In this document: in pieces, positions 1-64,000 of the stretch
Numbering within the stretch: the stretch's first letter is position 1
Layout: the number at the start of each line of letters is the position of its first letter
NCBI GenBank assembly: GCA_009914755.4
Contig: CP086569.2
Span: 27,456,001 to 27,520,000 of the forward strand
DNA length: 64,000 nucleotides
Direction: 5' to 3'
Origin: the human T2T-CHM13v2.0 reference genome, Homo sapiens
Made by a program: the position numbers and the translations under genes
Notes under the pieces: generated by a model
The model's database searches: none
What the model was told of the DNA's origin: nothing
What the model saw: the letters and a program-made list of their open reading frames with translations, nothing else

Positions 1-3000
1 TGTAGTGGAGTGGAATGGGATGGAATGGAATGGAATGCAATGGGGTCGAACAGCATGAAATCGAATTGCATGGAATCAAAATGAATCGAATCAAATCAAA
101 TCAAATCAAATGGAAAAAGTGGATTTGAATGGCATCAAATGGAGTCGAACGGAATGCGGTGAAGTGGAGGGGAGTGGAGTGGAATGGAGTGGAATGTAAT
201 TGGGTGGAATAAAATTGAATGAAGTGAAGTGGAGTGCAGTGGAGTGGACTGTAGTGAAATGGAATGGAATGGGAAGGAATGAAATTGAGCAGAGTGGAGT
301 GGCGTGGAGTGGAGTGCAGTGGAGTGGAGTGGAATGGAGTGAAATGGAGTGGAACCGAATGGAATGCAATGAAATGGAATGGAATGGAATTGAATTGCAT
401 GTAATCAAATAGCTTGGAATCAAAATGAATCAAATCAAATGGAAAAAATGGAATCGAGTGTAATCAAATGCCATCAAATGGAATCAAATGGAATGCAGTG
501 AAGAGGAGTGGAGTGGATTGGAGTGGAGTGGAGTGGACTGGAGTGGAATGGAATGGAATGGGAAGGAATGGAATAGAACGGAGTGGAGTGGAGTGGAGTG
601 CAGTGGCATGCAGTGGAGTGGAGTGGATTAGAGTGGATTGGAGTGGAATGGCGTGGAGTGGAGTGGAATGGAATGAAATGGACTGGACTGGAATGGAATG
701 GAATGGAATGGAATTGAATCACATTAAATCGAGTCGAATCACATCAAATCGAATGGAAACAATGGAATAGAATGGAATCAAATGGAATCAAATCGAATGG
801 ATTTGAAAGACATCGAACACATTTGAAAAGATTGCTGTAAAGTGGAGTGGAGTGGAATGGAGTGGAATGGAATGGGATGGAATGGAATTGAATGGAGTGG
901 AGTCGAGTGGAGTGGAGTGGACTGGAGTGGAGTGGACTGGAGTGGAATGCAATGCAATGGGAAGGAATGGAATTGAACAGAGAGCAGTGGCATGTAGTGG
1001 AGTGGAATGGAATGGAATGGAGTGGAGTGGAAAGGAATGGAATGGAGTGGAATGGAATGGAAAGGAATGGAATGGAGTAGAGTGGAGAGGAATGGAATTG
1101 AATGGAGTCAAATCGCATGAAATCGTATCGAATCAAATTGAATTGAATCGAAACGAATAAAATGGAAAAAGTGGAATTGAATGGAATTGAATCGAATGGA
1201 TTTGAATGGCACCCAATGAAATCGAATAGAATGTGGTGAAGTGGAGTGAAGTGGAACGGAATGGAATGGAATGGGGTGGAATGGAATTGAGAGGAGTGGA
1301 GTGGAGTGGATTGTAATGGAGTGGAGAGAAATAGAGTGGAATGGAATGGAATGGAATGGTACGGAATGGAATTGCATGGATTCGCATGGAATCTCATGGA
1401 AACAAATAAAATCGAATGGAATCAATCGAATGGATTCGAATGGAATCGAATAGAATCCAATGGAATGCAGTGAAGTGGAGTGCAGTTGAGTGGAATGGAG
1501 AGGAAGGTAATGGGATGGAAAGGAATGGAGTGGAGTGGAGAGGAGTGGAATGAAACGGATGAGAATGGAGATGAATGGAATGGAATGGAATAGAATGGAA
1601 TGAAATAGCATGGAATCGAATAACATGGAATAGAATCAAATGGAATTGAAAGGAAAAAATGGAAACGAATGGATTTGAATGGAATCAAATTGAATGGATT
1701 CAAATGTCATCGAAAGGAATCGAATGGAATGTGGTGAAGTGGAGTGGATTGGAATGGGGTTGTATGGAATTGAATGGAGTGTAGTGGAATGGAGCAGAGT
1801 GTAGTGGACTGGAGTGGAATGGAATCGAATTGGAAGGAATGGAATTGAACAGAGTGGAGTGGAGTGGAAAGGAGTGGAGTGGAGTGGAGTTGAATGGAAT
1901 GGAATGGAGTGGAATGGAATGGAATCCAATTGCATGGAATTCAATCGCATGGAATCAAAGCAAATCAAATCGAACCGAATGGAAAAAATGGAATAGAATG
2001 TAATCGAATGGAATAGAATTGAATGGACTTGAATGGCATCGAATGTAATCGAAAGGAATGCAGTGAAGTAGAGTGGAGTGGACTGGAATGTAGTGGAATG
2101 GAATGGGGTGGAATGGAATTGAATGGTGTGGAGCGGAGTAAAGTAGAGAGGACTCAAGTGGAATGGAATGGAATGGGAAGAAATGGAATTGAGCAGAGTG
2201 GAGTGGAGTGCAGTGGAGTGGAGTGGAATGGAGTGGAGCAGAATGGATTGGAGTGGAATGGAGTGGAGTGGAATCGATTGCAATGGAATGCAATGGACTT
2301 GAATGGAATGGAAAAGAATGGAATTGCATGGAATCAAATTGAATTGAATAGAAAAAATGGAATCAAATGGAATAGAAAGGAATTGAATCAAATGGAATCG
2401 AATGGTATCGAAGGGAATCAAATGAAATGCGGTGAAGTGGAGAGGAGTGGAGTGGAATGGAATGGAATGGAATGGAATGGAATGGAATGGAAAGGAGTAG
2501 AGTGGAATGGAATGTACTGGAGTGGAATAAAATTTAATGGAATGGAATGGAATCGAATAGCATGAAAATGAATAACATGGAATCAAAATGAATTAAATCG
2601 AAACGAATCAAATCGAATGGAAAATGTTGATTTGAATGGCATCAAATGGAATCGAATGGAATGTGGTGAAGTGGAGAGGAATGGACTGGAATGGAATGGG
2701 TGGAATGGAATTGAATGGAGTGGAGTGGAGTGGACTGTAGAGGAATGGAATGGGAAGGAAGGGAATTGAAAGGAGTGGAGTGGGGTGCAGTTGGTTGGAG
2801 TGGAGTGGAGAGGATTGGAGTGGAATGTGGTGGAGTGGAATGGGTTTCAATGGAATGCAGTGAACTTGAATGGAATGGAATGGAATGGAATCACATGGAA
2901 TCAAATTGAATGAAATCAAAATGAATCGAATTGAATAGAATGGAAAAAATAGAATCGAATGGAATTAAATGTCACGAAAAGGAATTGAGTGGAGTGAGGT

Positions 3001-6000
3001 GAAGTGGAGTGGAGTGGAATGGAATTGAATGGAAAGGAGTGGAGTGGAATGATGTATTGAATTGGAATGGAATGGAATGGAATAGAATGGAATGAAATTG
3101 AATAGCATGAATTCGAATCCCATGGTAACAAATTGAATCGACTTGAATCGAATCAAATCGAATGGAAAAAGTAGAATCGAATTGCATCGAATGGAATGTG
3201 CTGAAGTGGAATGGAGTGGAATGTAGTGGAATGGAATGGGTTGGAATGGAAAGGAATGAGTGGAGTTGAGTGTAGTGTAGTGAGTGTAGTGGAGTGGACT
3301 GTAGTGGAATGGAATGGAATGGGAAGGAATGCAATTGAACGGAGTGGAGTGGAGAGGAGTGCAGTGGTTTGGAGTGGATTGGAGTGGAATGGAGTGGAGT
3401 GGAATGGAATGGAATGGACTGGAATGGAATGGAAAGGAATGGAATCAAATCGAATTTAATTGAATCAAATCAAATTGAATGAAAAAAATAGAATTGAATG
3501 GAATCAAATGGAATCGAATGGAATCAAATCAAATGGATTCAAATTGCATAGAATGGAATCAAATGGAATGCGGTGAAGTGGAGTGGACATGAATGGAGTG
3601 GAATGGAATGGGTTGGAATGGAATTGAGTGGATTGGAGTGGAGTGAAGTGGAGTGGAGTTGAGTGGAGTGAAATGGAATGGAATGCAATGGAATGGAATT
3701 GAATCAAATGGAAAAAATGGAAACGAATGGAATCGAAACATATGGCTATGAAAGGCATAGAATGGAATTGAAAGGAATGCGGTGAAGTGGAGTGGAGTGG
3801 AATTGAGTGGAATGGAATTGGGTGGAATGGATTTAACAGGAGTGGAGTGGAGAGTGGTGGACTGGAGTGGAATGGAATGGGAAAGAATGAATTTGAATGG
3901 AGTGGAGTGGAGTGTAATGGAAAGGAGTGGATTGGAGAGGAGTGGAGTGCAATGGACTGGAGTGGAGTGGATTGGAGTGGAATGGAGTGGAGTGGAATGG
4001 AATGGGATGTACTGGAAGGGAATGCAATAGAATGGAATTGCATGAGGTTGAATTGAATCGAATTGAATGGAAAAAAAAGGAGTCGAATGGAATTGAACGG
4101 AATCAAATCAAATGGATTCAAATGGCAGCGAATGGAATCGAATGGAATGCGATGAAGTGGAGTGTAGAGGAATGGAGTGCAACGGATTTTGGTGGAATGG
4201 AATTGAATGGACTGGAGTGGAATGTAGTGGACAGGAGTGGAATGGAATGTAATGGGAAGGAATGGAATTGAACGGAGTGGAGTACAGTGGAATGGAGAAA
4301 AGTAGTGTGGAAAGGAATGGAGTGGAATGTGATGGAGTGGAATGGAGTGGAATGGAATGGAATGGAACAGAGTGGAGTGGAGTGGAGTGAAATGGAGTGG
4401 AGTGGAGTGTAATGCAATGGAATGGAATGGAATGCAATAGAGAGGAGTGGAGTGGAGTGGATTGGAGTGCAGTGTAGTGTAGTATAGTATAGGGCAATGG
4501 AATGGAATGGAAAGGAATGGAGTTGAGTGGAGTGGTGTGGAGTGGAGAGGAGTGGAGTGGAATGGAGAGGAGTGGAGTGCAGTGAAGTGGACCAGATTAG
4601 AGTGGAATGGAATGCAGTGGAGTTGAATGGAATGTAATGAAGTGGAATTTAGTGGAATGAAGTGGAATGGAATGGAATGGAGTAGAGAGGAATGGAATGG
4701 AGTGTAGTGGAATGGAAGGGATTGTAGTGGATTGGAGTGGAACGGAATGGAATTGAGTGGTAGGGACTGGAATGGAATGGAATGGAATCAAATCAAAGGG
4801 AATCTAATCTAATCAAAATGAATCACATCGAATTGAATGGAAAAAATGGAATTGAATGGAATCGAAAGGAATCAAATCGAATGGAATAGAATAGCATAGA
4901 ATGGAATCAAATGGAATGAGGTGAAGTGGAGTGGAGGGGAATGGATTGGAATGAAATGGGTTGGAAAGGAATCGAACGGACTGGAGTGGATTGAACTGGA
5001 GTGGAGTGGAATGGTACGGAGTGGAAAGTAGTGGAGTGGAGTGGATTGGTGTGGAATGCAGTGGAGAGGAGTGGAGCGGAGGGGATTGGAGTGGAATGGA
5101 GTGGAGTGGAATGGAATGGAATGGAATGGAATGAATTGGACCGGAATGCAATGGAATGGAATGGAATAGCATAAAATCGAATCAAAGCAAATTGAATCGA
5201 TTTGAATCGAATTGTATGGAAAAAAATGGAATCAAATGGAATCCAATAGAATGGATTCGAATAGCATCGAATGGAATTGAATGGAATGCGGGGAAGTGGA
5301 CTGGAGTGGAATGGAATGGGGTGGAATAGAATTGAATGGAGTGGACTGGAGTGGATTGGAGTGGAATGGAATGGAGTGGGAATGAATGGAATTGAATGGA
5401 GTGGAGTGGAGGTGAGTGCAGTGGAATGGAGAGGAATGGAGTGAAGTGGAGTGGAATGGACTAGAGTGGAATGGAATGGTGCAGACAGGAATGGAATGAA
5501 GTGGAGTGGAAGGGAATGGAATGGAATTGACTGGAATGGAGTGGAATGGAATGGAATAGAGTGGAATGAAATGGAAAGGAATGGAATGGAATGGAGTAGA
5601 ATGGAATGGAATGGAATAGAGTGGAGTGGAGTCGAGTGGATTGGAATGGAATGGAACGGAATGAGTTGAAACGAAATTGAATTGTAGGGAATCGAATCAA
5701 ATCAAATCAAATCAAATCACATCAAAACGAATAGAATGGAAAAAATGGAAGTGAATGGAATAGAATGGAATCGAATCAAATGAATTTGAATGGCATCAAA
5801 TGGAGTCAAATGGAATGTGGTGAAGTGGAGTGGAGAGGAGTGGAATGGAGTAGAATGGAGTGGAATGGAGTGGAATGGAGTGGAGTGGAAGGGAGTGGAA
5901 AGGAGTGGAATGGCGTGGATAGGTATGAAATGGAATGCATTGGAATGGAGTGGAATGGAATGCAATGAATGGAATCGGATGGAATTGAAACGAATCAAAT

Positions 6001-6690
6001 CAAATTGAATCGAATGGACCAAATGGAATCAAATGATATCAAACAAAATTGAATCAAACGGAATTGAATGGAATAGAATGAAATCAAATGGAAAGTGGTG
6101 AAGTGGAGTGTAGTGGAATGGAGTTTAATGGAATGGGTTGGAATGGAATTGAATGGACTGGAGTGGATTGGAGTGGAATGAAGTGGAGTGAGTGGAGTGG
6201 AATGGAGAGGAAAGTAGTTTAGTGGAGTGGATTGGAGTGGAATGGAGTGGAGTGGAATGGAATGGATTGGACTGAAATGGAATGGAATGGAATCAAATGG
6301 AATTGCATGGAATCAAATTGAACCAAATCTAATCAAATTTAATAGAATCAAAAGGGAAAAGTGGAATCAAAAGAAATCAAATTCAATGGATAGGAAAGGC
6401 ATCGAATGGAATTGAATGGAATGCGATGAAGTGGAGTGGAGTAGAATGGAGTGGAATGGAATCGGATGAAATGGAATTGAATGGAGTGGAGTGGTGTGGA
6501 GTGGACGGAGTATAATGGAATGGGAAGAAATGGAATTGAATGGAGTGGACTTGAGTGGGGTGGAATGGAGAGGAATGGAGGGGAAACGAGTGGAATGGAG
6601 GGGAAAAGAGAGGAATGGAGGGGAAAGTACTGGAAAGGAGTGAAGTGGAGGGGAATGGAGTAAAGTGGAATTGAATGCAGTGGAGTGGAA
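1..6690 (+). repeat. Diverged satellite segment without higher-order periodicity (ancestral-type subrepeats only)
   Basis: ORF peptides in this segment do not recur at a fixed period. Recurrent motifs such as aatgYRgtgaagtggagtgg and gggaaggaatggaattgaacRgagtggagtgg occur at irregular spacing of about 250-550 bp. Similarity to the downstream HOR decays gradually upstream of about 6.7 kb. Confidence 0.7.
6570..6665 (+). repeat. Local GGGG-rich variant block (ggaatggaggggaaaNNag x3 plus gtggaggggaatggag) at the edge of the HOR array
   Basis: Seen directly: ggaatggaggggaaacgag, tggaatggaggggaaaagag, aggaatggaggggaaagtactgg, ...gtggaggggaatggag. There are four GGGG runs about 20-25 bp apart. The block is absent at the homologous phase of downstream HOR copies, for example around 9.40-9.52 kb. 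Confidence 0.6.
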
Positions 6691-9135
6691 TGGAATGGAA
6701 TGGGCAGGAATGGAATTCAAAGGGGTGAATTGGAATTGAGTGCTGTGGATTGGAGTAGACTGCATTGTAGTGGATTGGAGAGGAAAGAAGTGGAGTGGAA
6801 TGGAATGGAATGCAATGGAGTGGAGTGGAATGGAATGGAGTGGAGTAGAATGGAATTTAATGGAGTGGAGTGGAATTGAGTGGAATGGAGAGTAATGGAG
6901 TGGAGTGGACTGGAGCGAAGTGGAGTGTAGTGCATTGGACTGTAGGGGATTGAAGTGGCTTGGAGTGCAATGGAGCGGAGTGGAATGGAATGGAATGGAA
7001 TGGAGTGGAATGGAATCGAATCATATGGAACTGAATCAAATCGAATTGAATGAAATTGAATGGAAAAAGTGGAATCAAATGGAATCAAATCGAATGGATT
7101 CGAATGACATTGAATGGAATCAAAAGGAATGCAGTGAGGTGGAGTTGAGTGGAATGGAGTGGAATGGAATGGGATGAATGGAACTGATTGGAGAGGAGTG
7201 GAATGGAATGGAATGGAAAGGAATGGAATTGAACAAAATGGAGTGTAGTAGAATGTAGTGGATAGGAGTGGAGTGCAGAGGAGTGCAGTGGAATGAAGAG
7301 GAGTGTAGTTGAATGGAATGGAATGGTATGGAACGTACAGGAATGGAATGGATAAGAATGGAATGGAATGGAATCGCATGGAATTGAATAGAATCAAATC
7401 GAATTGAATAGAATCAAATGGAAAAAATGGAGTCAAATGGAATCGAATGTCATAGAATCGAACGCTTTTGAATGTCAGTGAATGGAAACGAATGGAATGC
7501 GAAGAAGTGGAGTGGAGTGGAGTGGAAAGGAGTGCAATGGAATAGGGTGGAACAGAATTTAATGGAACAGAGTGGATTGGAGTGGACAGGAGAGGAATGG
7601 AATGGGAAGGAAAGGGATTGAAAGGAGTGGCGTGCAGTGGAGAGGAGTGGCACGGAGTGGAGTGGAGTGGAATGGAGTGGAATGGAGTGGAATGGAATGG
7701 AGTGGAATGGAGTGGATTGGAATGGAATGGAGTGCAGAGGAATGGAATGGAATGGTATAGAGTGGACAGGAATGGAGTGGAGTGGATTGGAATGGAATGG
7801 AATGTAAGGGAATGGAACTGAATGGACTGGAATGGAATGGAATAGAATGGAATCGCAGGGAATCAAATTGGATTGAATCGAATCGAATGGAAAAAATGAA
7901 ATCAAATGAAATTGAATGGAATCGAATTGAATGTAAACAATGGAATCCAAAGGAGACAAATGGAATCGAATCAAATGGTTTTGAATGGCATCAAATGAAA
8001 CGGCATAGAAGGCAGTGAATTGGAGTGGAGTGGAATAGAGAGGAATGAATTGGAATGGAGTGTAGTGGAATGGCGTGGATTCCAGTGGAGTGGAATAGAT
8101 TGGATTGGAATGGAATGGAATAGATTGGATTGGAGTGGTGCAGAGTGGAGTGGAATGGAGTGCAAAGGAATGGAGTGGAGTGAAGTCCAGTTGAGTGGAA
8201 TGGAATGGAGTGGAGCAGAGTGGAATGCAAAAGAATGAAGTGGATTCGTATGGAATGGAATGGCGTGGAATGGCATGAAATAGAATGGAATGGAATCGCA
8301 TGGAATGATATCAAATCAAATCGAATCGAACGGAAAATTATGAATCCAATGGAATCCAAAGGATTCTAAAGGAATGGATTCGAAAGACATTGAATGGAAT
8401 GGAAAGGAATGCAGTGGAGTAGAGTGGAGTGGAATGTTTTAGAGTAAACTGGGGTGGATTGGAACTTTATGGAGAGGAGTGGAGTGAAGTGGATTGGAGT
8501 GGAATGGACTGCAATGGACAGGAGTGGAGTGGAATGGATTGGAGTGGAGTGGAGTGGATCGGAGTGGAGTGCCGTGGAGTGGACTAGAGTGAGGTGGAGT
8601 GGAGTGCATTGGAGTGGAATGGAGTGGAGTGGGGTGCAACGGAATGGAATGGCATCAAATCGCATGGTAATGAATCAAATGGAATCAAATGGAATGGAAA
8701 TAATGGAATCGAAGGCAAACGAATGGAATCGAATTGCACAGATTCTACTGACTTCGAACAAAATGAAATGAAACGCGTTGAAGTGGAGTGGAGTGGAATG
8801 TATTGGGTGGAATGGAATTGAATGGTGTGGAGTGGAGTGGAGTGCCCAGGAGTGGAATGGGAAGAAATGGAATTGAACGGAGTGGAGTGGAGTGGAATGG
8901 GGCATAATGGAGTGGAATAGTGTGGAGTGGAGTAGAGTGGAATGGGTTGGAGTGGAATGCAGAGGACAGGAGTGGAGTGCGGTGGACTGGAGTGGAGTGA
9001 AGTTGAGTGGAGTGGATTGGATTGAAATAGAGCGGAGCAGAGTGGAATGGAATTGAGTCACATGGTATTGAATCAAATCGAATGGAATTAAATCGAATGA
9101 AAAAATGGAATCAAATGCAAACGAATGGAGTCAAA
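6690..9135 (+). repeat. HOR unit U0 (5-prime-most, partial homology, most diverged)
   Basis: ORFs 6685-6879, 6717-7436, 6905-7177 and 7450-8301 match ORFs of the next unit at an offset of about 2840 bp but with several substitutions. Homology upstream of about 6.69 kb is weak. Confidence 0.7.
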
Positions 9136-11954
9136 CCACATTGGTTAAACTGACATCGAATAATATCAAATGAAATGCGTTGAAGTGGAGTGGAGTGTAA
9201 CGAAATGGGGTGGAATGAAATTGAATGGAGTGGAGTGGATTGGAGTCTACTGGAGTGGAATGGAACGGAATGGAAAGGAATGGAATAGAATGGAGTGAAG
9301 TGCAGTGCAGTGAAATGGAGTGGAAAGGAATGGAATGGAATCAAATGGAGTCGAAGAGAATCGAATCTAATGAAATTGATCGGAAAAAATGGAATGGAGT
9401 AGAATCGAATAAGATGGATTCAAAAGGCAACAAATAGAATTGAATGGAATGCGATGAGGTGGAGGGCATTGGAACGGAGTTGAATGGAATGGGGTGTAAT
9501 TGAATTGAATGGAGTGGAGTGGATTGGAGTGGACTGGAGTGGAATGGAACGGAATGGGCAGGAATGGAATTGAAAGGGGTGAATTGGAATTGAGTGCTGT
9601 GGATTGGAGTAGACTGCATTGTAGTGGATTGGAGTGGAAAGAAGTGGAGTGGAATGGAATGGAATGCAATGGAGTGGAGTGGAATGGAATGGAGTGGAGT
9701 AGAATGGAATTTAATGGAGTGGAGTGGAATTGAGTGGAATGGAGAGTAATGGAGTGGAGTGGACTGGAGCGAAGTGGAGTGTAGTGCATTGGACTGTAGG
9801 GGATTGAAGTGGCTTGGAGTGCAATAGAGTGGAGTGGAATGGAATGGAATGGAATGGAATCGAATCACATGGAACTGAATCAAATCGAATTGAATGAAAT
9901 TGAATGGAAAAAATGGAATCAAATGGAATCAAATCGAATGGATTCGAATGACATTGAATGGAATCGAAAGGAATGCAGTGAGGTGGAGTTGAGTGGAGTG
10001 GAGTGGAATGGAATGGGATGAATGGAATTGATTGGAGAGGAGTGGAATGGAATGGAATGGAAAGGAATGGAATTGAACGAAATGGAGTGTAGTAGAAAGT
10101 AGTGGATTGGAGTGGAGTGCAGGGGTGTGCAGTGGAATGAAGAGGAGTGTAGTTGAATGGAATGGAATGGTATGGAACGTACTGGAATGGAATGGATAAG
10201 AATGGAATGGAATGGAATCGCATGGAATTGAATAGAATCAAATCGAATTGAATAGAATCAAATGGAAAAAATAGAGTCAAATGGAATCAAATGTCATAGA
10301 ATCGCACGGTTTTGAATGTCAGTGAATGGAAACGAATGGAATGCGATGAAGTGGAGCGGAGTGGAGTTGAAAGGAGTGCAATGGAATAGGGTGGAAGAGA
10401 ATTTAATGGAACAGAGTGGATTGGAGTGGACTGGAGTGGAATGGAAAGGGAAGGAATGGGATTGAAAGGAGAGGCGTGCAGTGGAGTGGAGTGGCATGGA
10501 GTGGAGTGGAGTCGAATGGAGTGGAATGGAGTGGATTGGAATGGAATGGAGTGCAGAGGAATGGAATGGAATGGTATAGAGTGGACAGGAATGGAGTGGA
10601 GTGGATTGGAATGGAATGGAATGTAAGGGAATGGAACTGAATGGACTGGAATGGAATGGAATAGAATGGAATCGCAGGGAATCAAATTGGATTGAATCGA
10701 ATCGAATGGATAAAATGAAATCAAATGAAATTGAATGGAATCGAATTGAATGTAAACAATGGAATCCAAAGGAGTCAAATGGAATTGAATCAAATGGTTT
10801 TGAATGGCATCAAATGAAATGGCATGGAAGGCAGTGAATTGGAGTGGAATGGAATAGAGAGGAACGAATTGGAATGGAGGGTAGTGGAATGGAGTGGATT
10901 CCAGTGGAGTGGAGTGGATTGGATTGGAATGGAATGGAATAGATTGGATTGGAGTGGTGCAGAGTGGAGTGGACTGGAGTGCAGAGGAATGGAGTGGAGT
11001 GAAGTCCAGTTGAGTGGAATGGAATGGAGTGGAGCAGAGTGGAATGCAAAAGAATGAAATGGATTGGTATGGAATGGAATGGCGTGGAATGGCGTGGAAT
11101 AGAATGGAATGGAATCGCATGGAATGATATCAAATCAAATCAAATCGAACGGAAAATAATGAATCCAATGGAAGCGAAAGGATTCTAAAGGAATGGATTC
11201 GAAATGCATTGAATGGAATGGAAAGGAATGCAGTGAAGTGGAGTGGAGTGGAATGTTTTAGAGTGAACTGGGGTGGATTGGAACTTTATGGAGAGGAGTG
11301 GAGTGAAGCGGATTGGAGCGGAATGGAGTGCAATGGACTGGAGTGGAGTGGAATGGATTAGAGTGGAGTGGAGTGGATCGGAGTGGAGTGCCGTGGAGTG
11401 GACTAGAGTGGGGTGGAGTGGAGTGCATTGGAGTGGAATGGAGTGGAGTGGGGTGGAATGGAATGGAATGGGATCAAATCGCATGGTAATGAGTGAAATG
11501 GAATCAAATGGAATGGAAATAATGGAATCGAAGGCAAACGAATGGAATCGAATTGCACTGATTCTACTGACTTCGAACAAAATGAAATGAAACGCGGTGA
11601 AGTGTAGTGGAGTGGAATGTATTGGGTGGAATGGAATTGAATGGTGTGGAGTGGAGTGGAGTGCCCAGGAGTGGAATGGGAAGAAATGGAATTGAACGGA
11701 GAGGAGTGGAGTGGAATGGGGCATAATGGAGTGGAATAGTGTAGAGTAGAGTAGAGTGGAATGGGTTGGAGTGGAATGCAGAGGACAGGAGTGGAGTGTG
11801 GTTGACTGGAGTGGAGTGGAGTTGAGTGGAGGGGATTGGATTGAAATAGAGGGGAGCAGAGTTGAATGGAATTGAGTCACATGGTAATGAATCACATCGA
11901 ATGGCTTTAAATCGAATGAAAAAATGGAATCAAATGCAAACGAATGGAGTCAAA
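9136..11954 (+). repeat. HOR unit U1 (2819 bp, early diverged type)
   Basis: Bounded by landmark to landmark. The tail ORF 11273-11590 (MDWNFMERSGVKRIGAEW...) is a diverged variant of the periodic ORF family. Confidence 0.8.
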
Positions 11955-14828
11955 CCACATTGGTTAAACTGACATCGAATAATATCAAATGAAATGTGGT
12001 GAAGTGGAGTGCAGTGTAACGAAATGGGGTTTAATGAAATTGAATGGATTGGAGTGGATTGGAGTCTACTGGAGTGGAATGGAATGGAATGGAAAGGAAT
12101 GGAATAGAATGGAGTGAAGTGCAGTGCAGTGAAATGGAGTGGAAAGGAATGGAATGGAATGGAATGGAATGGAATGGAATGGAATCAAATGGAATCGAAG
12201 TGAATCGAATCTAATGAAATTGATCGGAAAAAATGGAATGGAGTAGAATCGAATAAGATGGATTCAACAGGCAACAAATAGAATTGAATGGAATGCGGTG
12301 AGTTGGAGGGCATTGGAATGGAGTTGAATGGAATGGGGTGTAATTGAATTGAATGGAGTAGAGTGGATTGGAGTGGACTGGAGTGGAATGGAGCGGAATG
12401 GGCAGGAATGGAATTGAAAGGGGTGAATTGGAATTGAGTGCTGCGGATTGGGGTAGACTGCATTGTAGTAGATTGGAGTGGAAAGAAGTGGAGTGGAATG
12501 GAATGGAATGCAATGGAGTGGAGTGGAATGGAATGGAGTGGAGTAGAATGGAATTTAATGGAGTGGAGTGGAATTGAGTGGAATGGAGAGTAATGGAGTG
12601 GAGTGGACTGCAACGAAGTGGAGTGTAGTGCATTGGACTGTAGGGGATTGAAGTGTCTTGGAGTGCAATGGAGTGGAGTGGAATGGAATGGAATGGAATG
12701 GAATTGAATGGAATGGAATGGAGTGGAATGGAATCGAATCAGATGGGACTGAATCAAATCGAATTGAATGAAAATGAATGGAAAAAAAAGAATCAAATGG
12801 AATCAAATCGAATGGATTCGAATGATATTGAATGGAATTGAAAGGAATGCAGTGAGGTGGAGTTGAGTGGAATGGAGTGGAATGGAATGGGATGAATGGA
12901 ATTGACTGGAGAGGAGTGGAATGGAATGGAATGGAAAGTCATGGAATTGAAAAAAATGGAGTGTAGTAGAATGTAGTGGATTGGAGTGGAGTGCAGGGGA
13001 GTGCAGTGGAATGAAGTGGAGTGTAGTTGAATGGAATGGAGGGGTATGGAACGTACTGGAATGGAATGGATAAGAATGGAATGGAATGGAATCGCATGGA
13101 ATTGAATAGAATCAAATCGAATTGAATAGAATCAAATGGAAAAAATGGAGTCAAATGGAATCGAATGTCATAGAATCGAACGGTTTTGAATGTCAGTGAA
13201 TGGAAACGAATGGAATGCGATGAAGTGGAGCGGAGTGGAGTGGAAAGGAGTGCAATGGAATAGGGTGGAAGAGAATTTAATGGAACAGAGTAGATTGGAG
13301 TGGACTGGAGTGGAATGGAATGGGAAGGAATGGGATTGAAAGGAGTGGCGTGCAGTGGAGTGGAGTGGCATGGAGTGGAGTGGAGTGGAATGGAGTGGAA
13401 TGGAGTGGATTGGAATGGAATGGAGTGCAGAGGAATGGAATGGGATGGTATAGAGTGGACAGGAATGGAGTGGAGTGGATTGGAATGGAATGGAATGTAA
13501 GGGAATGGAACTGAATGGACTGGAATGGAATGGAATAGAATGGAATCGCAGGGAATCAAATTGGATTGAATCAAATCGAATGAAAAAAATGAAATCAAAT
13601 GAAATTGAAAAGAATCGAATTGAATGGAAACAATGGAATCGAATGGAGTCAAATGGAATCGAATCAAATCGTTTTGAATGGCGTCAAATGAAATGGCATG
13701 GAAGGCAGTGAATTGGAGTGGAGTGGAATAGAGAGGAATGAATTGGAATGGAGTGTAGTGGAATAGAGTGGATTCCAGTGGAGTGGAGTGGATTGGATTG
13801 GAATGGAATGGAATAGATTGGATTGGAGTGGTGCAGAGTGGAGTGGACTGGAGTGCAGAGGAATGGAGTAGAGAGAAGTCCAGTTGAATGGAATGGAATG
13901 GAGTGGAGCAGAATTGATTGCAAAAGAATGAAGTGGATTGGTATGGAATGGAATGGCGTGCAATGGCGTGGAGTAGAATGGAATGGAATCACATGGAATG
14001 ATATCAAATCAAATCGAATCGAACGGAAAATTATGAATCCAATGGAATCGAAAGGATTCTAAAGGAATGGATTCGAAAGACATTGAATGGAATGGAAAGG
14101 AATGCAGTGGAGTGGAGTGGAGTGGAATGTTTTAGAGTGAACTGAGGTGGATTGGAACTCTATGGAGAGGAGTGGAGTGAAGTGGATTGGAGTGGAATGG
14201 AGTGCAATGGACTGGAGTGGAGTGGAATGGATTGGAGTGGAGTGGAGTGGATCGGAGAGGAGTGCCGTGGAGTGGACTAGAGTGGGGTGGAGTGGAGTGC
14301 ATTGGAGTGGAATGGAGTGGAGTGGGCTGGAATGGAATGGAATGGAATCAAATCGCATGGTAATGAATGAAATGGAATCAAATAGAATGGAAATAATGGA
14401 ATCGAAGGCAAACGAATGGAATCGAATTGCACTGATTCTACTGACTTCGAACAAAATAAAATGAAACGCGGTGAAGTGGAGTGGAGTGGAATGTATTGGG
14501 TGGAATGGAATTGAATGGTGTGGAGTGGAGTGGAGTGCTCAGGAGTGGAATGGGAAGAAATGGAATTGAACGAAGTGGAGGGGAGTGGAATGGGGCATAA
14601 TGGAGTGCAATAGTGTGGAGTGGAGTAGAGTGGAATGGGTTGGAGTTGAATGCAGAGGACAGGAGTGGAGTGCGGTGGACTGAGGTGGAGTGAAGTTGAG
14701 TGGAGTGGATTGGATTGAAATAGAGCGGAGCAGAGTGGAATGGAATTGAATTACATGGTATTGAATCAAATCGAATGGAATTAAATCGAATGAAAAAATG
14801 GAATCAAATGCAAACGAATGGAGTCAAA
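11955..14828 (+). repeat. HOR unit U2 (2874 bp)
   Basis: Bounded by landmark to landmark. It contains an expanded pure (GGAAT)8 tract at 12146-12185. Confidence 0.8.
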
Positions 14829-17676
14829 CCACATTGGTTAAACTGACATCGAATAATATCAAATGAAATGCGGTGAAGTGGAGTGGAGTGTAACGAAATG
14901 GGGTGGAATGTAATTGAATGGAGTGGAGTGTTTGGAGTCTACTGGAGTGGAATGGAACGGAATGGAAAGGAATGGAATGGAATGGAGTGAAGTGCAGTGC
15001 AGTGAAATGGAGTGGAAAGGAATGGAATGGAATCAAATGGAGTCGAAGTGAATCGAATCTAACGAAATTGATCGGAGAAAATTGAATGGAGTAGAATCGA
15101 ATAAGATGGATTTAAAAGACAACAAATAGAATTGAATGGAATGCGGTGAGGTGGAGGGCACTGGAACGGAGTTGAATGGAATGGGGTGTAATTGAATTGA
15201 ATGGAGTGGAGTGGATTGGAGTGGACTGGAGTGGAATGGAACGGAATGGGCACGAATGGAATTGAAATGGGTGAATTGGAATTGAGTGCTGTGGATTGGA
15301 ATAGACTGCAATGTAGTGGATTGGAGTGGAAAGAAGTGGAGTGGAATGGAATGGAATGCAATGGAGTGGAGTGGAATGGAATGGAGTGTAGTAGAATGGA
15401 ATTTAATGGAGTGGAGTGGAATTGAGTGGAATGGAGAGTAATGGAGTGGAGTGGACTGGAGCAAAGCGGAGTGTAGTGCATTGGACTGTAGGGGATTGAA
15501 GTGGCTTGGAGTGCAATGGAGTGGAGTGGAATGGAATGGAATGGAATGGAATGGAGTGGAATGGAATCAAATCACATGGAACTGAATCAAATCAAATTGA
15601 ATGAAATTGAATGGAAAAAATGGAATCAAATGGAATCAAATCGAATGGATTCGAATGACATTGAATGGAATCGAAAGGAATGCAGTGAGGTGGAGTTGAG
15701 TGGAATGGAGTGGAATGGAATGGGATAAATGGAATTGACTGGAGAGGAGTGGAATGGAATGGAATGGAAAGGAATGGATTTGATGAAAATGGAGTGTAGT
15801 AGAATGTAGTGGATTGGAGTGGAGTGCAGGGGAGTGCAGTGGAATGAAGAGGAGTGTAGTTGAATGGAATGGAATGGTATGGAACGTACTGGAATGGAAT
15901 GGATAAGAATGGAATGGAATGGAATCGCATGGAATTGAATAAAATCAAATCGAATTGAATAGAATCAAATGGAAAAAATGGAGTGAAATGGAATCGAATG
16001 TCATAGAATCGAACGGTTTAGAATGTCAGTGAATGGAAACGAATGGAATGCGATGAATTGGAGCGGAGTGGAGTGGAAAGGAGTGCAATGGAATAGGGTG
16101 GAACAGAATTTAATGGAAGAGTGTAGATTGGAGTGTACTGGAGTGGAATGGAATGGGAAGGAATGGGATTGAAAGGAGTGGCGTGCAGTGGAGTGGAGTG
16201 GCATGGAGTGGAGTGGAGTGGAATGGAGTGGAATGGAATGGAGTGGAATGGAGTGGATTGGAATGGAATGGAGTGCAGAGGAATGGAATGGGATGGTATA
16301 GAGTGGACAGGAATGGAGTGGAGTGGATTGGAATGGAATGGAATGTAAGGGAATGGAACTGAATGGACTGGAATGGAATGGAATAGAATGGAATCGCAGG
16401 GAATCAAATTGGATTGAATCGAATCGAATGGAAAAAATGAAAACAAATGAAATTTTATAGAATCGAATTGAATGTAAACAATGGAATCCAATGGAGTCAA
16501 ATGGAATCGAATCAAATGGTTTTGAATGGCATCAAATGAAACGGCATGGAAGGCAGTGAATTGGAGTGGAGTGGAATAGAGAGGAATGAATTGGAATGGA
16601 GTGTAGTGGAATGGAGTGGATTCTAGTGGAGTGGAGTGGATTGGATTGGAATGGAATGGAATAGATTGGATTGGAGTGGTGCAGAGTGGAGTGGACTGGA
16701 GTGCAGAGGAATGGAGTGGAGTGAAGTCGAGTTGAGTGGAATGGAATGGAGTGTAGCAGAGTGGAATTCAAATGAATGAAGTGGATTGGTATGGAATGGA
16801 ATGGCGTGGAATGGAGTGGAATAGAATGGAATGGAATCGCATAGAATGATATCAAATCAAATCGAATCGAACGGAAAATTATGAATCCAATGGAGTCGGA
16901 AGGATTATAAAGGAATGGATTCGAAAGACATTGAATGGAATGGAAAGGAATGCAGTGAAGTGGAGTGGAGTGGAATGTTTTAGAGTGAACTGGGGTGGAT
17001 TGGAACTCTATGGAGAGGAGTGGAGTGAAGTGGATTGGAGTGGAATGGAGTGCAATGGACTGGAGTGGATTGGAATGGATTGGAGTGGAGTGGAGTGGAT
17101 CGGAGTGGAGTGCCGTGGAGGGGACTAGAGTGGGGTGGAGTGGAGTGCATTGGAGTGGAATGGAGTGGCGTGGGGTGGAATGGAATGGAATGGGATCAAA
17201 TCGCATGGTAATGAATGAAATGGAATCAAATGGAATGGAAATAATGGAATCGAAGGCAAACGAATGGAATCGAATTGCACAGATTCTACTGACTTCGAAC
17301 AAAATGAAATGAAATGCGGTGAAGTGGAGTGGAGTGGAATGTATTGGTTGGAATGGAATTGAATGGTGTGGAGTGGAGTGGAGTTCCCAGGAGTGGAATG
17401 GGAAGAAATGGAATTGAACGGAGTGGAGTGGAGTGGAATGGGGCATAATGGAGTGGAATAGTGTGGAGTGGAGTAGAGTGGAATGGGTTGGAGTGGAATG
17501 CAGAGGACAGGAGTGGAGTGCGGTGGACTGGAGTGGAGTGAAGTTGAGTGGAGTGGATTGGATTGAAATAGAGCGGAGCAGAGTGGAATGGAATTGAATC
17601 ACATGGTATTAAATCAAATCGAATGGAATTAAATCGAATGAAAAAATGGAATCAAATGCAAACGAATGGAGTCAAA
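14829..17676 (+). repeat. HOR unit U3 (2848 bp)
   Basis: Bounded by landmark to landmark. Periodic ORFs 16532-17602 and 16995-17312. Confidence 0.8.
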
Positions 17677-20530
17677 ACACATTGGTTAAACTCACAACGA
17701 ATAATATCAAATGAAATGCGGTGAAGTGGAGTGGAGTGTAACGAAATGGGGTGGAAGGAAATTGAATAGAGTGGAGTGGATTGGAGTCTACTGGAGTGGA
17801 ATGGAACGGAATGGAAAGGAATGGAATAGAATGGAGTGAAGTGCAGTGCAGTGAAATGGAGTGGAAAGGAATGGAATGGAATCAAATGGAATCGAAGTGA
17901 ATCGAATCTAATGAAATTGATCGGAAAAAATGGAATGGAGTAGAATCGAATAAGATGGATTCAAAGGCAACAAATAGAATTGAATGGAATGCGGTGAGGT
18001 TGAGGGCATTGGAATGGAGTTGAATGGAATGGGGTGTAATTGAAATGAATGGAGTGGAGTGGATTGTAGTGGACTGGAGTGGAAAGGAACGGAATGGGAA
18101 GGAATGGAATTGAAAGGGGTGAATTGGAATTGAGTGCTGTGGATTGGAGTAGACTGCATTGTAGTGGATTGGAGTGGAAAGAAGTGGAGTGGAATGGAAT
18201 GGAATGCAATGGAGTGGAGCGGAATGGAATGGAGTGGAGTAGAATGGAATTTAATGGAGTGGAGTGGAATTGAGTGGAATGGAGAGTAATGGAGTGGAGT
18301 GGACTGGAGCGAAGTGGAGTGTAGTGCCTTGGACTATAGGGGATTGAAGTGGCTTGGAGTGCAATGGAGTGGAGTGGAATCGAATGAAATGGAATGGAAT
18401 GGAACGTAGTGGAATGGAATCGAATCACATGGAACTGAATCAAATCGAATTGAATGAAATTGAACGGAAAAAATGAAATCCAATGGAATCAAATCGAATG
18501 GATTCGAATGACATTGAATGGAATCGAAAGGAATGCAGTGAGGTGGAGTTGAGTGGAGTGGAGTGGAATGGAATGGGATGAATGGAATTGACTGGAGATG
18601 AGTGGAATGGAATGGAATGGAAAGCAATGGAATTGAACGAAATGGATTGTAGTAGAATGTAGTGGATTGGAGTGGAGTGCAGGGGAGTGCAGTGGAATGA
18701 AGAGGAGTGTAGTTGAATGGAATGGAATGGTATGGAACGTACTGGAATGGAATGGATAAGAATGGAATGGAATGGAATCGCATGGAATTGAAAAGAATCA
18801 AATCGAATTGAATAGAATCAAATGGAAAAAATGGAGGCAAATGGAATCGAATGTCACAGAATCGAACGGTTTTGAATGTCAGTGAATGGAAACGAATGGA
18901 ATGCGATGAAGTGGAGCGGAGTGGAGTGGAAAGGAGTGCAATGGAATAGGGTGGAAGAGAATTTAATGGAACAGATTGGATTGGAGTGGACTGGAGTGGA
19001 ATGGAAAGGGAAGGAATGGGATTGAAAGGAGTGGCGTGCAGTGGAGTGGAGTGGCATGGAGTGGAGTGGAGTGGAATGGAGTGGAATGGAATGGAGTGGA
19101 ATGGAGTGGATTGGAATGGAATGGAGTGCAGAGGAATGGAATGGAATGGTATAGAGTGGACAGGAATAGAGTGGAGTGGATTGGAATGGAATGGAATGTA
19201 AGGGAATGGAACTGAATGGACTGGAATGGAATGGAATAGAATGGAATCGCAGGGAATCAAATTGGATTGAATCGAATCGAATGGAAAAAATGAAATCAAA
19301 TGAAATTGAATGGAATCGAATTGAATGTAAACAATGGAATCCAATGGAGTCAAATGGAATCGAATCAAATGGTTTTGAATGGCATCAAATGAAATGGCAT
19401 GGAAGGCAGTGAATTGGAGTGGAGTGGAATAGAGAGGAATGAATTGGAATGGAGTGTAGTGGAATGGCGTGGATTCCAGTGGAGTGGAGTGGATTGGATT
19501 GGAATGGAATGGAATAGATTGGATTGGAGTGGTGCAGAGTGGAGTGGACTGGAGTGCAGAGGAATGGAGTGGAGTGAAGTCCAGTTGAGTGGAATGGAAT
19601 GGAGTGGAGCAGAGTGGAATGCAAAAGAATGAAGTGGATTGTTATGGAATGGAATGGCGTGGAATGGCGTGGAATAGAATGGAATGGAATCGCATGGAAT
19701 GATACCAAATCAAATCGAATCAAACGGAAAATTATGAATCCAATGGAATCGAAAGGATTCTAAAGGAATGGATTCGAAAGGCATTGAATGGAATGGAAAG
19801 GAATGCAGTGGAGTGGAGTGGAGTGGAATATTTTAGAGTGAACTTGGGTGGATTGGAACTCTATGGAGAGGAGTGGAGTGAAGTGGATTGGAGTGGAATG
19901 GAGTGCAATGGACTGGAGTGGAGTGGAATGGATTGGAGTGGAGTGGAGTGGATCGGAGTGGAGTGCCGTGGAGTGGACTAGAGTGAGGTGGAGTAGAGTG
20001 CATTGGAGTGGAATGGAGTGGAGTGGGGTGCAACGGAATGGAATGGCATCAAATCGCATTGTAATGAATCAAATGGAATCAAATGGAATGGAAATAATGG
20101 AATCGAAGGCAAACGAATGGAATCGAATTGCACTGATTCTACTGACTTCGAACAAAATGAAATGAAACGCGGTGAAGTGGAGTGGAGTGGAATGTATTGG
20201 GTGGAATGGAATAGAATGGTGTGGAGTGGAGTGGAGTGCCCAGGAGTGGAATGGGAAGAAATGGAATTGAAGGGAGTGGATTGGAGTGGAATGGGGCATA
20301 ATGGAGTGGAATAGTGTGGAGTGGAGTAGAGTGGAATGGGTTGGAGTAGAATGCAGAGGACAGGATTGGAGTGCGTTGGACTGGAGTGGGGTAGAGTTGA
20401 GTGGAGTGGAGTGGATTGAAATAGAGCGGAGCAGAGTGGGATGGAATTGAATCACATGGTATTGAATCAAATCGAATGGAATTAAATCGAATGAAAAAAA
20501 TGGAATCAAATGTAAACGAATGGAGTCAAA
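17677..20530 (+). repeat. HOR unit U4 (2854 bp, a-like tail)
   Basis: Landmark variant acacattggttaaactcacaacgaa at 17677. Tail ORF 19848-20165 is close to the a type. Confidence 0.8.
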
Positions 20531-23402
20531 CCACATTGGTTAAACTGACATCGAATAATATCAAAAGAAATGTGGTGAAGTGGAGTGGAGTGTAACGAAA
20601 TGGAGTGGAATGAAATTGAATGGAGTGGGGTCGATTGGAGTCTACTGGAGTGGAATGCAATGGAATGGAAAGGAATGGAATAGAATGGAGTGAAGTGCAG
20701 TGCAGTGAAATGGAGTGGAAAGGAATGGAATGGAATGGAATGGAATCAAATGGAATCGAAGTGAATCGAATCTAATGAAATTGATCGGAAAAAATCGAAT
20801 GGAGTAGAATCGAATAATATGGATTCAAAAGGCAACAAATAGAATGAATGGAATGCGGTGAGTTGGAGGGCATTGGAATGGAGTTGAATGGAATGAGGTG
20901 TAATTGAATTGAATGGAGTGGAGTGGATTGGAGTGGACTGGAGTGGAATGGAACGGAATGGGCAGGAATGGAATTGAAAGGGGTGAATTGGAATTGAGTG
21001 CTGTGGATTGGAGTAGACTGCATTCTAGTGGATTGGAGTGGAAAGAAGTGGAGTGGAATGGAATGGAATGCAATGGAGTGGAGTGGAATGGAATGGAGTG
21101 GATTAGAATGGAATTTAATGGAGTGGAGTGGAATTGAGTGGAATGGAGAGTAATGGATTGGAGTGGGCTGCAGCGAAGTGGAGTGTAGTGCATTGGACTG
21201 TAGGGGATTGAAGTGGCTTGGAGTGCAATGGAGTGGAGTGGAATGGAATGTAATGGAATGGAATTGAATGGAATGGAATGGAGTGGAATAGAATTGAATC
21301 ACATGGAACTGAATCAAATCGAATTGAATGAAATTGAATGGAAAAAATGGAATCAAATGGAATCAAATCGAATGGATTCGAATGACATTGAATGGAATCG
21401 AAAGGAATGCAGTGAGGTGGAGTTGAGTGGAATGGAGTGGAATGGAATGGGATGAATGGAATTGACTGGAGAGGTGTGGAATGGAATGGAATGGAAAGTC
21501 ATGGAATTGAAAAAAATGGAGTGTAGTAGAATGTAGTGGATTGGAGTGGAGTGCAGGGGAGTGCAGTGGAATGAAGTGGAGTGTAGTTGAATGGAATGGA
21601 ATGGTATGGAACGTACAGGAATGGAATGGATAAGAATGGAATGGAATGGAATCGCATGGAATTGAATAGAATCAAATCGAATTGAATAGAATCAAATGGA
21701 AAAATGGAGGCAAATGGAATCGAATGTCATAGAATCGAACGGTTTTGAATGTCAGTGAATGGAAACGAATGGAATGCGATGAAGTGGAGCGGAGTGGAGT
21801 GGAAAGGAGTGCAATGGAATAGGGTGGAACAGAATTTAATGGAACAGAGTGGATTGGAGTGTACTGGAGTGGAATGGAATGGGAAGGAATGGGATTGAAA
21901 GGAGTGGCGTACAGTGGAGTGGAGTGGCATGGAGTGGAGTGGAGTGGAATGGAGTGGAATGGAATGGAGTGGAATGGAGTGGATTGGAATGGAATGGAGT
22001 GCAGAGGAATGGAATGGAATGGTATAGAGTGGACAGGAATGGAGTGGAGTGGATTGGAATGGAATGGAATGTAAGGGAATGGAACTGAATGGACTGGAAT
22101 GGAATGGAATAGAATGGAATCGCAGGGAATCAAATTAGATTGAATCGAATCGAATGGAAAAAATGAAATCAAATGAAATTGAATGGAATCGAATAGAATG
22201 TAAACAATGGAATCCAATGGAATCCAATGGAATCGAATCAAATGGTTTTGAATGGCATCAAATAAAATGGCATGGAAGGCAGTGAATTGGAGTGGAGTGG
22301 AATAGAGAGGAACGAATTGGAATGGAGTGTAGTGGAATGGCGTGGATTCCAGTGGAGTGGAGTGGATTGGATTGGAATGGAATGGAATAGATTGGATTGG
22401 AGTGGTGCAGAGTGGAGTGGACTGGAGTGCAGAGGAATGGAGTGGAGTGAAGTCCAGTTGAGTGGAATGGAATGGAGTGGAGCAGAGTGGAATGCAAAAG
22501 AATGAAGTGGATTGGTATGGAATGGAATGGCGAGGAATGGCGTGGAATAGAAAGGAATGGAATCGCATGGAACGATACCAAATCAAATCGAATCAAACGG
22601 AAAATTATGAATCCAATGGAATCGAAAGGATTCTAAAGGAATGGATTCGAAATGCATTGAATGGAATGGAAAGGAATGCAGTGGAGTGGAGTGGAGTGGA
22701 ATGTTTTAGAGTGAACTTGGGTGGATTGGAACTCTATGGAGAGGAGTGGAGTGAAGTGGATTGGAGTGGAATGGAGTGCAATGGACTGGAGTGGAGTGGA
22801 ATGGATTGGAGTGGAGTGGAGTGGATCGGAGTGGAGTGCCGTGGAGTGGACTAGAGTGAGGTGGAGTGGAGTGCATTGGAGTGGAATGGAGTGGAGTGGG
22901 GTGCAATGGAATGGAATGGCATCAAATCGCATGGTAATGAATCAAATGGAATCAAATCGAATGGAAATAATGGAATCGAAGGCAAACGAATGGAATCGAA
23001 TTGCACTGATTCTACTGACTTCGAACAAAATGAAATGAAACGCGGTGAAGTGGAATGGAGTGGAATGTATTGGGTGGAATGGAATAGAATGGTGTGGAGT
23101 GGAGCGGAGTGCCCAGGAGGGGAATGGGAAGAAATGGATTTGAACGGAGTGGAGTGGAGTGGAATGGGGCATAATGGAGTGGAATAGTGTGGAGTGGAGT
23201 AGAGTGGAATGGGTTGGAATGGAATGCAGAGGACAGGATTGGAGTGCGTTGGACTGGAGTGGAGTAGAGTTGAGTGGAGTGGAGTGGATTGAAATAGAGC
23301 GGAGCAGAGTGGGATGGAATTGAATCACATGGTATTGAATCAAATCGAATGGAATTAAATCGAATGTAAAAATGGAATCAAATGTAAACGAATGGAGTCA
23401 AA
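20531..23402 (+). repeat. HOR unit U5 (2872 bp, a-type tail)
   Basis: Tail ORF 22721-23038 differs by one residue from ORFs at 28461, 39963 and 48567. Confidence 0.8.
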
Positions 23403-26270
23403 CCACATTGGTTAAACTGACATCGAATAATATCAAAAGAAATGTGGTGAAGTGGAGTGGAGTGTAACGAAATGGAGTGGAATGAAATTGAATGGAGTGG
23501 GGTAGATTGGAGTCTACTGGAGTGGAATAGAATGGAATGGAAAGGAATGGAATAGAATGGAGTGAAGTGCAGTGCAGTGAAATGGAGTGGAAAGGAATGG
23601 AATGGAATGGAATCCAATGGAGTCGAAGTGAATCGAATCTAATGAAATTGATCGGAAAAAATGGAATGGAGTAGAATAGAAGAAGATGGATTCAAAAGGC
23701 AACAAATAGAATGAATGGAATGCGGTGAGTTGGAGGGCATTGGAATGGAGTTGAATGGAATGGGGTGTAATTGAATTGAATGGAGTGGAGTGGATTGTAG
23801 TGGACTGGAGTGGAATGGAACGGAATGGGCAGGAATGGAATTGAAAGGGGTGAATTGGAATTGAGTGCTGTGGACTGGAGAAGACTGCATTGTAGCGGAT
23901 TGGAGTGGAAAGAACTGGAGTGGAATGGAATGGAATGCAATGGAGTGGGGTGGAATGGAATGGAGTGGAGTAGAATGGAATTTAATGGAGTGGAGTGGAA
24001 TTGAGTGGAATGGAGAGTAATGGAGTGGAGTGGACTGGAGCGAAGTGGAGTGTAGTGCATTGGACTGTAGGGGATTGAAGTGGCTTGGAGTGCAATGGAG
24101 TGGAGTGGAATGGAATGTAATGCAATGGAATGGAATGGAATGGAATGTAGTGGAATGGAATCGAATCACATGGAACTGAATCAAATCGAATTGAATGAAA
24201 TTGAATGGAAAAAATGGAATCCAATGGAATCAAATCGAATGGATTCGAATGACATTGAATGGAATCGAAATGAATGCAGTGAGGTGGAGTTGAGTGGAGT
24301 GGAGTGGAATGGAATGGGATGAATGGAATTGACTGGAGAGGAGTGGAATGGAATGGAATGGAAAGCAATGGAATTGAACGAAATGGAGTGTAGTAGAATG
24401 TAGTGGATTGGAGTGGAGTGCCGGGGAGTGCAGTGAAATGAAGAGGATTGTAGTTGAATGGAATGGAATGGTATGGAACGTACTGGAATGGAATGGATAA
24501 GAACGGAATGGAATGGAATCGCATGGAATTGAAAAGAATCAAATCGAATTGAATAGAATCAAATGGAAAAAATGGAGGCAAATGGAATCGAATGTCATAG
24601 AATCGAACGGTTTTGAATGTCAGTGAATGGAAACGAATGGAATGCGATGAAGTGGAGCGGAGTGGAGTGGAAAGGAGTGCAATGGAATAGGGTGGAACAG
24701 AATTTAATGGAACAGAGTGGATTGGAGTGGACTGGAGTGGAATGGAAAGGGAAGGAATGGGATTGAAAGGAGTGGCGTGCAGTGGAGTGGAGTGGCATGG
24801 AGTGGAGTGGAGTGGAATGGAGTGGAATGGAATGGAGTGGAATGGAGTGGATTGGAATGGAATGGAGTGCAGAGGAATGGAATGGAATGGTATAGAGTGG
24901 ACAGGAATGGAGTGGAGTGGATTGGAATGGAATGGAATGTAAGGGAATGGAACTGAATGGACTGGAATGGAATGGAATAGAATGGAATCGCAGGGAATCA
25001 AATTGGATTGAATCGAATCGAATGGAAAAAATGAAAACAAATGAAATTGAATGGAATCGAATTGAATGTAAACAATGGAATCCAATGGAGTCAAATGGAA
25101 TCGAATCAAATGGTTTTGAATGGCATCAAATGAAATGGCATGGAAGGCAGTGAATTGGAGTGGAGTGGAATAGAGAGGAATGAATTGGAATGGAGTGTAG
25201 TGGAATGGAGTGGATTCCAATGGATTGGAGTGGATTGGATTGGAATGGAATGGAATAGATTGGATTGGAGTGGTGCAGAGTGGAGTGGACTGGAGTGCAG
25301 AGGAATGGAGTGGAGTGAAGTCCAGTTGAGTGGAATGGAATGGAGTGGAGCAGAGTGGAATGCAAAAGAATGAAGTGGATTGTTATGGAATGGAATGGCG
25401 TGGAATGGCGTGGAATAGAATGGAATTGAATCGTATGGAATGATACCAAATCAAATCGAATCAAACGGAAAATTATGAATCCAATGGAATCGAAAGGATT
25501 CTAAAGGAATGGATTCGAAAGGCATTGAATGGAATGGAAAGGAATGCAATGGAGTGGAGTGGATTGGAATGTTTTAGAGTAAACTTGGGTGGATTGGAAA
25601 TCTATGGAGAGGAGTGCAGTGAAGTGGATTGGAGTGGAATGGAGTGCAATGGACTGGAGTGGACTGGAATGGATTGGAGTGGAGTGGAGTGGATCGGAGC
25701 AGAGTGCCGTGGAGTGGACTAGAGTGAGGTGGAGTGGAGTGCATTGGAGTGGAATGGAGTGGAGTGGGGTGCAACGGAATGGAATGGCATCAAATCGCAT
25801 GGTAATGAATCAAATGGAATCAAATGGAATGGAAATAATGGAATCGAAGGCAAACGAATGGAATCGAATTGCACTGATTCTACTGACTTCGAACAAAATG
25901 AAATGAAACGCGGTGAAGTGGAGTGGAGTGGAATGTATTGGGTGGAATGGAATAGAATGGTGTGGAGTGGAGTGGAGTGCCCAGGAGTGGAATGGGAAGA
26001 AATGGAATTGAACGGAGTGGAGTGGAGTGGAATGGGGCATAATGGAGTGGAATAGTGTGGAGTGGAGTAGAGTGGAATAGGTTGGAATGGAATGCAGAGG
26101 ACAGGATTGGAGTGCGGTGGACTGGAGTGGAGTAGAGTTGAGTGGAGTGGAGTGGATTGAAATAGAGTGGAGCAGAGTGGGATGGAATTGAATCACATGG
26201 AATTGAATCAAATCGAATGGAATTAAATCGAATGAAAAAATGAAATCAAATGTAAACGAATGGAGTCAAA
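23403..26270 (+). repeat. HOR unit U6 (2868 bp, b-like tail)
   Basis: Tail ORF 25589-25906 (MDWKSMERSAVKW...) is b-like. The head ORF 23639-24184 matches the heads of U8, U12 and U15. Confidence 0.8.
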
Positions 26271-29142
26271 CCACATTGGTTAAACTGACATCGAATAATA
26301 TCAAAAGAAATGTGGTGAAGTGGAGTGGAGTGTAACGAAATGGAGTGGAATGAAATTGAATGGAGTGGGGTCGATTGGAGTCTACTGGAGTGGAATGGAA
26401 TGGAATGGAAAGGAATGGAATAGAATGGAGTGAAGTGCAGTGCAGTGAAATGGAGTGGAAATGAATGGAATGGAATGGAATGGAATCAAATGGAATCGAA
26501 GTGAATCGAATCTAATGAAATTGATCAGAAAAAATGGAATGGAGTAGAATCGAATAATATGGATTCAAAAGGCAACAAATAGAATGAATGGAATGCGGTG
26601 AGTTGGAGGGCAATGGAATGGAGTTGAATGGAATGGGGTGTAATTGAATTGAATGGAGTGGAGTGGATTGGAGTGGACTGGAGTGGAATGGAACGGAATG
26701 GGCAGGAATGGAATTGAAAGGGGTGAATTGGAATTGAGTGCTGTGGATTGGAGTAGACTGCATTGTAGTGGATTGGAGTGGAAAGAAGTGGAGTGGAATG
26801 GAATGGAATGCAATGGAGTGGAGTGGAATGGAATGGAGTGGATTAGAATGGAATTTAATGGAGTGCAGTGGAATTGAGTGGAATGGAGAGTAATGGAGTG
26901 GAGTGGGCTGCAGCGAAGTGGAGTGTAGTGCATTGGACTGTAGGGGATTGAAGTGGCTTGGAGTGCAATGGAGTGGAGTGGAATGGAATGTAATGGAATG
27001 GAATTGAATGGAATGGAATGGAGTGGAATAGAATTGAATCACATGGAACTGAATCAAATCGAATTGAATGAAATTGAATGGAAAAAATGGAATGAAATGG
27101 AATCAAATCGAATGGATTCGAATGACATTGAATGGAATCGAAAGGAATGCAGTGAGGTGGAGTTGAGTGGAATGGAGTGGAATGGAATGGGATGAATGGA
27201 ATTGACTGGAGAGGAGTGGAATGGAATGGAATGGAAAGTCATGGAATTGAAAAAAATGGAGTGTAGTAGAATGTAGTGGATTGGAGTGGAGTGCAGGGGA
27301 GTGCAGTGGAATGAAGTGGAGTGTAGTTGAATGGAATGGAATGGTATGGAACGTACAGGAATGGAATGGATAAGAATGGAATGGAATGGAATCGCATGGA
27401 ATTGAATAGAATCAAATCGAATTGAATAGAATCAAATGGAAAAATGGAGTCAAATGGAATCGAATGGCATAGAATGGAACGGTTTTGAATGTCAGTGAAT
27501 GGAAACGAATGGAATGCGATGAAGTGGAGCGGAGTGGAGTGGAAAGGAGTGCAATGGAATAGGGTGGAACAGAATTTAATGGTACAGAGTGGATTGGAGT
27601 GTACTGGAGTGGAATGGAATGGGAAGGAATGGGATTGAAAGGAGTGGCGTGCAGTGGAGTGGAGTGGCATGGAGTGGAGTGGAGTGGAATGGAGTGGAAT
27701 GGAATGGAGTGGAATGGAGTGGATTGGAATGGAATGGAGTGCAGAGGAATGGAATGGAATGGTATAGAGTGGACAGGAATGGAGTGGAGTGGATTGGAAT
27801 GGAATGGAATGTAAGGGAATGGAACTGAATGGACTGGAATGGAATGGAATAGAATGGAATCGCAGGGAATCAAATTGGATTGAATCGAATCGAATGGAAA
27901 AAATGAAATCAAATGAAATTGAATGGAATCGAATTGAATGTAAACAATGGGATCCAATGGAATCCAATGGAATCGAATCAAATGGTTTTGAATGGCATCA
28001 AATGAAATGGCATGGAAGGCAGTGAATTGGAGTGGAGTGGAATAGAGTGGAACGAATTGGAATGGAGTGTAGTGGAATGGCGTGGATTCCATTGGAGTGG
28101 AGTGGATTGGATTGGAATGGAATGGAATAGATTGGATTGGAGTGGTGCAGAGTGGAGTGGACTGGAGTGCAGAGGAATGGAGTGGAGTGAAGTCCAGTTG
28201 AGTGGAATGGAATGGAGTGGAGCAGAGTGGAATGCAATAGAATGAAGTGGAATGGTATGGAATGGAATGTCGAGGAATGACGTGGAATAGAAAGGAATGG
28301 AATCGCATGGAACGATACCAAATCAAATCGAATCAAACGGAAAATTATGAATCCTATGGAATCGAAAGGATTCTAAAGGAAGGGATTCGAAATGCATTGA
28401 ATGGAATGGAAAGGAATGCAGTGGAGTGGAGTGGAGTGGAATGTTTTAGAGTGAACTTGGGTGGATTGGAACTCTATGGAGAGGAGTGGAGTGAAGTGGA
28501 TAGGAGTGGAATGGAGTGCAATGGACTGGAGTGGAGTGGAATGGATTGGAGTGGAGTGGAGTGGATCGGAGTGGAGTGCCGTGGAGTGGACTAGAGTGAG
28601 GTGGAGTGGAGTACATTGGAGTGGAATGGAGTGGAGTGGGGTGCAATGGAATGGAATGGCATCAAATCGCATGGTAATGAATCAAATGGAATCAAATGGA
28701 ATGGAAATAATGGAATCGAAGGCAAACGAATGGAATCGAATTGCACTGATTCTACTGACTTCGAACAAAATGAAATGAAACGCGGTGAAGTGGAGTGGAG
28801 TGGAATGTATTGGGTGGAATGGAATAGAATGGTGTGGAGTGGAGTGGAGTGCCCAGGAGGGGAACGGGAAGAAATGGAATTGAAGGGAGTGGAGTGGAGT
28901 GGAATGGGGCATAATGGAGTGGAATAGTGTGGAGTGGAGTAGAGTGGAATGGGTTGGAATGGAATGCAGAGGACAGGATTGGAGTGCGTTGGACTGGAGT
29001 GCAGTAGAGTTGAGTGGAGTGGAGTGGATTGAAATAGAGCGGAGCAGAGTGGGATGGAATTGAATCACATGGTATTGAATCAAATCGAATGGAATTAAAT
29101 CGAATGTAAAAATGGAATCAAATGCAAACGAATGGAGTCAAA
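26271..29142 (+). repeat. HOR unit U7 (2872 bp, a type); start of duplicated super-block copy 1
   Basis: ORFs 27239-27967, 27412-28326, 28247-28594 and 28461-28778 recur almost identically at +11502 and +20106. Confidence 0.85.
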
Positions 29143-32011
29143 CCACATTGGTTAAACTGACATCGAATAATATCAAAAGAAATGTGGTGAAGTGGAGTGG
29201 AGTGTAACGAAATGGAGTGGAATGAAATTGAATGGAGTGGGGTCGATTGGAGTCTACTGGAGTGGAATAGAATGGAATGGAAAGGAATGGAATAGAATGG
29301 AGTGAAGTGCAGTGCAGTGAAATGGAGTGGAAAGGAATGGAATGGAATGGAATCAAATGGAATCGAAGTGAATCGCATCTAATGAAATTGATCGGAAAAA
29401 ATGGAATGGAGTAGAATCGAAGAAGATGGATTCAAAAGGCAACAAATAGAATTGAATGGAATGCGGTGAGTTGGAGGGCATTGGAATGGAGTTGAATGGA
29501 ATGGGGTGTAATTGAATTGAATGGAGTGGAGTGGATTGTAGTGGACTGGAGTGGAATGGAACGGAATGGGCAGGAATTTAATTGAAAGGGGTGAATTGGA
29601 ATTGAGTGCTGTGGATTGGAGTAGACTGCATTGTAGTGGATTGGAGTGGAAAGAAGTGGAGTGGAATGGAATTGAATGCAATGGAGTGGGGTGGAATGGA
29701 ATGGAGTGGAGTAGAATGGAATTTAATGGAGTGGAGTGGAATTGAGTGGAATGGAGAGTAATGGAGTGGAGTGGACTGGAGCGAAGTGGAGTGTAGTGCA
29801 TTGGACTGTAGGGGATTGAAGTGGCTTGGAGTGCAATGGAGTGGAGTGGAATGGAATGTAATGCAATGGAATGGAATGGAATGGAATGTAGTGGAATGGA
29901 ATCGAATCACATGGAACTGAATCAAATCGAATTGAATGAAATTGAATGGAAAAAATGGAATCCAATGGAATCAAATCGAATGGATTCGAATGACATTGAA
30001 TGGAATCGAAATGAATGCAGTGAGGTGTAGTTGAGTGGAGTGGAGTGGAATGGAATGGGATGAATGGAATTGACTGGAGAGGAGTGGAATGGAATGGAAT
30101 GGAAAGCAATGGAATTGAACAAAATGGAGTGTAGTAGAATGTAGTGGATTGGAGTGGAGTGCCGGGGAGTGCAGTGAAATGAAGAGGATTGTAGTTGAAT
30201 GGAATGGAATGGTATGGAACGTACTGGAATGGAATGGATAAGAACGGAATGGAATGGAATCGCATGGAATTGAAAAGAATCAAATCGAATTGAATAGAAT
30301 CAAATGGAAAAAATGGAGGCAAATGGAATCGAATGTCATAGAATCGAACGGTTTTGAATGTCAGTGAATGGAAACGAATGGAATGCGATGAAGTGGAGCG
30401 GAGTGGAGTGGAAAGGAGTGCAATGGAATAGGGTGGAACAGAATTTAATGGAACAGAGTGGATTGGAGTGGACTGGAGTGGAATGGAAAGGGAAGGAATG
30501 GGATTGAAAAGAGTGGCGTGCAGTGGAGTGGAGTGACATGGAGTGGAGTGGAGTGGAATGGAGTGGAATGGAATGGAGTGGAATGGAGTGGATTGGAATG
30601 GAATGGAGTGCAGAGGAATGGAATGGAATGGTATAGAGTGGACAGGAATGGAGTGGAGTGGATTGGAATGGAATGGAATGTAAGGGAATGGAACTGAATG
30701 GACTGGAATGGAATGGAATAGAATGGAATCGCAGGGAATCAAATTGGATTGAATCGAATCGAATGGAAAAAATGAAAACAAATGAAATTGAATGGAATCG
30801 AATTGAATGTAAACAATGGAATCCAATGGAGTCAAATGGAATCGAATCAAATGGTTTTGAATGGCATCAAATGAAATGACATGGAAGGCAGTGAATTGGA
30901 GTGGAGTGGAATAGAGAGGAATGAATTGGAATGGAGTGTAGTGGAATGGCGTGGATTCCAGTGGAGTGGAGTGGATTGGATTTGAATGGAATGGAATAGA
31001 TTCTATTCGAGTGGTGCAGAGTGGAGTGGACTGGAGTGCAGAGGAATGGAGTGGAGTGAAGTCCAGTTGAGTGGAATGGAATGGAGTGGAGCAGAGTGGA
31101 ATGCAAAAGAATGAAGTGGATTGTTATGGAATGGAATGGCGTGGAATGGCGTGGAATAGAATGAAATTAAATCGCATGGAATGATACCAAATCAAATCGA
31201 ATCAAACGGAAAATTATGAATCCAATGGAATCGAAAGGATTCTAAAGGAATGGATTCGAAAGGCATTGAATGGAATGTAAAGGAATGCAGTGGAGTGGAG
31301 TGGAGTGGAATGTTTTAGAGTAAACTTGGGTGGATTGGAAATCTATGGAGAGGAGTGCAGTGAAGTGGATTGGAGTGGAATGGAGTGCAATGGACTGGAG
31401 TGGACTGGAATGGATTGGAGTGGAGTGGATTGGATCGGAGCGGAGTGCCGTGGAGTGGACTAGAGTGAGGTGGAGTGGAGTGCATTGGAGTGGAATGGAG
31501 TGGAGTGGGGTGCAACGGAATGGAATGGCATCAAATCGCATGGTAATGAATCAAATGGAATCAAATCGAATGGAAATAATGGAATCGAAGGCAAACGAAT
31601 GGAATCGAATTGCACTGATTCTACTGACTTCGAACAAAATGAAATGAAACGCGCTGAAGTGGAGTGGAGTGGAATGTATTGGGTGGAATGGAATAGAATG
31701 GTGTGGAGTGGAGTGGAGTGCCCAGGAGTGGAATGGGAAGAAATGGAATTGAACGGAGTGGAGTGGAGTGGAATGGGGCATAATGGAGTGGAATAGTGTG
31801 GAGTGGAGTAGAGTGGAATAGGTTGGAGTGGAATGCAGAGGACAGGATTGGAGTGCGGTGGACTGGAGTGGAGTAGAGTTGAGTGGAGTGGAGTGGATTG
31901 AAATAGAGCGGAGCAGAGAGGGATGGAATTGAATCACATGGAATTGAATCAAATCGAATGGAATTAAATCGAATGAAAAAATGGAATCAAATGTAAACGA
32001 ATGGAGTCAAA
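29143..32011 (+). repeat. HOR unit U8 (2869 bp, b type)
   Basis: ORFs 29723-30850 and 31330-31647 recur at +11502 and +20106. It carries the b-diagnostic gaatagattctattc at 30995-31009. Confidence 0.85.
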
Positions 32012-34874
32012 CCACATTGGTTAAACTGAGATAGAATAATATCAAAAGAAATGTGGTGAAGTGGAGTGGAGTGTAACGAAATGGAGTGGAATGAAATTGA
32101 ATGGAGTGGGGTCGATTGGAGTCTACTGGAGTGGAATGGAATGGAATGGAAAGGAATGGAATAGAATGGAGTGAAGTGTAGTGCAGTGAAATGGAGTGGA
32201 AAGGAATGGAATGGAATGGAATGGAATCAAATGGAATCGAAGTGAATCGAAGCTAATGAAATTGATCAGAAAAAATCGAATGGAGTAGAATCGAATAATA
32301 TGGATTCAAAAGGCAACAAATAGAATGAATGGAATGCGGTGAGTTGGAGGGCAATGGAATGGAGTTGAATGGAATGGCGTGTAATTGAATTGAATGGAGT
32401 GGAGTGGATTGGAGTGGACTGGAGTGGAATGGAACAGAATGGGCAGGAATGGAATTGAAAGGCGTGAATTGTAATTGAGTGCTGTGGATTGGAGTAGACT
32501 GCATTGTAGTGGATTGCAGTGGAAAGAAGTGGAGTGGAATGGAATGGAAGGCAATGGAGTGGAGGGGAATGGAATGGAGTGGAGTAGAATGGAATTTAAT
32601 GGAGTGGAGTGGAATTGAGTGGAATGGAGAGTAATGGAGTGGAGTGGACTGGAGCGAAGTGGAGTGTAGTGCATTAGACTGTAGGGGATTGAAGTGGCTT
32701 GGAGTGCAATGGAGTGGAGTGGAATGGAATGTAATGGAATGGAATGGAATGGAATGGAATGGAATGGAGTGGAATGGAATCGAATCACATGGAACTGAAT
32801 CAAATCGAATTGAATGAAATTGAATGGAAAAAATGGAATGAAATGGAATCAAATCGAATGGATTCGAATGACATTGAATGGAATCGAAAGGAATGCAGTG
32901 AGGTGTAGTTGAGTGGAGTGGAGTGGAATGGAATGGGATGAATGGAATTGACTGGAGAGGAGTGGAATGGAATGGAATGGAAAGGAATGGAATTGAACGA
33001 AATGGAGTGTGGTAGAATGTAGTGGATTGGAGTGGAGTGCAGGGGAGTGCAGTGGAATGAAGAGGAGTGTAGTTGAATGGAATGGAATGGTATGGAACGT
33101 ACTGGAATGGAATGGATAAGAATGGAATGGAATGGAATCGCATAGAATTGAATAGAATGAAATCGAATTGAATAGAATCAAATGGAAAAAATGGAGGCAA
33201 ATGGAATCGAATGTCATAGAATCGAACGGTTTTGAATGTCAGAGAATGGAAACGAATGGAATGCGATGATGTAGAGCGGAGTGGAGTGGAAAGGAGTGCA
33301 ATGGAATAGGGTGGAAAAGAATTTAATGGAACAGAGTGGATTGGAGTGGACTGGAGTGGAATGGAATGGGAAGGAATGGGATTGAAAGGAGTGGCGTGCA
33401 GTGGAGTGGAGTGGCATGGAGTGGAGTGGAGTGGAATGGAGTGGAATGGAATGGAGTGGAATGGAGTGGATTGGAATGGAATGGAGTGCAGAGGAATGGA
33501 ATGGAATGGTATAGAGTGGACAGGAATGGAGTGGAGTGGATTGGAATGGAATGGAATGTAAGGGAATGGAACTGAATGGACTGGAATGGAATGGAGTAGA
33601 ATGGAATCACAGGGAATCAAATTGGATTGAATCGAATCGAATGGAGAAAATGAAATCAAATGAAATTGAATGGAATCGAATTGAATGTAAACAATGGAAT
33701 CCAATGGAGTCAAATGGAATCGAATCAAATGGTTTTGAATGGCATCAAATGAAATGGCATGGAAGGCAGTGAATTGGAGTGGAGTGGAATAGAGAGGAAT
33801 GAATTGGAATGGAGTGTAGTGGAATGGAGTGGATTGGATTGGAATGGAATGGAATAGATTGGATTGGAGTGGTGCAGAGTGGAGTGGACTGGAGTGCAGA
33901 GGAATGGAGTGGAGTGAAGTCCAGTTGAGTGGAATGGAATGGAGTGGAGCAGAGTGGAATTCAAAAGAATGAAGTGGATTGGTATGGAATGGAATGGCGT
34001 GGAATGGCGTGGAATAGAATGGAATGGAATCGCATGGAATGATATGAAATCAAATCGAATTGAACGGAAAATTATGAATCCAATGGAATCGAAAGGATTC
34101 TAAAGGAATGGATTCGAAAGGCATTGAATGGAATGGAAAGGAATGCAGTGAAGTGGAGTGGAGTGGAGTGGAATGTTTTAGAGTGAACTGGGGTGGATTG
34201 GAACTCTATGGCGGGGAGTGGAGTGAAGTGGATTGGAGTGGAATGGAGCGCAATGGACTGGAGTGGAGTGGAATGGATTGGAGTGGAGTGGAGTGCATCG
34301 GAGTGGAGTGCTGTGGAGTGGACTAGAGTGGGGTGGAGTGGAGTGCATTGGAGTGGAATGGAACGGAGTGGGGTGGAATGGAATGGAATGGAATCAAATC
34401 GCATGGTAATGAATCAAATGGAATCAAATCGAATGGAAATAATGGAATCGAAGGGAAACGAATGGAATCGAATTGCACTGATTCTACTGACTTCGAGGAA
34501 AATGAAATGAAATGCGGTGAAGTGGAATGGAGGGAATGTATTAGGGTGGAATGGAATTGAATGGTGTGGAGTGGAGTGGAGTGCCCAGGAGTGGAATGGG
34601 AAGAAATGGAATTGAACGGAGTGGAGTGGAGTGGAATGGGGGATAATGGAGTGGAGTAGAGTGGAGTGGAGTAGAGTGGAATGGGTTGGAGTGTAATGCA
34701 GAGTACAGGAGTGGAGTGCGGTGGACTGGAGTGGAGTGGAGTTGAGTGGAGTGGATTGGATTGAAATAGAGCGGAGCAGAGTGGAATGGAATTGAATCAC
34801 ATGGTATTGAATCAAATCGAATGGAATTAAATCGAATCAAAAAATGGAATCAAAAGCAAACGAATGGAGTCAAA
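32012..34874 (+). repeat. HOR unit U9 (2863 bp, c type)
   Basis: The 491-aa ORF 32253-33728 is identical in translation to 52359-53834 at +20106. Tail ORF 34193-34510 is c type. Confidence 0.85.
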
Positions 34875-37752
34875 CCTCATTGGTTAAACTGACATCGAAA
34901 AATATCAAATGAAATGTGGTGAAGTGGAGTGGATTGTAATGAAATGGGGTGGAATGAAATTGAATGGAGTGGAGTGTATTGGAGTCTACTGGAGTGGAAT
35001 GGAACGGAATGCAAAGGAATGGAATAGAATGCAGTGAAGTGCAGTGCAGTGAAGTGGAGTGGAAAGGAATGGAATGGAATGGAATGGAATGGAATGGAAT
35101 GGAATGGAATGGAACGGAATCAAATGGTATCGAAGTGAATCGAATCTAATGAAATTGATCGGAAAAAATGGAATGGAGTAGAATCGAATAAGATGGATTC
35201 AAAGGCAACAAATAGAATTGAATGGAATGCGGTGAGGTGGAGGGCATTGGAATGGAGTTGAATGGAATGGGGTATAATTGAATTGAATGGAGTGGAGTGG
35301 ATTGTAGTGGACTGGAGTGGAATGGAACGGAATGGGCAGGAATGGAATTGAAAGGGGTGAATTGGAATTGAGTGCTGTGGATTGGAGTAGACTGCATTCT
35401 AGTGGACTGGAGTGGAAAGAAGTGGAGTGGAATGGAATGGAATGCAATGGAGTGGAGTGGAATGGAATGGAGTGGAGTAGAATGGAATTTAATGGAGTGG
35501 AGTGGAATTGAGTGGAATGGAGAGTAATGGAGTGGAGTGGACTGGAGCGAAGTGGAGTGTAGTGCATTGGACTGTAGGGGATTGAAGTGGCTTGGAGTGC
35601 AATGGAGTGGAGTGGAATGGAATGTAATGGAATGGAATGGAATGGAGTGGAATGGAATCGAATCACATGGAACTGAATCAAATCGAATTGAATGAAATTG
35701 AATGGAAAAAATGGAATGAAATGGAATCAAATCGAATGGATTCGAATGACATTGAATGGAATCGAAAGGAATGCAGTGAGGTGGAGTTGAGTGGAGTGGA
35801 GTGGAATGGAATGGGATGAATGGAATTGACTGGAGAGGAGTGGAATGGAATGGAATGGAAAGGAATGGAATTGAACGAAATGGAGTGTAGTAGAATGTAG
35901 TGGATTGGAGTGGAGTGCAGGGGAGTGCAGTGGAATGAAGAGGAGTGTAGTTGAATGGAATGGAATGGTATGGAACGTACTGGAATGGAATGGATAAGAA
36001 TGGAATGGAATGGAATCGCATGGAATTGAATAGAATGAAATCGAATTGAATAGAATCAAAAGGAAAAAATGGAGGCAAATGGAATCGAATGTCATAGAAT
36101 CGAACGGTTTTGAATGTCAGTGAAAGGAAACGAATGGAATGCGATGAAGTGGAGCGGAGCGGAGTGGAAAGGAGTGCAATGGAATAGGGTGGAACAGAAT
36201 TTAATGGAACAGAGTGGATTGGAGTGGACTGGAGTGGAATGGAAAGGGAAGGAATGGGATTGAAAGGAGTGGCGTGCAGTGGAGTGGAGTGGCATGGAGT
36301 GGAGTGGAGTGGAATGGAGTGGAATGGAATGGAGTGGAATGGAGTGGATTGGAATGGAATGGAGTGCAGAGGAATGGAATGGAATGGTATAGAGTGGACA
36401 GGAATGGAGTGGAGTGGATTGGAATGGAATGGAATGTAAGGGAATGGAACTGAATGGACTGGAATGGAATGGAGTAGAATGGAATCACAGGGAATCAAAT
36501 TGGATTGAATCGAATCGAATGGAGAAAATGAAATCAAATGAAATTGAATGGAATCGAATTGAATGTAAACAATGGAATCCAATGGAGTCAAATGGAATCG
36601 AATCAAATGGTTTTGAATGGCATCAAATGAAATGGCATGGAAGGCAGTGAATTGGAGTGGAGTGGAATAGAGAGGAATGAATTGGAATGGAGTGTAGTGG
36701 AATGGAGTGGATTGGATTGGAATGGAATGGAATAGATTGGATTGGAGTGGTGCAGAGTGGAGTGGACTGGAGTGCAGAGGAATGGAGTGGAGTGAAGTCC
36801 AGTTGAGTGGAATGGAATGGAGTGGAGCAGAGTGGAATTCAAAAGAATGAAGTGGATTGGTATGGAATGGAATGGCGTGGAATGGCGTGGAATAGAATGG
36901 AATGGAATCGCATGGAATGATATGAAATCAAATCGAATTGAACGGAAAATTATGAATCCAATGGAATCGAAAGGATTCTAAAGGAATGGATTCGAAAGGC
37001 ATTGAATGGAATGGAAAGGAATGCAGTGAAGTGGAGTGGAGTGGAGTGGAATGTTTTAGAGTGAACTGGGGTGGATTGGAACTCTATGGCGGGGAGTGGA
37101 GTGAAGTGGATTGGAGTGGAATGGAGCGCAATGGACTGGAGTGGAGTGGAATGGATTGGAGTGGAGTGGAGTGCATCGGAGTGGAGTGCTGTGGAGTGGA
37201 CTAGAGTGGGGTGGAGTGGAGTGCATTGGAGTGGAATGGAACGGAGTGGGGTGGAATGGAATGGAATGGAATCAAATCGCATGGTAATGAATCAAATGGA
37301 ATCAAATCGAATGGAAATAATGGAATCGAAGGGAAACGAATGGAATCGAATTGCACTGATTCTACTGACTTCGAGGAAAATGAAATGAAATGCGGTGAAG
37401 TGGAATGGAGGGAATGTATTAGGGTGGAATGGAATTGAATGGTGTGGAGTGGAGTGGAGTGCCCAGGAGTGGAATGGGAAGAAATGGAATTGAACGGAGT
37501 GGAGTGGAGTGGAATGGGGGATAATGGAGTGGAGTAGAGTGGAGTGGAGTAGAGTGGAATGGGTTGGAGTGTAATGCAGAGTACAGGAGTGGAGTGCGGT
37601 GGACTGGAGTGGAGTGGAGTTGAGTGGAGTGGATTGGATTGAAATAGAGCGGAGCAGAGTGGAATGGAATTGAATCACATGGTATTGAATCAAATCGAAT
37701 GGAATTAAATCGAATCAAAAAATGGAATCAAAAGCAAACGAATGGAGTCAAA
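34875..37752 (+). repeat. HOR unit U10 (2878 bp, c type)
   Basis: Tail ORF 37071-37388 is identical to 34193-34510. Head ORF 35146-36606 is close to 32253-33728. It has an expanded (GGAAT)9 tract at 35066-35110. Confidence 0.85.
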
Positions 37753-40644
37753 CCTCATTGGTAAAACTGACATCGAAAAATATCAAATGAAATGTGGTGA
37801 AGTGGAGTGGAGTGTAATGAAATGGGGTGGAATGAAATTGAATGGAGTGGAGTGGATTGGAGTCTACTGGAGTGGAATGGAACGGAATGCAAAGGAATGG
37901 AATAGAATGCAGTGAAGTGCAGTGCAGTGAAGTGGAGTGGAAAGGAATGGAATGGAATGGAATGGAATGGAATGGAATGGAACGGAATCAAATGGTATCG
38001 AAGTGAATCGAATCTAATGAAATTGATCGGAAAAAATGGAATGGAGTAGAATCGAATAAGATGGATTCAAAGGCAACAAATAGAATTGAATGGAATGCGG
38101 TGAGGTGGAGGGCATTGGAATGGAGTTGAATGGAATGGGGTATAATTGAATTGAATGGAGTGGAGTGGATTGCAGTGGACTGGAGTGGAATGGAACGGAA
38201 TGGGCAGGAATGGAATTGAAAGGGGTGAATTGGAATTGAGTGCTGTGGATTGGAGTAGACTGCATTGTAGTGGACTGGAGTGGAAAGAAGTGGAGTGGAA
38301 TGGAATGGAATGCAATGGAGTGGAGTGGAATGGAATGGAGTGGAGTAGAATGGAATTTAATGGAGTGGAGTGGAATTGAGTGGAATGGAGAGTAATGGAG
38401 TGGAGTGGACTGGAGCGAAGTGGAGTGTAGTGCATTGGACTGTAGGGGATTGAAGTGGCTTGGAGTGCAATGGAGTGGAGTGGAATGGAATGTAATGGAA
38501 TGGAATGGAATGGAGTGGAATGGAGTGGAATGGAATCGAATCACATGGAACTGAATCAAATCGAATTGAATGAAATTGAATGGAAAAAATGGAATGAAAT
38601 GGAATCAAATCGAATGGATTCGAATGACATTGAATGGAATCAAAAGGAATGCAGTGAGGTGGAGTTGAGTGAAGTGGAGTGGAATGGAATGGGATGAATG
38701 GAATTGACTGGAGAGGAGTGGAATGGAATGGAATGGAAAGTCATGGATTTGAAAAAAATGGAGTGTAGTAGAATGTAGTGGATTGGAGTGGAGTGCAGGG
38801 GAGTGCAGTGGAATGAAGTGGAGTGTAGTTGAATGGAATGGAATGGTATGTAACGTACAGGAATGGAATGGATAAGAATGGAATGGAATGGAATCGCACG
38901 GAATTGAATAGAATCAAATCGAATTGAATAGAATCAAATGGAAAAATGGAGTCAAATGGAATCGAATGGCATAGAATGGAACGGTTTTGAATGTCAGTGA
39001 ATGGAAACGAATGGAATGCGATGAAGTGGAGCGGAGTGGAGTGGAAAGGAGTGCAATGGAATAGGGTGGAACAGAATTTAATGGTACAGAGTGGATTGGA
39101 GTGTACTGGAGTGGAATGGAATGGGAAGGAATGGGATTGAAAGGAGTGGCGTGCAGTGGAGTGGAGTGGCATGGAGTGGAGTGGAGTGGAATGGAGTGGA
39201 ATGGAATGGAGTGGAATGGAGTGGATTGGAATGGAATGGAGTGCAGAGGAATGGAATGGAATGGTATAGAGTGGACAGGAATGGAGTGGAGTGGATTGGA
39301 ATGGAATGGAATGTAAGGGAATGGAACTGAATGGACTGGAATGGAATGGAATAGAATGGAATCGCAGGGAATCAAATTGGATTGAATCGAATCGAATGGA
39401 AAAAATGAAATCAAATGAAATTGAATGGAATCGAATTGAATGTAAACAATGGGATCCAATGGAATCCAATGGAATCGAATCAAATGGTTTTGAATGGCAT
39501 CAAATGAAATGGCATGGAAGGCAGTGAATTGGAGTGGAGTGGAATAGAGTGGAACGAATTGGAATGGAGTGTAGTGGAATGGCGTGGATTCCATTGGAGT
39601 GGAGTGGATTGGATTGGAATGGAATGGAATAGATTGGATTGGAGTGGTGCAGAGTGGAGTGGACTGGAGTGCAGAGGAATGGAGTGGAGTGAAGTCCAGT
39701 TGAGTGGAATGGAATGGAGTGGAGCAGAGTGGAATGCAATAGAATGAAGTGGAATGGTATGGAATGGAATGTCGAGGAATGACGTGGAATAGAAAGGAAT
39801 GGAATCGCATGGAACGATACCAAATCAAATCGAATCAAACGGAAAATTATGAATCCTATGGAATCGAAAGGATTCTAAAGGAAGGGATTCGAAATGCATT
39901 GAATGGAATGGAAAGGAATGCAGTGGAGTGGAGTGGAGTGGAATGTTTTAGAGTGAACTTGGGTGGATTGGAACTCTATGGAGAGGAGTGGAGTGAAGTG
40001 GATAGGAGTGGAATGGAGTGCAATGGACTGGAGTGGAGTGGAATGGATTGGAGTGGAGTGGAGTGGATCGGAGTGGAGTGCCGTGGAGTGGACTAGAGTG
40101 AGGTGGAGTGGAGTACATTGGAGTGGAATGGAGTGGAGTGGGGTGCAATGGAATGGAATGGCATCAAATCGCATGGTAATGAATCAAATGGAATCAAATG
40201 GAATGGAAATAATGGAATCGAAGGCAAACGAATGGAATCGAATTGCACTGATTCTACTGACTTCGAACAAAATGAAATGAAACGCGGTGAAGTGGAGTGG
40301 AGTGGAATGTATTGGGTGGAATGGAATAGAATGGTGTGGAGTGGAGTGGAGTGCCCAGGAGGGGAACGGGAAGAAATGGAATTGAAGGGAGTGGAGTGGA
40401 GTGGAATGGGGCATAATGGAGTGGAATAGTGTGGAGTGGAGTAGAGTGGAATGGGTTGGAATGGAATGCAGAGGACAGGATTGGAGTGCGTTGGACTGGA
40501 GTGCAGTAGAGTTGAGTGGAGTGGAGTGGATTGAAATAGAGCGGAGCAGAGTGGGATGGAATTGAATCACATGGTATTGAATCAAATCGAATGGAATTAA
40601 ATCGAATGTAAAAATGGAATCAAATGCAAACGAATGGAGTCAAA
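37753..40644 (+). repeat. HOR unit U11 (2892 bp, a type); copy 2 of the duplicated block begins about 38.7 kb
   Basis: ORFs 38741-39469, 38914-39828, 39749-40096 and 39963-40280 match U7 ORFs at an offset of 11502. Confidence 0.85.
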
Positions 40645-43513
40645 CCACATTGGTTAAACTGACATCGAATAATATCAAAAGAAATGTGGTGAAGTGGAGT
40701 GGAGTGTAACGAAATGGAGTGGAATGAAATTGAATGGAGTGGGGTAGATTGGAGTCTACTGGAGTGGAATAGAATGGAATGGAAAGGAATGGAATAGAAT
40801 GGAGTGAAGTGCAGTGCAGTGAAATGGAGTGGAAAGGAATGGAATGGAATGGAAGCAAATGGAATCGAAGTGAATCGCATCTAATGAAATTGATCGGAAA
40901 AAATGGAATGGAGTAGAATCGAAGAAGATGGATTCAAAAGGCAACAAATAGAATTGAATGGAATGCGGTGAGTTGGAGGGCATTGGAATGGAGTTGAATG
41001 GAATGGGGTGTAATTGAATTGAATGGAGTGGAGTGGATTGTAGTGGACTGGAGTGGAATGGAACGGAATGGGCAGGAATTTAATTGAAAGGGGTGAATTG
41101 GAATTGAGTGCTGTGGATTGGAGTAGACTGCATTGTAGTGGATTGGAGTGGAAAGAAGTGGAGTGGAATGGAATTGAATGCAATGGAGTGGGGTGGAATG
41201 GAATGGAGTGGAGTAGAATGGAATTTAATGGAGTGGAGTGGAATTGAGTGGAATGGAGAGTAATGGAGTGGAGTGGACTGGAGCGAAGTGGAGTGTAGTG
41301 CATTGGACTGTAGGGGATTGAAGTGGCTTGGAGTGCAATGGAGTGGAGTGGAATGGAATGTAATGCCATGGAATGGAATGGAATGGAATGTAGTGGAATG
41401 GAATCGAATCACATGGAACTGAATCAAATCGAATTGAATGAAATTGAATGGAAAAAATGGAATCCAATGGAATCAAATCGAATGGATTCGAATGACATTG
41501 AATGGAATCGAAATGAATGCAGTGAGGTGGAGTTGAGTGGAGTGGAGTGGAATGGAATGGGATGAATGGAATTGACTGGAGAGGAGTGGAATGGAATGGA
41601 ATGGAAAGCAATGGAATTGAACAAAATGGAGTGTAGTAGAATGTAGTGGATTGGAGTGGAGTGCCGGGGAGTGCAGTGAAATGAAGAGGATTGTAGTTGA
41701 ATGGAATGGAATGGTATGGAACGTACTGGAATGGAATGGATAAGAACGGAATGGAATGGAATCGCATGGAATTGAAAAGAATCAAATCGAATTGAATAGA
41801 ATCAAATGGAAAAAATGGAGGCAAATGGAATCGAATGTCATAGAATCGAACGGTTTTGAATGTCAGTGAATGGAAACGAATGGAATGCGATGAAGTGGAG
41901 CGGAGTGGAGTGGAAAGGAGTGCAATGGAATAGGGTGGAACAGAATTTAATGGAACAGAGTGGATTGGAGTGGACTGGAGTGGAATGGAAAGGGAAGGAA
42001 TGGGATTGAAAAGAGTGGCGTGCAGTGGAGTGGAGTGGCATGGAGTGGAGTGGAGTGGAATGGAGTGGAATGGAATGGAGTGGAATGGAGTGGATTGGAA
42101 TGGAATGGAGTGCAGAGGAATGGAATGGAATGGTATAGAGTGGACAGGAATGGAGTGGAGTGGATTGGAATGGAATGGAATGTAAGGGAATGGAACTGAA
42201 TGGACTGGAATGGAATGGAATAGAATGGAATCGCAGGGAATCAAATTGGATTGAATCGAATCGAATGGAAAAAATGAAAACAAATGAAATTGAATGGAAT
42301 CGAATTGAATGTAAACAATGGAATCCAATGGAGTCAAATGGAATCGAATCAAATGGTTTTGAATGGCATCAAATGAAATGACATGGAAGGCAGTGAATTG
42401 GAGTGGAGTGGAATAGAGAGGAATGAATTGGAATGGAGTGTAGTGGAATGGCGTGGATTCCAGTGGAGTGGAGTGGATTGGATTTGAATGGAATGGAATA
42501 GATTCTATTCGAGTGGTGCAGAGTGGAGTGGACTGGAGTGCAGAGGAATGGAGTGGAGTGAAGTCCAGTTGAGTGGAATGGAATGGAGTGGAGCAGAGTG
42601 GAATGCAAAAGAATGAAGTGGATTGTTATGGAATGGAATGGCGTGGAATGGCGTGGAATAGAATGAAATTAAATCGCATGGAATGATACCAAATCAAATC
42701 GAATCAAACGGAAAATTATGAATCCAATGGAATCGAAAGGATTCTAAAGGAATGGATTCGAAAGGCATTGAATGGAATGTAAAGGAATGCAGTGGAGTGG
42801 AGTGGAGTGGAATGTTTTAGAGTAAACTTGGGTGGATTGGAAATCTATGGAGAGGAGTGCAGTGAAGTGGATTGGAGTGGAATGGAGTGCAATGGACTGG
42901 AGTGGACTGGAATGGATTGGAGTGGAGTGGATTGGATCGGAGCGGAGTGCCGTGGAGTGGACTAGAGTGAGGTGGAGTGGAGTGCATTGGAGTGGAATGG
43001 AGTGGAGTGGGGTGCAACGGAATGGAATGGCATCAAATCGCATGGTAATGAATCAAATGGAATCAAATCGAATGGAAATAATGGAATCGAAGGCAAACGA
43101 ATGGAATCGAATTGCACTGATTCTACTGACTTCGAACAAAATGAAATGAAACGCGCTGAAGTGGAGTGGAGTGGAATGTATTGGGTGGAATGGAATAGAA
43201 TGGTGTGGAGTGGAGTGGAGTGCCCAGGAGTGGAATGGGAAGAAATGGAATTGAACGGAGTGGAGTGGAGTGGAATGGGGCATAATGGAGTGGAATAGTG
43301 TGGAGTGGAGTAGAGTGGAATAGGTTGGAGTGGAATGCAGAGGACAGGATTGGAGTGCGGTGGACTGGAGTGGAGTAGAGTTGAGTGGAGTGGAGTGGAT
43401 TGAAATAGAGCGGAGCAGAGAGGGATGGAATTGAATCACATGGAATTGAATCAAATCGAATGGAATTAAATCGAATGAAAAAATGGAATCAAATGTAAAC
43501 GAATGGAGTCAAA
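40645..43513 (+). repeat. HOR unit U12 (2869 bp, b type)
   Basis: ORFs 41225-42352 and 42832-43149 match U8 at an offset of 11502. The gattctattc variant lies at about 42496-42510. Confidence 0.85.
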
Positions 43514-46371
43514 CCACATTGGTTAAACTGAGATAGAATAATATCAAAAGAAATGTGGTGAAGTGGAGTGGAGTGTAACGAAATGGAGTGGAATGAAATT
43601 GAATGGAGTGGGGTCGATTGGAGTCTACTGGAGTGGAATGGAATGGAATGGAAAGGAATGGAATAGAATGGAGTGAAGTGTAGTGCAGTGAAATGGAGTG
43701 GAAAGGAATGGAATGGAATGGAATGGAATCAAATGGAATCGAAGTGAATCGAAGCTAATGAAATTGATCAGAAAAAATCGAATGGAGTCGAATCGAATAA
43801 TATGGATTCAAAAGGCAACAAATAGAATGAATGGAATGCGGTGAGTTGGAGGGCAATGGAATGGAGTTGAATGGAATGGCGTGTAATTGAATTGAATGGA
43901 GTGGAGTGGATTGGAGTGGACTGGAGTGGAATGGAACAGAATGGGCAGGAATGGAATTGAAAGGCGTGAATTGTAATTGAGTGCTGTGGATTGGAGTAGA
44001 CTGCATTGTAGTGGATTGCAGTGGAAAGAAGTGGAGTGGAATGGAATGGAAGGCAATGGAGTGGAGGGGAATGGAATGGAGTGGAGTAGAATGGAATTTA
44101 ATGGAGTGGAGTGGAATTGAGTGGAATGGAGAGTAATGGAGTGGAGTGGACTGGAGCGAAGTGGAGTGTAGTGCATTAGACTGTAGGGGATTGAAGTGGC
44201 TTGGAGTGCAATGGAGTGGAGTGGAATGGAATGTAATGGAATGGAATGGAGTGGAATGGAATCGAATCACATGGAACTGAATCAAATCGAATTGAATGAA
44301 ATTGAATGGAAAAAATGGAATGAAATGGAATCAAATCGAATGGATTCGAATGACATTGAATGGAATCGAAAGGAATGCAGTGAGGTGTAGTTGAGTGGAG
44401 TGGAGTGGAATGGAATGGGATGAATGGAATTGACTGGAGAGGAGTGGAATGGAATGGAATGGAAAGGAATGGAATTGAACGAAATGGAGTGTGGTAGAAT
44501 GTAGTGGATTGGAGTGGAGTGCAGGGGAGTGCAGTGGAATGAAGAGGAGTGTAGTTGAATGGAATGGAATGGTATGGAACGTACTGGAATGGAATGGATA
44601 AGAATGGAATGGAATGGAATCGCATAGAATTGAATAGAATGAAATCGAATTGAATAGAATCAAATGGAAAAAATGGAGGCAAATGGAATCGAATGTCATA
44701 GAATCGAACGGTTTTGAATGTCAGAGAATGGAAACGAATGGAATGCGATGATGTAGAGCGGAGTGGAGTGGAAAGGAGTGCAATGGAATAGGGTGGAAAA
44801 GAATTTAATGGAACAGAGTGGATTGGAGTGGACTGGAGTGGAATGGAATGGGAAGGAATGGGATTGAAAGGAGTGGCGTGCAGTGGAGTGGAGTGGCATG
44901 GAGTGGAGTGGAGTGGAATGGAGTGGAATGGAATGGAGTGGAATGGAGTGGATTGGAATGGAATGGAGTGCAGAGGAATGGAATGGAATGGTATAGAGTG
45001 GACAGGAATGGAGTGGAGTGGATTGGAATGGAATGGAATGTAAGGGAATGGAACTGAATGGACTGGAATGGAATGGAATAGAATGGAATCGCATGGAATC
45101 AAATTGGATTGAATCGAATCGAATGGAAAAAATGAAAACAAATGAAATTGAATGGAATCGAATTGAATGTAAACAATGGAATCCAATGGAGTCAAATGGA
45201 ATCGAATCAAATGGTTTTGAATGGCATCAAATGAAATGACATGGAAGGCAGTGAATTGGAGTGGAGTGGAATAGAGAGGAATGAATTGGAATAGAGTGTA
45301 GTGGAATGGCGTGGATTCCAGTGGAGTGGAGTGGATTGGATTTGAATGGAATGGAATAGATTGGATTGGAGTGGTGCAGAGTGGAGTGGACTGGAGTGCA
45401 GAGGAATGGAGTGGAGTGAAGTCCAGTTGAGTGGAATGGAATGGAGTGGAGCAGAGTGGAATGCAAAAGAATGAAGTGGATTGTTATGGAATGGAATGGC
45501 GTGGAATGGCGTGGAATAGAATGAAATTAAATCGCATGGAATGATACCAAATCAAATCGAATCAAACGGAAAATTATGAATCCAATGGAATCGAAAGGAT
45601 TCTAAAGGAATGGATTCGAAAGGCATTGAATGGAATGTAAAGGAATGCAGTGGAGTGGAGTGGAGTGGAATGTTTTAGAGTAAACTTGGGTGGATTGGAA
45701 ATCTATGGAGAGGAGTGGAGTGAAGTGGATTGGAGTGGAATGGAGTGCAATGGACTGGAGTGGACTGGAATGGATTGGAGTGGAGTGGATTGGATCGGAG
45801 CGGAGTGCCGTGGAGTGGACTAGAGTGAGGTGGAGTGGAGTGCATTGGAGTGGAATGGAGTGGAGTGGGGTGCAACGGAATGGAATGGCATCAAATCGCA
45901 TGGTAATGAATCAAATGGAATCAAATCGAATGGAAATAATGGAATCGAAGGCAAACGAATGGAATCGAATTGCACTGATTCTACTGACTTCGAACAAAAT
46001 GAAATGAAACGCGCTGAAGTGGAGTGGAGTGGAATGTATTGGGTGGAATGGAATAGAATGGTGTGGAGTGGAGTGGAGTGCCCAGGAGTGGAATGGGAAG
46101 AAATGGAATTGAACGGAGTGGAGTGGAGTGGAATGGGGCATAATGGAGTGGAATAGTGTGGAGTGGAGTAGAGTGGAATAGGTTGGAGTGGAATGCAGAG
46201 GACAGGATTGGAGTGCGGTGGACTGGAGTGGAGTAGAGTTGAGTGGAGTGGAGTGGATTGAAATAGAGTGCAGCAGAGAGGGATGGAATTGAATCACATG
46301 GAATTGAATCAAATCGAATGGAATTAAATCGAATGAAAAAATGGAATCAAATGTAAACGAATGGAGTCAAA
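43514..46371 (+). repeat. HOR unit U13 (2858 bp, chimeric: c-type head, b-type tail)
   Basis: The head (ORFs 43755-44285, 44331-44699, 44818-45057) matches the U9 head at offset 11502 to 11482. The tail (ORFs 45018-45239, 45602-45901, 45690-46007) matches the U8 tail at offset 14360. The switch lies at about 44.9-45.08 kb. Confidence 0.8.
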
Positions 46372-49248
46372 CCACATTGGTTAAACTGAGATAGAATAAT
46401 ATCAAAAGAAATGTGGTGAAGTGGAGTGGAGTGTAACGAAATGGAGTGGAATGAAATTGAATGGAGAGGGGTCGATTGGAGTCTAGTGGAGTGGAATGGA
46501 ATGGAATGGAAAGGAATGGAATAGAATGGAGTGAAGTGTAGTGCAGTGAAATGGAGTGGAAAGGAATGGAATGGAATGGAATGGAATCAAATGGAATCGA
46601 AGTGAATCGAAGCTAATGAAATTGATCAGAAAAAATCGAATGGAGTCGAATCGAATAATATGGATTCAAAAGGCAACAAATAGAATGAATGGAATGCGGT
46701 GAGTTGGAGGGCAATGGAATGGAGTTGAATGGAATGGGGTGTAATTGAATTGAATGGAGTGGAGTGGATTGGAGTGGACTGGAGTGGAATGGAACAGAAT
46801 GGGCAGGAATGGAATTGAAAGGCGTGAATTGTAATTGAGTGCTGTGGATTGGAGTAGACTGCATTGTAGTGGATTGCAGTGGAAAGAAGTGGAGTGGAAT
46901 GGAATGGAAGGCAATGGAGTGGAGGGGAATGGAATGGAGTGGAGTAGAATGGAATTTAATGGAGTGGAGTGGAATTGAGTGGAATGGAGAGTAATGGAGT
47001 GGAGTGGACTGGAGCGAAGTGGAGTGTAGTGCATTAGACTGTAGGGGATTGAAGTGGCTTGGAGTGCAATGGAGTGGAGTGGAATGGAATGTAATGTAAT
47101 GGAATGGAATGGAATGGAATGGAATGGAGTGGAATGGAATCGAATCACATGGAACTGAATCAAATCGAATTGAATGAAATTGAATGGAAAAAATGGAATG
47201 AAATGGAATCAAATCGAATGGATTCGAATGACATTGAATGGAATCGAAAGGAATGCAGTGAGGTGGAGTTGAGTGGAATGGAGTGGAATGGAATGGGATG
47301 AATGGAATTGACTGGAGAGGAGTGGAATGGAATGGAATGGAAAGTCATGGAATTGAAAAAAATGGAGTGTAGTAGAATGTAGTGGATTGGAGTGGAGTGC
47401 AGGGGAGTGCAGTGGAATGAAGTGGAGTGTAGTTGAATGGAATGGAATGGTATGGAACGTACAGGAATGGAATGGATAAGAATGGAATGGAATGGAATCG
47501 CATGGAATTGAATAGAATCAAATCGAATTGAATAGAATCAAATGTAAAAATGGAGTCAAATGGAATCGAATGGCATAGAATGGAACGGTTTTGAATGTCA
47601 GTGAATGGAAACGAATGGAATGCGATGAAGTGGAGCGGAGTGGAGTGGAAAGGAGTGCAATGGAATAGGGTGGAACAGAATTTAATGGTACAGAGTGGAT
47701 TGGAGTGTACTGGAGTGGAATGGAATGGGAAGGAATGGGATTGAAAGGAGTGGCGTGCAGTGGAGTGGAGTGGCATGGAGTGGAGTGGAGTGGAATGGAG
47801 TGGAATGGAATGGAGTGGAATGGAGTGGATTGGAATGGAATGGAGTGCAGAGGAATGGAATGGAATGGTATAGAGTGGACAGGAATGGAGTGGAGTGGAT
47901 TGGAATGGAATGGAATGTAAGGGAATGGAACTGAATGGACTGGAATGGAATGGAATAGAATGGAATCGCAGGGAATCAAATTGGATTGAATCAAATCGAA
48001 TGGAAAAAATGAAATCAAATGAAATTGAATGGAATCGAATTGAATGTAAACAATGGGATCCAATGGAATCCAATGGAATCGAATCAAATGGTTTTGAATG
48101 GCATCAAATGAAATGGCATGGAAGGCAGTGAATTGGAGTGGAGTGGAATAGAGTGGAACGAATTGGAATGGAGTGTAGTGGAATGGCGTGGATTCCATTG
48201 GAGTGGAGTGGATTGGATTGGAATGGAATGGAATAGATTGGATTGGAGTGGTGCAGAGTGGAGTGGACTGGAGTGCAGAGGAATGGAGTGGAGTGAAGTC
48301 CAGTTGAGTGGAATGGAATGGAGTGGAGCAGAGTGGAATGCAATAGAATGAAGTGGAATGGTATGGAATGGAATGTCGAGGAATGACGTGGAATAGAAAG
48401 GAATGGAATCGCATGGAACGATACCAAATCAAATCGAATCAAACGGAAAATTATGAATCCTATGGAATCGAAAGGATTCTAAAGGAAGGGATTCGAAATG
48501 CATTGAATGGAATGGAAAGGAATGCAGTGGAGTGGAGTGGAGTGGAATGTTTTAGAGTGAACTTGGGTGGATTGGAACTCTATGGAGAGGAGTGGAGTGA
48601 AGTGGATAGGAGTGGAATGGAGTGCAATGGACTGGAGTGGAGTGGAATGGATTGGAGTGGAGTGGAGTGGATCGGAGTGGAGTGCCGTGGAGTGGACTAG
48701 AGTGAGGTGGAGTGGAGTACATTGGAGTGGAATGGAGTGGAGTGGGGTGCAATGGAATGGAATGGCATCAAATCGCATGGTAATGAATCAAATGGAATCA
48801 AATGGAATGGAAATAATGGAATCGAAGGCAAACGAATGGAATCGAATTGCACTGATTCTACTGACTTCGAACAAAATGAAATGAAACGCGGTGAAGTGGA
48901 GTGGAGTGGAATGTATTGGGTGGAATGGAATAGAATGGTGTGGAGTGGAGTGGAGTGCCCAGGAGGGGAACGGGAAGAAATGGAATTGAAGGGAGTGGAG
49001 TGGAGTGGAATGGGGCATAATGGAGTGGAATAGTGTGGAGTGGAGTAGAGTGGAATGGGTTGGAATGGAATGCAGAGGACAGGATTGGAGTGCGTTGGAC
49101 TGGAGTGCAGTAGAGTTGAGTGGAGTGGAGTGGATTGAAATAGAGCGGAGCAGAGTGGGATGGAATTGAATCACATGGTATTGAATCAAATCGAATGGAA
49201 TTAAATCGAATGTAAAAATGGAATCAAATGCAAACGAATGGAGTCAAA
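46372..49248 (+). repeat. HOR unit U14 (2877 bp, a-type body with c-type head); copy 3 of the duplicated block begins about 47.1-47.16 kb
   Basis: Head ORF 46666-47163 is nearly identical to 32306-32803 (U9) and to the adjacent unit (43808-44176), not to the U7 head. From 47160 onwards the ORFs equal those of U7 at an offset of 20106. Confidence 0.8.
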
Positions 49249-52117
49249 CCACATTGGTTAAACTGACATCGAATAATATCAAAAGAAATGTGGTGAAGTG
49301 GAGTGGAGTGTAACGAAATGGAGTGGAATGAAATTGAATGGAGTGGGGTCGATTGGAGTCTACTGGAGTGGAATAGAATGGAATGGAAAGGAATGGAATA
49401 GAATGGAGTGAAGTGCAGTGCAGTGAAATGGAGTGGAAAGGAATGGAATGGAATGGAAGCAAATGGAATCGAAGTGAATCGCATCTAATGAAATTGATCG
49501 GAAAAAATGGAATGGAGTAGAATCGAAGAAGATGGATTCAAAAGGCAACAAATAGAATTGAATGGAATGCGGTGAGTTGGAGGGCATTGGAATGGAGTTG
49601 AATGGAATGGGGTGTAATTGAATTGAATGGAGTGGAGTGGATTGTAGTGGACTGGAGTGGAATGGAACGGAATGGGCAGGAATTTAATTGAAAGGGGTGA
49701 ATTGGAATTGAGTGCTGTGGATTGGAGTAGACTGCATTGTAGTGGATTGGAGTGGAAAGAAGTGGAGTGGAATGGAATTGAATGCAATGGAGTGGGGTGG
49801 AATGGAATGGAGTGGAGTAGAATGGAATTTAATGGAGTGGAGTGGAATTGAGTGGAATGGAGAGTAATGGAGTGGAGTGGACTGGAGCGAAGTGGAGTGT
49901 AGTGCATTGGACTGTAGGGGATTGAAGTGGCTTGGAGTGCAATGGAGTGGAGTGGAATGGAATGTAATGCCATGGAATGGAATGGAATGGAATGTAGTGG
50001 AATGGAATCGAATCACATGGAACTGAATCAAATCGAATTGAATGAAATTGAATGGAAAAAATGGAATCCAATGGAATCAAATCGAATGGATTCGAATGAC
50101 ATTGAATGGAATCGAAATGAATGCAGTGAGGTGGAGTTGAGTGGAGTGGAGTGGAATGGAATGGGATGAATGGAATTGACTGGAGAGGAGTGGAATGGAA
50201 TGGAATGGAAAGCAATGGAATTGAACAAAATGGAGTGTAGTAGAATGTAGTGGATTGGAGTGGAGTGCCGGGGAGTGCAGTGAAATGAAGAGGATTGTAG
50301 TTGAATGGAATGGAATGGTATGGAACGTACTGGAATGGAATGGATAAGAACGGAATGGAATGGAATCGCATGGAATTGAAAAGAATCAAATCGAATTGAA
50401 TAGAATCAAATGGAAAAAATGGAGGCAAATGGAATCGAATGTCATAGAATCGAACGGTTTTGAATGTCAGTGAATGGAAACGAATGGAATGCGATGAAGT
50501 GGAGCGGAGTGGAGTGGAAAGGAGTGCAATGGAATAGGGTGGAACAGAATTTAATGGAACAGAGTGGATTGGAGTGGACTGGAGTGGAATGGAAAGGGAA
50601 GGAATGGGATTGAAAAGAGTGGCGTGCAGTGGAGTGGAGTGGCATGGAGTGGAGTGGAGTGGAATGGAGTGGAATGGAATGGAGTGGAATGGAGTGGATT
50701 GGAATGGAATGGAGTGCAGAGGAATGGAATGGAATGGTATAGAGTGGACAGGAATGGAGTGGAGTGGATTGGAATGGAATGGAATGTAAGGGAATGGAAC
50801 TGAATGGACTGGAATGGAATGGAATAGAATGGAATCGCAGGGAATCAAATTGGATTGAATCGAATCGAATGGAAAAAATGAAAACAAATGAAATTGAATG
50901 GAATCGAATTGAATGTAAACAATGGAATCCAATGGAGTCAAATGGAATCGAATCAAATGGTTTTGAATGGCATCAAATGAAATGACATGGAAGGCAGTGA
51001 ATTGGAGTGGAGTGGAATAGAGAGGAATGAATTGGAATGGAGTGTAGTGGAATGGCGTGGATTCCAGTGGAGTGGAGTGGATTGGATTTGAATGGAATGG
51101 AATAGATTCTATTCGAGTGGTGCAGAGTGGAGTGGACTGGAGTGCAGAGGAATGGAGTGGAGTGAAGTCCAGTTGAGTGGAATGGAATGGAGTGGAGCAG
51201 AGTGGAATGCAAAAGAATGAAGTGGATTGTTATGGAATGGAATGGCGTGGAATGGCGTGGAATAGAATGAAATTAAATCGCATGGAATGATACCAAATCA
51301 AATCGAATCAAACGGAAAATTATGAATCCAATGGAATCGAAAGGATTCTAAAGGAATGGATTCGAAAGGCATTGAATGGAATGTAAAGGAATGCAGTGGA
51401 GTGGAGTGGAGTGGAATGTTTTAGAGTAAACTTGGGTGGATTGGAAATCTATGGAGAGGAGTGCAGTGAAGTGGATTGGAGTGGAATGGAGTGCAATGGA
51501 CTGGAGTGGACTGGAATGGATTGGAGTGGAGTGGATTGGATCGGAGCGGAGTGCCGTGGAGTGGACTAGAGTGAGGTGGAGTGGAGTGCATTGGAGTGGA
51601 ATGGAGTGGAGTGGGGTGCAACGGAATGGAATGGCATCAAATCGCATGGTAATGAATCAAATGGAATCAAATCGAATGGAAATAATGGAATCGAAGGCAA
51701 ACGAATGGAATCGAATTGCACTGATTCTACTGACTTCGAACAAAATGAAATGAAACGCGCTGAAGTGGAGTGGAGTGGAATGTATTGGGTGGAATGGAAT
51801 AGAATGGTGTGGAGTGGAGTGGAGTGCCCAGGAGTGGAATGGGAAGAAATGGAATTGAACGGAGTGGAGTGGAGTGGAATGGGGCATAATGGAGTGGAAT
51901 AGTGTGGAGTGGAGTAGAGTGGAATAGGTTGGAGTGGAATGCAGAGGACAGGATTGGAGTGCGGTGGACTGGAGTGGAGTAGAGTTGAGTGGAGTGGAGT
52001 GGATTGAAATAGAGCGGAGCAGAGAGGGATGGAATTGAATCACATGGAATTGAATCAAATCGAATGGAATTAAATCGAATGAAAAAATGGAATCAAATGT
52101 AAACGAATGGAGTCAAA
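49249..52117 (+). repeat. HOR unit U15 (2869 bp, b type)
   Basis: ORFs 49829-50956 and 51436-51753 equal the U8 and U12 ORFs at offsets of 20106 and 8604. Confidence 0.85.
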
Positions 52118-54980
52118 CCACATTGGTTAAACTGAGATAGAATAATATCAAAAGAAATGTGGTGAAGTGGAGTGGAGTGTAACGAAATGGAGTGGAATGA
52201 AATTGAATGGAGTGGGGTCGATTGGAGTCTACTGGAGTGGAATGGAATGGAATGGAAAGGAATGGAATAGAATGGAGTGAAGTGTAGTGCAGTGAAATGG
52301 AGTGGAAAGGAATGGAATGGAATGGAATGGAATCAAATGGAATCGAAGTGAATCGAAGCTAATGAAATTGATCAGAAAAAATCGAATGGAGTCGAATCGA
52401 ATAATATGGATTCAAAAGGCAACAAATAGAATGAATGGAATGCGGTGAGTTGGAGGGCAATGGAATGGAGTTGAATGGAATGGCGTGTAATTGAATTGAA
52501 TGGAGTGGAGTGGATTGGAGTGGACTGGAGTGGAATGGAACAGAATGGGCAGGAATGGAATTGAAAGGCGTGAATTGTAATTGAGTGCTGTGGATTGGAG
52601 TAGACTGCATTGTAGTGGATTGCAGTGGAAAGAAGTGGAGTGGAATGGAATGGAAGGCAATGGAGTGGAGGGGAATGGAATGGAGTGGAGTAGAATGGAA
52701 TTTAATGGAGTGGAGTGGAATTGAGTGGAATGGAGAGTAATGGAGTGGAGTGGACTGGAGCGAAGTGGAGTGTAGTGCATTAGACTGTAGGGGATTGAAG
52801 TGGCTTGGAGTGCAATGGAGTGGAGTGGAATGGAATGTAATGGAATGGAATGGAATGGAATGGAATGGAATGGAGTGGAATGGAATCGAATCACATGGAA
52901 CTGAATCAAATCGAATTGAATGAAATTGAATGGAAAAAATGGAATGAAATGGAATCAAATCGAATGGATTCGAATGACATTGAATGGAATCGAAAGGAAT
53001 GCAGTGAGGTGTAGTTGAGTGGAGTGGAGTGGAATGGAATGGGATGAATGGAATTGACTGGAGAGGAGTGGAATGGAATGGAATGGAAAGGAATGGAATT
53101 GAACGAAATGGAGTGTGGTAGAATGTAGTGGATTGGAGTGGAGTGCAGGGGAGTGCAGTGGAATGAAGAGGAGTGTAGTTGAATGGAATGGAATGGTATG
53201 GAACGTACTGGAATGGAATGGATAAGAATGGAATGGAATGGAATCGCATAGAATTGAATAGAATGAAATCGAATTGAATAGAATCAAATGGAAAAAATGG
53301 AGGCAAATGGAATCGAATGTCATAGAATCGAACGGTTTTGAATGTCAGAGAATGGAAACGAATGGAATGCGATGATGTAGAGCGGAGTGGAGTGGAAAGG
53401 AGTGCAATGGAATAGGGTGGAAAAGAATTTAATGGAACAGAGTGGATTGGAGTGGACTGGAGTGGAATGGAATGGGAAGGAATGGGATTGAAAGGAGTGG
53501 CGTGCAGTGGAGTGGAGTGGCATGGAGTGGAGTGGAGTGGAATGGAGTGGAATGGAATGGAGTGGAATGGAGTGGATTGGAATGGAATGGAGTGCAGAGG
53601 AATGGAATGGAATGGTATAGAGTGGACAGGAATGGAGTGGAGTGGATTGGAATGGAATGGAATGTAAGGGAATGGAACTGAATGGACTGGAATGGAATGG
53701 AGTAGAATGGAATCACAGGGAATCAAATTGGATTGAATCGAATCGAATGGAGAAAATGAAATCAAATGAAATTGAATGGAATCGAATTGAATGTAAACAA
53801 TGGAATCCAATGGAGTCAAATGGAATCGAATCAAATGGTTTTGAATGGCATCAAATGAAATGGCATGGAAGGCAGTGAATTGGAGTGGAGTGGAATAGAG
53901 AGGAATGAATTGGAATGGAGTGTAGTGGAATGGAGTGGATTGGATTGGAATGGAATGGAATAGATTGGATTGGAGTGGTGCAGAGTGGAGTGGACTGGAG
54001 TGCAGAGGAATGGAGTGGAGTGAAGTCCAGTTGAGTGGAATGGAATGGAGTGGAGCAGAGTGGAATTCAAAAGAATGAAGTGGATTGGTATGGAATGGAA
54101 TGGCGTGGAATGGCGTGGAATAGAATGGAATGGAATCGCATGGAATGATATGAAATCAAATCGAATTGAACGGAAAATTATGAATCCAATGGAATCGAAA
54201 GGATTCTAAAGGAATGGATTCGAAAGGCATTGAATGGAATGGAAAGGAATGCAGTGAAGTGGAGTGGAGTGGAGTGGAATGTTTCAGAGTGAACTGGGGT
54301 GGATTGGAACTCTATGGCGGGGAGTGGAGTGAAGTGGATTGGAGTGGAATGGAGCGCAATGGACTGGAGTGGAGTGGAATGGATTGTAGTGGAGTTGAGT
54401 GGATCGGAGTGGAGTGCTGTGGAGTGGACTAGAGTGGGGTGGAGTGGAGTGCATTGGAGTGGAATGGAACGGAGTGGGGTGGAATGGAATGGAATGGAAT
54501 CAAATCGCATGGTAATGAATCAAATGGAATCAAATCGAATGGAAATAATGGAATCGAAGGGAAACGAATGGAATCGAATTGCACTGATTCTACTGACTTC
54601 GAGGAAAATGAAATGAAATGCGGTGAAGTGGAATGGAGGGAATGTATTAGGGTGGAATGAAATTGAATGGTGTGGAGTGGAGTGGAGTGCCCAGGAGTGG
54701 AATGGGAAGAAATGAAATTGAACGGAGTGGAGTGGAGTGGAATGGGGGATAATGGAGTGGAGTAGAGTGGAGTGGAGTAGAGTGGAATGGGTTGGAGTGT
54801 AATGCAGAGTACAGGAGTGGAGTGCGGTGGACTGGAGTGGAGTGGAGTTGAGTGGAGTGGATTGGATTGAAATAGAGCGGAGCAGAGTGGAATGGAATTG
54901 AATCACATGGTATTGAATCAAATCGAATGGAATTAAATCGAATCAAAAAATGGAATCAAAAGCAAACGAATGGAGTCAAA
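52118..54980 (+). repeat. HOR unit U16 (2863 bp, c type)
   Basis: The 491-aa ORF 52359-53834 is identical in translation to 32253-33728. Tail ORF 54299-54616 is c type. Confidence 0.85.
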
Positions 54981-57872
54981 CCTCATTGGTTAAACTGACA
55001 TCGAAAAATATCAAATGTAATGTGGTGAAGTGGAGTGGAGTGTAATGAAATGGGGTGGAATGAAATTGAATGGAGTGGAGTGGATTGGAGTCTACTGGAG
55101 TGGAATGGAACGGAATGCAAAGGAATGGAAAGAATGCAGTGAAGTGCAGTGCAGTGAAATGGAGTGGAAAGGAATGGAATGGAATGGAATGGAATGGAAT
55201 GGAACGGAATCAAATGGTATCGAAGTGAATCGAATCTAATGAAATTGATCGGAAAAAATGGAATGGAGTAGAATCGAATAAGATGGATTCAAAGGCAACA
55301 AATAGAATTGAATGGAATGCGGTGAGGTGGAGGGCATTGGAATGGAGTTGAATGGAATGGGGTATAATTGAATTGAATGGAGTGGAGTGGATTGTAGTGG
55401 ACTGGAGTGGAATGGAACGGAATGGGCAGGAATGGAATTGAAAGGGGTGAATTGGAATTGAGTGCTGTGGATTGGAGTAGACTGCATTCTAGTGGATTGG
55501 AGTGGAAAGAAGTGGAGTGGAATGGAATGGAATGCAATGGAGTGGAGTGGAATGGAATGGATTGGAGTAGAATGGAATTTAATGGAGTGGAGTGGAATTG
55601 AGTGGAATGGAGAGTAATGGAGTGGAGTGGACTGGAGCGAAGTGGAGTGTAGTGCATTGGACTGTAGGGGATTGAAGTGGCTTGGAGTGCAATGGAGTGG
55701 AGTGGAATGGAATGTAATGGAATGGAATGGAATGGAATGGAATGTAGTGGAATGGAATCGAATCACATGGAACTGAATCAAATCGAATTGAATGAAATTG
55801 AATGGAAAAAATGGAATCAAATGGAATCAAATCGAATGGATTCGAATGACATTGAATGGAATCGAAAGGAATGCAGTGAGGTGGAGTTGAGTGGAGTGGA
55901 GTGGAATGGAATGGGATGAATGGAATTGACTGGAGAGGAGTGGAATGGAATGGAATGGAAAGGAATGGAATTGAACGAAATGGAGTGTAGTAGAATGTAG
56001 TGGATTGGAGTGGAGTGCAGGGGAGTGCAGTGGAATGAAGAGGAGTGTAGTTGAATGGAATGGAATGGTATGGAACGTACTGGAATGGAATGGATAAGAA
56101 TGGAATGGAATGGAATCGCATGGAATTGAATAGAATGAAATCGAATTGAATAGAATCAAATGGAAAAAATGGAGGCAAATGGAATCGAATGTCATAGAAT
56201 CGAACGGTTTTGAATGTCAGTGAATGGAAACGAATGGAATGCGATGAAGTGGAGCGGAGTGGAGTGGAAAGGAGTGCAATGGAATAGGGTGGAACAGAAT
56301 TTAATGGAACAGAGTGGATTGGAGTGGACTGGAGTGGAATGGAAAGGGAAGGAATGGGATTGAAAGGAGTGGCGTGCAGTGGAGTGGAGTGGCATGGAGT
56401 GGAGTGGAGTGGAATGGAGTGGAATGGAATGGAGTGGAATGGAGTGGATTGGAATGGAATGGAGTGCAGAGGAATGGAATGGAATAGTATAGAGTGGACA
56501 GGAATGGAGTGGAGTGGATTGGAATGGAATGGAATGTAAGGGAATGGAACTGAATGGACTGGAATGGAATGGAATAGAATGGAATCGCAGGGAATCAAAT
56601 TGGATTGAATCGAATCGAATGGAGAAAATGAAATCAAATGAAATTGAATGGAATCGAATTGAATGTAAACAATGGAATCCAATGGAGTCAAATGGAATCG
56701 AATCAAATGGTTTTGAATGGCATCAAATGAAATGGCATGGAAGGCAGTGAATTGGAGTGGAGTGGAATAGAGAGGAATGAATTGGAATGGAGTGTAGTGG
56801 AATGGAGTGGATTCCAATGGATTGGAGTGGATTGGATTGGAATGGAATGGAATAGATTGGATTGGAGTGGTGCAGAGTGGAGTGGACTGGAGTGCAGAGG
56901 AATGGAGTGGAGTGAAGTCCAGTTGAGTGGAATGGAATGGAGTGGAGCAGAGTGGAATTCAAAAGAATGAAGTGGATTGGTATGGAATGGAATGGCGTGG
57001 AATGGCGTGGAATAGAATGGAATGGAATCGCATGGAATGATATGAAATCAAATCGAATTGAACGGAAAATTATGAATCCAATGGAATCGAAAGGATTCTA
57101 AAGGAATGGATTCGAAAGGCATTGAATGGAATGGAAAGGAATGCAGTGAAGTGGAGTGGAGTGGAGTGGAATGTTTTAGAGTGAACTGGGGTGGATTGGA
57201 ACTCTATGGCGGGGAGTGGAGTGAAGTGGATTAGAGTGGAATGGAGTGCAATGGACTGGAGTGGAGTGGAATGGATTGGAGTGGAGTGGAGTGGATCGGA
57301 GTGGAGTGCTGTGGAGTGGACTAGAGTGGGGTGGAGTGGAGTACATTGGAGTGGAATGGAACGGAGTGGGGTGGAATTGAATGGAATGGAATCAAATCGC
57401 ATGGTAATGAATCAAATGGAATCAAATCGAATGGAAATAATGGAATTGAAGGGAAACGAATGGAATCGAATTGCACTGATTCTACTGACTTCGAGGAAAA
57501 TGAAATGAAATGCGGTGAAGTGGAATGGAGGGAATGTATTAGGGTGGAATGGAATTGAATGGTGTGGAGTGGAGTGGAGTGCCCAGGAGTGGAATGGGAA
57601 GAAATGGAATTGAACGGAGTGGAGTGGAGTGGAATGGGGGATAATGGAGTGGAGTAGAGTGGAGTGGAGTAGAGTGGAATGGGTTGGAGTGTAATGCAGA
57701 GTACAGGAGTGGAGTGCGGTGGACTGGAGTGGAGTGGAGTTGAGTGGAGTGGATTGGATTGAAATAGAGCGGAGCAGAGTGGAATGGAATTGAATCACAT
57801 GGTATTGAATCAAATCGAATGGAATTAAATCGAATGAAAAAATGGAATCAAAAGCAAACGAATGGAGTCAAA
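54981..57872 (+). repeat. HOR unit U17 (2892 bp, c type)
   Basis: Tail ORF 57191-57508 is c type. Head ORF 55579-56817 matches 58661-59701 and 61356-62594. Confidence 0.85.
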
Positions 57873-60766
57873 CATCATTGGTTAAACTGACATCGAAAAA
57901 TATCAAATGAAATGTGGTGAAGTGGAGTGCAGTGTAATGAAATGGGGTGGAATGAAATTGAATGGAGTGGAGTGGATCGGAGTCTACTGGAGTGGAATGG
58001 AACGGAATGTAAAGGAATGGAATAGACTGCAGTGAAGTGCAGTGCAGTGAAATGGAGTGGAAAGGAATGGAATGGAATGGAATGGAACGGAAACAAATGG
58101 TATCGAAGTGAATCGAATCTAATGAAATTGATCGGAAAAAATGGAATGGAGTAGAATCGAATAAGATGGATTCAAAGGCAACAAATAGAATTGAATGGAA
58201 TGCGGTGAGGTGGAGGGCATTGGAATGGAGTTGAATGGAATGGGGTATAATTGAATTGAATGGATTGGAGTGGATTGTAGTGGACTGGAGTGGAATGGAA
58301 CGGAATGGGCAGGAATGGAATTGAAAGGGGTGAATTGGAATTGAGTGCTGTGGATTGGAGTAGACTGCATTCTAGTGGATTGGAGTGGAAAGAAGTGGAG
58401 TGGAATGGAATGGAATGCAATGGAGTGGAGTGGAATGGAATGGAGTGGAGTAGAATGGAATTTAATGGAGTGGAGTGGAATTGAGTGGAATGGAGAGTAA
58501 TGGAGTGGAGTGGACTGGAGCAAAGTGGAGTGTAGTGCATTGGACTGTAGGGGATTGAAGTGGCTTGGAGTGCAATGGAGTGGAGTGGAATGGAATGTAA
58601 TGTAATGGAATGGAATGAAATGGAATGTAGTGGAATGGAATCGAATCACATGGAACTGAATCAAATCGAATTGAATGAAATTGAATGGAAAAAAATGGAA
58701 TGAAATGGAATCAAATCGAATGGATTCGAATGACATTGAATGGAATCGAAAGGAATGCAGTGAGGTGGAGTTGAGTGGAGTGGAGTGGAATGGAATGGGA
58801 TGAATGGAATTGACTGGAGAGGAGTGGAATGGAATGGAACGGAAAGGAATGGAATTGAACGAAATGGAGTGTAGTAGAATGTAGTGGATTGGAGTGGAGT
58901 GCAGGGGAGTGCAGTGGAATGAAGAGGAGTGTAGTTGAATGGAATGGAACGGTATGGAACGTACTGGAATGGAATGGATAAGAATGGAATGGAATGGAAT
59001 CGCATGGAATTGAATAGAATGAAATCGAATTGAATAGAATCAAATGGAAAAAATGGAGGCAAATGGAATCGAATGTCATAGAATCGAACGGTTTTGAATG
59101 TCAGTGAATGGAAACGAATGGAATGCGATGAAGTGGAGCGGAGTGGAGTGGAAAGGAGTGCAATGGAATAGGGTGGAACAGAATTTAATGGAACAGAGTG
59201 GATTGGAGTGGACTGGAGTGGAATGGAAAGGGAAGGAATGGGATTGAAAGGAGTGGCGTGCAGTGGAGTGGAGTGGCATGGAGTGGAGTGGAGTGGAATG
59301 GAGTGGAATGGAATGGAGTGGAATGGAGTGGATTGGAATGGAATGGAGTGCAGAGGAATGGAATGGAATAGTATAGAGTGGACAGGAATGGAGTGGAGTG
59401 GATTGGAATGGAATGGATTGTAAGGGAATGGAACTGAATGGACTGGAATGGAATGGAATAGAATGGAATCGCAGGGAATCAAATTGGATTGAATCGAATC
59501 GAATGGAGAAAATGAAATCAAATGAAATTGAATGGAATCGAATTGAATGTAAACAATGGAATCCAATGGAGTCAAATGGAATCGAATCAAATGGTTTTGA
59601 ATGGCATCAAATGAAATGGCATGGAAGGCAGTGAATTGGAGTGGAGTGGAATAGAGAGGAATGAATTGGAATGGAGTGTAGTGGAATGGAGTGGATTCCA
59701 ATGGATTGGAGTGGATTGGATTGGAATGGAATGGAATAGATTGGATTGGAGTGGTGCAGAGTGGAGTGGACTGGAGTGCAGAGGAATGGAGTGGAGTGAA
59801 GTCCAGTTGAGTGGAATGGAATGGAGTGGAGCAGAGTGGAATTCAAAAGAATGAAGTGGATTGGTATGGAATGGAATGGCGTGGAATGGCGTGGAATAGA
59901 ATGGAATGGAATGGAATGGAATCGCATGGAATGATATGAAATCAAATCGAATTGAACGGAAAATTATGAATCCAATGGAATCGAAAGGATTCTAAAGGAA
60001 TGGATTCGAAAGGCATTGAATGGAATGGAAAGGAATGCAGTGAAGTGGAGTGGAGTGGAGTGGAATGTTTTAGAGTGAACTGGGGTGGATTGGAACTCTA
60101 TGGCGGGGAGTGGAGTGAAGTGGATTGGAGTGGAATGGAGTGCAATGGACTGGAGTGGAGTGGAATGGATTGGAGTGGAGTGGAGTGGATCGGAGTGGAG
60201 TGCTGTGGAGTGGACTAGAGTGGGGTGGAGTGGAGTACATTGGAGTGGAATGGAACGGAGTGGGGTGGAATTGAATGGAATGGAATCAAATCGCATGGTA
60301 AAGAATCAAATGGAATCAAATCGAATGGAAATAATGGAATCGAAGGGAAACGAATGGAATCGAATTGCACTGATTCTACTGACTTCGAGGAAAATGAAAT
60401 GAAATGCGGTGAAGTGGAATGGAGGGAATGTATTAGGGTGGAATGGAAGTGAATGGTGTGGAGTGGAGTGGAGTGCCCAGGAGTTGAATGGGAAGAAATG
60501 GAATTGAACGGAGTGGAGTGGAGTGGAATGGGGGATAATGGAGTGGAGTAGAGTGGAGTGGAGTAGAGTGGAATGGGTTGGAGTGTAATGCAGAGTACAG
60601 GAGTGGAGTGCGGTGGACTGGAGTGGAGTGGAGTTGAGTGGAGTGGATTGGATTGAAATAGAGCGGAGCAGAGTGGAATGGAATTGAATCACATGGTATT
60701 GAATCAAATCGAATGGAATTAAATCGAATGAAAAAATCGAATCAAAAGCAAACGAATGGAGTCAAA
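57873..60766 (+). repeat. HOR unit U18 (2894 bp, c type)
   Basis: Landmark variant catcattggttaaactga at 57873. ORFs match U17 and U19 at about 2890 bp. Confidence 0.85.
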
Positions 60767-63649
60767 CCTCATTGGTTAAACTGACATCGAAAAATATCAA
60801 ATGAAATGTGGTGAAGTGGAGTGCAGTGTAATGAAATGGGGTGGAATGAAATTGAATGGAGTGGAGTGGATCGGAGTCTACTGGAGTGGAATGGAACGGA
60901 ATGTAAAGGAATGGAATAGACTGCAGTGAAGTGCAGTGCAGTGAAATGGAGTGGAAAGGAATGGAATGGAATGGAATGGAACGGAAACAAATGGTATCGA
61001 AGTGAATCGAATCTAATGAAATTGATCGGAAAAAATGGAATGGAGTAGAATCGAATAAGATGGATTCAAAGGCAACAAATAGAATTGAATGGAATGCGGT
61101 GAGGTGGAGGGCATTGGAATGGAGTTGAATGGAATGGGGTATAATTGAATTGAATGGAGTGGAGTGGATTGTAGTGGACTGGAGTGGAATGGAACGGAAT
61201 GGGCAGGAATGGAATTGAAAGGGGTGAATTGTAATTGAGTGCTGTGGATTGGAGTAGACTGCATTCTAGTGGATTGGAGTGGAAAGAAGTGGAGTGGAAT
61301 GGAATGGAATGCAATGGAGTGGAGTGGAATGGAATGGAGTGGAGTAGAATGGAATTTAATGGAGTGGAGTGGAATTGAGTGGAATGGAGAGTAATGGAGT
61401 GGAGTGGACTGGAGCAAAGTGGAGTGTAGTGCATTGGACTGTAGGGGATTGAAGTGGCTTGGAGTGCAATGGAGTGGAGTGGAATGGAATGTAATGTAAT
61501 GGAATGGAATGGAATGGAATGTAGTGGAATGGAATCGAATCACATGGAACTGAATCAAATCGAATTGAATGAAATTGAATGGAAAAAATGGAATGAAATG
61601 GAATCAAATCGAATGGATTCGAATGACATTGAATGGAATCGAAAGGAATGCAGTGAGGTGGAGTTGAGTGGAGTGGAGTGGAATGGAATGGGATGAATGG
61701 AATTGACTGGAGAGGAGTGGAATGGAATGGAATGGAAAGGAATGGAATTGAACGAAATGGAGTGTAGTAGAATGTAGTGGATTGGAGTGGAGTGCAGGGG
61801 AGTGCAGTGGAATGAAGAGGAGTGTAGTTGAATGGAATGGAACGGTATGGAACGTACTGGAATGGAATGGATAAGAATGGAATGGAATGGAATCGCATGG
61901 AATTGAATAGAATGAAATCGAATTGAATAGAATCAAATGGAAAAAATGGAGGCAAATGGAATCGAATGTCATAGAATCGAACGGTTTTGAATGTCAGTGA
62001 ATGGAAACGAATGGAATGCGATGAAGTGGAGCGGAGTGGAGTGGAAAGGAGTGCAATGGAATAGGGTGGAACAGAATTTAATGGAACAGAGTGGATTGGA
62101 GTGGACTGGAGTGGAATGGAAAGGGAAGGAATGGGATTGAAAGGAGTGGCGTGCAGTGGAGTGGAGTGGCATGGAGTGGAGTGGAGTGGAATGGAGTGGA
62201 ATGGAATGGAGTGGAATGGAGTGGATTGGAATGGAATGGAGTGCAGAGGAATGGAATGGAATAGTATAGAGTGGACAGGAATGGAGTGGAGTGGATTGGA
62301 ATGGAATGGATTGTAAGGGAATGGAACTGAATGGACTGGAATGGAATGGAATAGAATGGAATCGCAGGGAATCAAATTGGATTGAATCGAATCGAATGGA
62401 GAAAATGAAATCAAATGAAATTGAATGGAATCGAATTGAATGTAAACAATGGAATCCAATGGAGTCAAATGGAATCGAATCAAATGGTTTTGAATGGCAT
62501 CAAATGAAATGGCATGGAAGGCAGTGAATTGGAGTGGAGTGGAATAGAGAGGAATGAATTGGAATGGAGTGTAGTGGAATGGAGTGGATTCCAATGGATT
62601 GGAGTGGATTGGATTGGAATGGAATGGAATAGATTGGATTGGAGTGGTGCAGAGTGGAGTGGACTGGAGTGCAGAGGAATGGAGTGGAGTGAAGTCCAGT
62701 TGAGTGGAATGGAATGGAGTGGAGCAGAGTGGAATTCAAAAGAATGAAGTGGATTGGTATGGAATGGAATGGCGTGGAATGGCGTGGAATAGAATGGAAT
62801 GGAATCGCATGGAATGATATGAAATCAAATCGAATTGAACGGAAAATTATGAATCCAATGGAATCGAAAGGATTCTAAAGGAATGGATTCGAAAGGCATT
62901 GAATGGAATGGAAAGGAATGCAGTGAAGTGGAGTGGAGTGGAGTGGAATGTTTTAGAGTGAACTGGGGTGGATTGGAACTCTATGGCGGAGAGTGGAGTG
63001 AAGTGGATTGGAGTGGAATGGAGTGCAATGGACTGGAGTGGAGTGGAATGGATTGGAGTGGAGTGGAGTGGATCGGAGTGGAGTGCTGTGGAGTGGACTA
63101 GAGTGGGGTGGAGTGGAGTACATTGGAGTGGAATGGAACGGAGTGGGGTGGAATTGAATGGAATGGAATCAAATCGCATGGTAATGAATCAAATGGAATC
63201 AAATCGAATGGAAATAATGGAATCGAAGGGAAACGAATGGAATCGAATTGCACTGATTCTACTGACTTCGAGGAAAATGAAATGAAATGCGGTGAAGTGG
63301 AATGGAGGGAATGTATTAGGGTGGAATGGAAGTGAATGGTGTGGAGTGGAGTGGAGTGCCCAGGAGTGGAATGGGAAGAAATGGAATTGAACGGAGTGGA
63401 GTGGAGTGGAATGGGGGATAATGGAGTGGAGTAGAGTGGAGTGGAGTAGAGTGGAATGGGTTGGAGTGTAATGCAGAGTACAGGAGTGGAGTGCGGTGGA
63501 CTGGAGTGGAGTGGAGTTGAGTGGAGTGGATTGGATTGAAATAGAGCGGAGCAGAGTGGAATGGAATTGAATCACATGGTATTGAATCAAATCGAATGGA
63601 ATTAAATCGAATGAAAAAATCGAATCAAAAGCAAACGAATGGAGTCAAA
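60767..63649 (+). repeat. HOR unit U19 (2883 bp, c type)
   Basis: ORFs 61356-62594, 62968-63285 and 63189-63590 match the U18 equivalents. Confidence 0.85.
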
Positions 63650-64000
63650 CCTCATTGGTTAAACTGACATCGAAAAATATCAAATGAAATGTGGTGAAGT
63701 GGAGTGCAGTGTAATGAAATGGGGTGGAATGAAATTGAATGGAGTGGAGTGGATCGGAGTCTACTGGAGTGGAATGGAACGGAATGTAAAGGAATGGAAT
63801 AGACTGCAGTGAAGTGCAGTGCAGTGAAATGGAGTGGAAAGGAATGGAATGGAATGGAATGGAACGGAAACAAATGGTATCGAAGTGAATCGAATCTAAT
63901 GAAATTGATCGGAAAAAATGGAATGGAGTAGAATCGAATAAGATGGATTCAAAGGCAACAAATAGAATTGAATGGAATGCGGTGAGGTGGAGGGCATTGG
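63650..64000 (+). repeat. HOR unit U20 (truncated by the window end)
   Basis: The landmark cctcattggttaaactgacatcgaaaaatatc restarts at 63650. The following 350 bp match the start of U19. Confidence 0.8.

What the first reader, a model, noticed from the sequence alone, without database searches (positions are those of the whole stretch)
6300..6700. Array edge: transition from diverged satellite to homogenised HOR
Downstream of about 6.69 kb every segment has a near-identical partner one period away. Between about 6.3 and 6.69 kb, the sequence at the phase where the landmark should fall (about 6297) shows only loose similarity to the corresponding part of U1. Example strings are aatctaatcaaatttaatagaatcaaaagggaaaagtgg in U0 versus aatctaatgaaattgatcggaaaaaatggaatgg in U1. 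Upstream of that point no 2.87 kb periodicity exists at all. This looks like the boundary of a homogenisation domain. Homogenisation might have stopped at this edge, or the flank might be older and escaped conversion.
Basis: seen in the sequence. Interest (0 to 1): 0.55.

Follow-up and report, generated by a model that had tools for sequence, protein, structure and literature searches.

The report
Left end of a satellite repeat array
This is the left end of a tandem array of 2.87-kb units built from the GGAAT pentamer satellite (human-satellite-3 type), sitting in older, unordered satellite of the same kind; it is a clean but ordinary example of how such arrays are known to begin and age at their ends.

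Summary
From position 6681 to the end of the window there are 20 head-to-tail copies of a 2844-2894 bp unit (consensus 2874 bp). Upstream there is no 2.87-kb periodicity. Identity to the sequence one period downstream is 0.75, the same as a half-period control (0.74). Inside the array it is 0.95.

The break can be placed at 6681-6696. This is a 15-bp generic stretch (TGGAGTGGAATGGAA) shared by both sides, and the pentamer register runs through it unbroken.

The flank is not an old copy of the unit that escaped conversion. Aligned in phase, it scores worse than almost every rotated alignment (rank 111 of 115). The flank block involved is the least similar to its supposed partner.

So 6.68 kb is the structural end of the amplified block. 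The true homogenisation gradient lies inside the array:
- Private substitutions per unit fall from 34-54 (units 0-3) to 0-6 (units 7-19).
- Near-identical multi-unit duplications (99.7% over 8 kb) begin only 14 kb inside the edge.

Both features are textbook behaviour of satellite arrays. Interest is low.

The parts
1..6680 (+). Flank: diverged GGAAT-type satellite with no 2.87-kb periodicity. It holds 19 A-rich (low-G) blocks at irregular spacings of 208-746 bp.
   Evidence: Self-matches are only 77-87% identical and occur at many different offsets. There are no minus-strand matches.
6295..6399 (+). Last A-rich block of the flank (F19).
Evidence: most similar to unit block H1 (0.77) and least similar to H7 (0.69).
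6681..6696 (+). Junction interval: TGGAGTGGAATGGAA, shared by the flank side and the unit side, followed by a T at 6696 that is C in all 19 other copies.
   Evidence: Fixed differences from the other copies occur at 6662-6680 and then stop, apart from 6696. The pentamer register is continuous across the junction.
6681..18074 (+). Units U0-U3: diverged edge units of the 2.87-kb array.
   Evidence: They are 93.8-95.9% identical to each other, carry 34-54 private substitutions each, and differ from their nearest neighbour by 3.5-4.0%.
18075..26678 (+). Units U4-U6: transition zone.
   Evidence: Private substitutions are 22, 10 and 10. Nearest-neighbour distance is 2.1-1.3%.
26679..64000 (+). Units U7-U19 (the last is cut by the window end): the recently homogenised interior, with variant classes and multi-unit duplications.
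   Evidence: Each unit has 0-6 private substitutions. U8, U12 and U15 are 99.9-100% identical, and U7, U11 and U14 are 99.2-99.4% identical.
26967..35026 (+). 8.06-kb segment repeated at +20106 bp (47073-55132) with 99.7% ungapped identity. Its sub-segment 27031-32774 recurs at +11502 bp, and 38516-44277 recurs at +8604 bp.
   Evidence: No such segment starts to the left of 20723.
8741..8773 (+). Unit-diagnostic motif GATTCTACTGACTTCGANNAAAATGAAATGAAA (first of 20 copies, one per unit).
   Evidence: 20 matches, none in the flank. It was used to retrieve 21 related contigs.

Best explanation
Position 6681-6696 is the left structural end of a tandem array of a 2.87-kb unit. Altemose et al. would call such a unit a 'nested tandem repeat'; loosely, it is a higher-order repeat. 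The array lies in GGAAT-pentamer, human-satellite-3-type DNA.

The unit is a block of seven diverged sub-repeats. Each sub-repeat has a G-rich GGAGT/GGAAT stretch and an A-rich block of 93-143 bp (about 114 on average). These blocks are only 65-78% alike. A block of this kind, taken from unordered satellite like the present flank, was amplified head to tail. The likely mechanism is out-of-register (unequal) exchange between short in-register pentamer homologies. The flank is what was never included in the amplification, so homology stops in one step.

Since then the array has turned over mainly by multi-unit duplications of 3, 4 and 7 units in its interior. Units at the end take little part in such exchanges. 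They have therefore accumulated private mutations, which produces the divergence gradient over U0-U6.

Shown here: the sharp junction, the lack of collinearity between flank and unit, the seven-block anatomy, the gradient, and the interior duplications. Inferred: unequal exchange as the mechanism, and that the amplification happened in place.
For: - Sharp step in +1-period identity from 0.75 (equal to the control) to 0.95; junction at 6681-6696 within 15 bp of shared sequence and in continuous pentamer register.
- Flank not collinear with the unit: rank 111 of 115 and 98 of 115. The flank's A-rich blocks best match only H1, H2 or H3 and show no 7-block order. Unit markers are absent from the flank.
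- Exactly 7 low-G blocks in each of 19 complete units, against irregular blocks in the flank.
- Same strand throughout, with no inverted matches.
- Gradient: private substitutions 34, 39, 54, 40, 22, 10, 10, then 0-6.
- Near-identical segments of 1.7-8 kb at offsets of 1-7 units, none starting left of 20.7 kb.
- The unit is real and recurs in 21 independent public assemblies at 88-98% identity.
- Literature: multi-kb HSat2,3 units expand 'hyper-locally' and periodicity varies along arrays (bioRxiv 10.1101/2021.07.12.452052). Central repeats are homogenised more efficiently than those at array ends (PMC5615363).
Against: - The window holds only one end of the array, so in-place amplification cannot be told apart from insertion of a ready-made array.
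- Blocks H5-H7 of the unit have no close relative in the 6.7 kb of flank. That is slightly awkward for a purely local origin.
- Related contigs suggest the same unit lies next to other sequences at other phases.
- No read-level data were available to exclude an assembly join at the junction.
- The proximal flank has somewhat fewer CpG (13.5/kb against 19.4/kb), but the distal flank does not (18.6/kb). There is therefore no clean independent sign of age.
Confidence: 0.75

Rival explanations
1. The flank is made of old copies of the same 2.87-kb unit that escaped homogenisation and decayed. This is the reader's second option and would correspond to a 'divergent HOR layer'.
For: - Flank and unit share the same satellite family, strand and G-rich/A-rich block architecture.
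- One flank segment, 3370-3652, matches 6223-6505 at an offset of 2853 bp with 81.7% identity.
Against: - In-phase alignment is no better than rotated alignments: rank 111 of 115 and 98 of 115.
- The +1-period identity equals the half-period control.
- The offset-2853 match is one of many equally good paralogous hits of the same segment, at offsets of 593, 1343, 1707, 1717 and 3571.
- Flank block F19 is least similar to H7.
- Unit-specific motifs are absent from the flank.
- Identity falls from about 97% to background in one step, with no intermediate copies.
Confidence: 0.04
2. The array, or a founding piece of it, was formed elsewhere and was inserted or transposed into a pre-existing field of diverged satellite. 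Possible routes are segmental duplication, exchange between non-homologous chromosomes, or reintegration of a circle. On this reading 6681-6696 is an insertion breakpoint.
For: - The same unit occurs in public contigs joined to other sequences at other phases. Unique DNA joins it at phase about 2750 (L006). Unique DNA plus Alu joins at about 2480 (L018). An Alu fragment joins at about 1437 (L016).
- A different GGAAT satellite joins at phase about 353. This junction has identical sequence in two independent assemblies, L006 and L013, and L021 breaks off at the same point.
- Blocks H5-H7 have no close relatives in the flank.
- The junction has only 15 bp of shared sequence.
Against: - The contigs are short-read metagenome assemblies. 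They collapse tandem arrays and can be chimeric in low-complexity DNA. L006's unique left part is not confirmed by L021, which reads through that phase.
- Strand and pentamer register are continuous across the window junction.
- The divergence gradient shows this has been an array end for a long time. That fits either model.
Confidence: 0.17
3. The junction is an assembly artefact: a mis-join or collapse between two different satellite regions.
For: Satellite arrays are the regions most prone to mis-assembly. No read data were available here.
Against: - Units become steadily more divergent toward the junction over about 20 kb. This is expected of a biological array end, not of an arbitrary join.
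- Register and strand are continuous.
- Units differ enough (4-6% at the edge) to be assembled unambiguously with long reads.
Confidence: 0.04

Closest known systems
Nested tandem repeats (multi-kb units) of human satellites 2 and 3, e.g. the 3.6-kb DYZ1 unit (HSat3A6) and the 1.77-kb chr1 HSat2 unit (Altemose 2014, PMC4022460; Altemose et al. 2021, bioRxiv 10.1101/2021.07.12.452052; Y chromosome paper, bioRxiv 10.1101/2022.12.01.518724)
   Same: - A multi-kb unit derived from the (CATTC)n/(GGAAT)n pentamer and repeated head to tail at 94-100% identity.
- Periodicity confined to part of a larger satellite field, with local expansions.
- Related contigs carry Alu, which points to a primate origin.
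   Different: - The unit length of 2.87 kb is not one I could find reported.
- None of the 14 published subfamily marker 24-mers matches exactly. The closest is the HSat3A4 marker at one mismatch.
- Species, chromosome and subfamily remain undetermined.
Alpha-satellite HOR arrays flanked by divergent or monomeric layers, and the 'layered expansion' picture of centromeric arrays (bioRxiv 10.1101/2021.07.12.452052)
   Same: - A homogeneous array of higher-order units.
- A flank of the same family without higher-order periodicity.
- The youngest, most identical copies in the interior and the older ones toward the edge.
   Different: - The base repeat is a 5-bp pentamer with irregular sub-repeats of 290-510 bp, not 171-bp monomers. 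In the strict sense it is therefore not a HOR.
- No divergent-HOR intermediate layer is present. Homology ends in one step.
- No link to centromere function is implied.
Edge effect of unequal crossing-over in tandem arrays (McAllister & Werren 1999, as cited in PMC5615363; Smith 1976 model)
   Same: Repeats near the array end are less homogenised and carry more private mutations than central repeats.
   Different: Only one end is visible here, and the mechanism is inferred from the pattern rather than observed.

Membership tests
Human satellite 3-type (CATTC/GGAAT pentamer-derived) satellite | Base periodicity of 5 bp with a GGAAT/TGGAA consensus and strong strand asymmetry | tested here: met
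   - TRF reports period 5 with consensus TGGAA over 6-63248.
- Lags of 5-25 bp give 62-69% identity.
- There are 2820 GGAAT against 5 CATTC on the + strand.
Human satellite 3-type (CATTC/GGAAT pentamer-derived) satellite | Not HSat2: lacks the HSat2 23/26-bp signature (ATCGAATGGAATCGAATGGAATCATC-type). This feature is taken from my own knowledge. | tested here: met
   There are 0 matches to that 26-mer. The HSat2A1, HSat2A2 and HSat2B marker 24-mers give 0 hits at up to 2 mismatches.
Human satellite 3-type (CATTC/GGAAT pentamer-derived) satellite | Assignment to one of the 14 published HSat2,3 subfamilies by its marker 24-mer (Altemose 2014, Table 1) | tested here: not met
   No marker matches exactly. 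The HSat3A4 marker has 28 hits at 1 mismatch, but it is of low complexity. Only the single commonest marker per subfamily was available, so the subfamily remains open.
Human satellite 3-type (CATTC/GGAAT pentamer-derived) satellite | Human or primate origin | tested here: inconclusive
   The window itself has no non-satellite sequence. Contigs carrying the same unit contain Alu fragments (L016, L018). This indicates a primate host. The species was not determined.
Nested tandem repeat / higher-order repeat array | A multi-kb unit repeated head to tail, with copies far more alike than its internal sub-repeats | tested here: met
   There are 20 copies. Pairwise identity over all alignment columns, indels included, is 92.5-100%. 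Internal A-rich blocks are 65-78% alike, and paralogous matches of the probe are 73-79%.
Nested tandem repeat / higher-order repeat array | Strict HOR: a discrete number of monomers of similar length | tested here: not met
   There are seven sub-repeats per unit in all 19 complete units, but their spacing ranges from 291 to 513 bp. 'Nested tandem repeat' is the better term.
Array-end divergence gradient (unequal-exchange edge effect) | Unit-to-unit divergence and private mutations rise toward the array end | tested here: met
   Private substitutions for U0-U6 are 34, 39, 54, 40, 22, 10 and 10, and for U7-U19 are 0-6. Nearest-neighbour distance falls from 3.5-4.0% to 0.8% or less, apart from U13 at 1.5%.
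Array-end divergence gradient (unequal-exchange edge effect) | The same pattern at the other end of the array | not testable with these tools
   The array runs off the right end of the window.
Divergent-HOR layer (decayed copies of the same unit next to the array) | Flank collinear, in phase, with the unit at reduced identity | tested here: not met
   In-phase alignment ranks 111 of 115 and 98 of 115 among rotations. The +1-period identity equals the control.

The most novel reading that the evidence does not exclude
The 2.87-kb unit is a mobile block. The same unit sits at several loci with different truncation points: phase 0 here, and about 353, 1437, 2480 and 2750 in public contigs, some next to unique DNA or Alu. 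On this reading the sharp 15-bp-homology junction at 6681-6696 marks where a pre-formed array was seeded into an older satellite field, and is not the limit of an in-place duplication. That would document inter-locus spread of an HSat3-type nested repeat, with datable edges.
Probability: 0.17. Interest if true: 0.35.

Novelty: already known. Interest (0 to 1): 0.12.

Why it matters
It matters little beyond annotation. The window gives a clean, base-resolved example of two things already described for satellite DNA. The first is a multi-kb nested repeat that has expanded locally inside GGAAT-pentamer satellite. The second is an array end whose terminal units are older than the interior ones.

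Its practical value is threefold:
- The junction sequence (6660-6708) is unique in the window and could serve as a marker for this array end.
- The gradient and the multi-unit duplications give an internal relative time-scale for array turnover.
- The analysis corrects the idea that the flank is a decayed copy of the unit.

Tried and rejected
1. Plain autocorrelation did not show the 2.87-kb period, because indels shift the copies. It showed only 5-bp multiples and a peak at 8604 bp, later explained by an indel-free 3-unit duplication.
2. Flank as a decayed unit: rejected by the rotation test and the block comparison.
3. A hint of a 2853-bp offset inside the flank: rejected as one of many paralogous hits of a generic segment.
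4. Inversion or strand switch at the edge: none found. GC skew is constant and there are no minus-strand HSPs.
5. Transposon or non-satellite insert at the junction: none is visible in the sequence.
6. CpG depletion as an age marker for the flank: inconsistent between the two halves of the flank.
7. Subfamily assignment with published 24-mers: no exact match.
8. Search for the junction 49-mer in metagenome and prokaryote genome collections: no match. No related contig matches the flank at 90% or more. So the question of whether other haplotypes share the edge could not be answered.
9. Literature search for a 2.87-2.9 kb HSat3 unit: none found in the papers read.
10. First attempt at calling A-rich blocks by motif density was too crude. 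It was replaced by G-content.

Full report
**What the window is.** All 64 kb is a single-strand-biased pentameric satellite. TRF finds period 5 with consensus TGGAA from 6 to 63248. G is 37% and C 6% of bases, and GC skew is about +0.7 in every 1-kb bin. There are no inverted matches. The sequence alternates between G-rich stretches (GGAGT/GGAAT) and A-rich blocks of about 70-145 bp (ATCGAATGGAA/CAAAT-type).

This is the architecture of (CATTC)n-derived classical satellite of the human-satellite-3 type. HSat2-type signatures and the CAACCCGAGT motif are absent. None of the 14 published subfamily marker 24-mers (PMC4022460) matches exactly, so the subfamily is open.

**Checking the observation.** A 200-bp probe from 6681 recurs 19 more times at 95.5-98.5% identity. 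This defines units of 2844-2894 bp starting at 6681, 9535, 12379 and so on up to 61180. The consensus is 2874 bp, and the array continues past the window end.

- In the flank, identity is 0.747 +- 0.032. A control placed half a period off gives 0.736 +- 0.027, which is indistinguishable.
- In the array, identity is 0.954 against a control of 0.716.
- The step lies between the chunks starting at 6601 and 6701.

BLAST of 300-bp chunks tells the same story.

**The junction at base resolution.** I compared U0 with the other 19 copies column by column, ungapped. Fixed differences occur at 6662, 6663, 6670, 6672, 6675, 6678 and 6680. After that there are none except 6696, which is T here and C in all 19 others.

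The breakpoint therefore lies in 6681-6696. This is a 15-bp generic TGGAGTGGAATGGAA present on both sides, and the pentamer register is continuous across it. The 60% identity in the 70 bp upstream is simply what any two in-register pentamer stretches give. The junction falls inside a G-rich stretch. No foreign sequence, strand switch or register shift marks it.

**Is the flank a decayed copy of the unit?** No. Four tests agree.
- Global alignment of the 2874 bp immediately upstream to the consensus, in phase, gives 69.5% identity. By score it ranks 111th of 115 rotations. The next 2874 bp ranks 98th.
- The unit contains exactly seven A-rich blocks (H1-H7) in each of the 19 complete copies. The flank has 19 such blocks at irregular spacings of 208-746 bp.
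- Every flank block best matches H1, H2 or H3, with no seven-fold order.
- Unit-specific motifs, including a 33-mer present once per unit, are absent from the flank.

One flank match at an offset of 2853 bp looked suggestive. However, it is one of many equivalent hits of a generic segment.

Flank sub-repeats resemble each other, and resemble unit sub-repeats, at 77-87%. The unit's own seven blocks are 65-78% alike. The flank is thus unordered satellite of the same kind as the material from which the unit was built.

**Where homogenisation really fades.** The array is not uniform.
- Units U0-U3 are only 93.8-95.9% identical to one another and to the rest.
- Private substitutions per unit are 34, 39, 54, 40, 22, 10 and 10 for U0-U6, and 0-6 for U7-U19.
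- Nearest-neighbour distances fall from 3.5-4.0% to 0.8% or less, apart from U13 at 1.5%.

The interior consists of variant classes and long near-identical segments:
- 26967-35026 recurs at +20106 bp with 99.7% ungapped identity.
- 27031-32774 recurs at +11502 bp.
- 38516-44277 recurs at +8604 bp.

These offsets correspond to 7, 4 and 3 units. No such segment starts left of 20.7 kb.

There are therefore two boundaries. One is a hard structural end of the unit at 6.68 kb. The other is a soft gradient of turnover across the first 20 kb or so of the array.

**Mechanism.** The best reading is that a seven-sub-repeat block of diverged satellite was amplified by out-of-register exchange at short in-register homologies. 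The flank was never part of that block. Later turnover has proceeded by multi-unit duplications in the interior, leaving the terminal units to age.

The anatomy, junction, gradient and duplications are shown here. The exchange mechanism and the in-place origin are inferred. This matches published descriptions:
- Multi-kb HSat2,3 'nested tandem repeats' expand hyper-locally, with periodicity varying along arrays. Alpha-satellite HOR arrays are flanked by unordered layers (bioRxiv 10.1101/2021.07.12.452052).
- Homogenisation is more efficient in the centre of arrays than at their ends (PMC5615363, citing McAllister & Werren 1999).

**Related sequences elsewhere.** The junction 49-mer has no exact match in the metagenome or prokaryote genome collections. 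The unit-diagnostic 33-mer retrieves 21 metagenome contigs and none from prokaryote genomes.

These contigs are 88-98% identical to the consensus, and several span more than one unit. The unit is therefore a real, recurrent sequence. L016 and L018 carry Alu fragments beside the unit, which indicates primate (presumably human) host DNA.

None of the contigs contains the window's flank, so nothing can be said about other haplotypes.

Some contigs join the unit to other sequences at other phases. One junction, to a different GGAAT satellite at phase about 353, has identical sequence in L006 and L013, and L021 breaks off at the same point. This hints that the unit exists at other loci with other edges. 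It keeps alive the rival idea that the array was seeded here from elsewhere. These are short-read assemblies of repeats, however, and must be treated cautiously.

**Verdict.** The feature is the ordinary left end of an HSat3-type nested-tandem-repeat array, with a textbook edge gradient. It belongs to a known kind and is of low interest. Its main value is annotation, and it could also serve as a unique junction marker.

Noticed in passing
window 26967-35026 and 47073-55132; 27031-32774 and 38533-44276; 38516-44277 and 47120-52881: Large near-identical, indel-free duplications spanning 2-3 units at offsets of 7, 4 and 3 units (99.7% identity). They give the array interior a super-structure of variant classes: U7/11/14, U8/12/15, U9/16 (with U10 a more distant member), and U17-19. 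They also explain the odd autocorrelation peak at 8604 bp.
   Followed up: yes
L006 1-738 and 4049-4795; L013 1-685; L021 3561-3956: In public metagenome contigs the same 2.87-kb unit ends at phase about 353 (window-equivalent 58639) against a different GGAAT satellite. The junction sequence is identical in L006 and L013, and L021 breaks off at the same point. L006 also has 738 bp of unique non-satellite DNA joined at phase about 2750. This suggests another locus or array with different edges, but short-read collapse or chimerism is possible.
   Followed up: partly
L016 about 1190-1260 (reverse strand); L018 2806-3515: Alu fragments lie directly beside the unit. L016 has a piece of about 65 bp from an Alu 3' end at unit phase about 1437. 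L018 has unique DNA ending in an Alu at phase about 2480. This indicates a primate host and further distinct unit edges.
   Followed up: partly
window 8655-8771 and 9058-9175 (blocks H5 and H6, and their equivalents in every unit): Two adjacent A-rich blocks of the unit are paralogues of each other (0.77). They carry sequence unlike the pentamer satellite (GATTCTACTGACTTCGAA and TGGTTAAACTGACATCGAA) that is absent from the flank. This may be an older internal dimer or a remnant of foreign sequence. The origin was not determined because no transposon library was available.
   Followed up: partly
window 3341-6680 compared with 1-3340 and with the array: The proximal half of the flank has fewer CpG (13.5/kb; TCGAA fraction 0.20) than the distal half (18.6/kb; 0.34) or the array (19.4/kb; 0.34). 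This local difference has no clear explanation.
   Followed up: no
L001 714-2007 against 1915-5122; also L002 and L007: Some contigs carry unit copies only 88-90% identical to the window consensus, next to copies at 97%. L001 has a period of 2801 bp. More diverged variants of the same unit therefore exist somewhere in the host genome or genomes.
   Followed up: no

What the first reader, a model, noticed from the sequence alone, without database searches (positions are those of the whole stretch)
44900..45080. Unequal-crossover / conversion junction inside unit U13 (c-type head joined to b-type tail)
Up to about 45057 the unit follows the c lineage. ORF 44818-45057 equals 33336-33575 and 53442-53681, with MDWSGLEWNGMGRNGIERSGVQWSGVAW. 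From about 45075 it follows the b lineage. The sequence ggaatagaatggaatcgcatggaatc...ggaaaaaatgaaaaca matches U8 at 30701 (ggaatagaatggaatcgcagggaatc...ggaaaaaatgaaaaca). It does not match U9 at 33581 (ggagtagaatggaatcacagggaatc...ggagaaaatgaaatca). ORF 45018-45239 equals 30658-30879. A breakpoint in the middle of a unit that joins two variant lineages is the classic footprint of out-of-register exchange. It explains why the second super-block is a b b' (3 units) rather than a b c c.
Basis: seen in the sequence. Interest (0 to 1): 0.65.

Follow-up and report, generated by a model that had tools for sequence, protein, structure and literature searches.

The report
Recombination seam in a pentamer satellite
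The junction is real: it is one clean recombination seam inside a (GGAAT)n satellite array with a 2.87 kb repeat unit. This kind of unequal-exchange footprint is routine in satellite DNA, so it is ordinary rather than surprising.

Summary
The window is a non-coding (GGAAT/GGAGT)n satellite. From about 6.65 kb onward it is organised in 2.87 kb units of three recent types: a, b and c.

The reported switch is confirmed.
- Unit X (about 44.2-47.3 kb) is base-for-base identical to the sequence that normally precedes a c body over 44235-45077.
- From 45078 to 47141 it carries b-lineage states.
- Of 123 independent diagnostic sites, 20 are c and then 98 are b. The 5 misfits are all sites where X keeps the ancestral base. 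None of 100,000 permutations fits a single breakpoint as well.
- The breakpoint can only be placed within 44871-45077.

An exchange that is out of register between units but in register within the unit is the best explanation.
- Whether X counts as a "hybrid unit" depends on the chosen unit start.
- The b part is not a copy of its neighbours. It differs from them at 12 sites and is an older b type whose tail precedes an a unit, like the units at 19255 and 24996.
- A c×b crossover between a-b-c-c blocks would give five units, not three.

The ORFs are pentamer artefacts. This is a known kind of event and of low interest.

The parts
44871..45077 (.). J1: the interval that must contain the c-context to b-body switch. 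X is identical to both lineages across these 207 bp.
   Evidence: The last c-type diagnostic site is 44870 and the first b-type site is 45078. This is the longest uninterrupted b/c identity tract in the 2.87 kb unit.
44235..44870 (.). The 'c-type head' of X. It is equally the normal tail of the preceding b unit B3 (42239-45096), and it is the right end of the young duplicon copy S2.
   Evidence: It is exactly identical to 32753-33388 and 52859-53494. All 20 diagnostic sites here are c-type, several of them unique to X, C1 and C3 (44493, 44626, 44725, 44752, 44755, 44799).
45078..47141 (.). X body: b-lineage sequence, sister to the B1/B3/B4 group and not a copy of it.
   Evidence: It shares 18 derived sites with B1/B3/B4 alone, 10 more that B2b also shares, and 3 shared by all b units. 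It lacks 4 derived sites. There are 12 differences from the B consensus, 6 of them private: 45094, 45293, 46271, 46467, 46486 and 47097.
47142..47265 (.). J2: the second switch interval. To its left X resembles B1/B3/B4. To its right it is identical to the a-preceding tail of the 24996 unit, which is the head of the a units.
   Evidence: 8 b-type sites up to 47097, then at least 17 sites of the a-preceding type from 47266, with none out of order. X differs from the 24996 unit at 1 site over about 820 bp of tail, against about 50 over the 2.06 kb body. The interval overlaps 47120-47265, the second-longest b/c identity tract for the B3/C1 and B1/C1 pairs; the tract is absent for B4/C3.
38900..45077 (.). 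S2: the middle copy of a young duplicon of about 6.2 kb (a unit + b unit + tail). J1 is its right edge.
   Evidence: It differs from S3 (47504-53681) by 3 substitutions and one 20 bp deletion, and from S1 by 6 substitutions. S2 and S3 share 3 derived sites.
47142..53701 (.). S3: the right-hand copy of the duplicon. J2 is its left edge.
   Evidence: It differs from S1 (27036-33595) by 7 substitutions. The similarity continues into the following c unit.
27036..33595 (.). S1: the left-hand copy of the duplicon. It is preceded by an older b unit (24996) and followed by c c, the same unit order as X-a-b-c-c.
44234..44235 (.). Site of a 20 bp deletion (four pentamers) private to S2. It is the reason the unit 42239-45096 is 2858 bp long rather than 2878 bp.

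Best explanation
J1 is the seam left by one homologous exchange between repeat units that were misaligned by a whole number of 2.87 kb units but aligned in register within the unit. The exchange could have been an unequal sister-chromatid or inter-homologue crossover, or a break-induced template switch, which would leave the same footprint.

The left partner contributed '...a, b, plus the tail that normally leads into a c unit'. The right partner contributed an older-type b unit that was already followed by an a unit, giving 'b(X) a b c c...'. The strands joined inside the 207 bp tract (44871-45077) where all unit types are identical. That is why the unit length is preserved and the breakpoint cannot be seen directly.

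The result is a local three-unit period (8604 bp) in place of the four-unit a-b-c-c period (11502 bp).

Shown: the single sharp switch, its position in the longest identity tract, the in-register geometry, and the older and distinct nature of the X body.

Inferred: that it was a single event, which molecules took part, and whether it added or removed units.

No function is implied. This is neutral turnover of a non-coding satellite.
For: - Clean switch: 20 c sites then 98 b sites, with 0 of 100,000 permutations fitting a single breakpoint as well. Identity to the c context is exact up to 45077 and to the b context from 44871.
- J1 lies in the longest b/c identity tract, 207 bp.
- Register is preserved. 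Unit lengths are 2858 bp (2878 minus a private 20 bp deletion) and 2877 bp, and the lag of 8604 bp equals 3 units.
- The X body is sister to B1/B3/B4, with 18 shared derived sites, 4 lacking and 5-6 private. It therefore came from a different, older b unit.
- From 47142 the X tail is the a-preceding type seen after the older b units at 19255 and 24996. It shares A at 47278 with those two only, and not with the c-to-a tail at 38674.
- The order X-a-b-c-c (45097-59476) is colinear with b-a-b-c-c at 24996-39369, with per-unit identities of 98.3, 99.8, 100, 98.4 and 97.1%.
- Hybrid units and structural variants from unequal exchange are standard in satellite arrays (PMC9549924; bioRxiv 10.1101/2021.07.12.452052; PMC4022460).
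Against: - Only one haplotype and 64 kb of the array are available. Neither a parental arrangement nor a reciprocal product is seen.
- From 47142 the X tail is about 99.9% identical to the tail of the 24996 unit, although their bodies differ by about 2.4%. Some further exchange or homogenisation with an edge at J2 is therefore needed.
- That edge coincides with the second-longest b/c identity tract, which would follow naturally if X were a two-ended patch.
- The three duplicon copies differ too little (3-7 substitutions) to order the events firmly. Three sites support S2+S3 and one supports S1+S3.
Confidence: 0.6

Rival explanations
1. Two-ended event. A 2.07-2.39 kb b-type patch replaced the c body of the third unit of an a-b-c block. 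This could have happened by long-tract gene conversion or by two successive crossovers, with ends at J1 (44871-45077) and J2 (47142-47265).
For: There are two clean switch points. They fall in the longest and, for the B3/C1 and B1/C1 pairs, the second-longest b/c identity tracts of the unit, 207 and 147 bp of about 2870. Two uniformly placed breakpoints would do that in well under 1% of cases, by my rough post-hoc estimate. Both flanks of X are young duplicon copies.
Against: No donor is present: the closest b bodies differ at 12-13 sites, 5 of which are ancestral states in X. The recipient would have needed a c-to-a tail, but X has A at 47278, as the b-to-a tails do, whereas the only c-to-a tail in the window has G. 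The model also needs an earlier c1/c2 deletion, so it requires more events. J2 is equally well explained as the ordinary b-to-a adjacency of the older units.
Confidence: 0.22
2. Assembly artefact: a false join inside the 207 bp identity tract between two distant parts of a long, nearly identical satellite array.
For: Arrays with 99.9% identical 6 kb blocks are error-prone to assemble. The join lies exactly where the sequence is uninformative. No independent copy of the junction was found in metagenome contigs or in the protein collection, although those collections are not expected to hold it.
Against: The X body has 6 private bases and its own combination of states, so it is a real, distinct unit and not a collapsed copy of B1/B3/B4. 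The register and unit lengths are exact. Long reads from current platforms would span 207 bp easily.
Confidence: 0.08
3. Mosaic of many small conversions, or chance resemblance, rather than a single junction.
For: There are three short islands inside the b body where X lacks the B1/B3/B4 state (45363-45368, 45718, 46738), and two homoplasies with B2b (45718, 46269).
Against: Those islands carry the base shared by nearly all other units, and none carries a c-specific base (0 of 61 c-derived sites). The rest of the pattern is an unbroken run, and no permutation reproduces it.
Confidence: 0.03
4. The ORFs across the junction (44818-45057, 45018-239, and 44176-45210 on the minus strand) encode proteins, and the junction creates a chimeric gene.
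For: The ORFs exist.
Against: Stop codons are 2-fold (plus strand) to 6-fold (minus strand) rarer than base composition predicts in all six frames, because the pentamer has no stop codon in any frame. Pfam gives only a sub-threshold low-complexity hit (Lamprin, 15.7 bits against a cut-off of 34). The exact sequences are absent from a collection of 15 billion proteins. No Rfam family matches either.
Confidence: 0.01

Closest known systems
Structural-variant higher-order repeats with hybrid monomers in human alpha satellite, formed by unequal crossover or out-of-register indels (PMC9549924 section 2.5.2; bioRxiv 10.1101/2021.07.12.452052)
   Same: Two unit types are fused in register, so unit length is preserved. 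The local repeat period changes by whole units. Whether a 'hybrid' is seen depends on the cyclic start chosen for the unit, exactly as found here.
   Different: The units here are 2.87 kb pentamer-derived units, not 171 bp monomers. The array is of the pericentromeric satellite II/III type and not centromeric alpha satellite.
Human satellite III / (GAATG)n arrays with kilobase-scale higher-order or 'nested tandem' repeats (PMC2588610; PMC4022460; bioRxiv 10.1101/2021.07.12.452052)
   Same: The consensus pentamer is GGAAT, with GGAGT variants. There is a kilobase-scale periodicity and short non-pentameric islands within each unit.
   Different: Species, chromosome and subfamily could not be determined with these tools. 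A 2.87 kb unit with 8.6/11.5 kb superperiods is not among the periods I could find in the papers I read (1.77, 3.36, 3.6 and 5.8 kb).
Smith's unequal-crossover model of tandem-repeat evolution (Smith 1976, cited in PMC4022460 and PMC9549924)
   Same: The model predicts block duplications and deletions, near-identical multi-unit blocks, and junctions placed in shared homology.
   Different: Nothing differs: this is an instance of the model.

Membership tests
Satellite III-type (GGAAT)n satellite with a kilobase higher-order / nested tandem repeat | Pentamer GGAAT (CATTC) is the basic repeat | tested here: met
   TRF finds period 5 with consensus TGGAA over 6-63248. The commonest 5-mers are rotations of GGAAT, followed by rotations of GGAGT.
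Satellite III-type (GGAAT)n satellite with a kilobase higher-order / nested tandem repeat | Kilobase-scale periodic unit with high identity between units | tested here: met
   There are 20 consecutive units of 2839-2893 bp from about 7861 to the end of the window, 94-100% identical to each other. Superperiods of 8604, 11502 and 20106 bp are present.
Satellite III-type (GGAAT)n satellite with a kilobase higher-order / nested tandem repeat | Assignment to a named HSat2/HSat3 subfamily, chromosome and species | not testable with these tools
   No eukaryotic genome collection is available. Two metagenome scans found nothing. The 10-mer ACTCGGGTTG/CAACCCGAGT, which I recall from memory as typical of some satellite III subfamilies, is absent.
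Unequal-exchange structural variant (hybrid unit) of a tandem array | A single sharp switch of lineage-diagnostic sites | tested here: met
   20 c sites then 98 b sites. The 5 misfits are all ancestral states. 0 of 100,000 permutations match.
Unequal-exchange structural variant (hybrid unit) of a tandem array | Junction in register within the unit, with the period changed by whole units | tested here: met
   Unit lengths are 2858 bp (with the private 20 bp deletion) and 2877 bp. The lag of 8604 bp equals 3 units, against 11502 bp for 4 units.
Unequal-exchange structural variant (hybrid unit) of a tandem array | Breakpoint within a tract of uninterrupted shared identity | tested here: met
   44871-45077 (207 bp) is the longest b/c identity tract in the unit.
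Unequal-exchange structural variant (hybrid unit) of a tandem array | Parental arrangement or reciprocal product observed; junction supported by reads | not testable with these tools
   Only a single assembled haplotype of 64 kb is available, with no reads and no other haplotypes.
Gene-conversion patch | Two switch points bounding a tract in an otherwise unchanged recipient | tested here: inconclusive
   A second switch exists at 47142-47265. It is also the ordinary b-to-a adjacency of the older b units, and site 47278 favours that reading.
Gene-conversion patch | A donor with a matching sequence | tested here: not met
   The closest b bodies in the window differ from X at 12-13 sites over about 2.1 kb, whereas the flanking duplicon copies differ at 3-7 sites over about 6.2 kb. 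A donor outside the window is not excluded.
Protein-coding gene | Homology to a protein family, or presence in protein collections | tested here: not met
   Pfam gives only a sub-threshold low-complexity hit. The exact sequences are not in the collection. The stop-codon deficit is explained by the pentamer.

The most novel reading that the evidence does not exclude
Both edges of the 2.1-2.4 kb b-type segment lie in the two longest tracts of perfect b/c identity (for two of the three b/c pairs compared). If X is a single two-ended event, it would be a sequence-resolved case of kilobase-scale long-tract conversion between non-allelic units in pericentromeric heterochromatin. Its end points would have been selected by the length of uninterrupted homology. 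That rule could be tested array-wide in complete genome assemblies.
Probability: 0.15. Interest if true: 0.3.

Novelty: new member of a known kind. Interest (0 to 1): 0.15.

Why it matters
The junction matters only as a worked example. It shows at base resolution how a pentamer-derived satellite array changes its local period, here from four units to three, by homologous exchange inside a short tract shared by all unit types.

It also shows that whether a unit is called a 'hybrid' depends on where the units are taken to start. Seams of this kind are useful markers for array haplotyping and for checking assemblies of satellite regions.

It does not reveal a new element, gene or mechanism.

Tried and rejected
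1. Independent copies of the junction. A J1-specific pattern combining c-head, b-body and b-specific markers is unique in the window. It gave no hit in metagenome contigs, and neither did a 52-mer general marker of the c-type head. The organism and other haplotypes therefore remain unknown.

2. Exact look-up of the three ORF products that span or adjoin the junction in the 15-billion protein collection gave no match.

3. Pfam and Rfam searches gave nothing meaningful.

4. A single recent 20.1 kb (7-unit) duplication with J1 as its junction was rejected. Paired units are unequally similar (98.3, 99.8, 100, 98.4 and 97.1%, then about 94.8%) and colinearity stops after 5 units.

5. A simple 8.6 kb tandem duplication of 'X-body + duplicon' fits the closeness of S2 and S3 (3 shared derived sites). 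However, it predicts a second X body to the left of S2, where a c body and an older, diverged a-head are found (38642-38899). It therefore needs a further event, and I could not order the events with 3-7 substitutions.

6. It gives a 5-unit block, or a 3-unit block with a c body. It is also rejected because the X body is not a copy of the neighbouring b units.

7. A literature search for a known 2.9 kb / 11.5 kb satellite III periodicity found none.

Full report
WHAT THE WINDOW IS

Tandem Repeats Finder reports one period-5 array (consensus TGGAA) over 6-63248. G is in strong excess over C throughout (GC skew about 0.7). The commonest pentamers are the rotations of GGAAT, followed by those of GGAGT.

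A kilobase unit is superimposed on the pentamer. A full b unit aligns end to end 19 times between 7861 and 62369, with unit lengths of 2839-2893 bp, and a twentieth, cut-off copy runs to the end of the window. A partial unit (6653-7860) precedes the first. Bases 1-6650 are only about 70% similar and show no such unit.

This is the organisation described for human satellite III-type (GAATG)n arrays with higher-order or 'nested tandem' repeats (PMC2588610; bioRxiv 10.1101/2021.07.12.452052). Species and chromosome could not be determined with the tools available.

The sequence is non-coding. Stop codons are 2-fold to 6-fold rarer than expected in all six frames, simply because the pentamer has no stop codon in any frame. 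Pfam, Rfam and an exact look-up among 15 billion proteins gave nothing.

UNIT TYPES

When units are cut at the 44-bp sub-repeat landmark, the recent part of the array reads as follows.

| Start | Label | Type |
|---|---|---|
| 19255 | B2a | older b |
| 22128 | A2 | a' |
| 24996 | B2b | older b |
| 27868 | A1 | a |
| 30737 | B1 | b |
| 33615 | C1 | c |
| 36493 | C2 | c |
| 39370 | A3 | a |
| 42239 | B3 | b |
| 45097 | X | b-like |
| 47974 | A4 | a |
| 50843 | B4 | b |
| 53721 | C3 | c |
| 56593 | C4 | c' |
| 59477 | C5 | c' |

- The a units are 99.8-99.9% identical to each other.
- B1 and B4 are 100.0% identical at the alignment's resolution (one substitution apart), and B3 is 99.2% identical to them.
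- X is 98.7% identical to B1 and 98.3% to B2b.
- b and c units are only about 94% identical.

CHECKING THE OBSERVATION

X is base-for-base identical to the two c-context copies over 44235-45077, and the first mismatch is at 45078. X equals the b-context copies over 44871-45292 except for a private T at 45094.

That private base is why the second claimed equality (45018-45239 = 30658-30879) fails by one nucleotide.

I aligned all 15 recent units from 1000 bp before the landmark to 2300 bp after it. I then scored the columns where B1/B3/B4 and C1/C3 are each fixed but differ from each other. With indels collapsed, there are 123 such sites between 44235 and 47141. They read 20 c followed by 98 b, with 5 misfits. 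The best single breakpoint lies between 44870 and 45078, and none of 100,000 permutations fits a single breakpoint as well.

The five misfits (45363/4/8, 45718, 46738) are sites where B1/B3/B4 carry a derived base and X keeps the base present in nearly all other units. None of the 61 sites where the c lineage is derived shows the c allele in X to the right of the junction.

Its position can only be stated as 44871-45077.

WHAT SURROUNDS IT

A three-way alignment of the super-blocks shows three nearly identical copies of a segment made of an a unit, a b unit and the tail that leads into a c body.

| Copy | Coordinates |
|---|---|
| S1 | 27036-33595 |
| S2 | 38900-45077 |
| S3 | 47142-53701 |

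- S2 and S3 differ by 3 substitutions plus a 20 bp deletion private to S2 at 44234/5.
- S1 differs from S2 by 6 substitutions and from S3 by 7.
- Polarised with the older a'/b copy, S2 and S3 share 3 derived sites, and S1 and S3 share 1.

J1 is the right edge of S2. The left edge of S3 is a second switch, J2. X carries b-derived states up to 47097 and is identical to B1/B4 up to 47265. From 47142 onward it is identical to the tail of B2b, with 1 difference over about 820 bp against about 50 over the 2.06 kb body. From 47266 it carries at least 17 states of the tail type that precedes an a unit. The b-type segment is therefore 2.07 kb (45078-47141) to 2.39 kb (44871-47265) long.

THE NATURE OF THE X BODY

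In the body, 37 substitutions are fixed in B1/B3/B4 and ancestral in all a and c units. X shares 32 of them: 18 with B1/B3/B4 alone, 10 that B2b also shares, 3 shared by all b units, and 1 shared with B2a. X lacks 4, and B2b shares 1 that X lacks.

X differs from the B1/B3/B4 consensus at 12 positions. Six are private, five are ancestral states, and one is shared with B2b. That is about 0.6% divergence, against 0.05-0.1% among the flanking duplicon copies.

X is therefore not a copy of its neighbour. It is an older b unit, sister to the B1/B3/B4 group. Its tail is the a-preceding type also found after B2a and B2b. At 47278 these three tails share A, whereas the only c-to-a tail in the window (38674) has G.

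The order X-a-b-c-c is colinear with B2b-a-b-c-c 20,106 bp upstream.

MECHANISM

The simplest reading is one homologous exchange between units misaligned by whole units but in register within the unit. It joined '...a, b, plus its normal tail' to an older 'b followed by a'.

Register and unit length are preserved. The join lies in the 207 bp tract that is the longest stretch of perfect b/c identity in the unit, which is where homology-dependent exchange between different unit types is most likely.

Whether X appears as a 'hybrid unit' depends only on the chosen unit start:
- If units start about 800 bp before the landmark, X is a c head plus a b body.
- If units start at the landmark, both 42239-45096 and 45097-47973 are ordinary units, and only their adjacency is new.

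The alpha-satellite literature makes the same point about hybrid monomers (PMC9549924).

A c×b crossover between a-b-c-c blocks gives a-b-X-c-c, and the reciprocal product has a c body.

RIVALS

A two-ended patch, from long-tract conversion or two crossovers, cannot be excluded. J2 overlaps the second-longest b/c identity tract for two of the three b/c pairs (147 bp, 47120-47265), and both flanks of X are young duplicon copies. Against it, no donor is seen, site 47278 points the other way, and the model needs more events.

An assembly misjoin inside the uninformative 207 bp tract is possible in principle. It is made less likely by the six private bases of X and by the exact register. Only reads can settle this.

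A mosaic of small conversions and a coding role for the ORFs are both rejected.

The order of the duplicon events could not be resolved with 3-7 substitutions. A single 20.1 kb duplication and a simple 8.6 kb duplication each fail on one prediction.

COMPARISON WITH KNOWN SYSTEMS, AND VERDICT

This is an instance of the classical unequal-crossover turnover of tandem arrays (Smith 1976, as cited in PMC4022460 and PMC9549924). It is also an instance of the structural-variant units with hybrid junctions catalogued in alpha satellite (bioRxiv 10.1101/2021.07.12.452052). Here it occurs in a pentamer-derived satellite with a 2.87 kb unit.

It is a genuine feature and a cleanly resolved one, but of a well-known kind. 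Interest is low.

Noticed in passing
window 1-6650 versus 6653-64000: The 2.87 kb unit structure starts at about 6653. Before that the pentamer satellite is only about 70% similar to the unit and has no higher-order period. The first four units (7861-19254) are about 94-95% identical to the inner ones, which reach 97-100%. The window therefore seems to cross the edge of the homogeneous array, with identity rising inward.
   Followed up: partly
window 38642-38899: The tail of the c unit C2 that leads into a unit A3 has 5 private substitutions plus one c-state site within about 260 bp. After that it is identical to the other a-heads. This marks the left edge of the young duplicon copy S2 and looks like a relic of an older c-to-a adjacency.
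   Followed up: partly
window 44234/44235: A 20 bp deletion (four pentamers) is private to the middle duplicon copy. It is the only length difference among the three copies.
   Followed up: yes
one site per unit, e.g. 45977, 43119, 48854; longer form at 34478, 37356, 54584, 57476, 60370, 63253: Each unit contains a short non-pentameric island (GATTCTACTGA) about 880 bp after the landmark. It has 20 copies, one per unit. The c-type units (and the last, cut-off unit) share a longer exact form, CTGATTCTACTGACTTCGAGG. Its origin was not examined, and it interrupts the period-5 call of Tandem Repeats Finder at 63248.
   Followed up: no
45097-45214 and the same phase in every unit: Each unit begins with 2.7 copies of a 44 bp sub-repeat (AATGAAATTGAATGGAATCGAATCGAATGGAAAAAATGAAA[A/T]CA). 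The A/T variant separates the b-lineage units from the rest. The exception is B2a (19255), which carries the T form.
   Followed up: no
45363-45368 equivalents in 30737, 42239 and 50843 units: Three substitutions within 6 bp (G,G,G to C,T,C) are shared by B1/B3/B4 only. This looks like one multi-nucleotide event that post-dates their split from X.
   Followed up: no
53721-56592 (C3) versus 33615 (C1) and 36493 (C2): C3 matches C1 and C2 equally well over its first 1.3 kb. It lacks two C1-private indels (around 55040 and 55623). Its tail follows C1, C4 and C5 rather than C2, so the c units are themselves mosaics of relationships.
   Followed up: partly
44176-45210 minus strand: A 344-codon ORF on the minus strand runs straight across the junction. 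Minus-strand stop codons are about 6-fold rarer than expected across the whole window, so long spurious ORFs are to be expected anywhere in this satellite.
   Followed up: yes

What the first reader, a model, noticed from the sequence alone, without database searches (positions are those of the whole stretch)
46372..47170. Second chimeric unit: U14 has a c-lineage head although its body is the a-type copy
ORF 46666-47163 (165 aa) is nearly identical to 32306-32803 (U9) and to the neighbouring 43808-44176 region of U13. It differs at multiple residues from the homologous ORF of U7 (26565-26933). From 47160 onward every ORF equals the U7 equivalents at offset 20106 (27054-27242 = 47160-47348 and onward). 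So the left boundary of super-block copy 3 lies inside the unit at about 47.10-47.16 kb. The head of U14 was instead copied from its upstream neighbour. Again this is consistent with slipped intra-array exchange.
Basis: seen in the sequence. Interest (0 to 1): 0.55.

Follow-up and report, generated by a model that had tools for sequence, protein, structure and literature searches.

The report
Hybrid repeat unit in pentamer satellite
One 2.9-kb unit of a (GGAAT)n-derived satellite array, probably a primate HSat3-type array, is a recombinant of two neighbouring unit variants; this is the ordinary footprint of unequal exchange in tandem repeats, not a gene or a new system.

Summary
The window is a (GGAAT)n-derived satellite organised in about 2.87-kb units (U0-U20). 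U14 (46372-49248) carries the variant alleles of the U9/U13/U16 type from 46372 to 47141. From 47266 onward it matches U7, with only two private substitutions. The switch lies in a 124-bp stretch (47142-47265) where the parental types are identical, and it is in register with no indel. The split of informative sites is [2,21] against [96,0], Fisher p = 2e-21. From 47142 to 55017 the sequence copies 27036-34911 at offset 20106, with 13 substitutions.

The interpretation needs correcting in two ways.
- The "ORFs" are frames without stops in a pentamer repeat. Pfam hits are all below threshold.
- The U14 head is not a fresh copy of U13. It lies 4-6 differences from U9, U13 and U16, which are 1-2 apart from each other. 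The adjoining U13 tail is equally diverged, 8 differences from U8/U12/U15. So 45078-47141 is one contiguous, older junction between a "b" tail and a "c" head, flanked by two young block copies. This one segment explains both chimeric units.

This is classical unequal crossing-over or gene conversion in a satellite. Interest is low.

The parts
46372..49248 (+). Unit U14 of the ~2.87-kb nested tandem repeat; the chimeric unit
   Evidence: Unit boundaries from BLAST of U14 against the window. Overall identity is 99.0% to U7 and 95.4-96.7% to U9, U16 and U13.
46372..47141 (+). c-type head of U14. It carries 12 derived alleles shared only with U9, U13 and U16, plus their extra pentamer.
   Evidence: There are 4 substitutions against U16 (46467, 46486, 46738, 47097) and 24 events against U7.
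47142..47265 (+). Switch interval: 124 bp in which U7, U14 and U16 are identical. The exchange point lies somewhere inside it.
   Evidence: The last site where U14 differs from U7 is 47141. The first site where U14 differs from U9/U13/U16 is 47266. There is no indel at the junction.
47266..49248 (+). a-type body of U14, equal to U7 at offset 20106
   Evidence: Only two differences from U7 (47545, 47993), both private to U14.
45078..47141 (+). Older contiguous patch: the b-lineage tail of U13 plus the c-lineage head of U14. It has the order of a normal b-to-c junction but is about 0.56% from its nearest relatives.
   Evidence: the U13 tail is 8 events from U8/U12/U15, which are 0 apart. The U14 head is 4-6 events from U9/U13/U16, which are 1-2 apart. 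The patch rate exceeds that between the young blocks (0.07-0.11%): binomial p = 6e-5 and 5e-4. The patch keeps ancestral alleles at 45363-45368, 45718 and 46738.
44871..45077 (+). Switch interval of U13, from c-type head and middle to b-type tail
   Evidence: The last site where U13 differs from the b type is column 1437 (44870). The first site where it differs from the c/d type is column 1655 (45078).
47142..55017 (+). Young block copy C (a-body, b unit, c unit). It is a copy of 27036-34911 at offset 20106.
   Evidence: 13 substitutions and no indel over 7.9 kb (0.16%). Identity collapses from 55018 onward.
27036..34911 (+). Block copy A (U7 body, U8, U9), the counterpart of block C
38900..44870 (+). 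Block copy B (U11 body, U12, U13 head and middle). It ends where the older patch begins.
   Evidence: U11 equals U7 from 38900 onward. U12 and U15 differ by 1 event. U13 and U16 differ by 1 event up to column 1437.
47083..47127 (+). Perfect AATGG/AATGT pentamer run whose length varies between units. This run is the reason the offset to U7 changes from 20101 to 20106.
   Evidence: After the leading AATGG (47083-47087), which all these units share, U14 and U9/U16 have 8 pentamers, U7 has 7 and U13 has 4. U14 differs from U9/U16 by one G-to-T change at 47097.
46666..47163 (-).
   Evidence: The translation is the IPFHS/TPLHS periodic peptide expected from (ATTCC)n. Pfam gives only sub-threshold pentapeptide hits, 18.7 bits against a cut-off of 38.

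Best explanation
The window is a (GGAAT)n-derived satellite of HSat3 type, most likely primate, organised as a nested tandem repeat of about 2.87 kb. U14 is a recombinant repeat unit.

An in-register homologous exchange occurred within a 124-bp stretch of perfect identity (47142-47265). It joined a c-type head to an a-type body. The mechanism was either unequal crossing-over between misaligned sister chromatids or homologues, or gene conversion.

The c-type head is not a recent copy of U13. Together with the b-type tail of U13 it forms one contiguous older b-to-c junction (45078-47141). That segment now sits between two young copies (B and C) of a roughly 6-8 kb block made of an a-body, a b unit and a c-head.

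A minimal history has three steps:
1. An exchange with a one-unit offset between a b unit and the following c unit made the c/b hybrid U13.
2. An exchange between that c unit and a downstream a unit made the c/a hybrid U14.
3. Later block duplication or conversion homogenised the flanks but not the 2.06-kb patch.

Shown: the chimerism, the breakpoint intervals, the block copies and the extra divergence of the patch. Inferred: the order of events, and crossover versus conversion. The sequence has no coding or RNA function that I can detect.
For: - Satellite nature: TRF finds period 5 (consensus TGGAA) over 6-63248. Self-identity peaks fall at multiples of 5 and at lags of 2878, 8604, 11502, 17228 and 20106. 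Twenty units lie in one orientation.
- Chimerism: informative sites split [2,21] against [96,0], p = 2e-21.
- In-register junction without an indel.
- Block copies.
- Older patch: distance matrices, binomial tests, private and ancestral alleles.
- Both the c-head and the a-body allele sets are derived. All are absent from the 15 metagenome contigs that carry the same unit. The c-head set is also absent from the older units U0-U4, while U2 already carries several of the a-body alleles. Their co-occurrence in U14 therefore requires recombination (four-gamete logic).
- Other units are mosaics too: U9, U11 and U13. Exchange is pervasive in this array.
- Literature: kb-scale 'nested tandem repeats' in HSat2/3 that evolve hyper-locally (bioRxiv 10.1101/2021.07.12.452052). 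[quoted passage not shown]
Against: - The exact sequence of events is not uniquely recoverable. Block C resembles A in its a-part (U14 to U7 is 1 event; U14 to U11 is 6, in columns 955-1437). It resembles B in its b-part (U12 to U15 is 1 event; U8 to U15 is 4). The history is therefore reticulate.
- Site 46647 (shared by U13, U14 and U16 but not U9) conflicts with site 46738 (shared by U9, U13 and U16 but not U14).
- The excess divergence of the U14 head taken alone is only marginal (p = 0.03). The case rests on head and tail together.
- No reads are available to exclude a mis-assembly.
- The species and satellite subfamily are inferred, not shown.
Confidence: 0.8

Rival explanations
1. The U14 head is a recent copy of the head of its upstream neighbour U13, made by a one-unit slip. 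It is separate from the event that made U13 chimeric.
For: The U13 and U14 heads are adjacent and both c-type. They differ by only 5 events over 830 columns. They share C at 46647.
Against: - U16 (5 events; 4 true substitutions) and U9 (6 events) are as close to U14 as U13 is, while U9, U13 and U16 are 1-2 apart from each other.
- U14 lacks the derived C at 46738 and has 3 private substitutions.
- U13 has a 20-bp deletion in the pentamer run that U14 lacks.
- The U13 tail next door shows the same extra divergence, which points to one contiguous older segment.
Confidence: 0.12
2. A single out-of-register gene-conversion tract of about 2.1-2.4 kb. It was copied from a b-to-c junction, possibly outside the window, and replaced the c-tail/a-head junction of an a-b-c-a-b-c arrangement. 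No change in unit number was involved.
For: - The patch 45078-47141 is contiguous and evenly diverged.
- Both of its ends lie in stretches of identity.
- One event explains both chimeric units.
Against: - No donor with the patch's private alleles exists in the window or in the metagenome contigs.
- It requires an a-b-c-a-b-c precursor lacking the d unit seen after U9 and U16.
- It cannot be distinguished from two crossovers with these data.
Confidence: 0.3
3. Assembly artefact. A mis-join or false duplication between near-identical repeat blocks created the apparent chimera at the block boundary.
For: The junction lies exactly at the edge of a 7.9-kb copy that is 99.84% identical. Satellite arrays are prone to mis-assembly.
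Against: - Blocks A and C differ at 13 scattered substitutions, so they are distinct sequences.
- The patch has its own private substitutions of several types and no homopolymer indels.
- The other mosaics in the array are coherent with one another.
Confidence: 0.05
4. The ORFs are real paralogous genes, and the pattern reflects gene-family exchange.
For: Long ORFs occur on both strands.
Against: - The translations are 5-residue periodic peptides (GMEWN and IPFHS types), as expected from a stop-free pentamer.
- ORFs overlap in several frames on both strands.
- Pfam hits are all far below their cut-offs. Rfam finds nothing.
Confidence: 0.01

Closest known systems
Human satellite 3 (HSat3) nested tandem repeats, for example the ~3.6-kb DYZ1 unit (HSat3A6)
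   Same: - Derived from the (CATTC)n/(GGAAT)n pentamer.
- A kb-scale repeat unit nested on the pentamer.
- Local variant types and block duplications attributed to unequal exchange (papers read).
- A related metagenome contig carries an Alu 3' end, which fits a primate source (the Alu consensus is from my own knowledge).
   Different: - The unit here is about 2.87 kb, not 3.6 kb.
- I found no published HSat3 unit of this length.
- The subfamily and chromosome could not be assigned because no reference genome was searchable.
Structural-variant or hybrid higher-order repeats in alpha satellite arrays
   Same: - Hybrid units formed by in-register exchange between variant repeats.
- Local expansion of variant blocks.
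- Older, more diverged copies toward the array edge. Here U0-U3 are 89-95% identical to the core units.
   Different: Alpha satellite HORs are built from discrete 171-bp monomers. Here the unit is a diverged pentamer tract without monomer structure, which is why Altemose et al. use the term NTR instead of HOR.
Unequal crossing-over model of tandem repeat evolution (Smith 1976; cited from my own knowledge)
   Same: - It predicts hybrid units that share a tail with one neighbour and a head with the other.
- It predicts multi-unit super-repeats.
- Both are seen here. The U9 and U10 tails are identical over 1507 bp. The heads of U10/U11 and of U13/U14 are similar.
   Different: This is a general model, not a sequence family. 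It does not by itself explain why the 2.06-kb patch escaped the latest homogenisation.

Membership tests
HSat3-type pentameric satellite | Built from diverged (GGAAT)n/(CATTC)n pentamers | tested here: met
   TRF: period 5, consensus TGGAA, 12,697 copies over 6-63248. Self-identity peaks fall at every multiple of 5. Base composition is G 37%, A 35%, T 22% and C 6%.
HSat3-type pentameric satellite | Not the HSat2 architecture (decamers plus trimers giving 23/26-bp periodicity) | tested here: met
   No peaks at lags of 23, 26 or 49; only multiples of 5 rank high. Short 44-bp sub-repeats rich in TCGAATGG occur once per unit. The unit therefore has HSat2-like patches but not HSat2 periodicity.
HSat3-type pentameric satellite | Human or primate origin | tested here: inconclusive
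   15 metagenome contigs carry the same unit at up to 98.8% identity. One (L012) continues into an Alu 3' end and one (L003) into MIR-like non-satellite DNA (repeat identification from my own knowledge). The window itself has no non-satellite flank. Two genome-contig scans gave no hits.
HSat3-type pentameric satellite | Assignment to a subfamily (A1-A6, B1-B5) by subfamily-specific k-mers (Altemose 2014) | not testable with these tools
   The k-mer sets and a human reference were not available.
Nested tandem repeat (NTR) array | A kb-scale unit repeated head to tail in one orientation, not composed of discrete equal monomers | tested here: met
   20 consecutive units of 2819-2895 bp on the + strand, 93-100% identical to each other (89-90% for the edge unit U0).
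Recombinant (hybrid) repeat unit from homologous exchange | A significant switch of parental similarity at one point, in register, within a tract of identity | tested here: met
   [2,21] against [96,0] informative sites, p = 2e-21. The identical tract is 124 bp (47142-47265). There is no indel and the unit length is normal.
Recombinant (hybrid) repeat unit from homologous exchange | Both parental allele sets are derived, so shared ancestry cannot explain the combination | tested here: met
   c-head and a-body alleles are absent from all 15 external contigs, and c-head alleles are also absent from U0-U4. Caveat: which of the four haplotype classes is the recombinant is inferred by parsimony.
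Protein-coding gene family | An ORF with a significant domain match, or non-repeat coding signal | tested here: not met
   Only sub-threshold Pentapeptide_4 and Extensin_1 hits. The peptides have the 5-residue period of the DNA repeat.

The most novel reading that the evidence does not exclude
The exchange points may not be random. Junctions in four mosaic units fall in two short zones of the 2.87-kb unit. U14 and U11 switch at alignment columns ~830-1250. U9 and U13 switch at columns ~1437-1655. A 2.06-kb segment between two young block copies escaped homogenisation. This could mean the unit contains preferred recombination-initiation or resolution sites, so that the array evolves by multi-unit block conversion with fixed phase. 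Such a pattern would be testable across human haplotypes.
Probability: 0.1. Interest if true: 0.35.

Novelty: already known. Interest (0 to 1): 0.1.

Why it matters
It matters little beyond bookkeeping. The finding documents, at base resolution, how a pentamer-derived satellite array is remodelled by in-register unequal exchange and block duplication, which is textbook behaviour for tandem repeats.

It has some use as a marker. The U13/U14 hybrid pair and its private alleles (45094, 45293, 46271, 46467, 46486, 47097) are unique tags. They could anchor reads in this array, or be used to follow its haplotypes and time its expansions if the array is located in a reference genome.

It also warns against reading ORFs in stop-poor simple repeats.

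Tried and rejected
- Whole-window self-BLAST returned only the self hit because of HSP culling. I replaced it with a unit alignment and ungapped offset comparisons.
- A scan of metagenome contigs for the exact chimeric junction (c marker, gap, a markers) gave 0 hits. The junction is not a common variant in public short-read assemblies.
- Two scans of bacterial and archaeal genome contigs for invariant unit 30- and 32-mers, looking for host contamination, gave 0 hits.
- Pfam on three 'ORFs' gave only sub-threshold periodic-repeat hits. Rfam on the whole window found nothing.
- The PRDM9 13-mer motif (CCNCCNTNNCCNC, either strand) is absent from the whole window, so there is no motif-based hotspot explanation.
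- A literature search for an HSat3 unit of 2.9 kb found nothing. The subfamily remains unassigned.
- A simple tandem duplication of 3 units (8.6 kb) as the origin of blocks B and C is rejected. It would require the U13 tail to equal the U16 tail, but they differ by 73 events.
- Extension of the offset-20106 copy to the left of 47142, followed by conversion, is unsupported. The U13 tail is 22 events from the U6 tail but 8 from U8/U12/U15.

Full report
**What the window is**

The 64-kb window is strongly strand-asymmetric: G 37%, A 35%, T 22%, C 6%. Tandem Repeats Finder reports one period-5 array, consensus TGGAA, from 6 to 63248. Self-identity peaks at every multiple of 5 and at long lags of 2878, 8604, 11502, 17228 and 20106. 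BLAST of the U14 stretch against the window finds 20 consecutive copies of a ~2.87-kb unit, all on the + strand.

This is a pentamer-derived satellite with a kb-scale unit. Altemose et al. call such units "nested tandem repeats" in HSat2/3 (bioRxiv 10.1101/2021.07.12.452052). The homogeneous array starts near 6.65 kb. Units U0-U3 are more diverged (89-95% identical to the core units), and the central units are 96-100% alike.

**The ORFs are not genes**

The long ORFs on both strands translate to 5-residue periodic peptides, of GMEWN type on + and IPFHS type on -. This is what a stop-free pentamer gives in every frame. Pfam returns only sub-threshold Pentapeptide and Extensin hits, and Rfam returns nothing.

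**Checking the observation**

- In an alignment of all 20 units, U14 is 99.0% identical to U7 overall.
- All but two of its differences from U7 lie left of 47142.
- At those sites U14 carries alleles found only in U9, U13 and U16. There are twelve such derived alleles between 46390 and 47036.
- U14 also carries the U9/U16 pentamer count in the run 47083-47127.
- Right of 47266, U14 follows U7 at 96 of 96 sites that distinguish U7 from U16. Left of 47141 it follows U16 at 21 of 23. Fisher p = 2e-21, with the best split between 47141 and 47266.
46666-47163 differs from the U9 and U16 equivalents at two positions. From 47142 to 55017 the offset-20106 comparison shows 13 substitutions and no indel.
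- The switch is in register, leaves a unit of normal length, and lies in a 124-bp stretch where U7, U14 and U16 are identical.

The boundary is resolvable only to 47142-47265, not to 47.10-47.16 kb.

**What the head really is**

Segment-wise distances change the interpretation.

- In the head (columns 0-830), U9, U13 and U16 are 1-2 events apart. U14 is 5-6 events from each of them. Against U16 this is four true substitutions: 46467, 46486, 46738 and 47097.
- Three of those four are private to U14. At 46738, U14 keeps the ancestral G where the other three c-heads share a derived C.
- U13 has a 20-bp deletion in the pentamer run that U14 lacks. So U13 is not a privileged source.
- The sequence immediately upstream, the U13 tail from 45078, is b-type. 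It is 8 events from U8, U12 and U15, which are identical to each other. It keeps ancestral alleles at 45363-45368 and 45718.

So 45078-47141 is one contiguous segment with the order of a normal b-to-c junction. It is about 0.56% from its nearest relatives, against 0.07-0.11% between the three young copies of the block made of an a-body, a b unit and a c-head. Those copies are A (27.04-34.9 kb), B (38.9-44.87 kb) and C (47.14-55.0 kb). Binomial tests give p = 6e-5 and 5e-4. Block B ends at the left edge of the patch (44871-45077). Block C starts at its right edge (47142-47265). The two "chimeric units" U13 and U14 are thus two faces of one structure.

**Mechanism**

Both allele sets combined in U14 are derived. 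None of the 21 diagnostic alleles occurs in the 15 metagenome contigs that carry the same unit at up to 98.8% identity. The c-head alleles are also absent from the older units U0-U4; U2 already carries several of the a-body alleles. Their co-occurrence therefore requires recombination.

The in-register, indel-free junctions inside tracts of identity point to homologous exchange rather than end-joining. A minimal history has three steps:
1. A one-unit-offset exchange between a b unit and the following c unit gave the c/b hybrid U13.
2. An exchange between that c unit and a downstream a unit gave the c/a hybrid U14.
3. Later block duplication or conversion homogenised the flanks.

The reverse order of steps 1 and 2 is excluded, because U13 has a c-type middle (columns 955-1437) that U14 lacks. 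A single 2.1-kb out-of-register conversion tract is an alternative I cannot exclude.

The history is reticulate. Block C resembles A in its a-part and B in its b-part. Other units are mosaics too. The U9 and U10 tails are identical over 1507 bp. U11 has a d-type head and an a-type body from 38900.

No PRDM9-type motif exists in the window.

**Origin**

The window has no non-satellite flank. Of the related metagenome contigs, L012 runs from the satellite into an Alu 3' end, and L003 runs into MIR-like DNA (element recognition from my own knowledge). This points to a primate, most likely human, source. It fits the known contamination of public data by human HSat3 (bioRxiv 10.1101/2022.12.01.518724). 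I could not assign a subfamily or chromosome, and I found no published HSat3 unit of 2.9 kb.

**Comparison with what is known, and verdict**

Hybrid repeat units, multi-unit super-repeats and local expansions are the classical products of unequal crossing-over and conversion in satellites. They are described for alpha satellite HOR variants and for the Yq12 DYZ1/DYZ2 arrays. The finding is real and now has precise coordinates and a simpler unifying description. It is an ordinary instance of a known process, with no sign of a functional element. Interest is low.

The only mildly novel reading left open is that exchange points cluster at preferred positions of the unit. That would need the whole array and many haplotypes to test.

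Noticed in passing
window 33368-34874 and 36246-37752: The tails of U9 and U10 are identical over 1507 bp with 0 differences, although their heads differ by about 40 events. This is the signature of a very recent one-unit-offset exchange or conversion.
   Followed up: partly
window 37753-38900: U11 is another chimera. Its head resembles U10 and U17 (d-type, 9-12 events). From 38900 it is identical to U7 (a-type). It also has a private 15-bp insertion at 37964-37978.
   Followed up: partly
window 54285-54715: A cluster of five substitutions private to U16 (T>C, G>T, G>T, G>A, G>A) lies within 430 bp of an otherwise near-perfect copy of U9. The rest of the 7.9-kb block copy has 8 differences.
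   Followed up: no
window 1-6652: The homogeneous 2.87-kb array starts near 6653, at unit position ~381. To the left is a much more diverged pentamer satellite that still aligns to the unit at ~72% (479-2498). Units U0-U3 are progressively less diverged. The result is an edge-to-core age gradient.
   Followed up: partly
window 63292-64000: At the right end, the last partial unit (63650-64000) is only 90% identical to U14. TRF reports different short periods there (GTGGA, 15-mers, 20-mers). This may be another change in array structure.
   Followed up: no
L001-L015 (metagenome contigs): All 15 external copies of the unit resemble the U17-U19/U10 (d) type best, at up to 98.8%. None has a-, b- or c-specific derived alleles at the sites checked. 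The a/b/c variants therefore look like local, low-copy derivatives of a commoner type.
   Followed up: partly
L012 2810-3515 and L003 1-738: Two metagenome contigs run from the satellite into non-satellite DNA: an Alu 3' end with an A-rich tail in L012, and MIR-like sequence in L003. The two flanks are unrelated and join the unit at different phases. They are either different loci or chimeric assemblies.
   Followed up: partly
L011 1-48: The contig begins with what looks like a Nextera transposase adapter (GTCTCGTGGGCTCGGAGATGTGTATAAGAGACAG; recognised from my own knowledge). This is untrimmed adapter in a public metagenome assembly.
   Followed up: no
window 44250 region (U13 pentamer run, alignment columns 771-800): U13 has a private 20-bp (four-pentamer) deletion in the AATGG run. 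The run varies from 2 to 9 pentamers across units, so it is a slippage-prone microsatellite nested inside the unit.
   Followed up: partly
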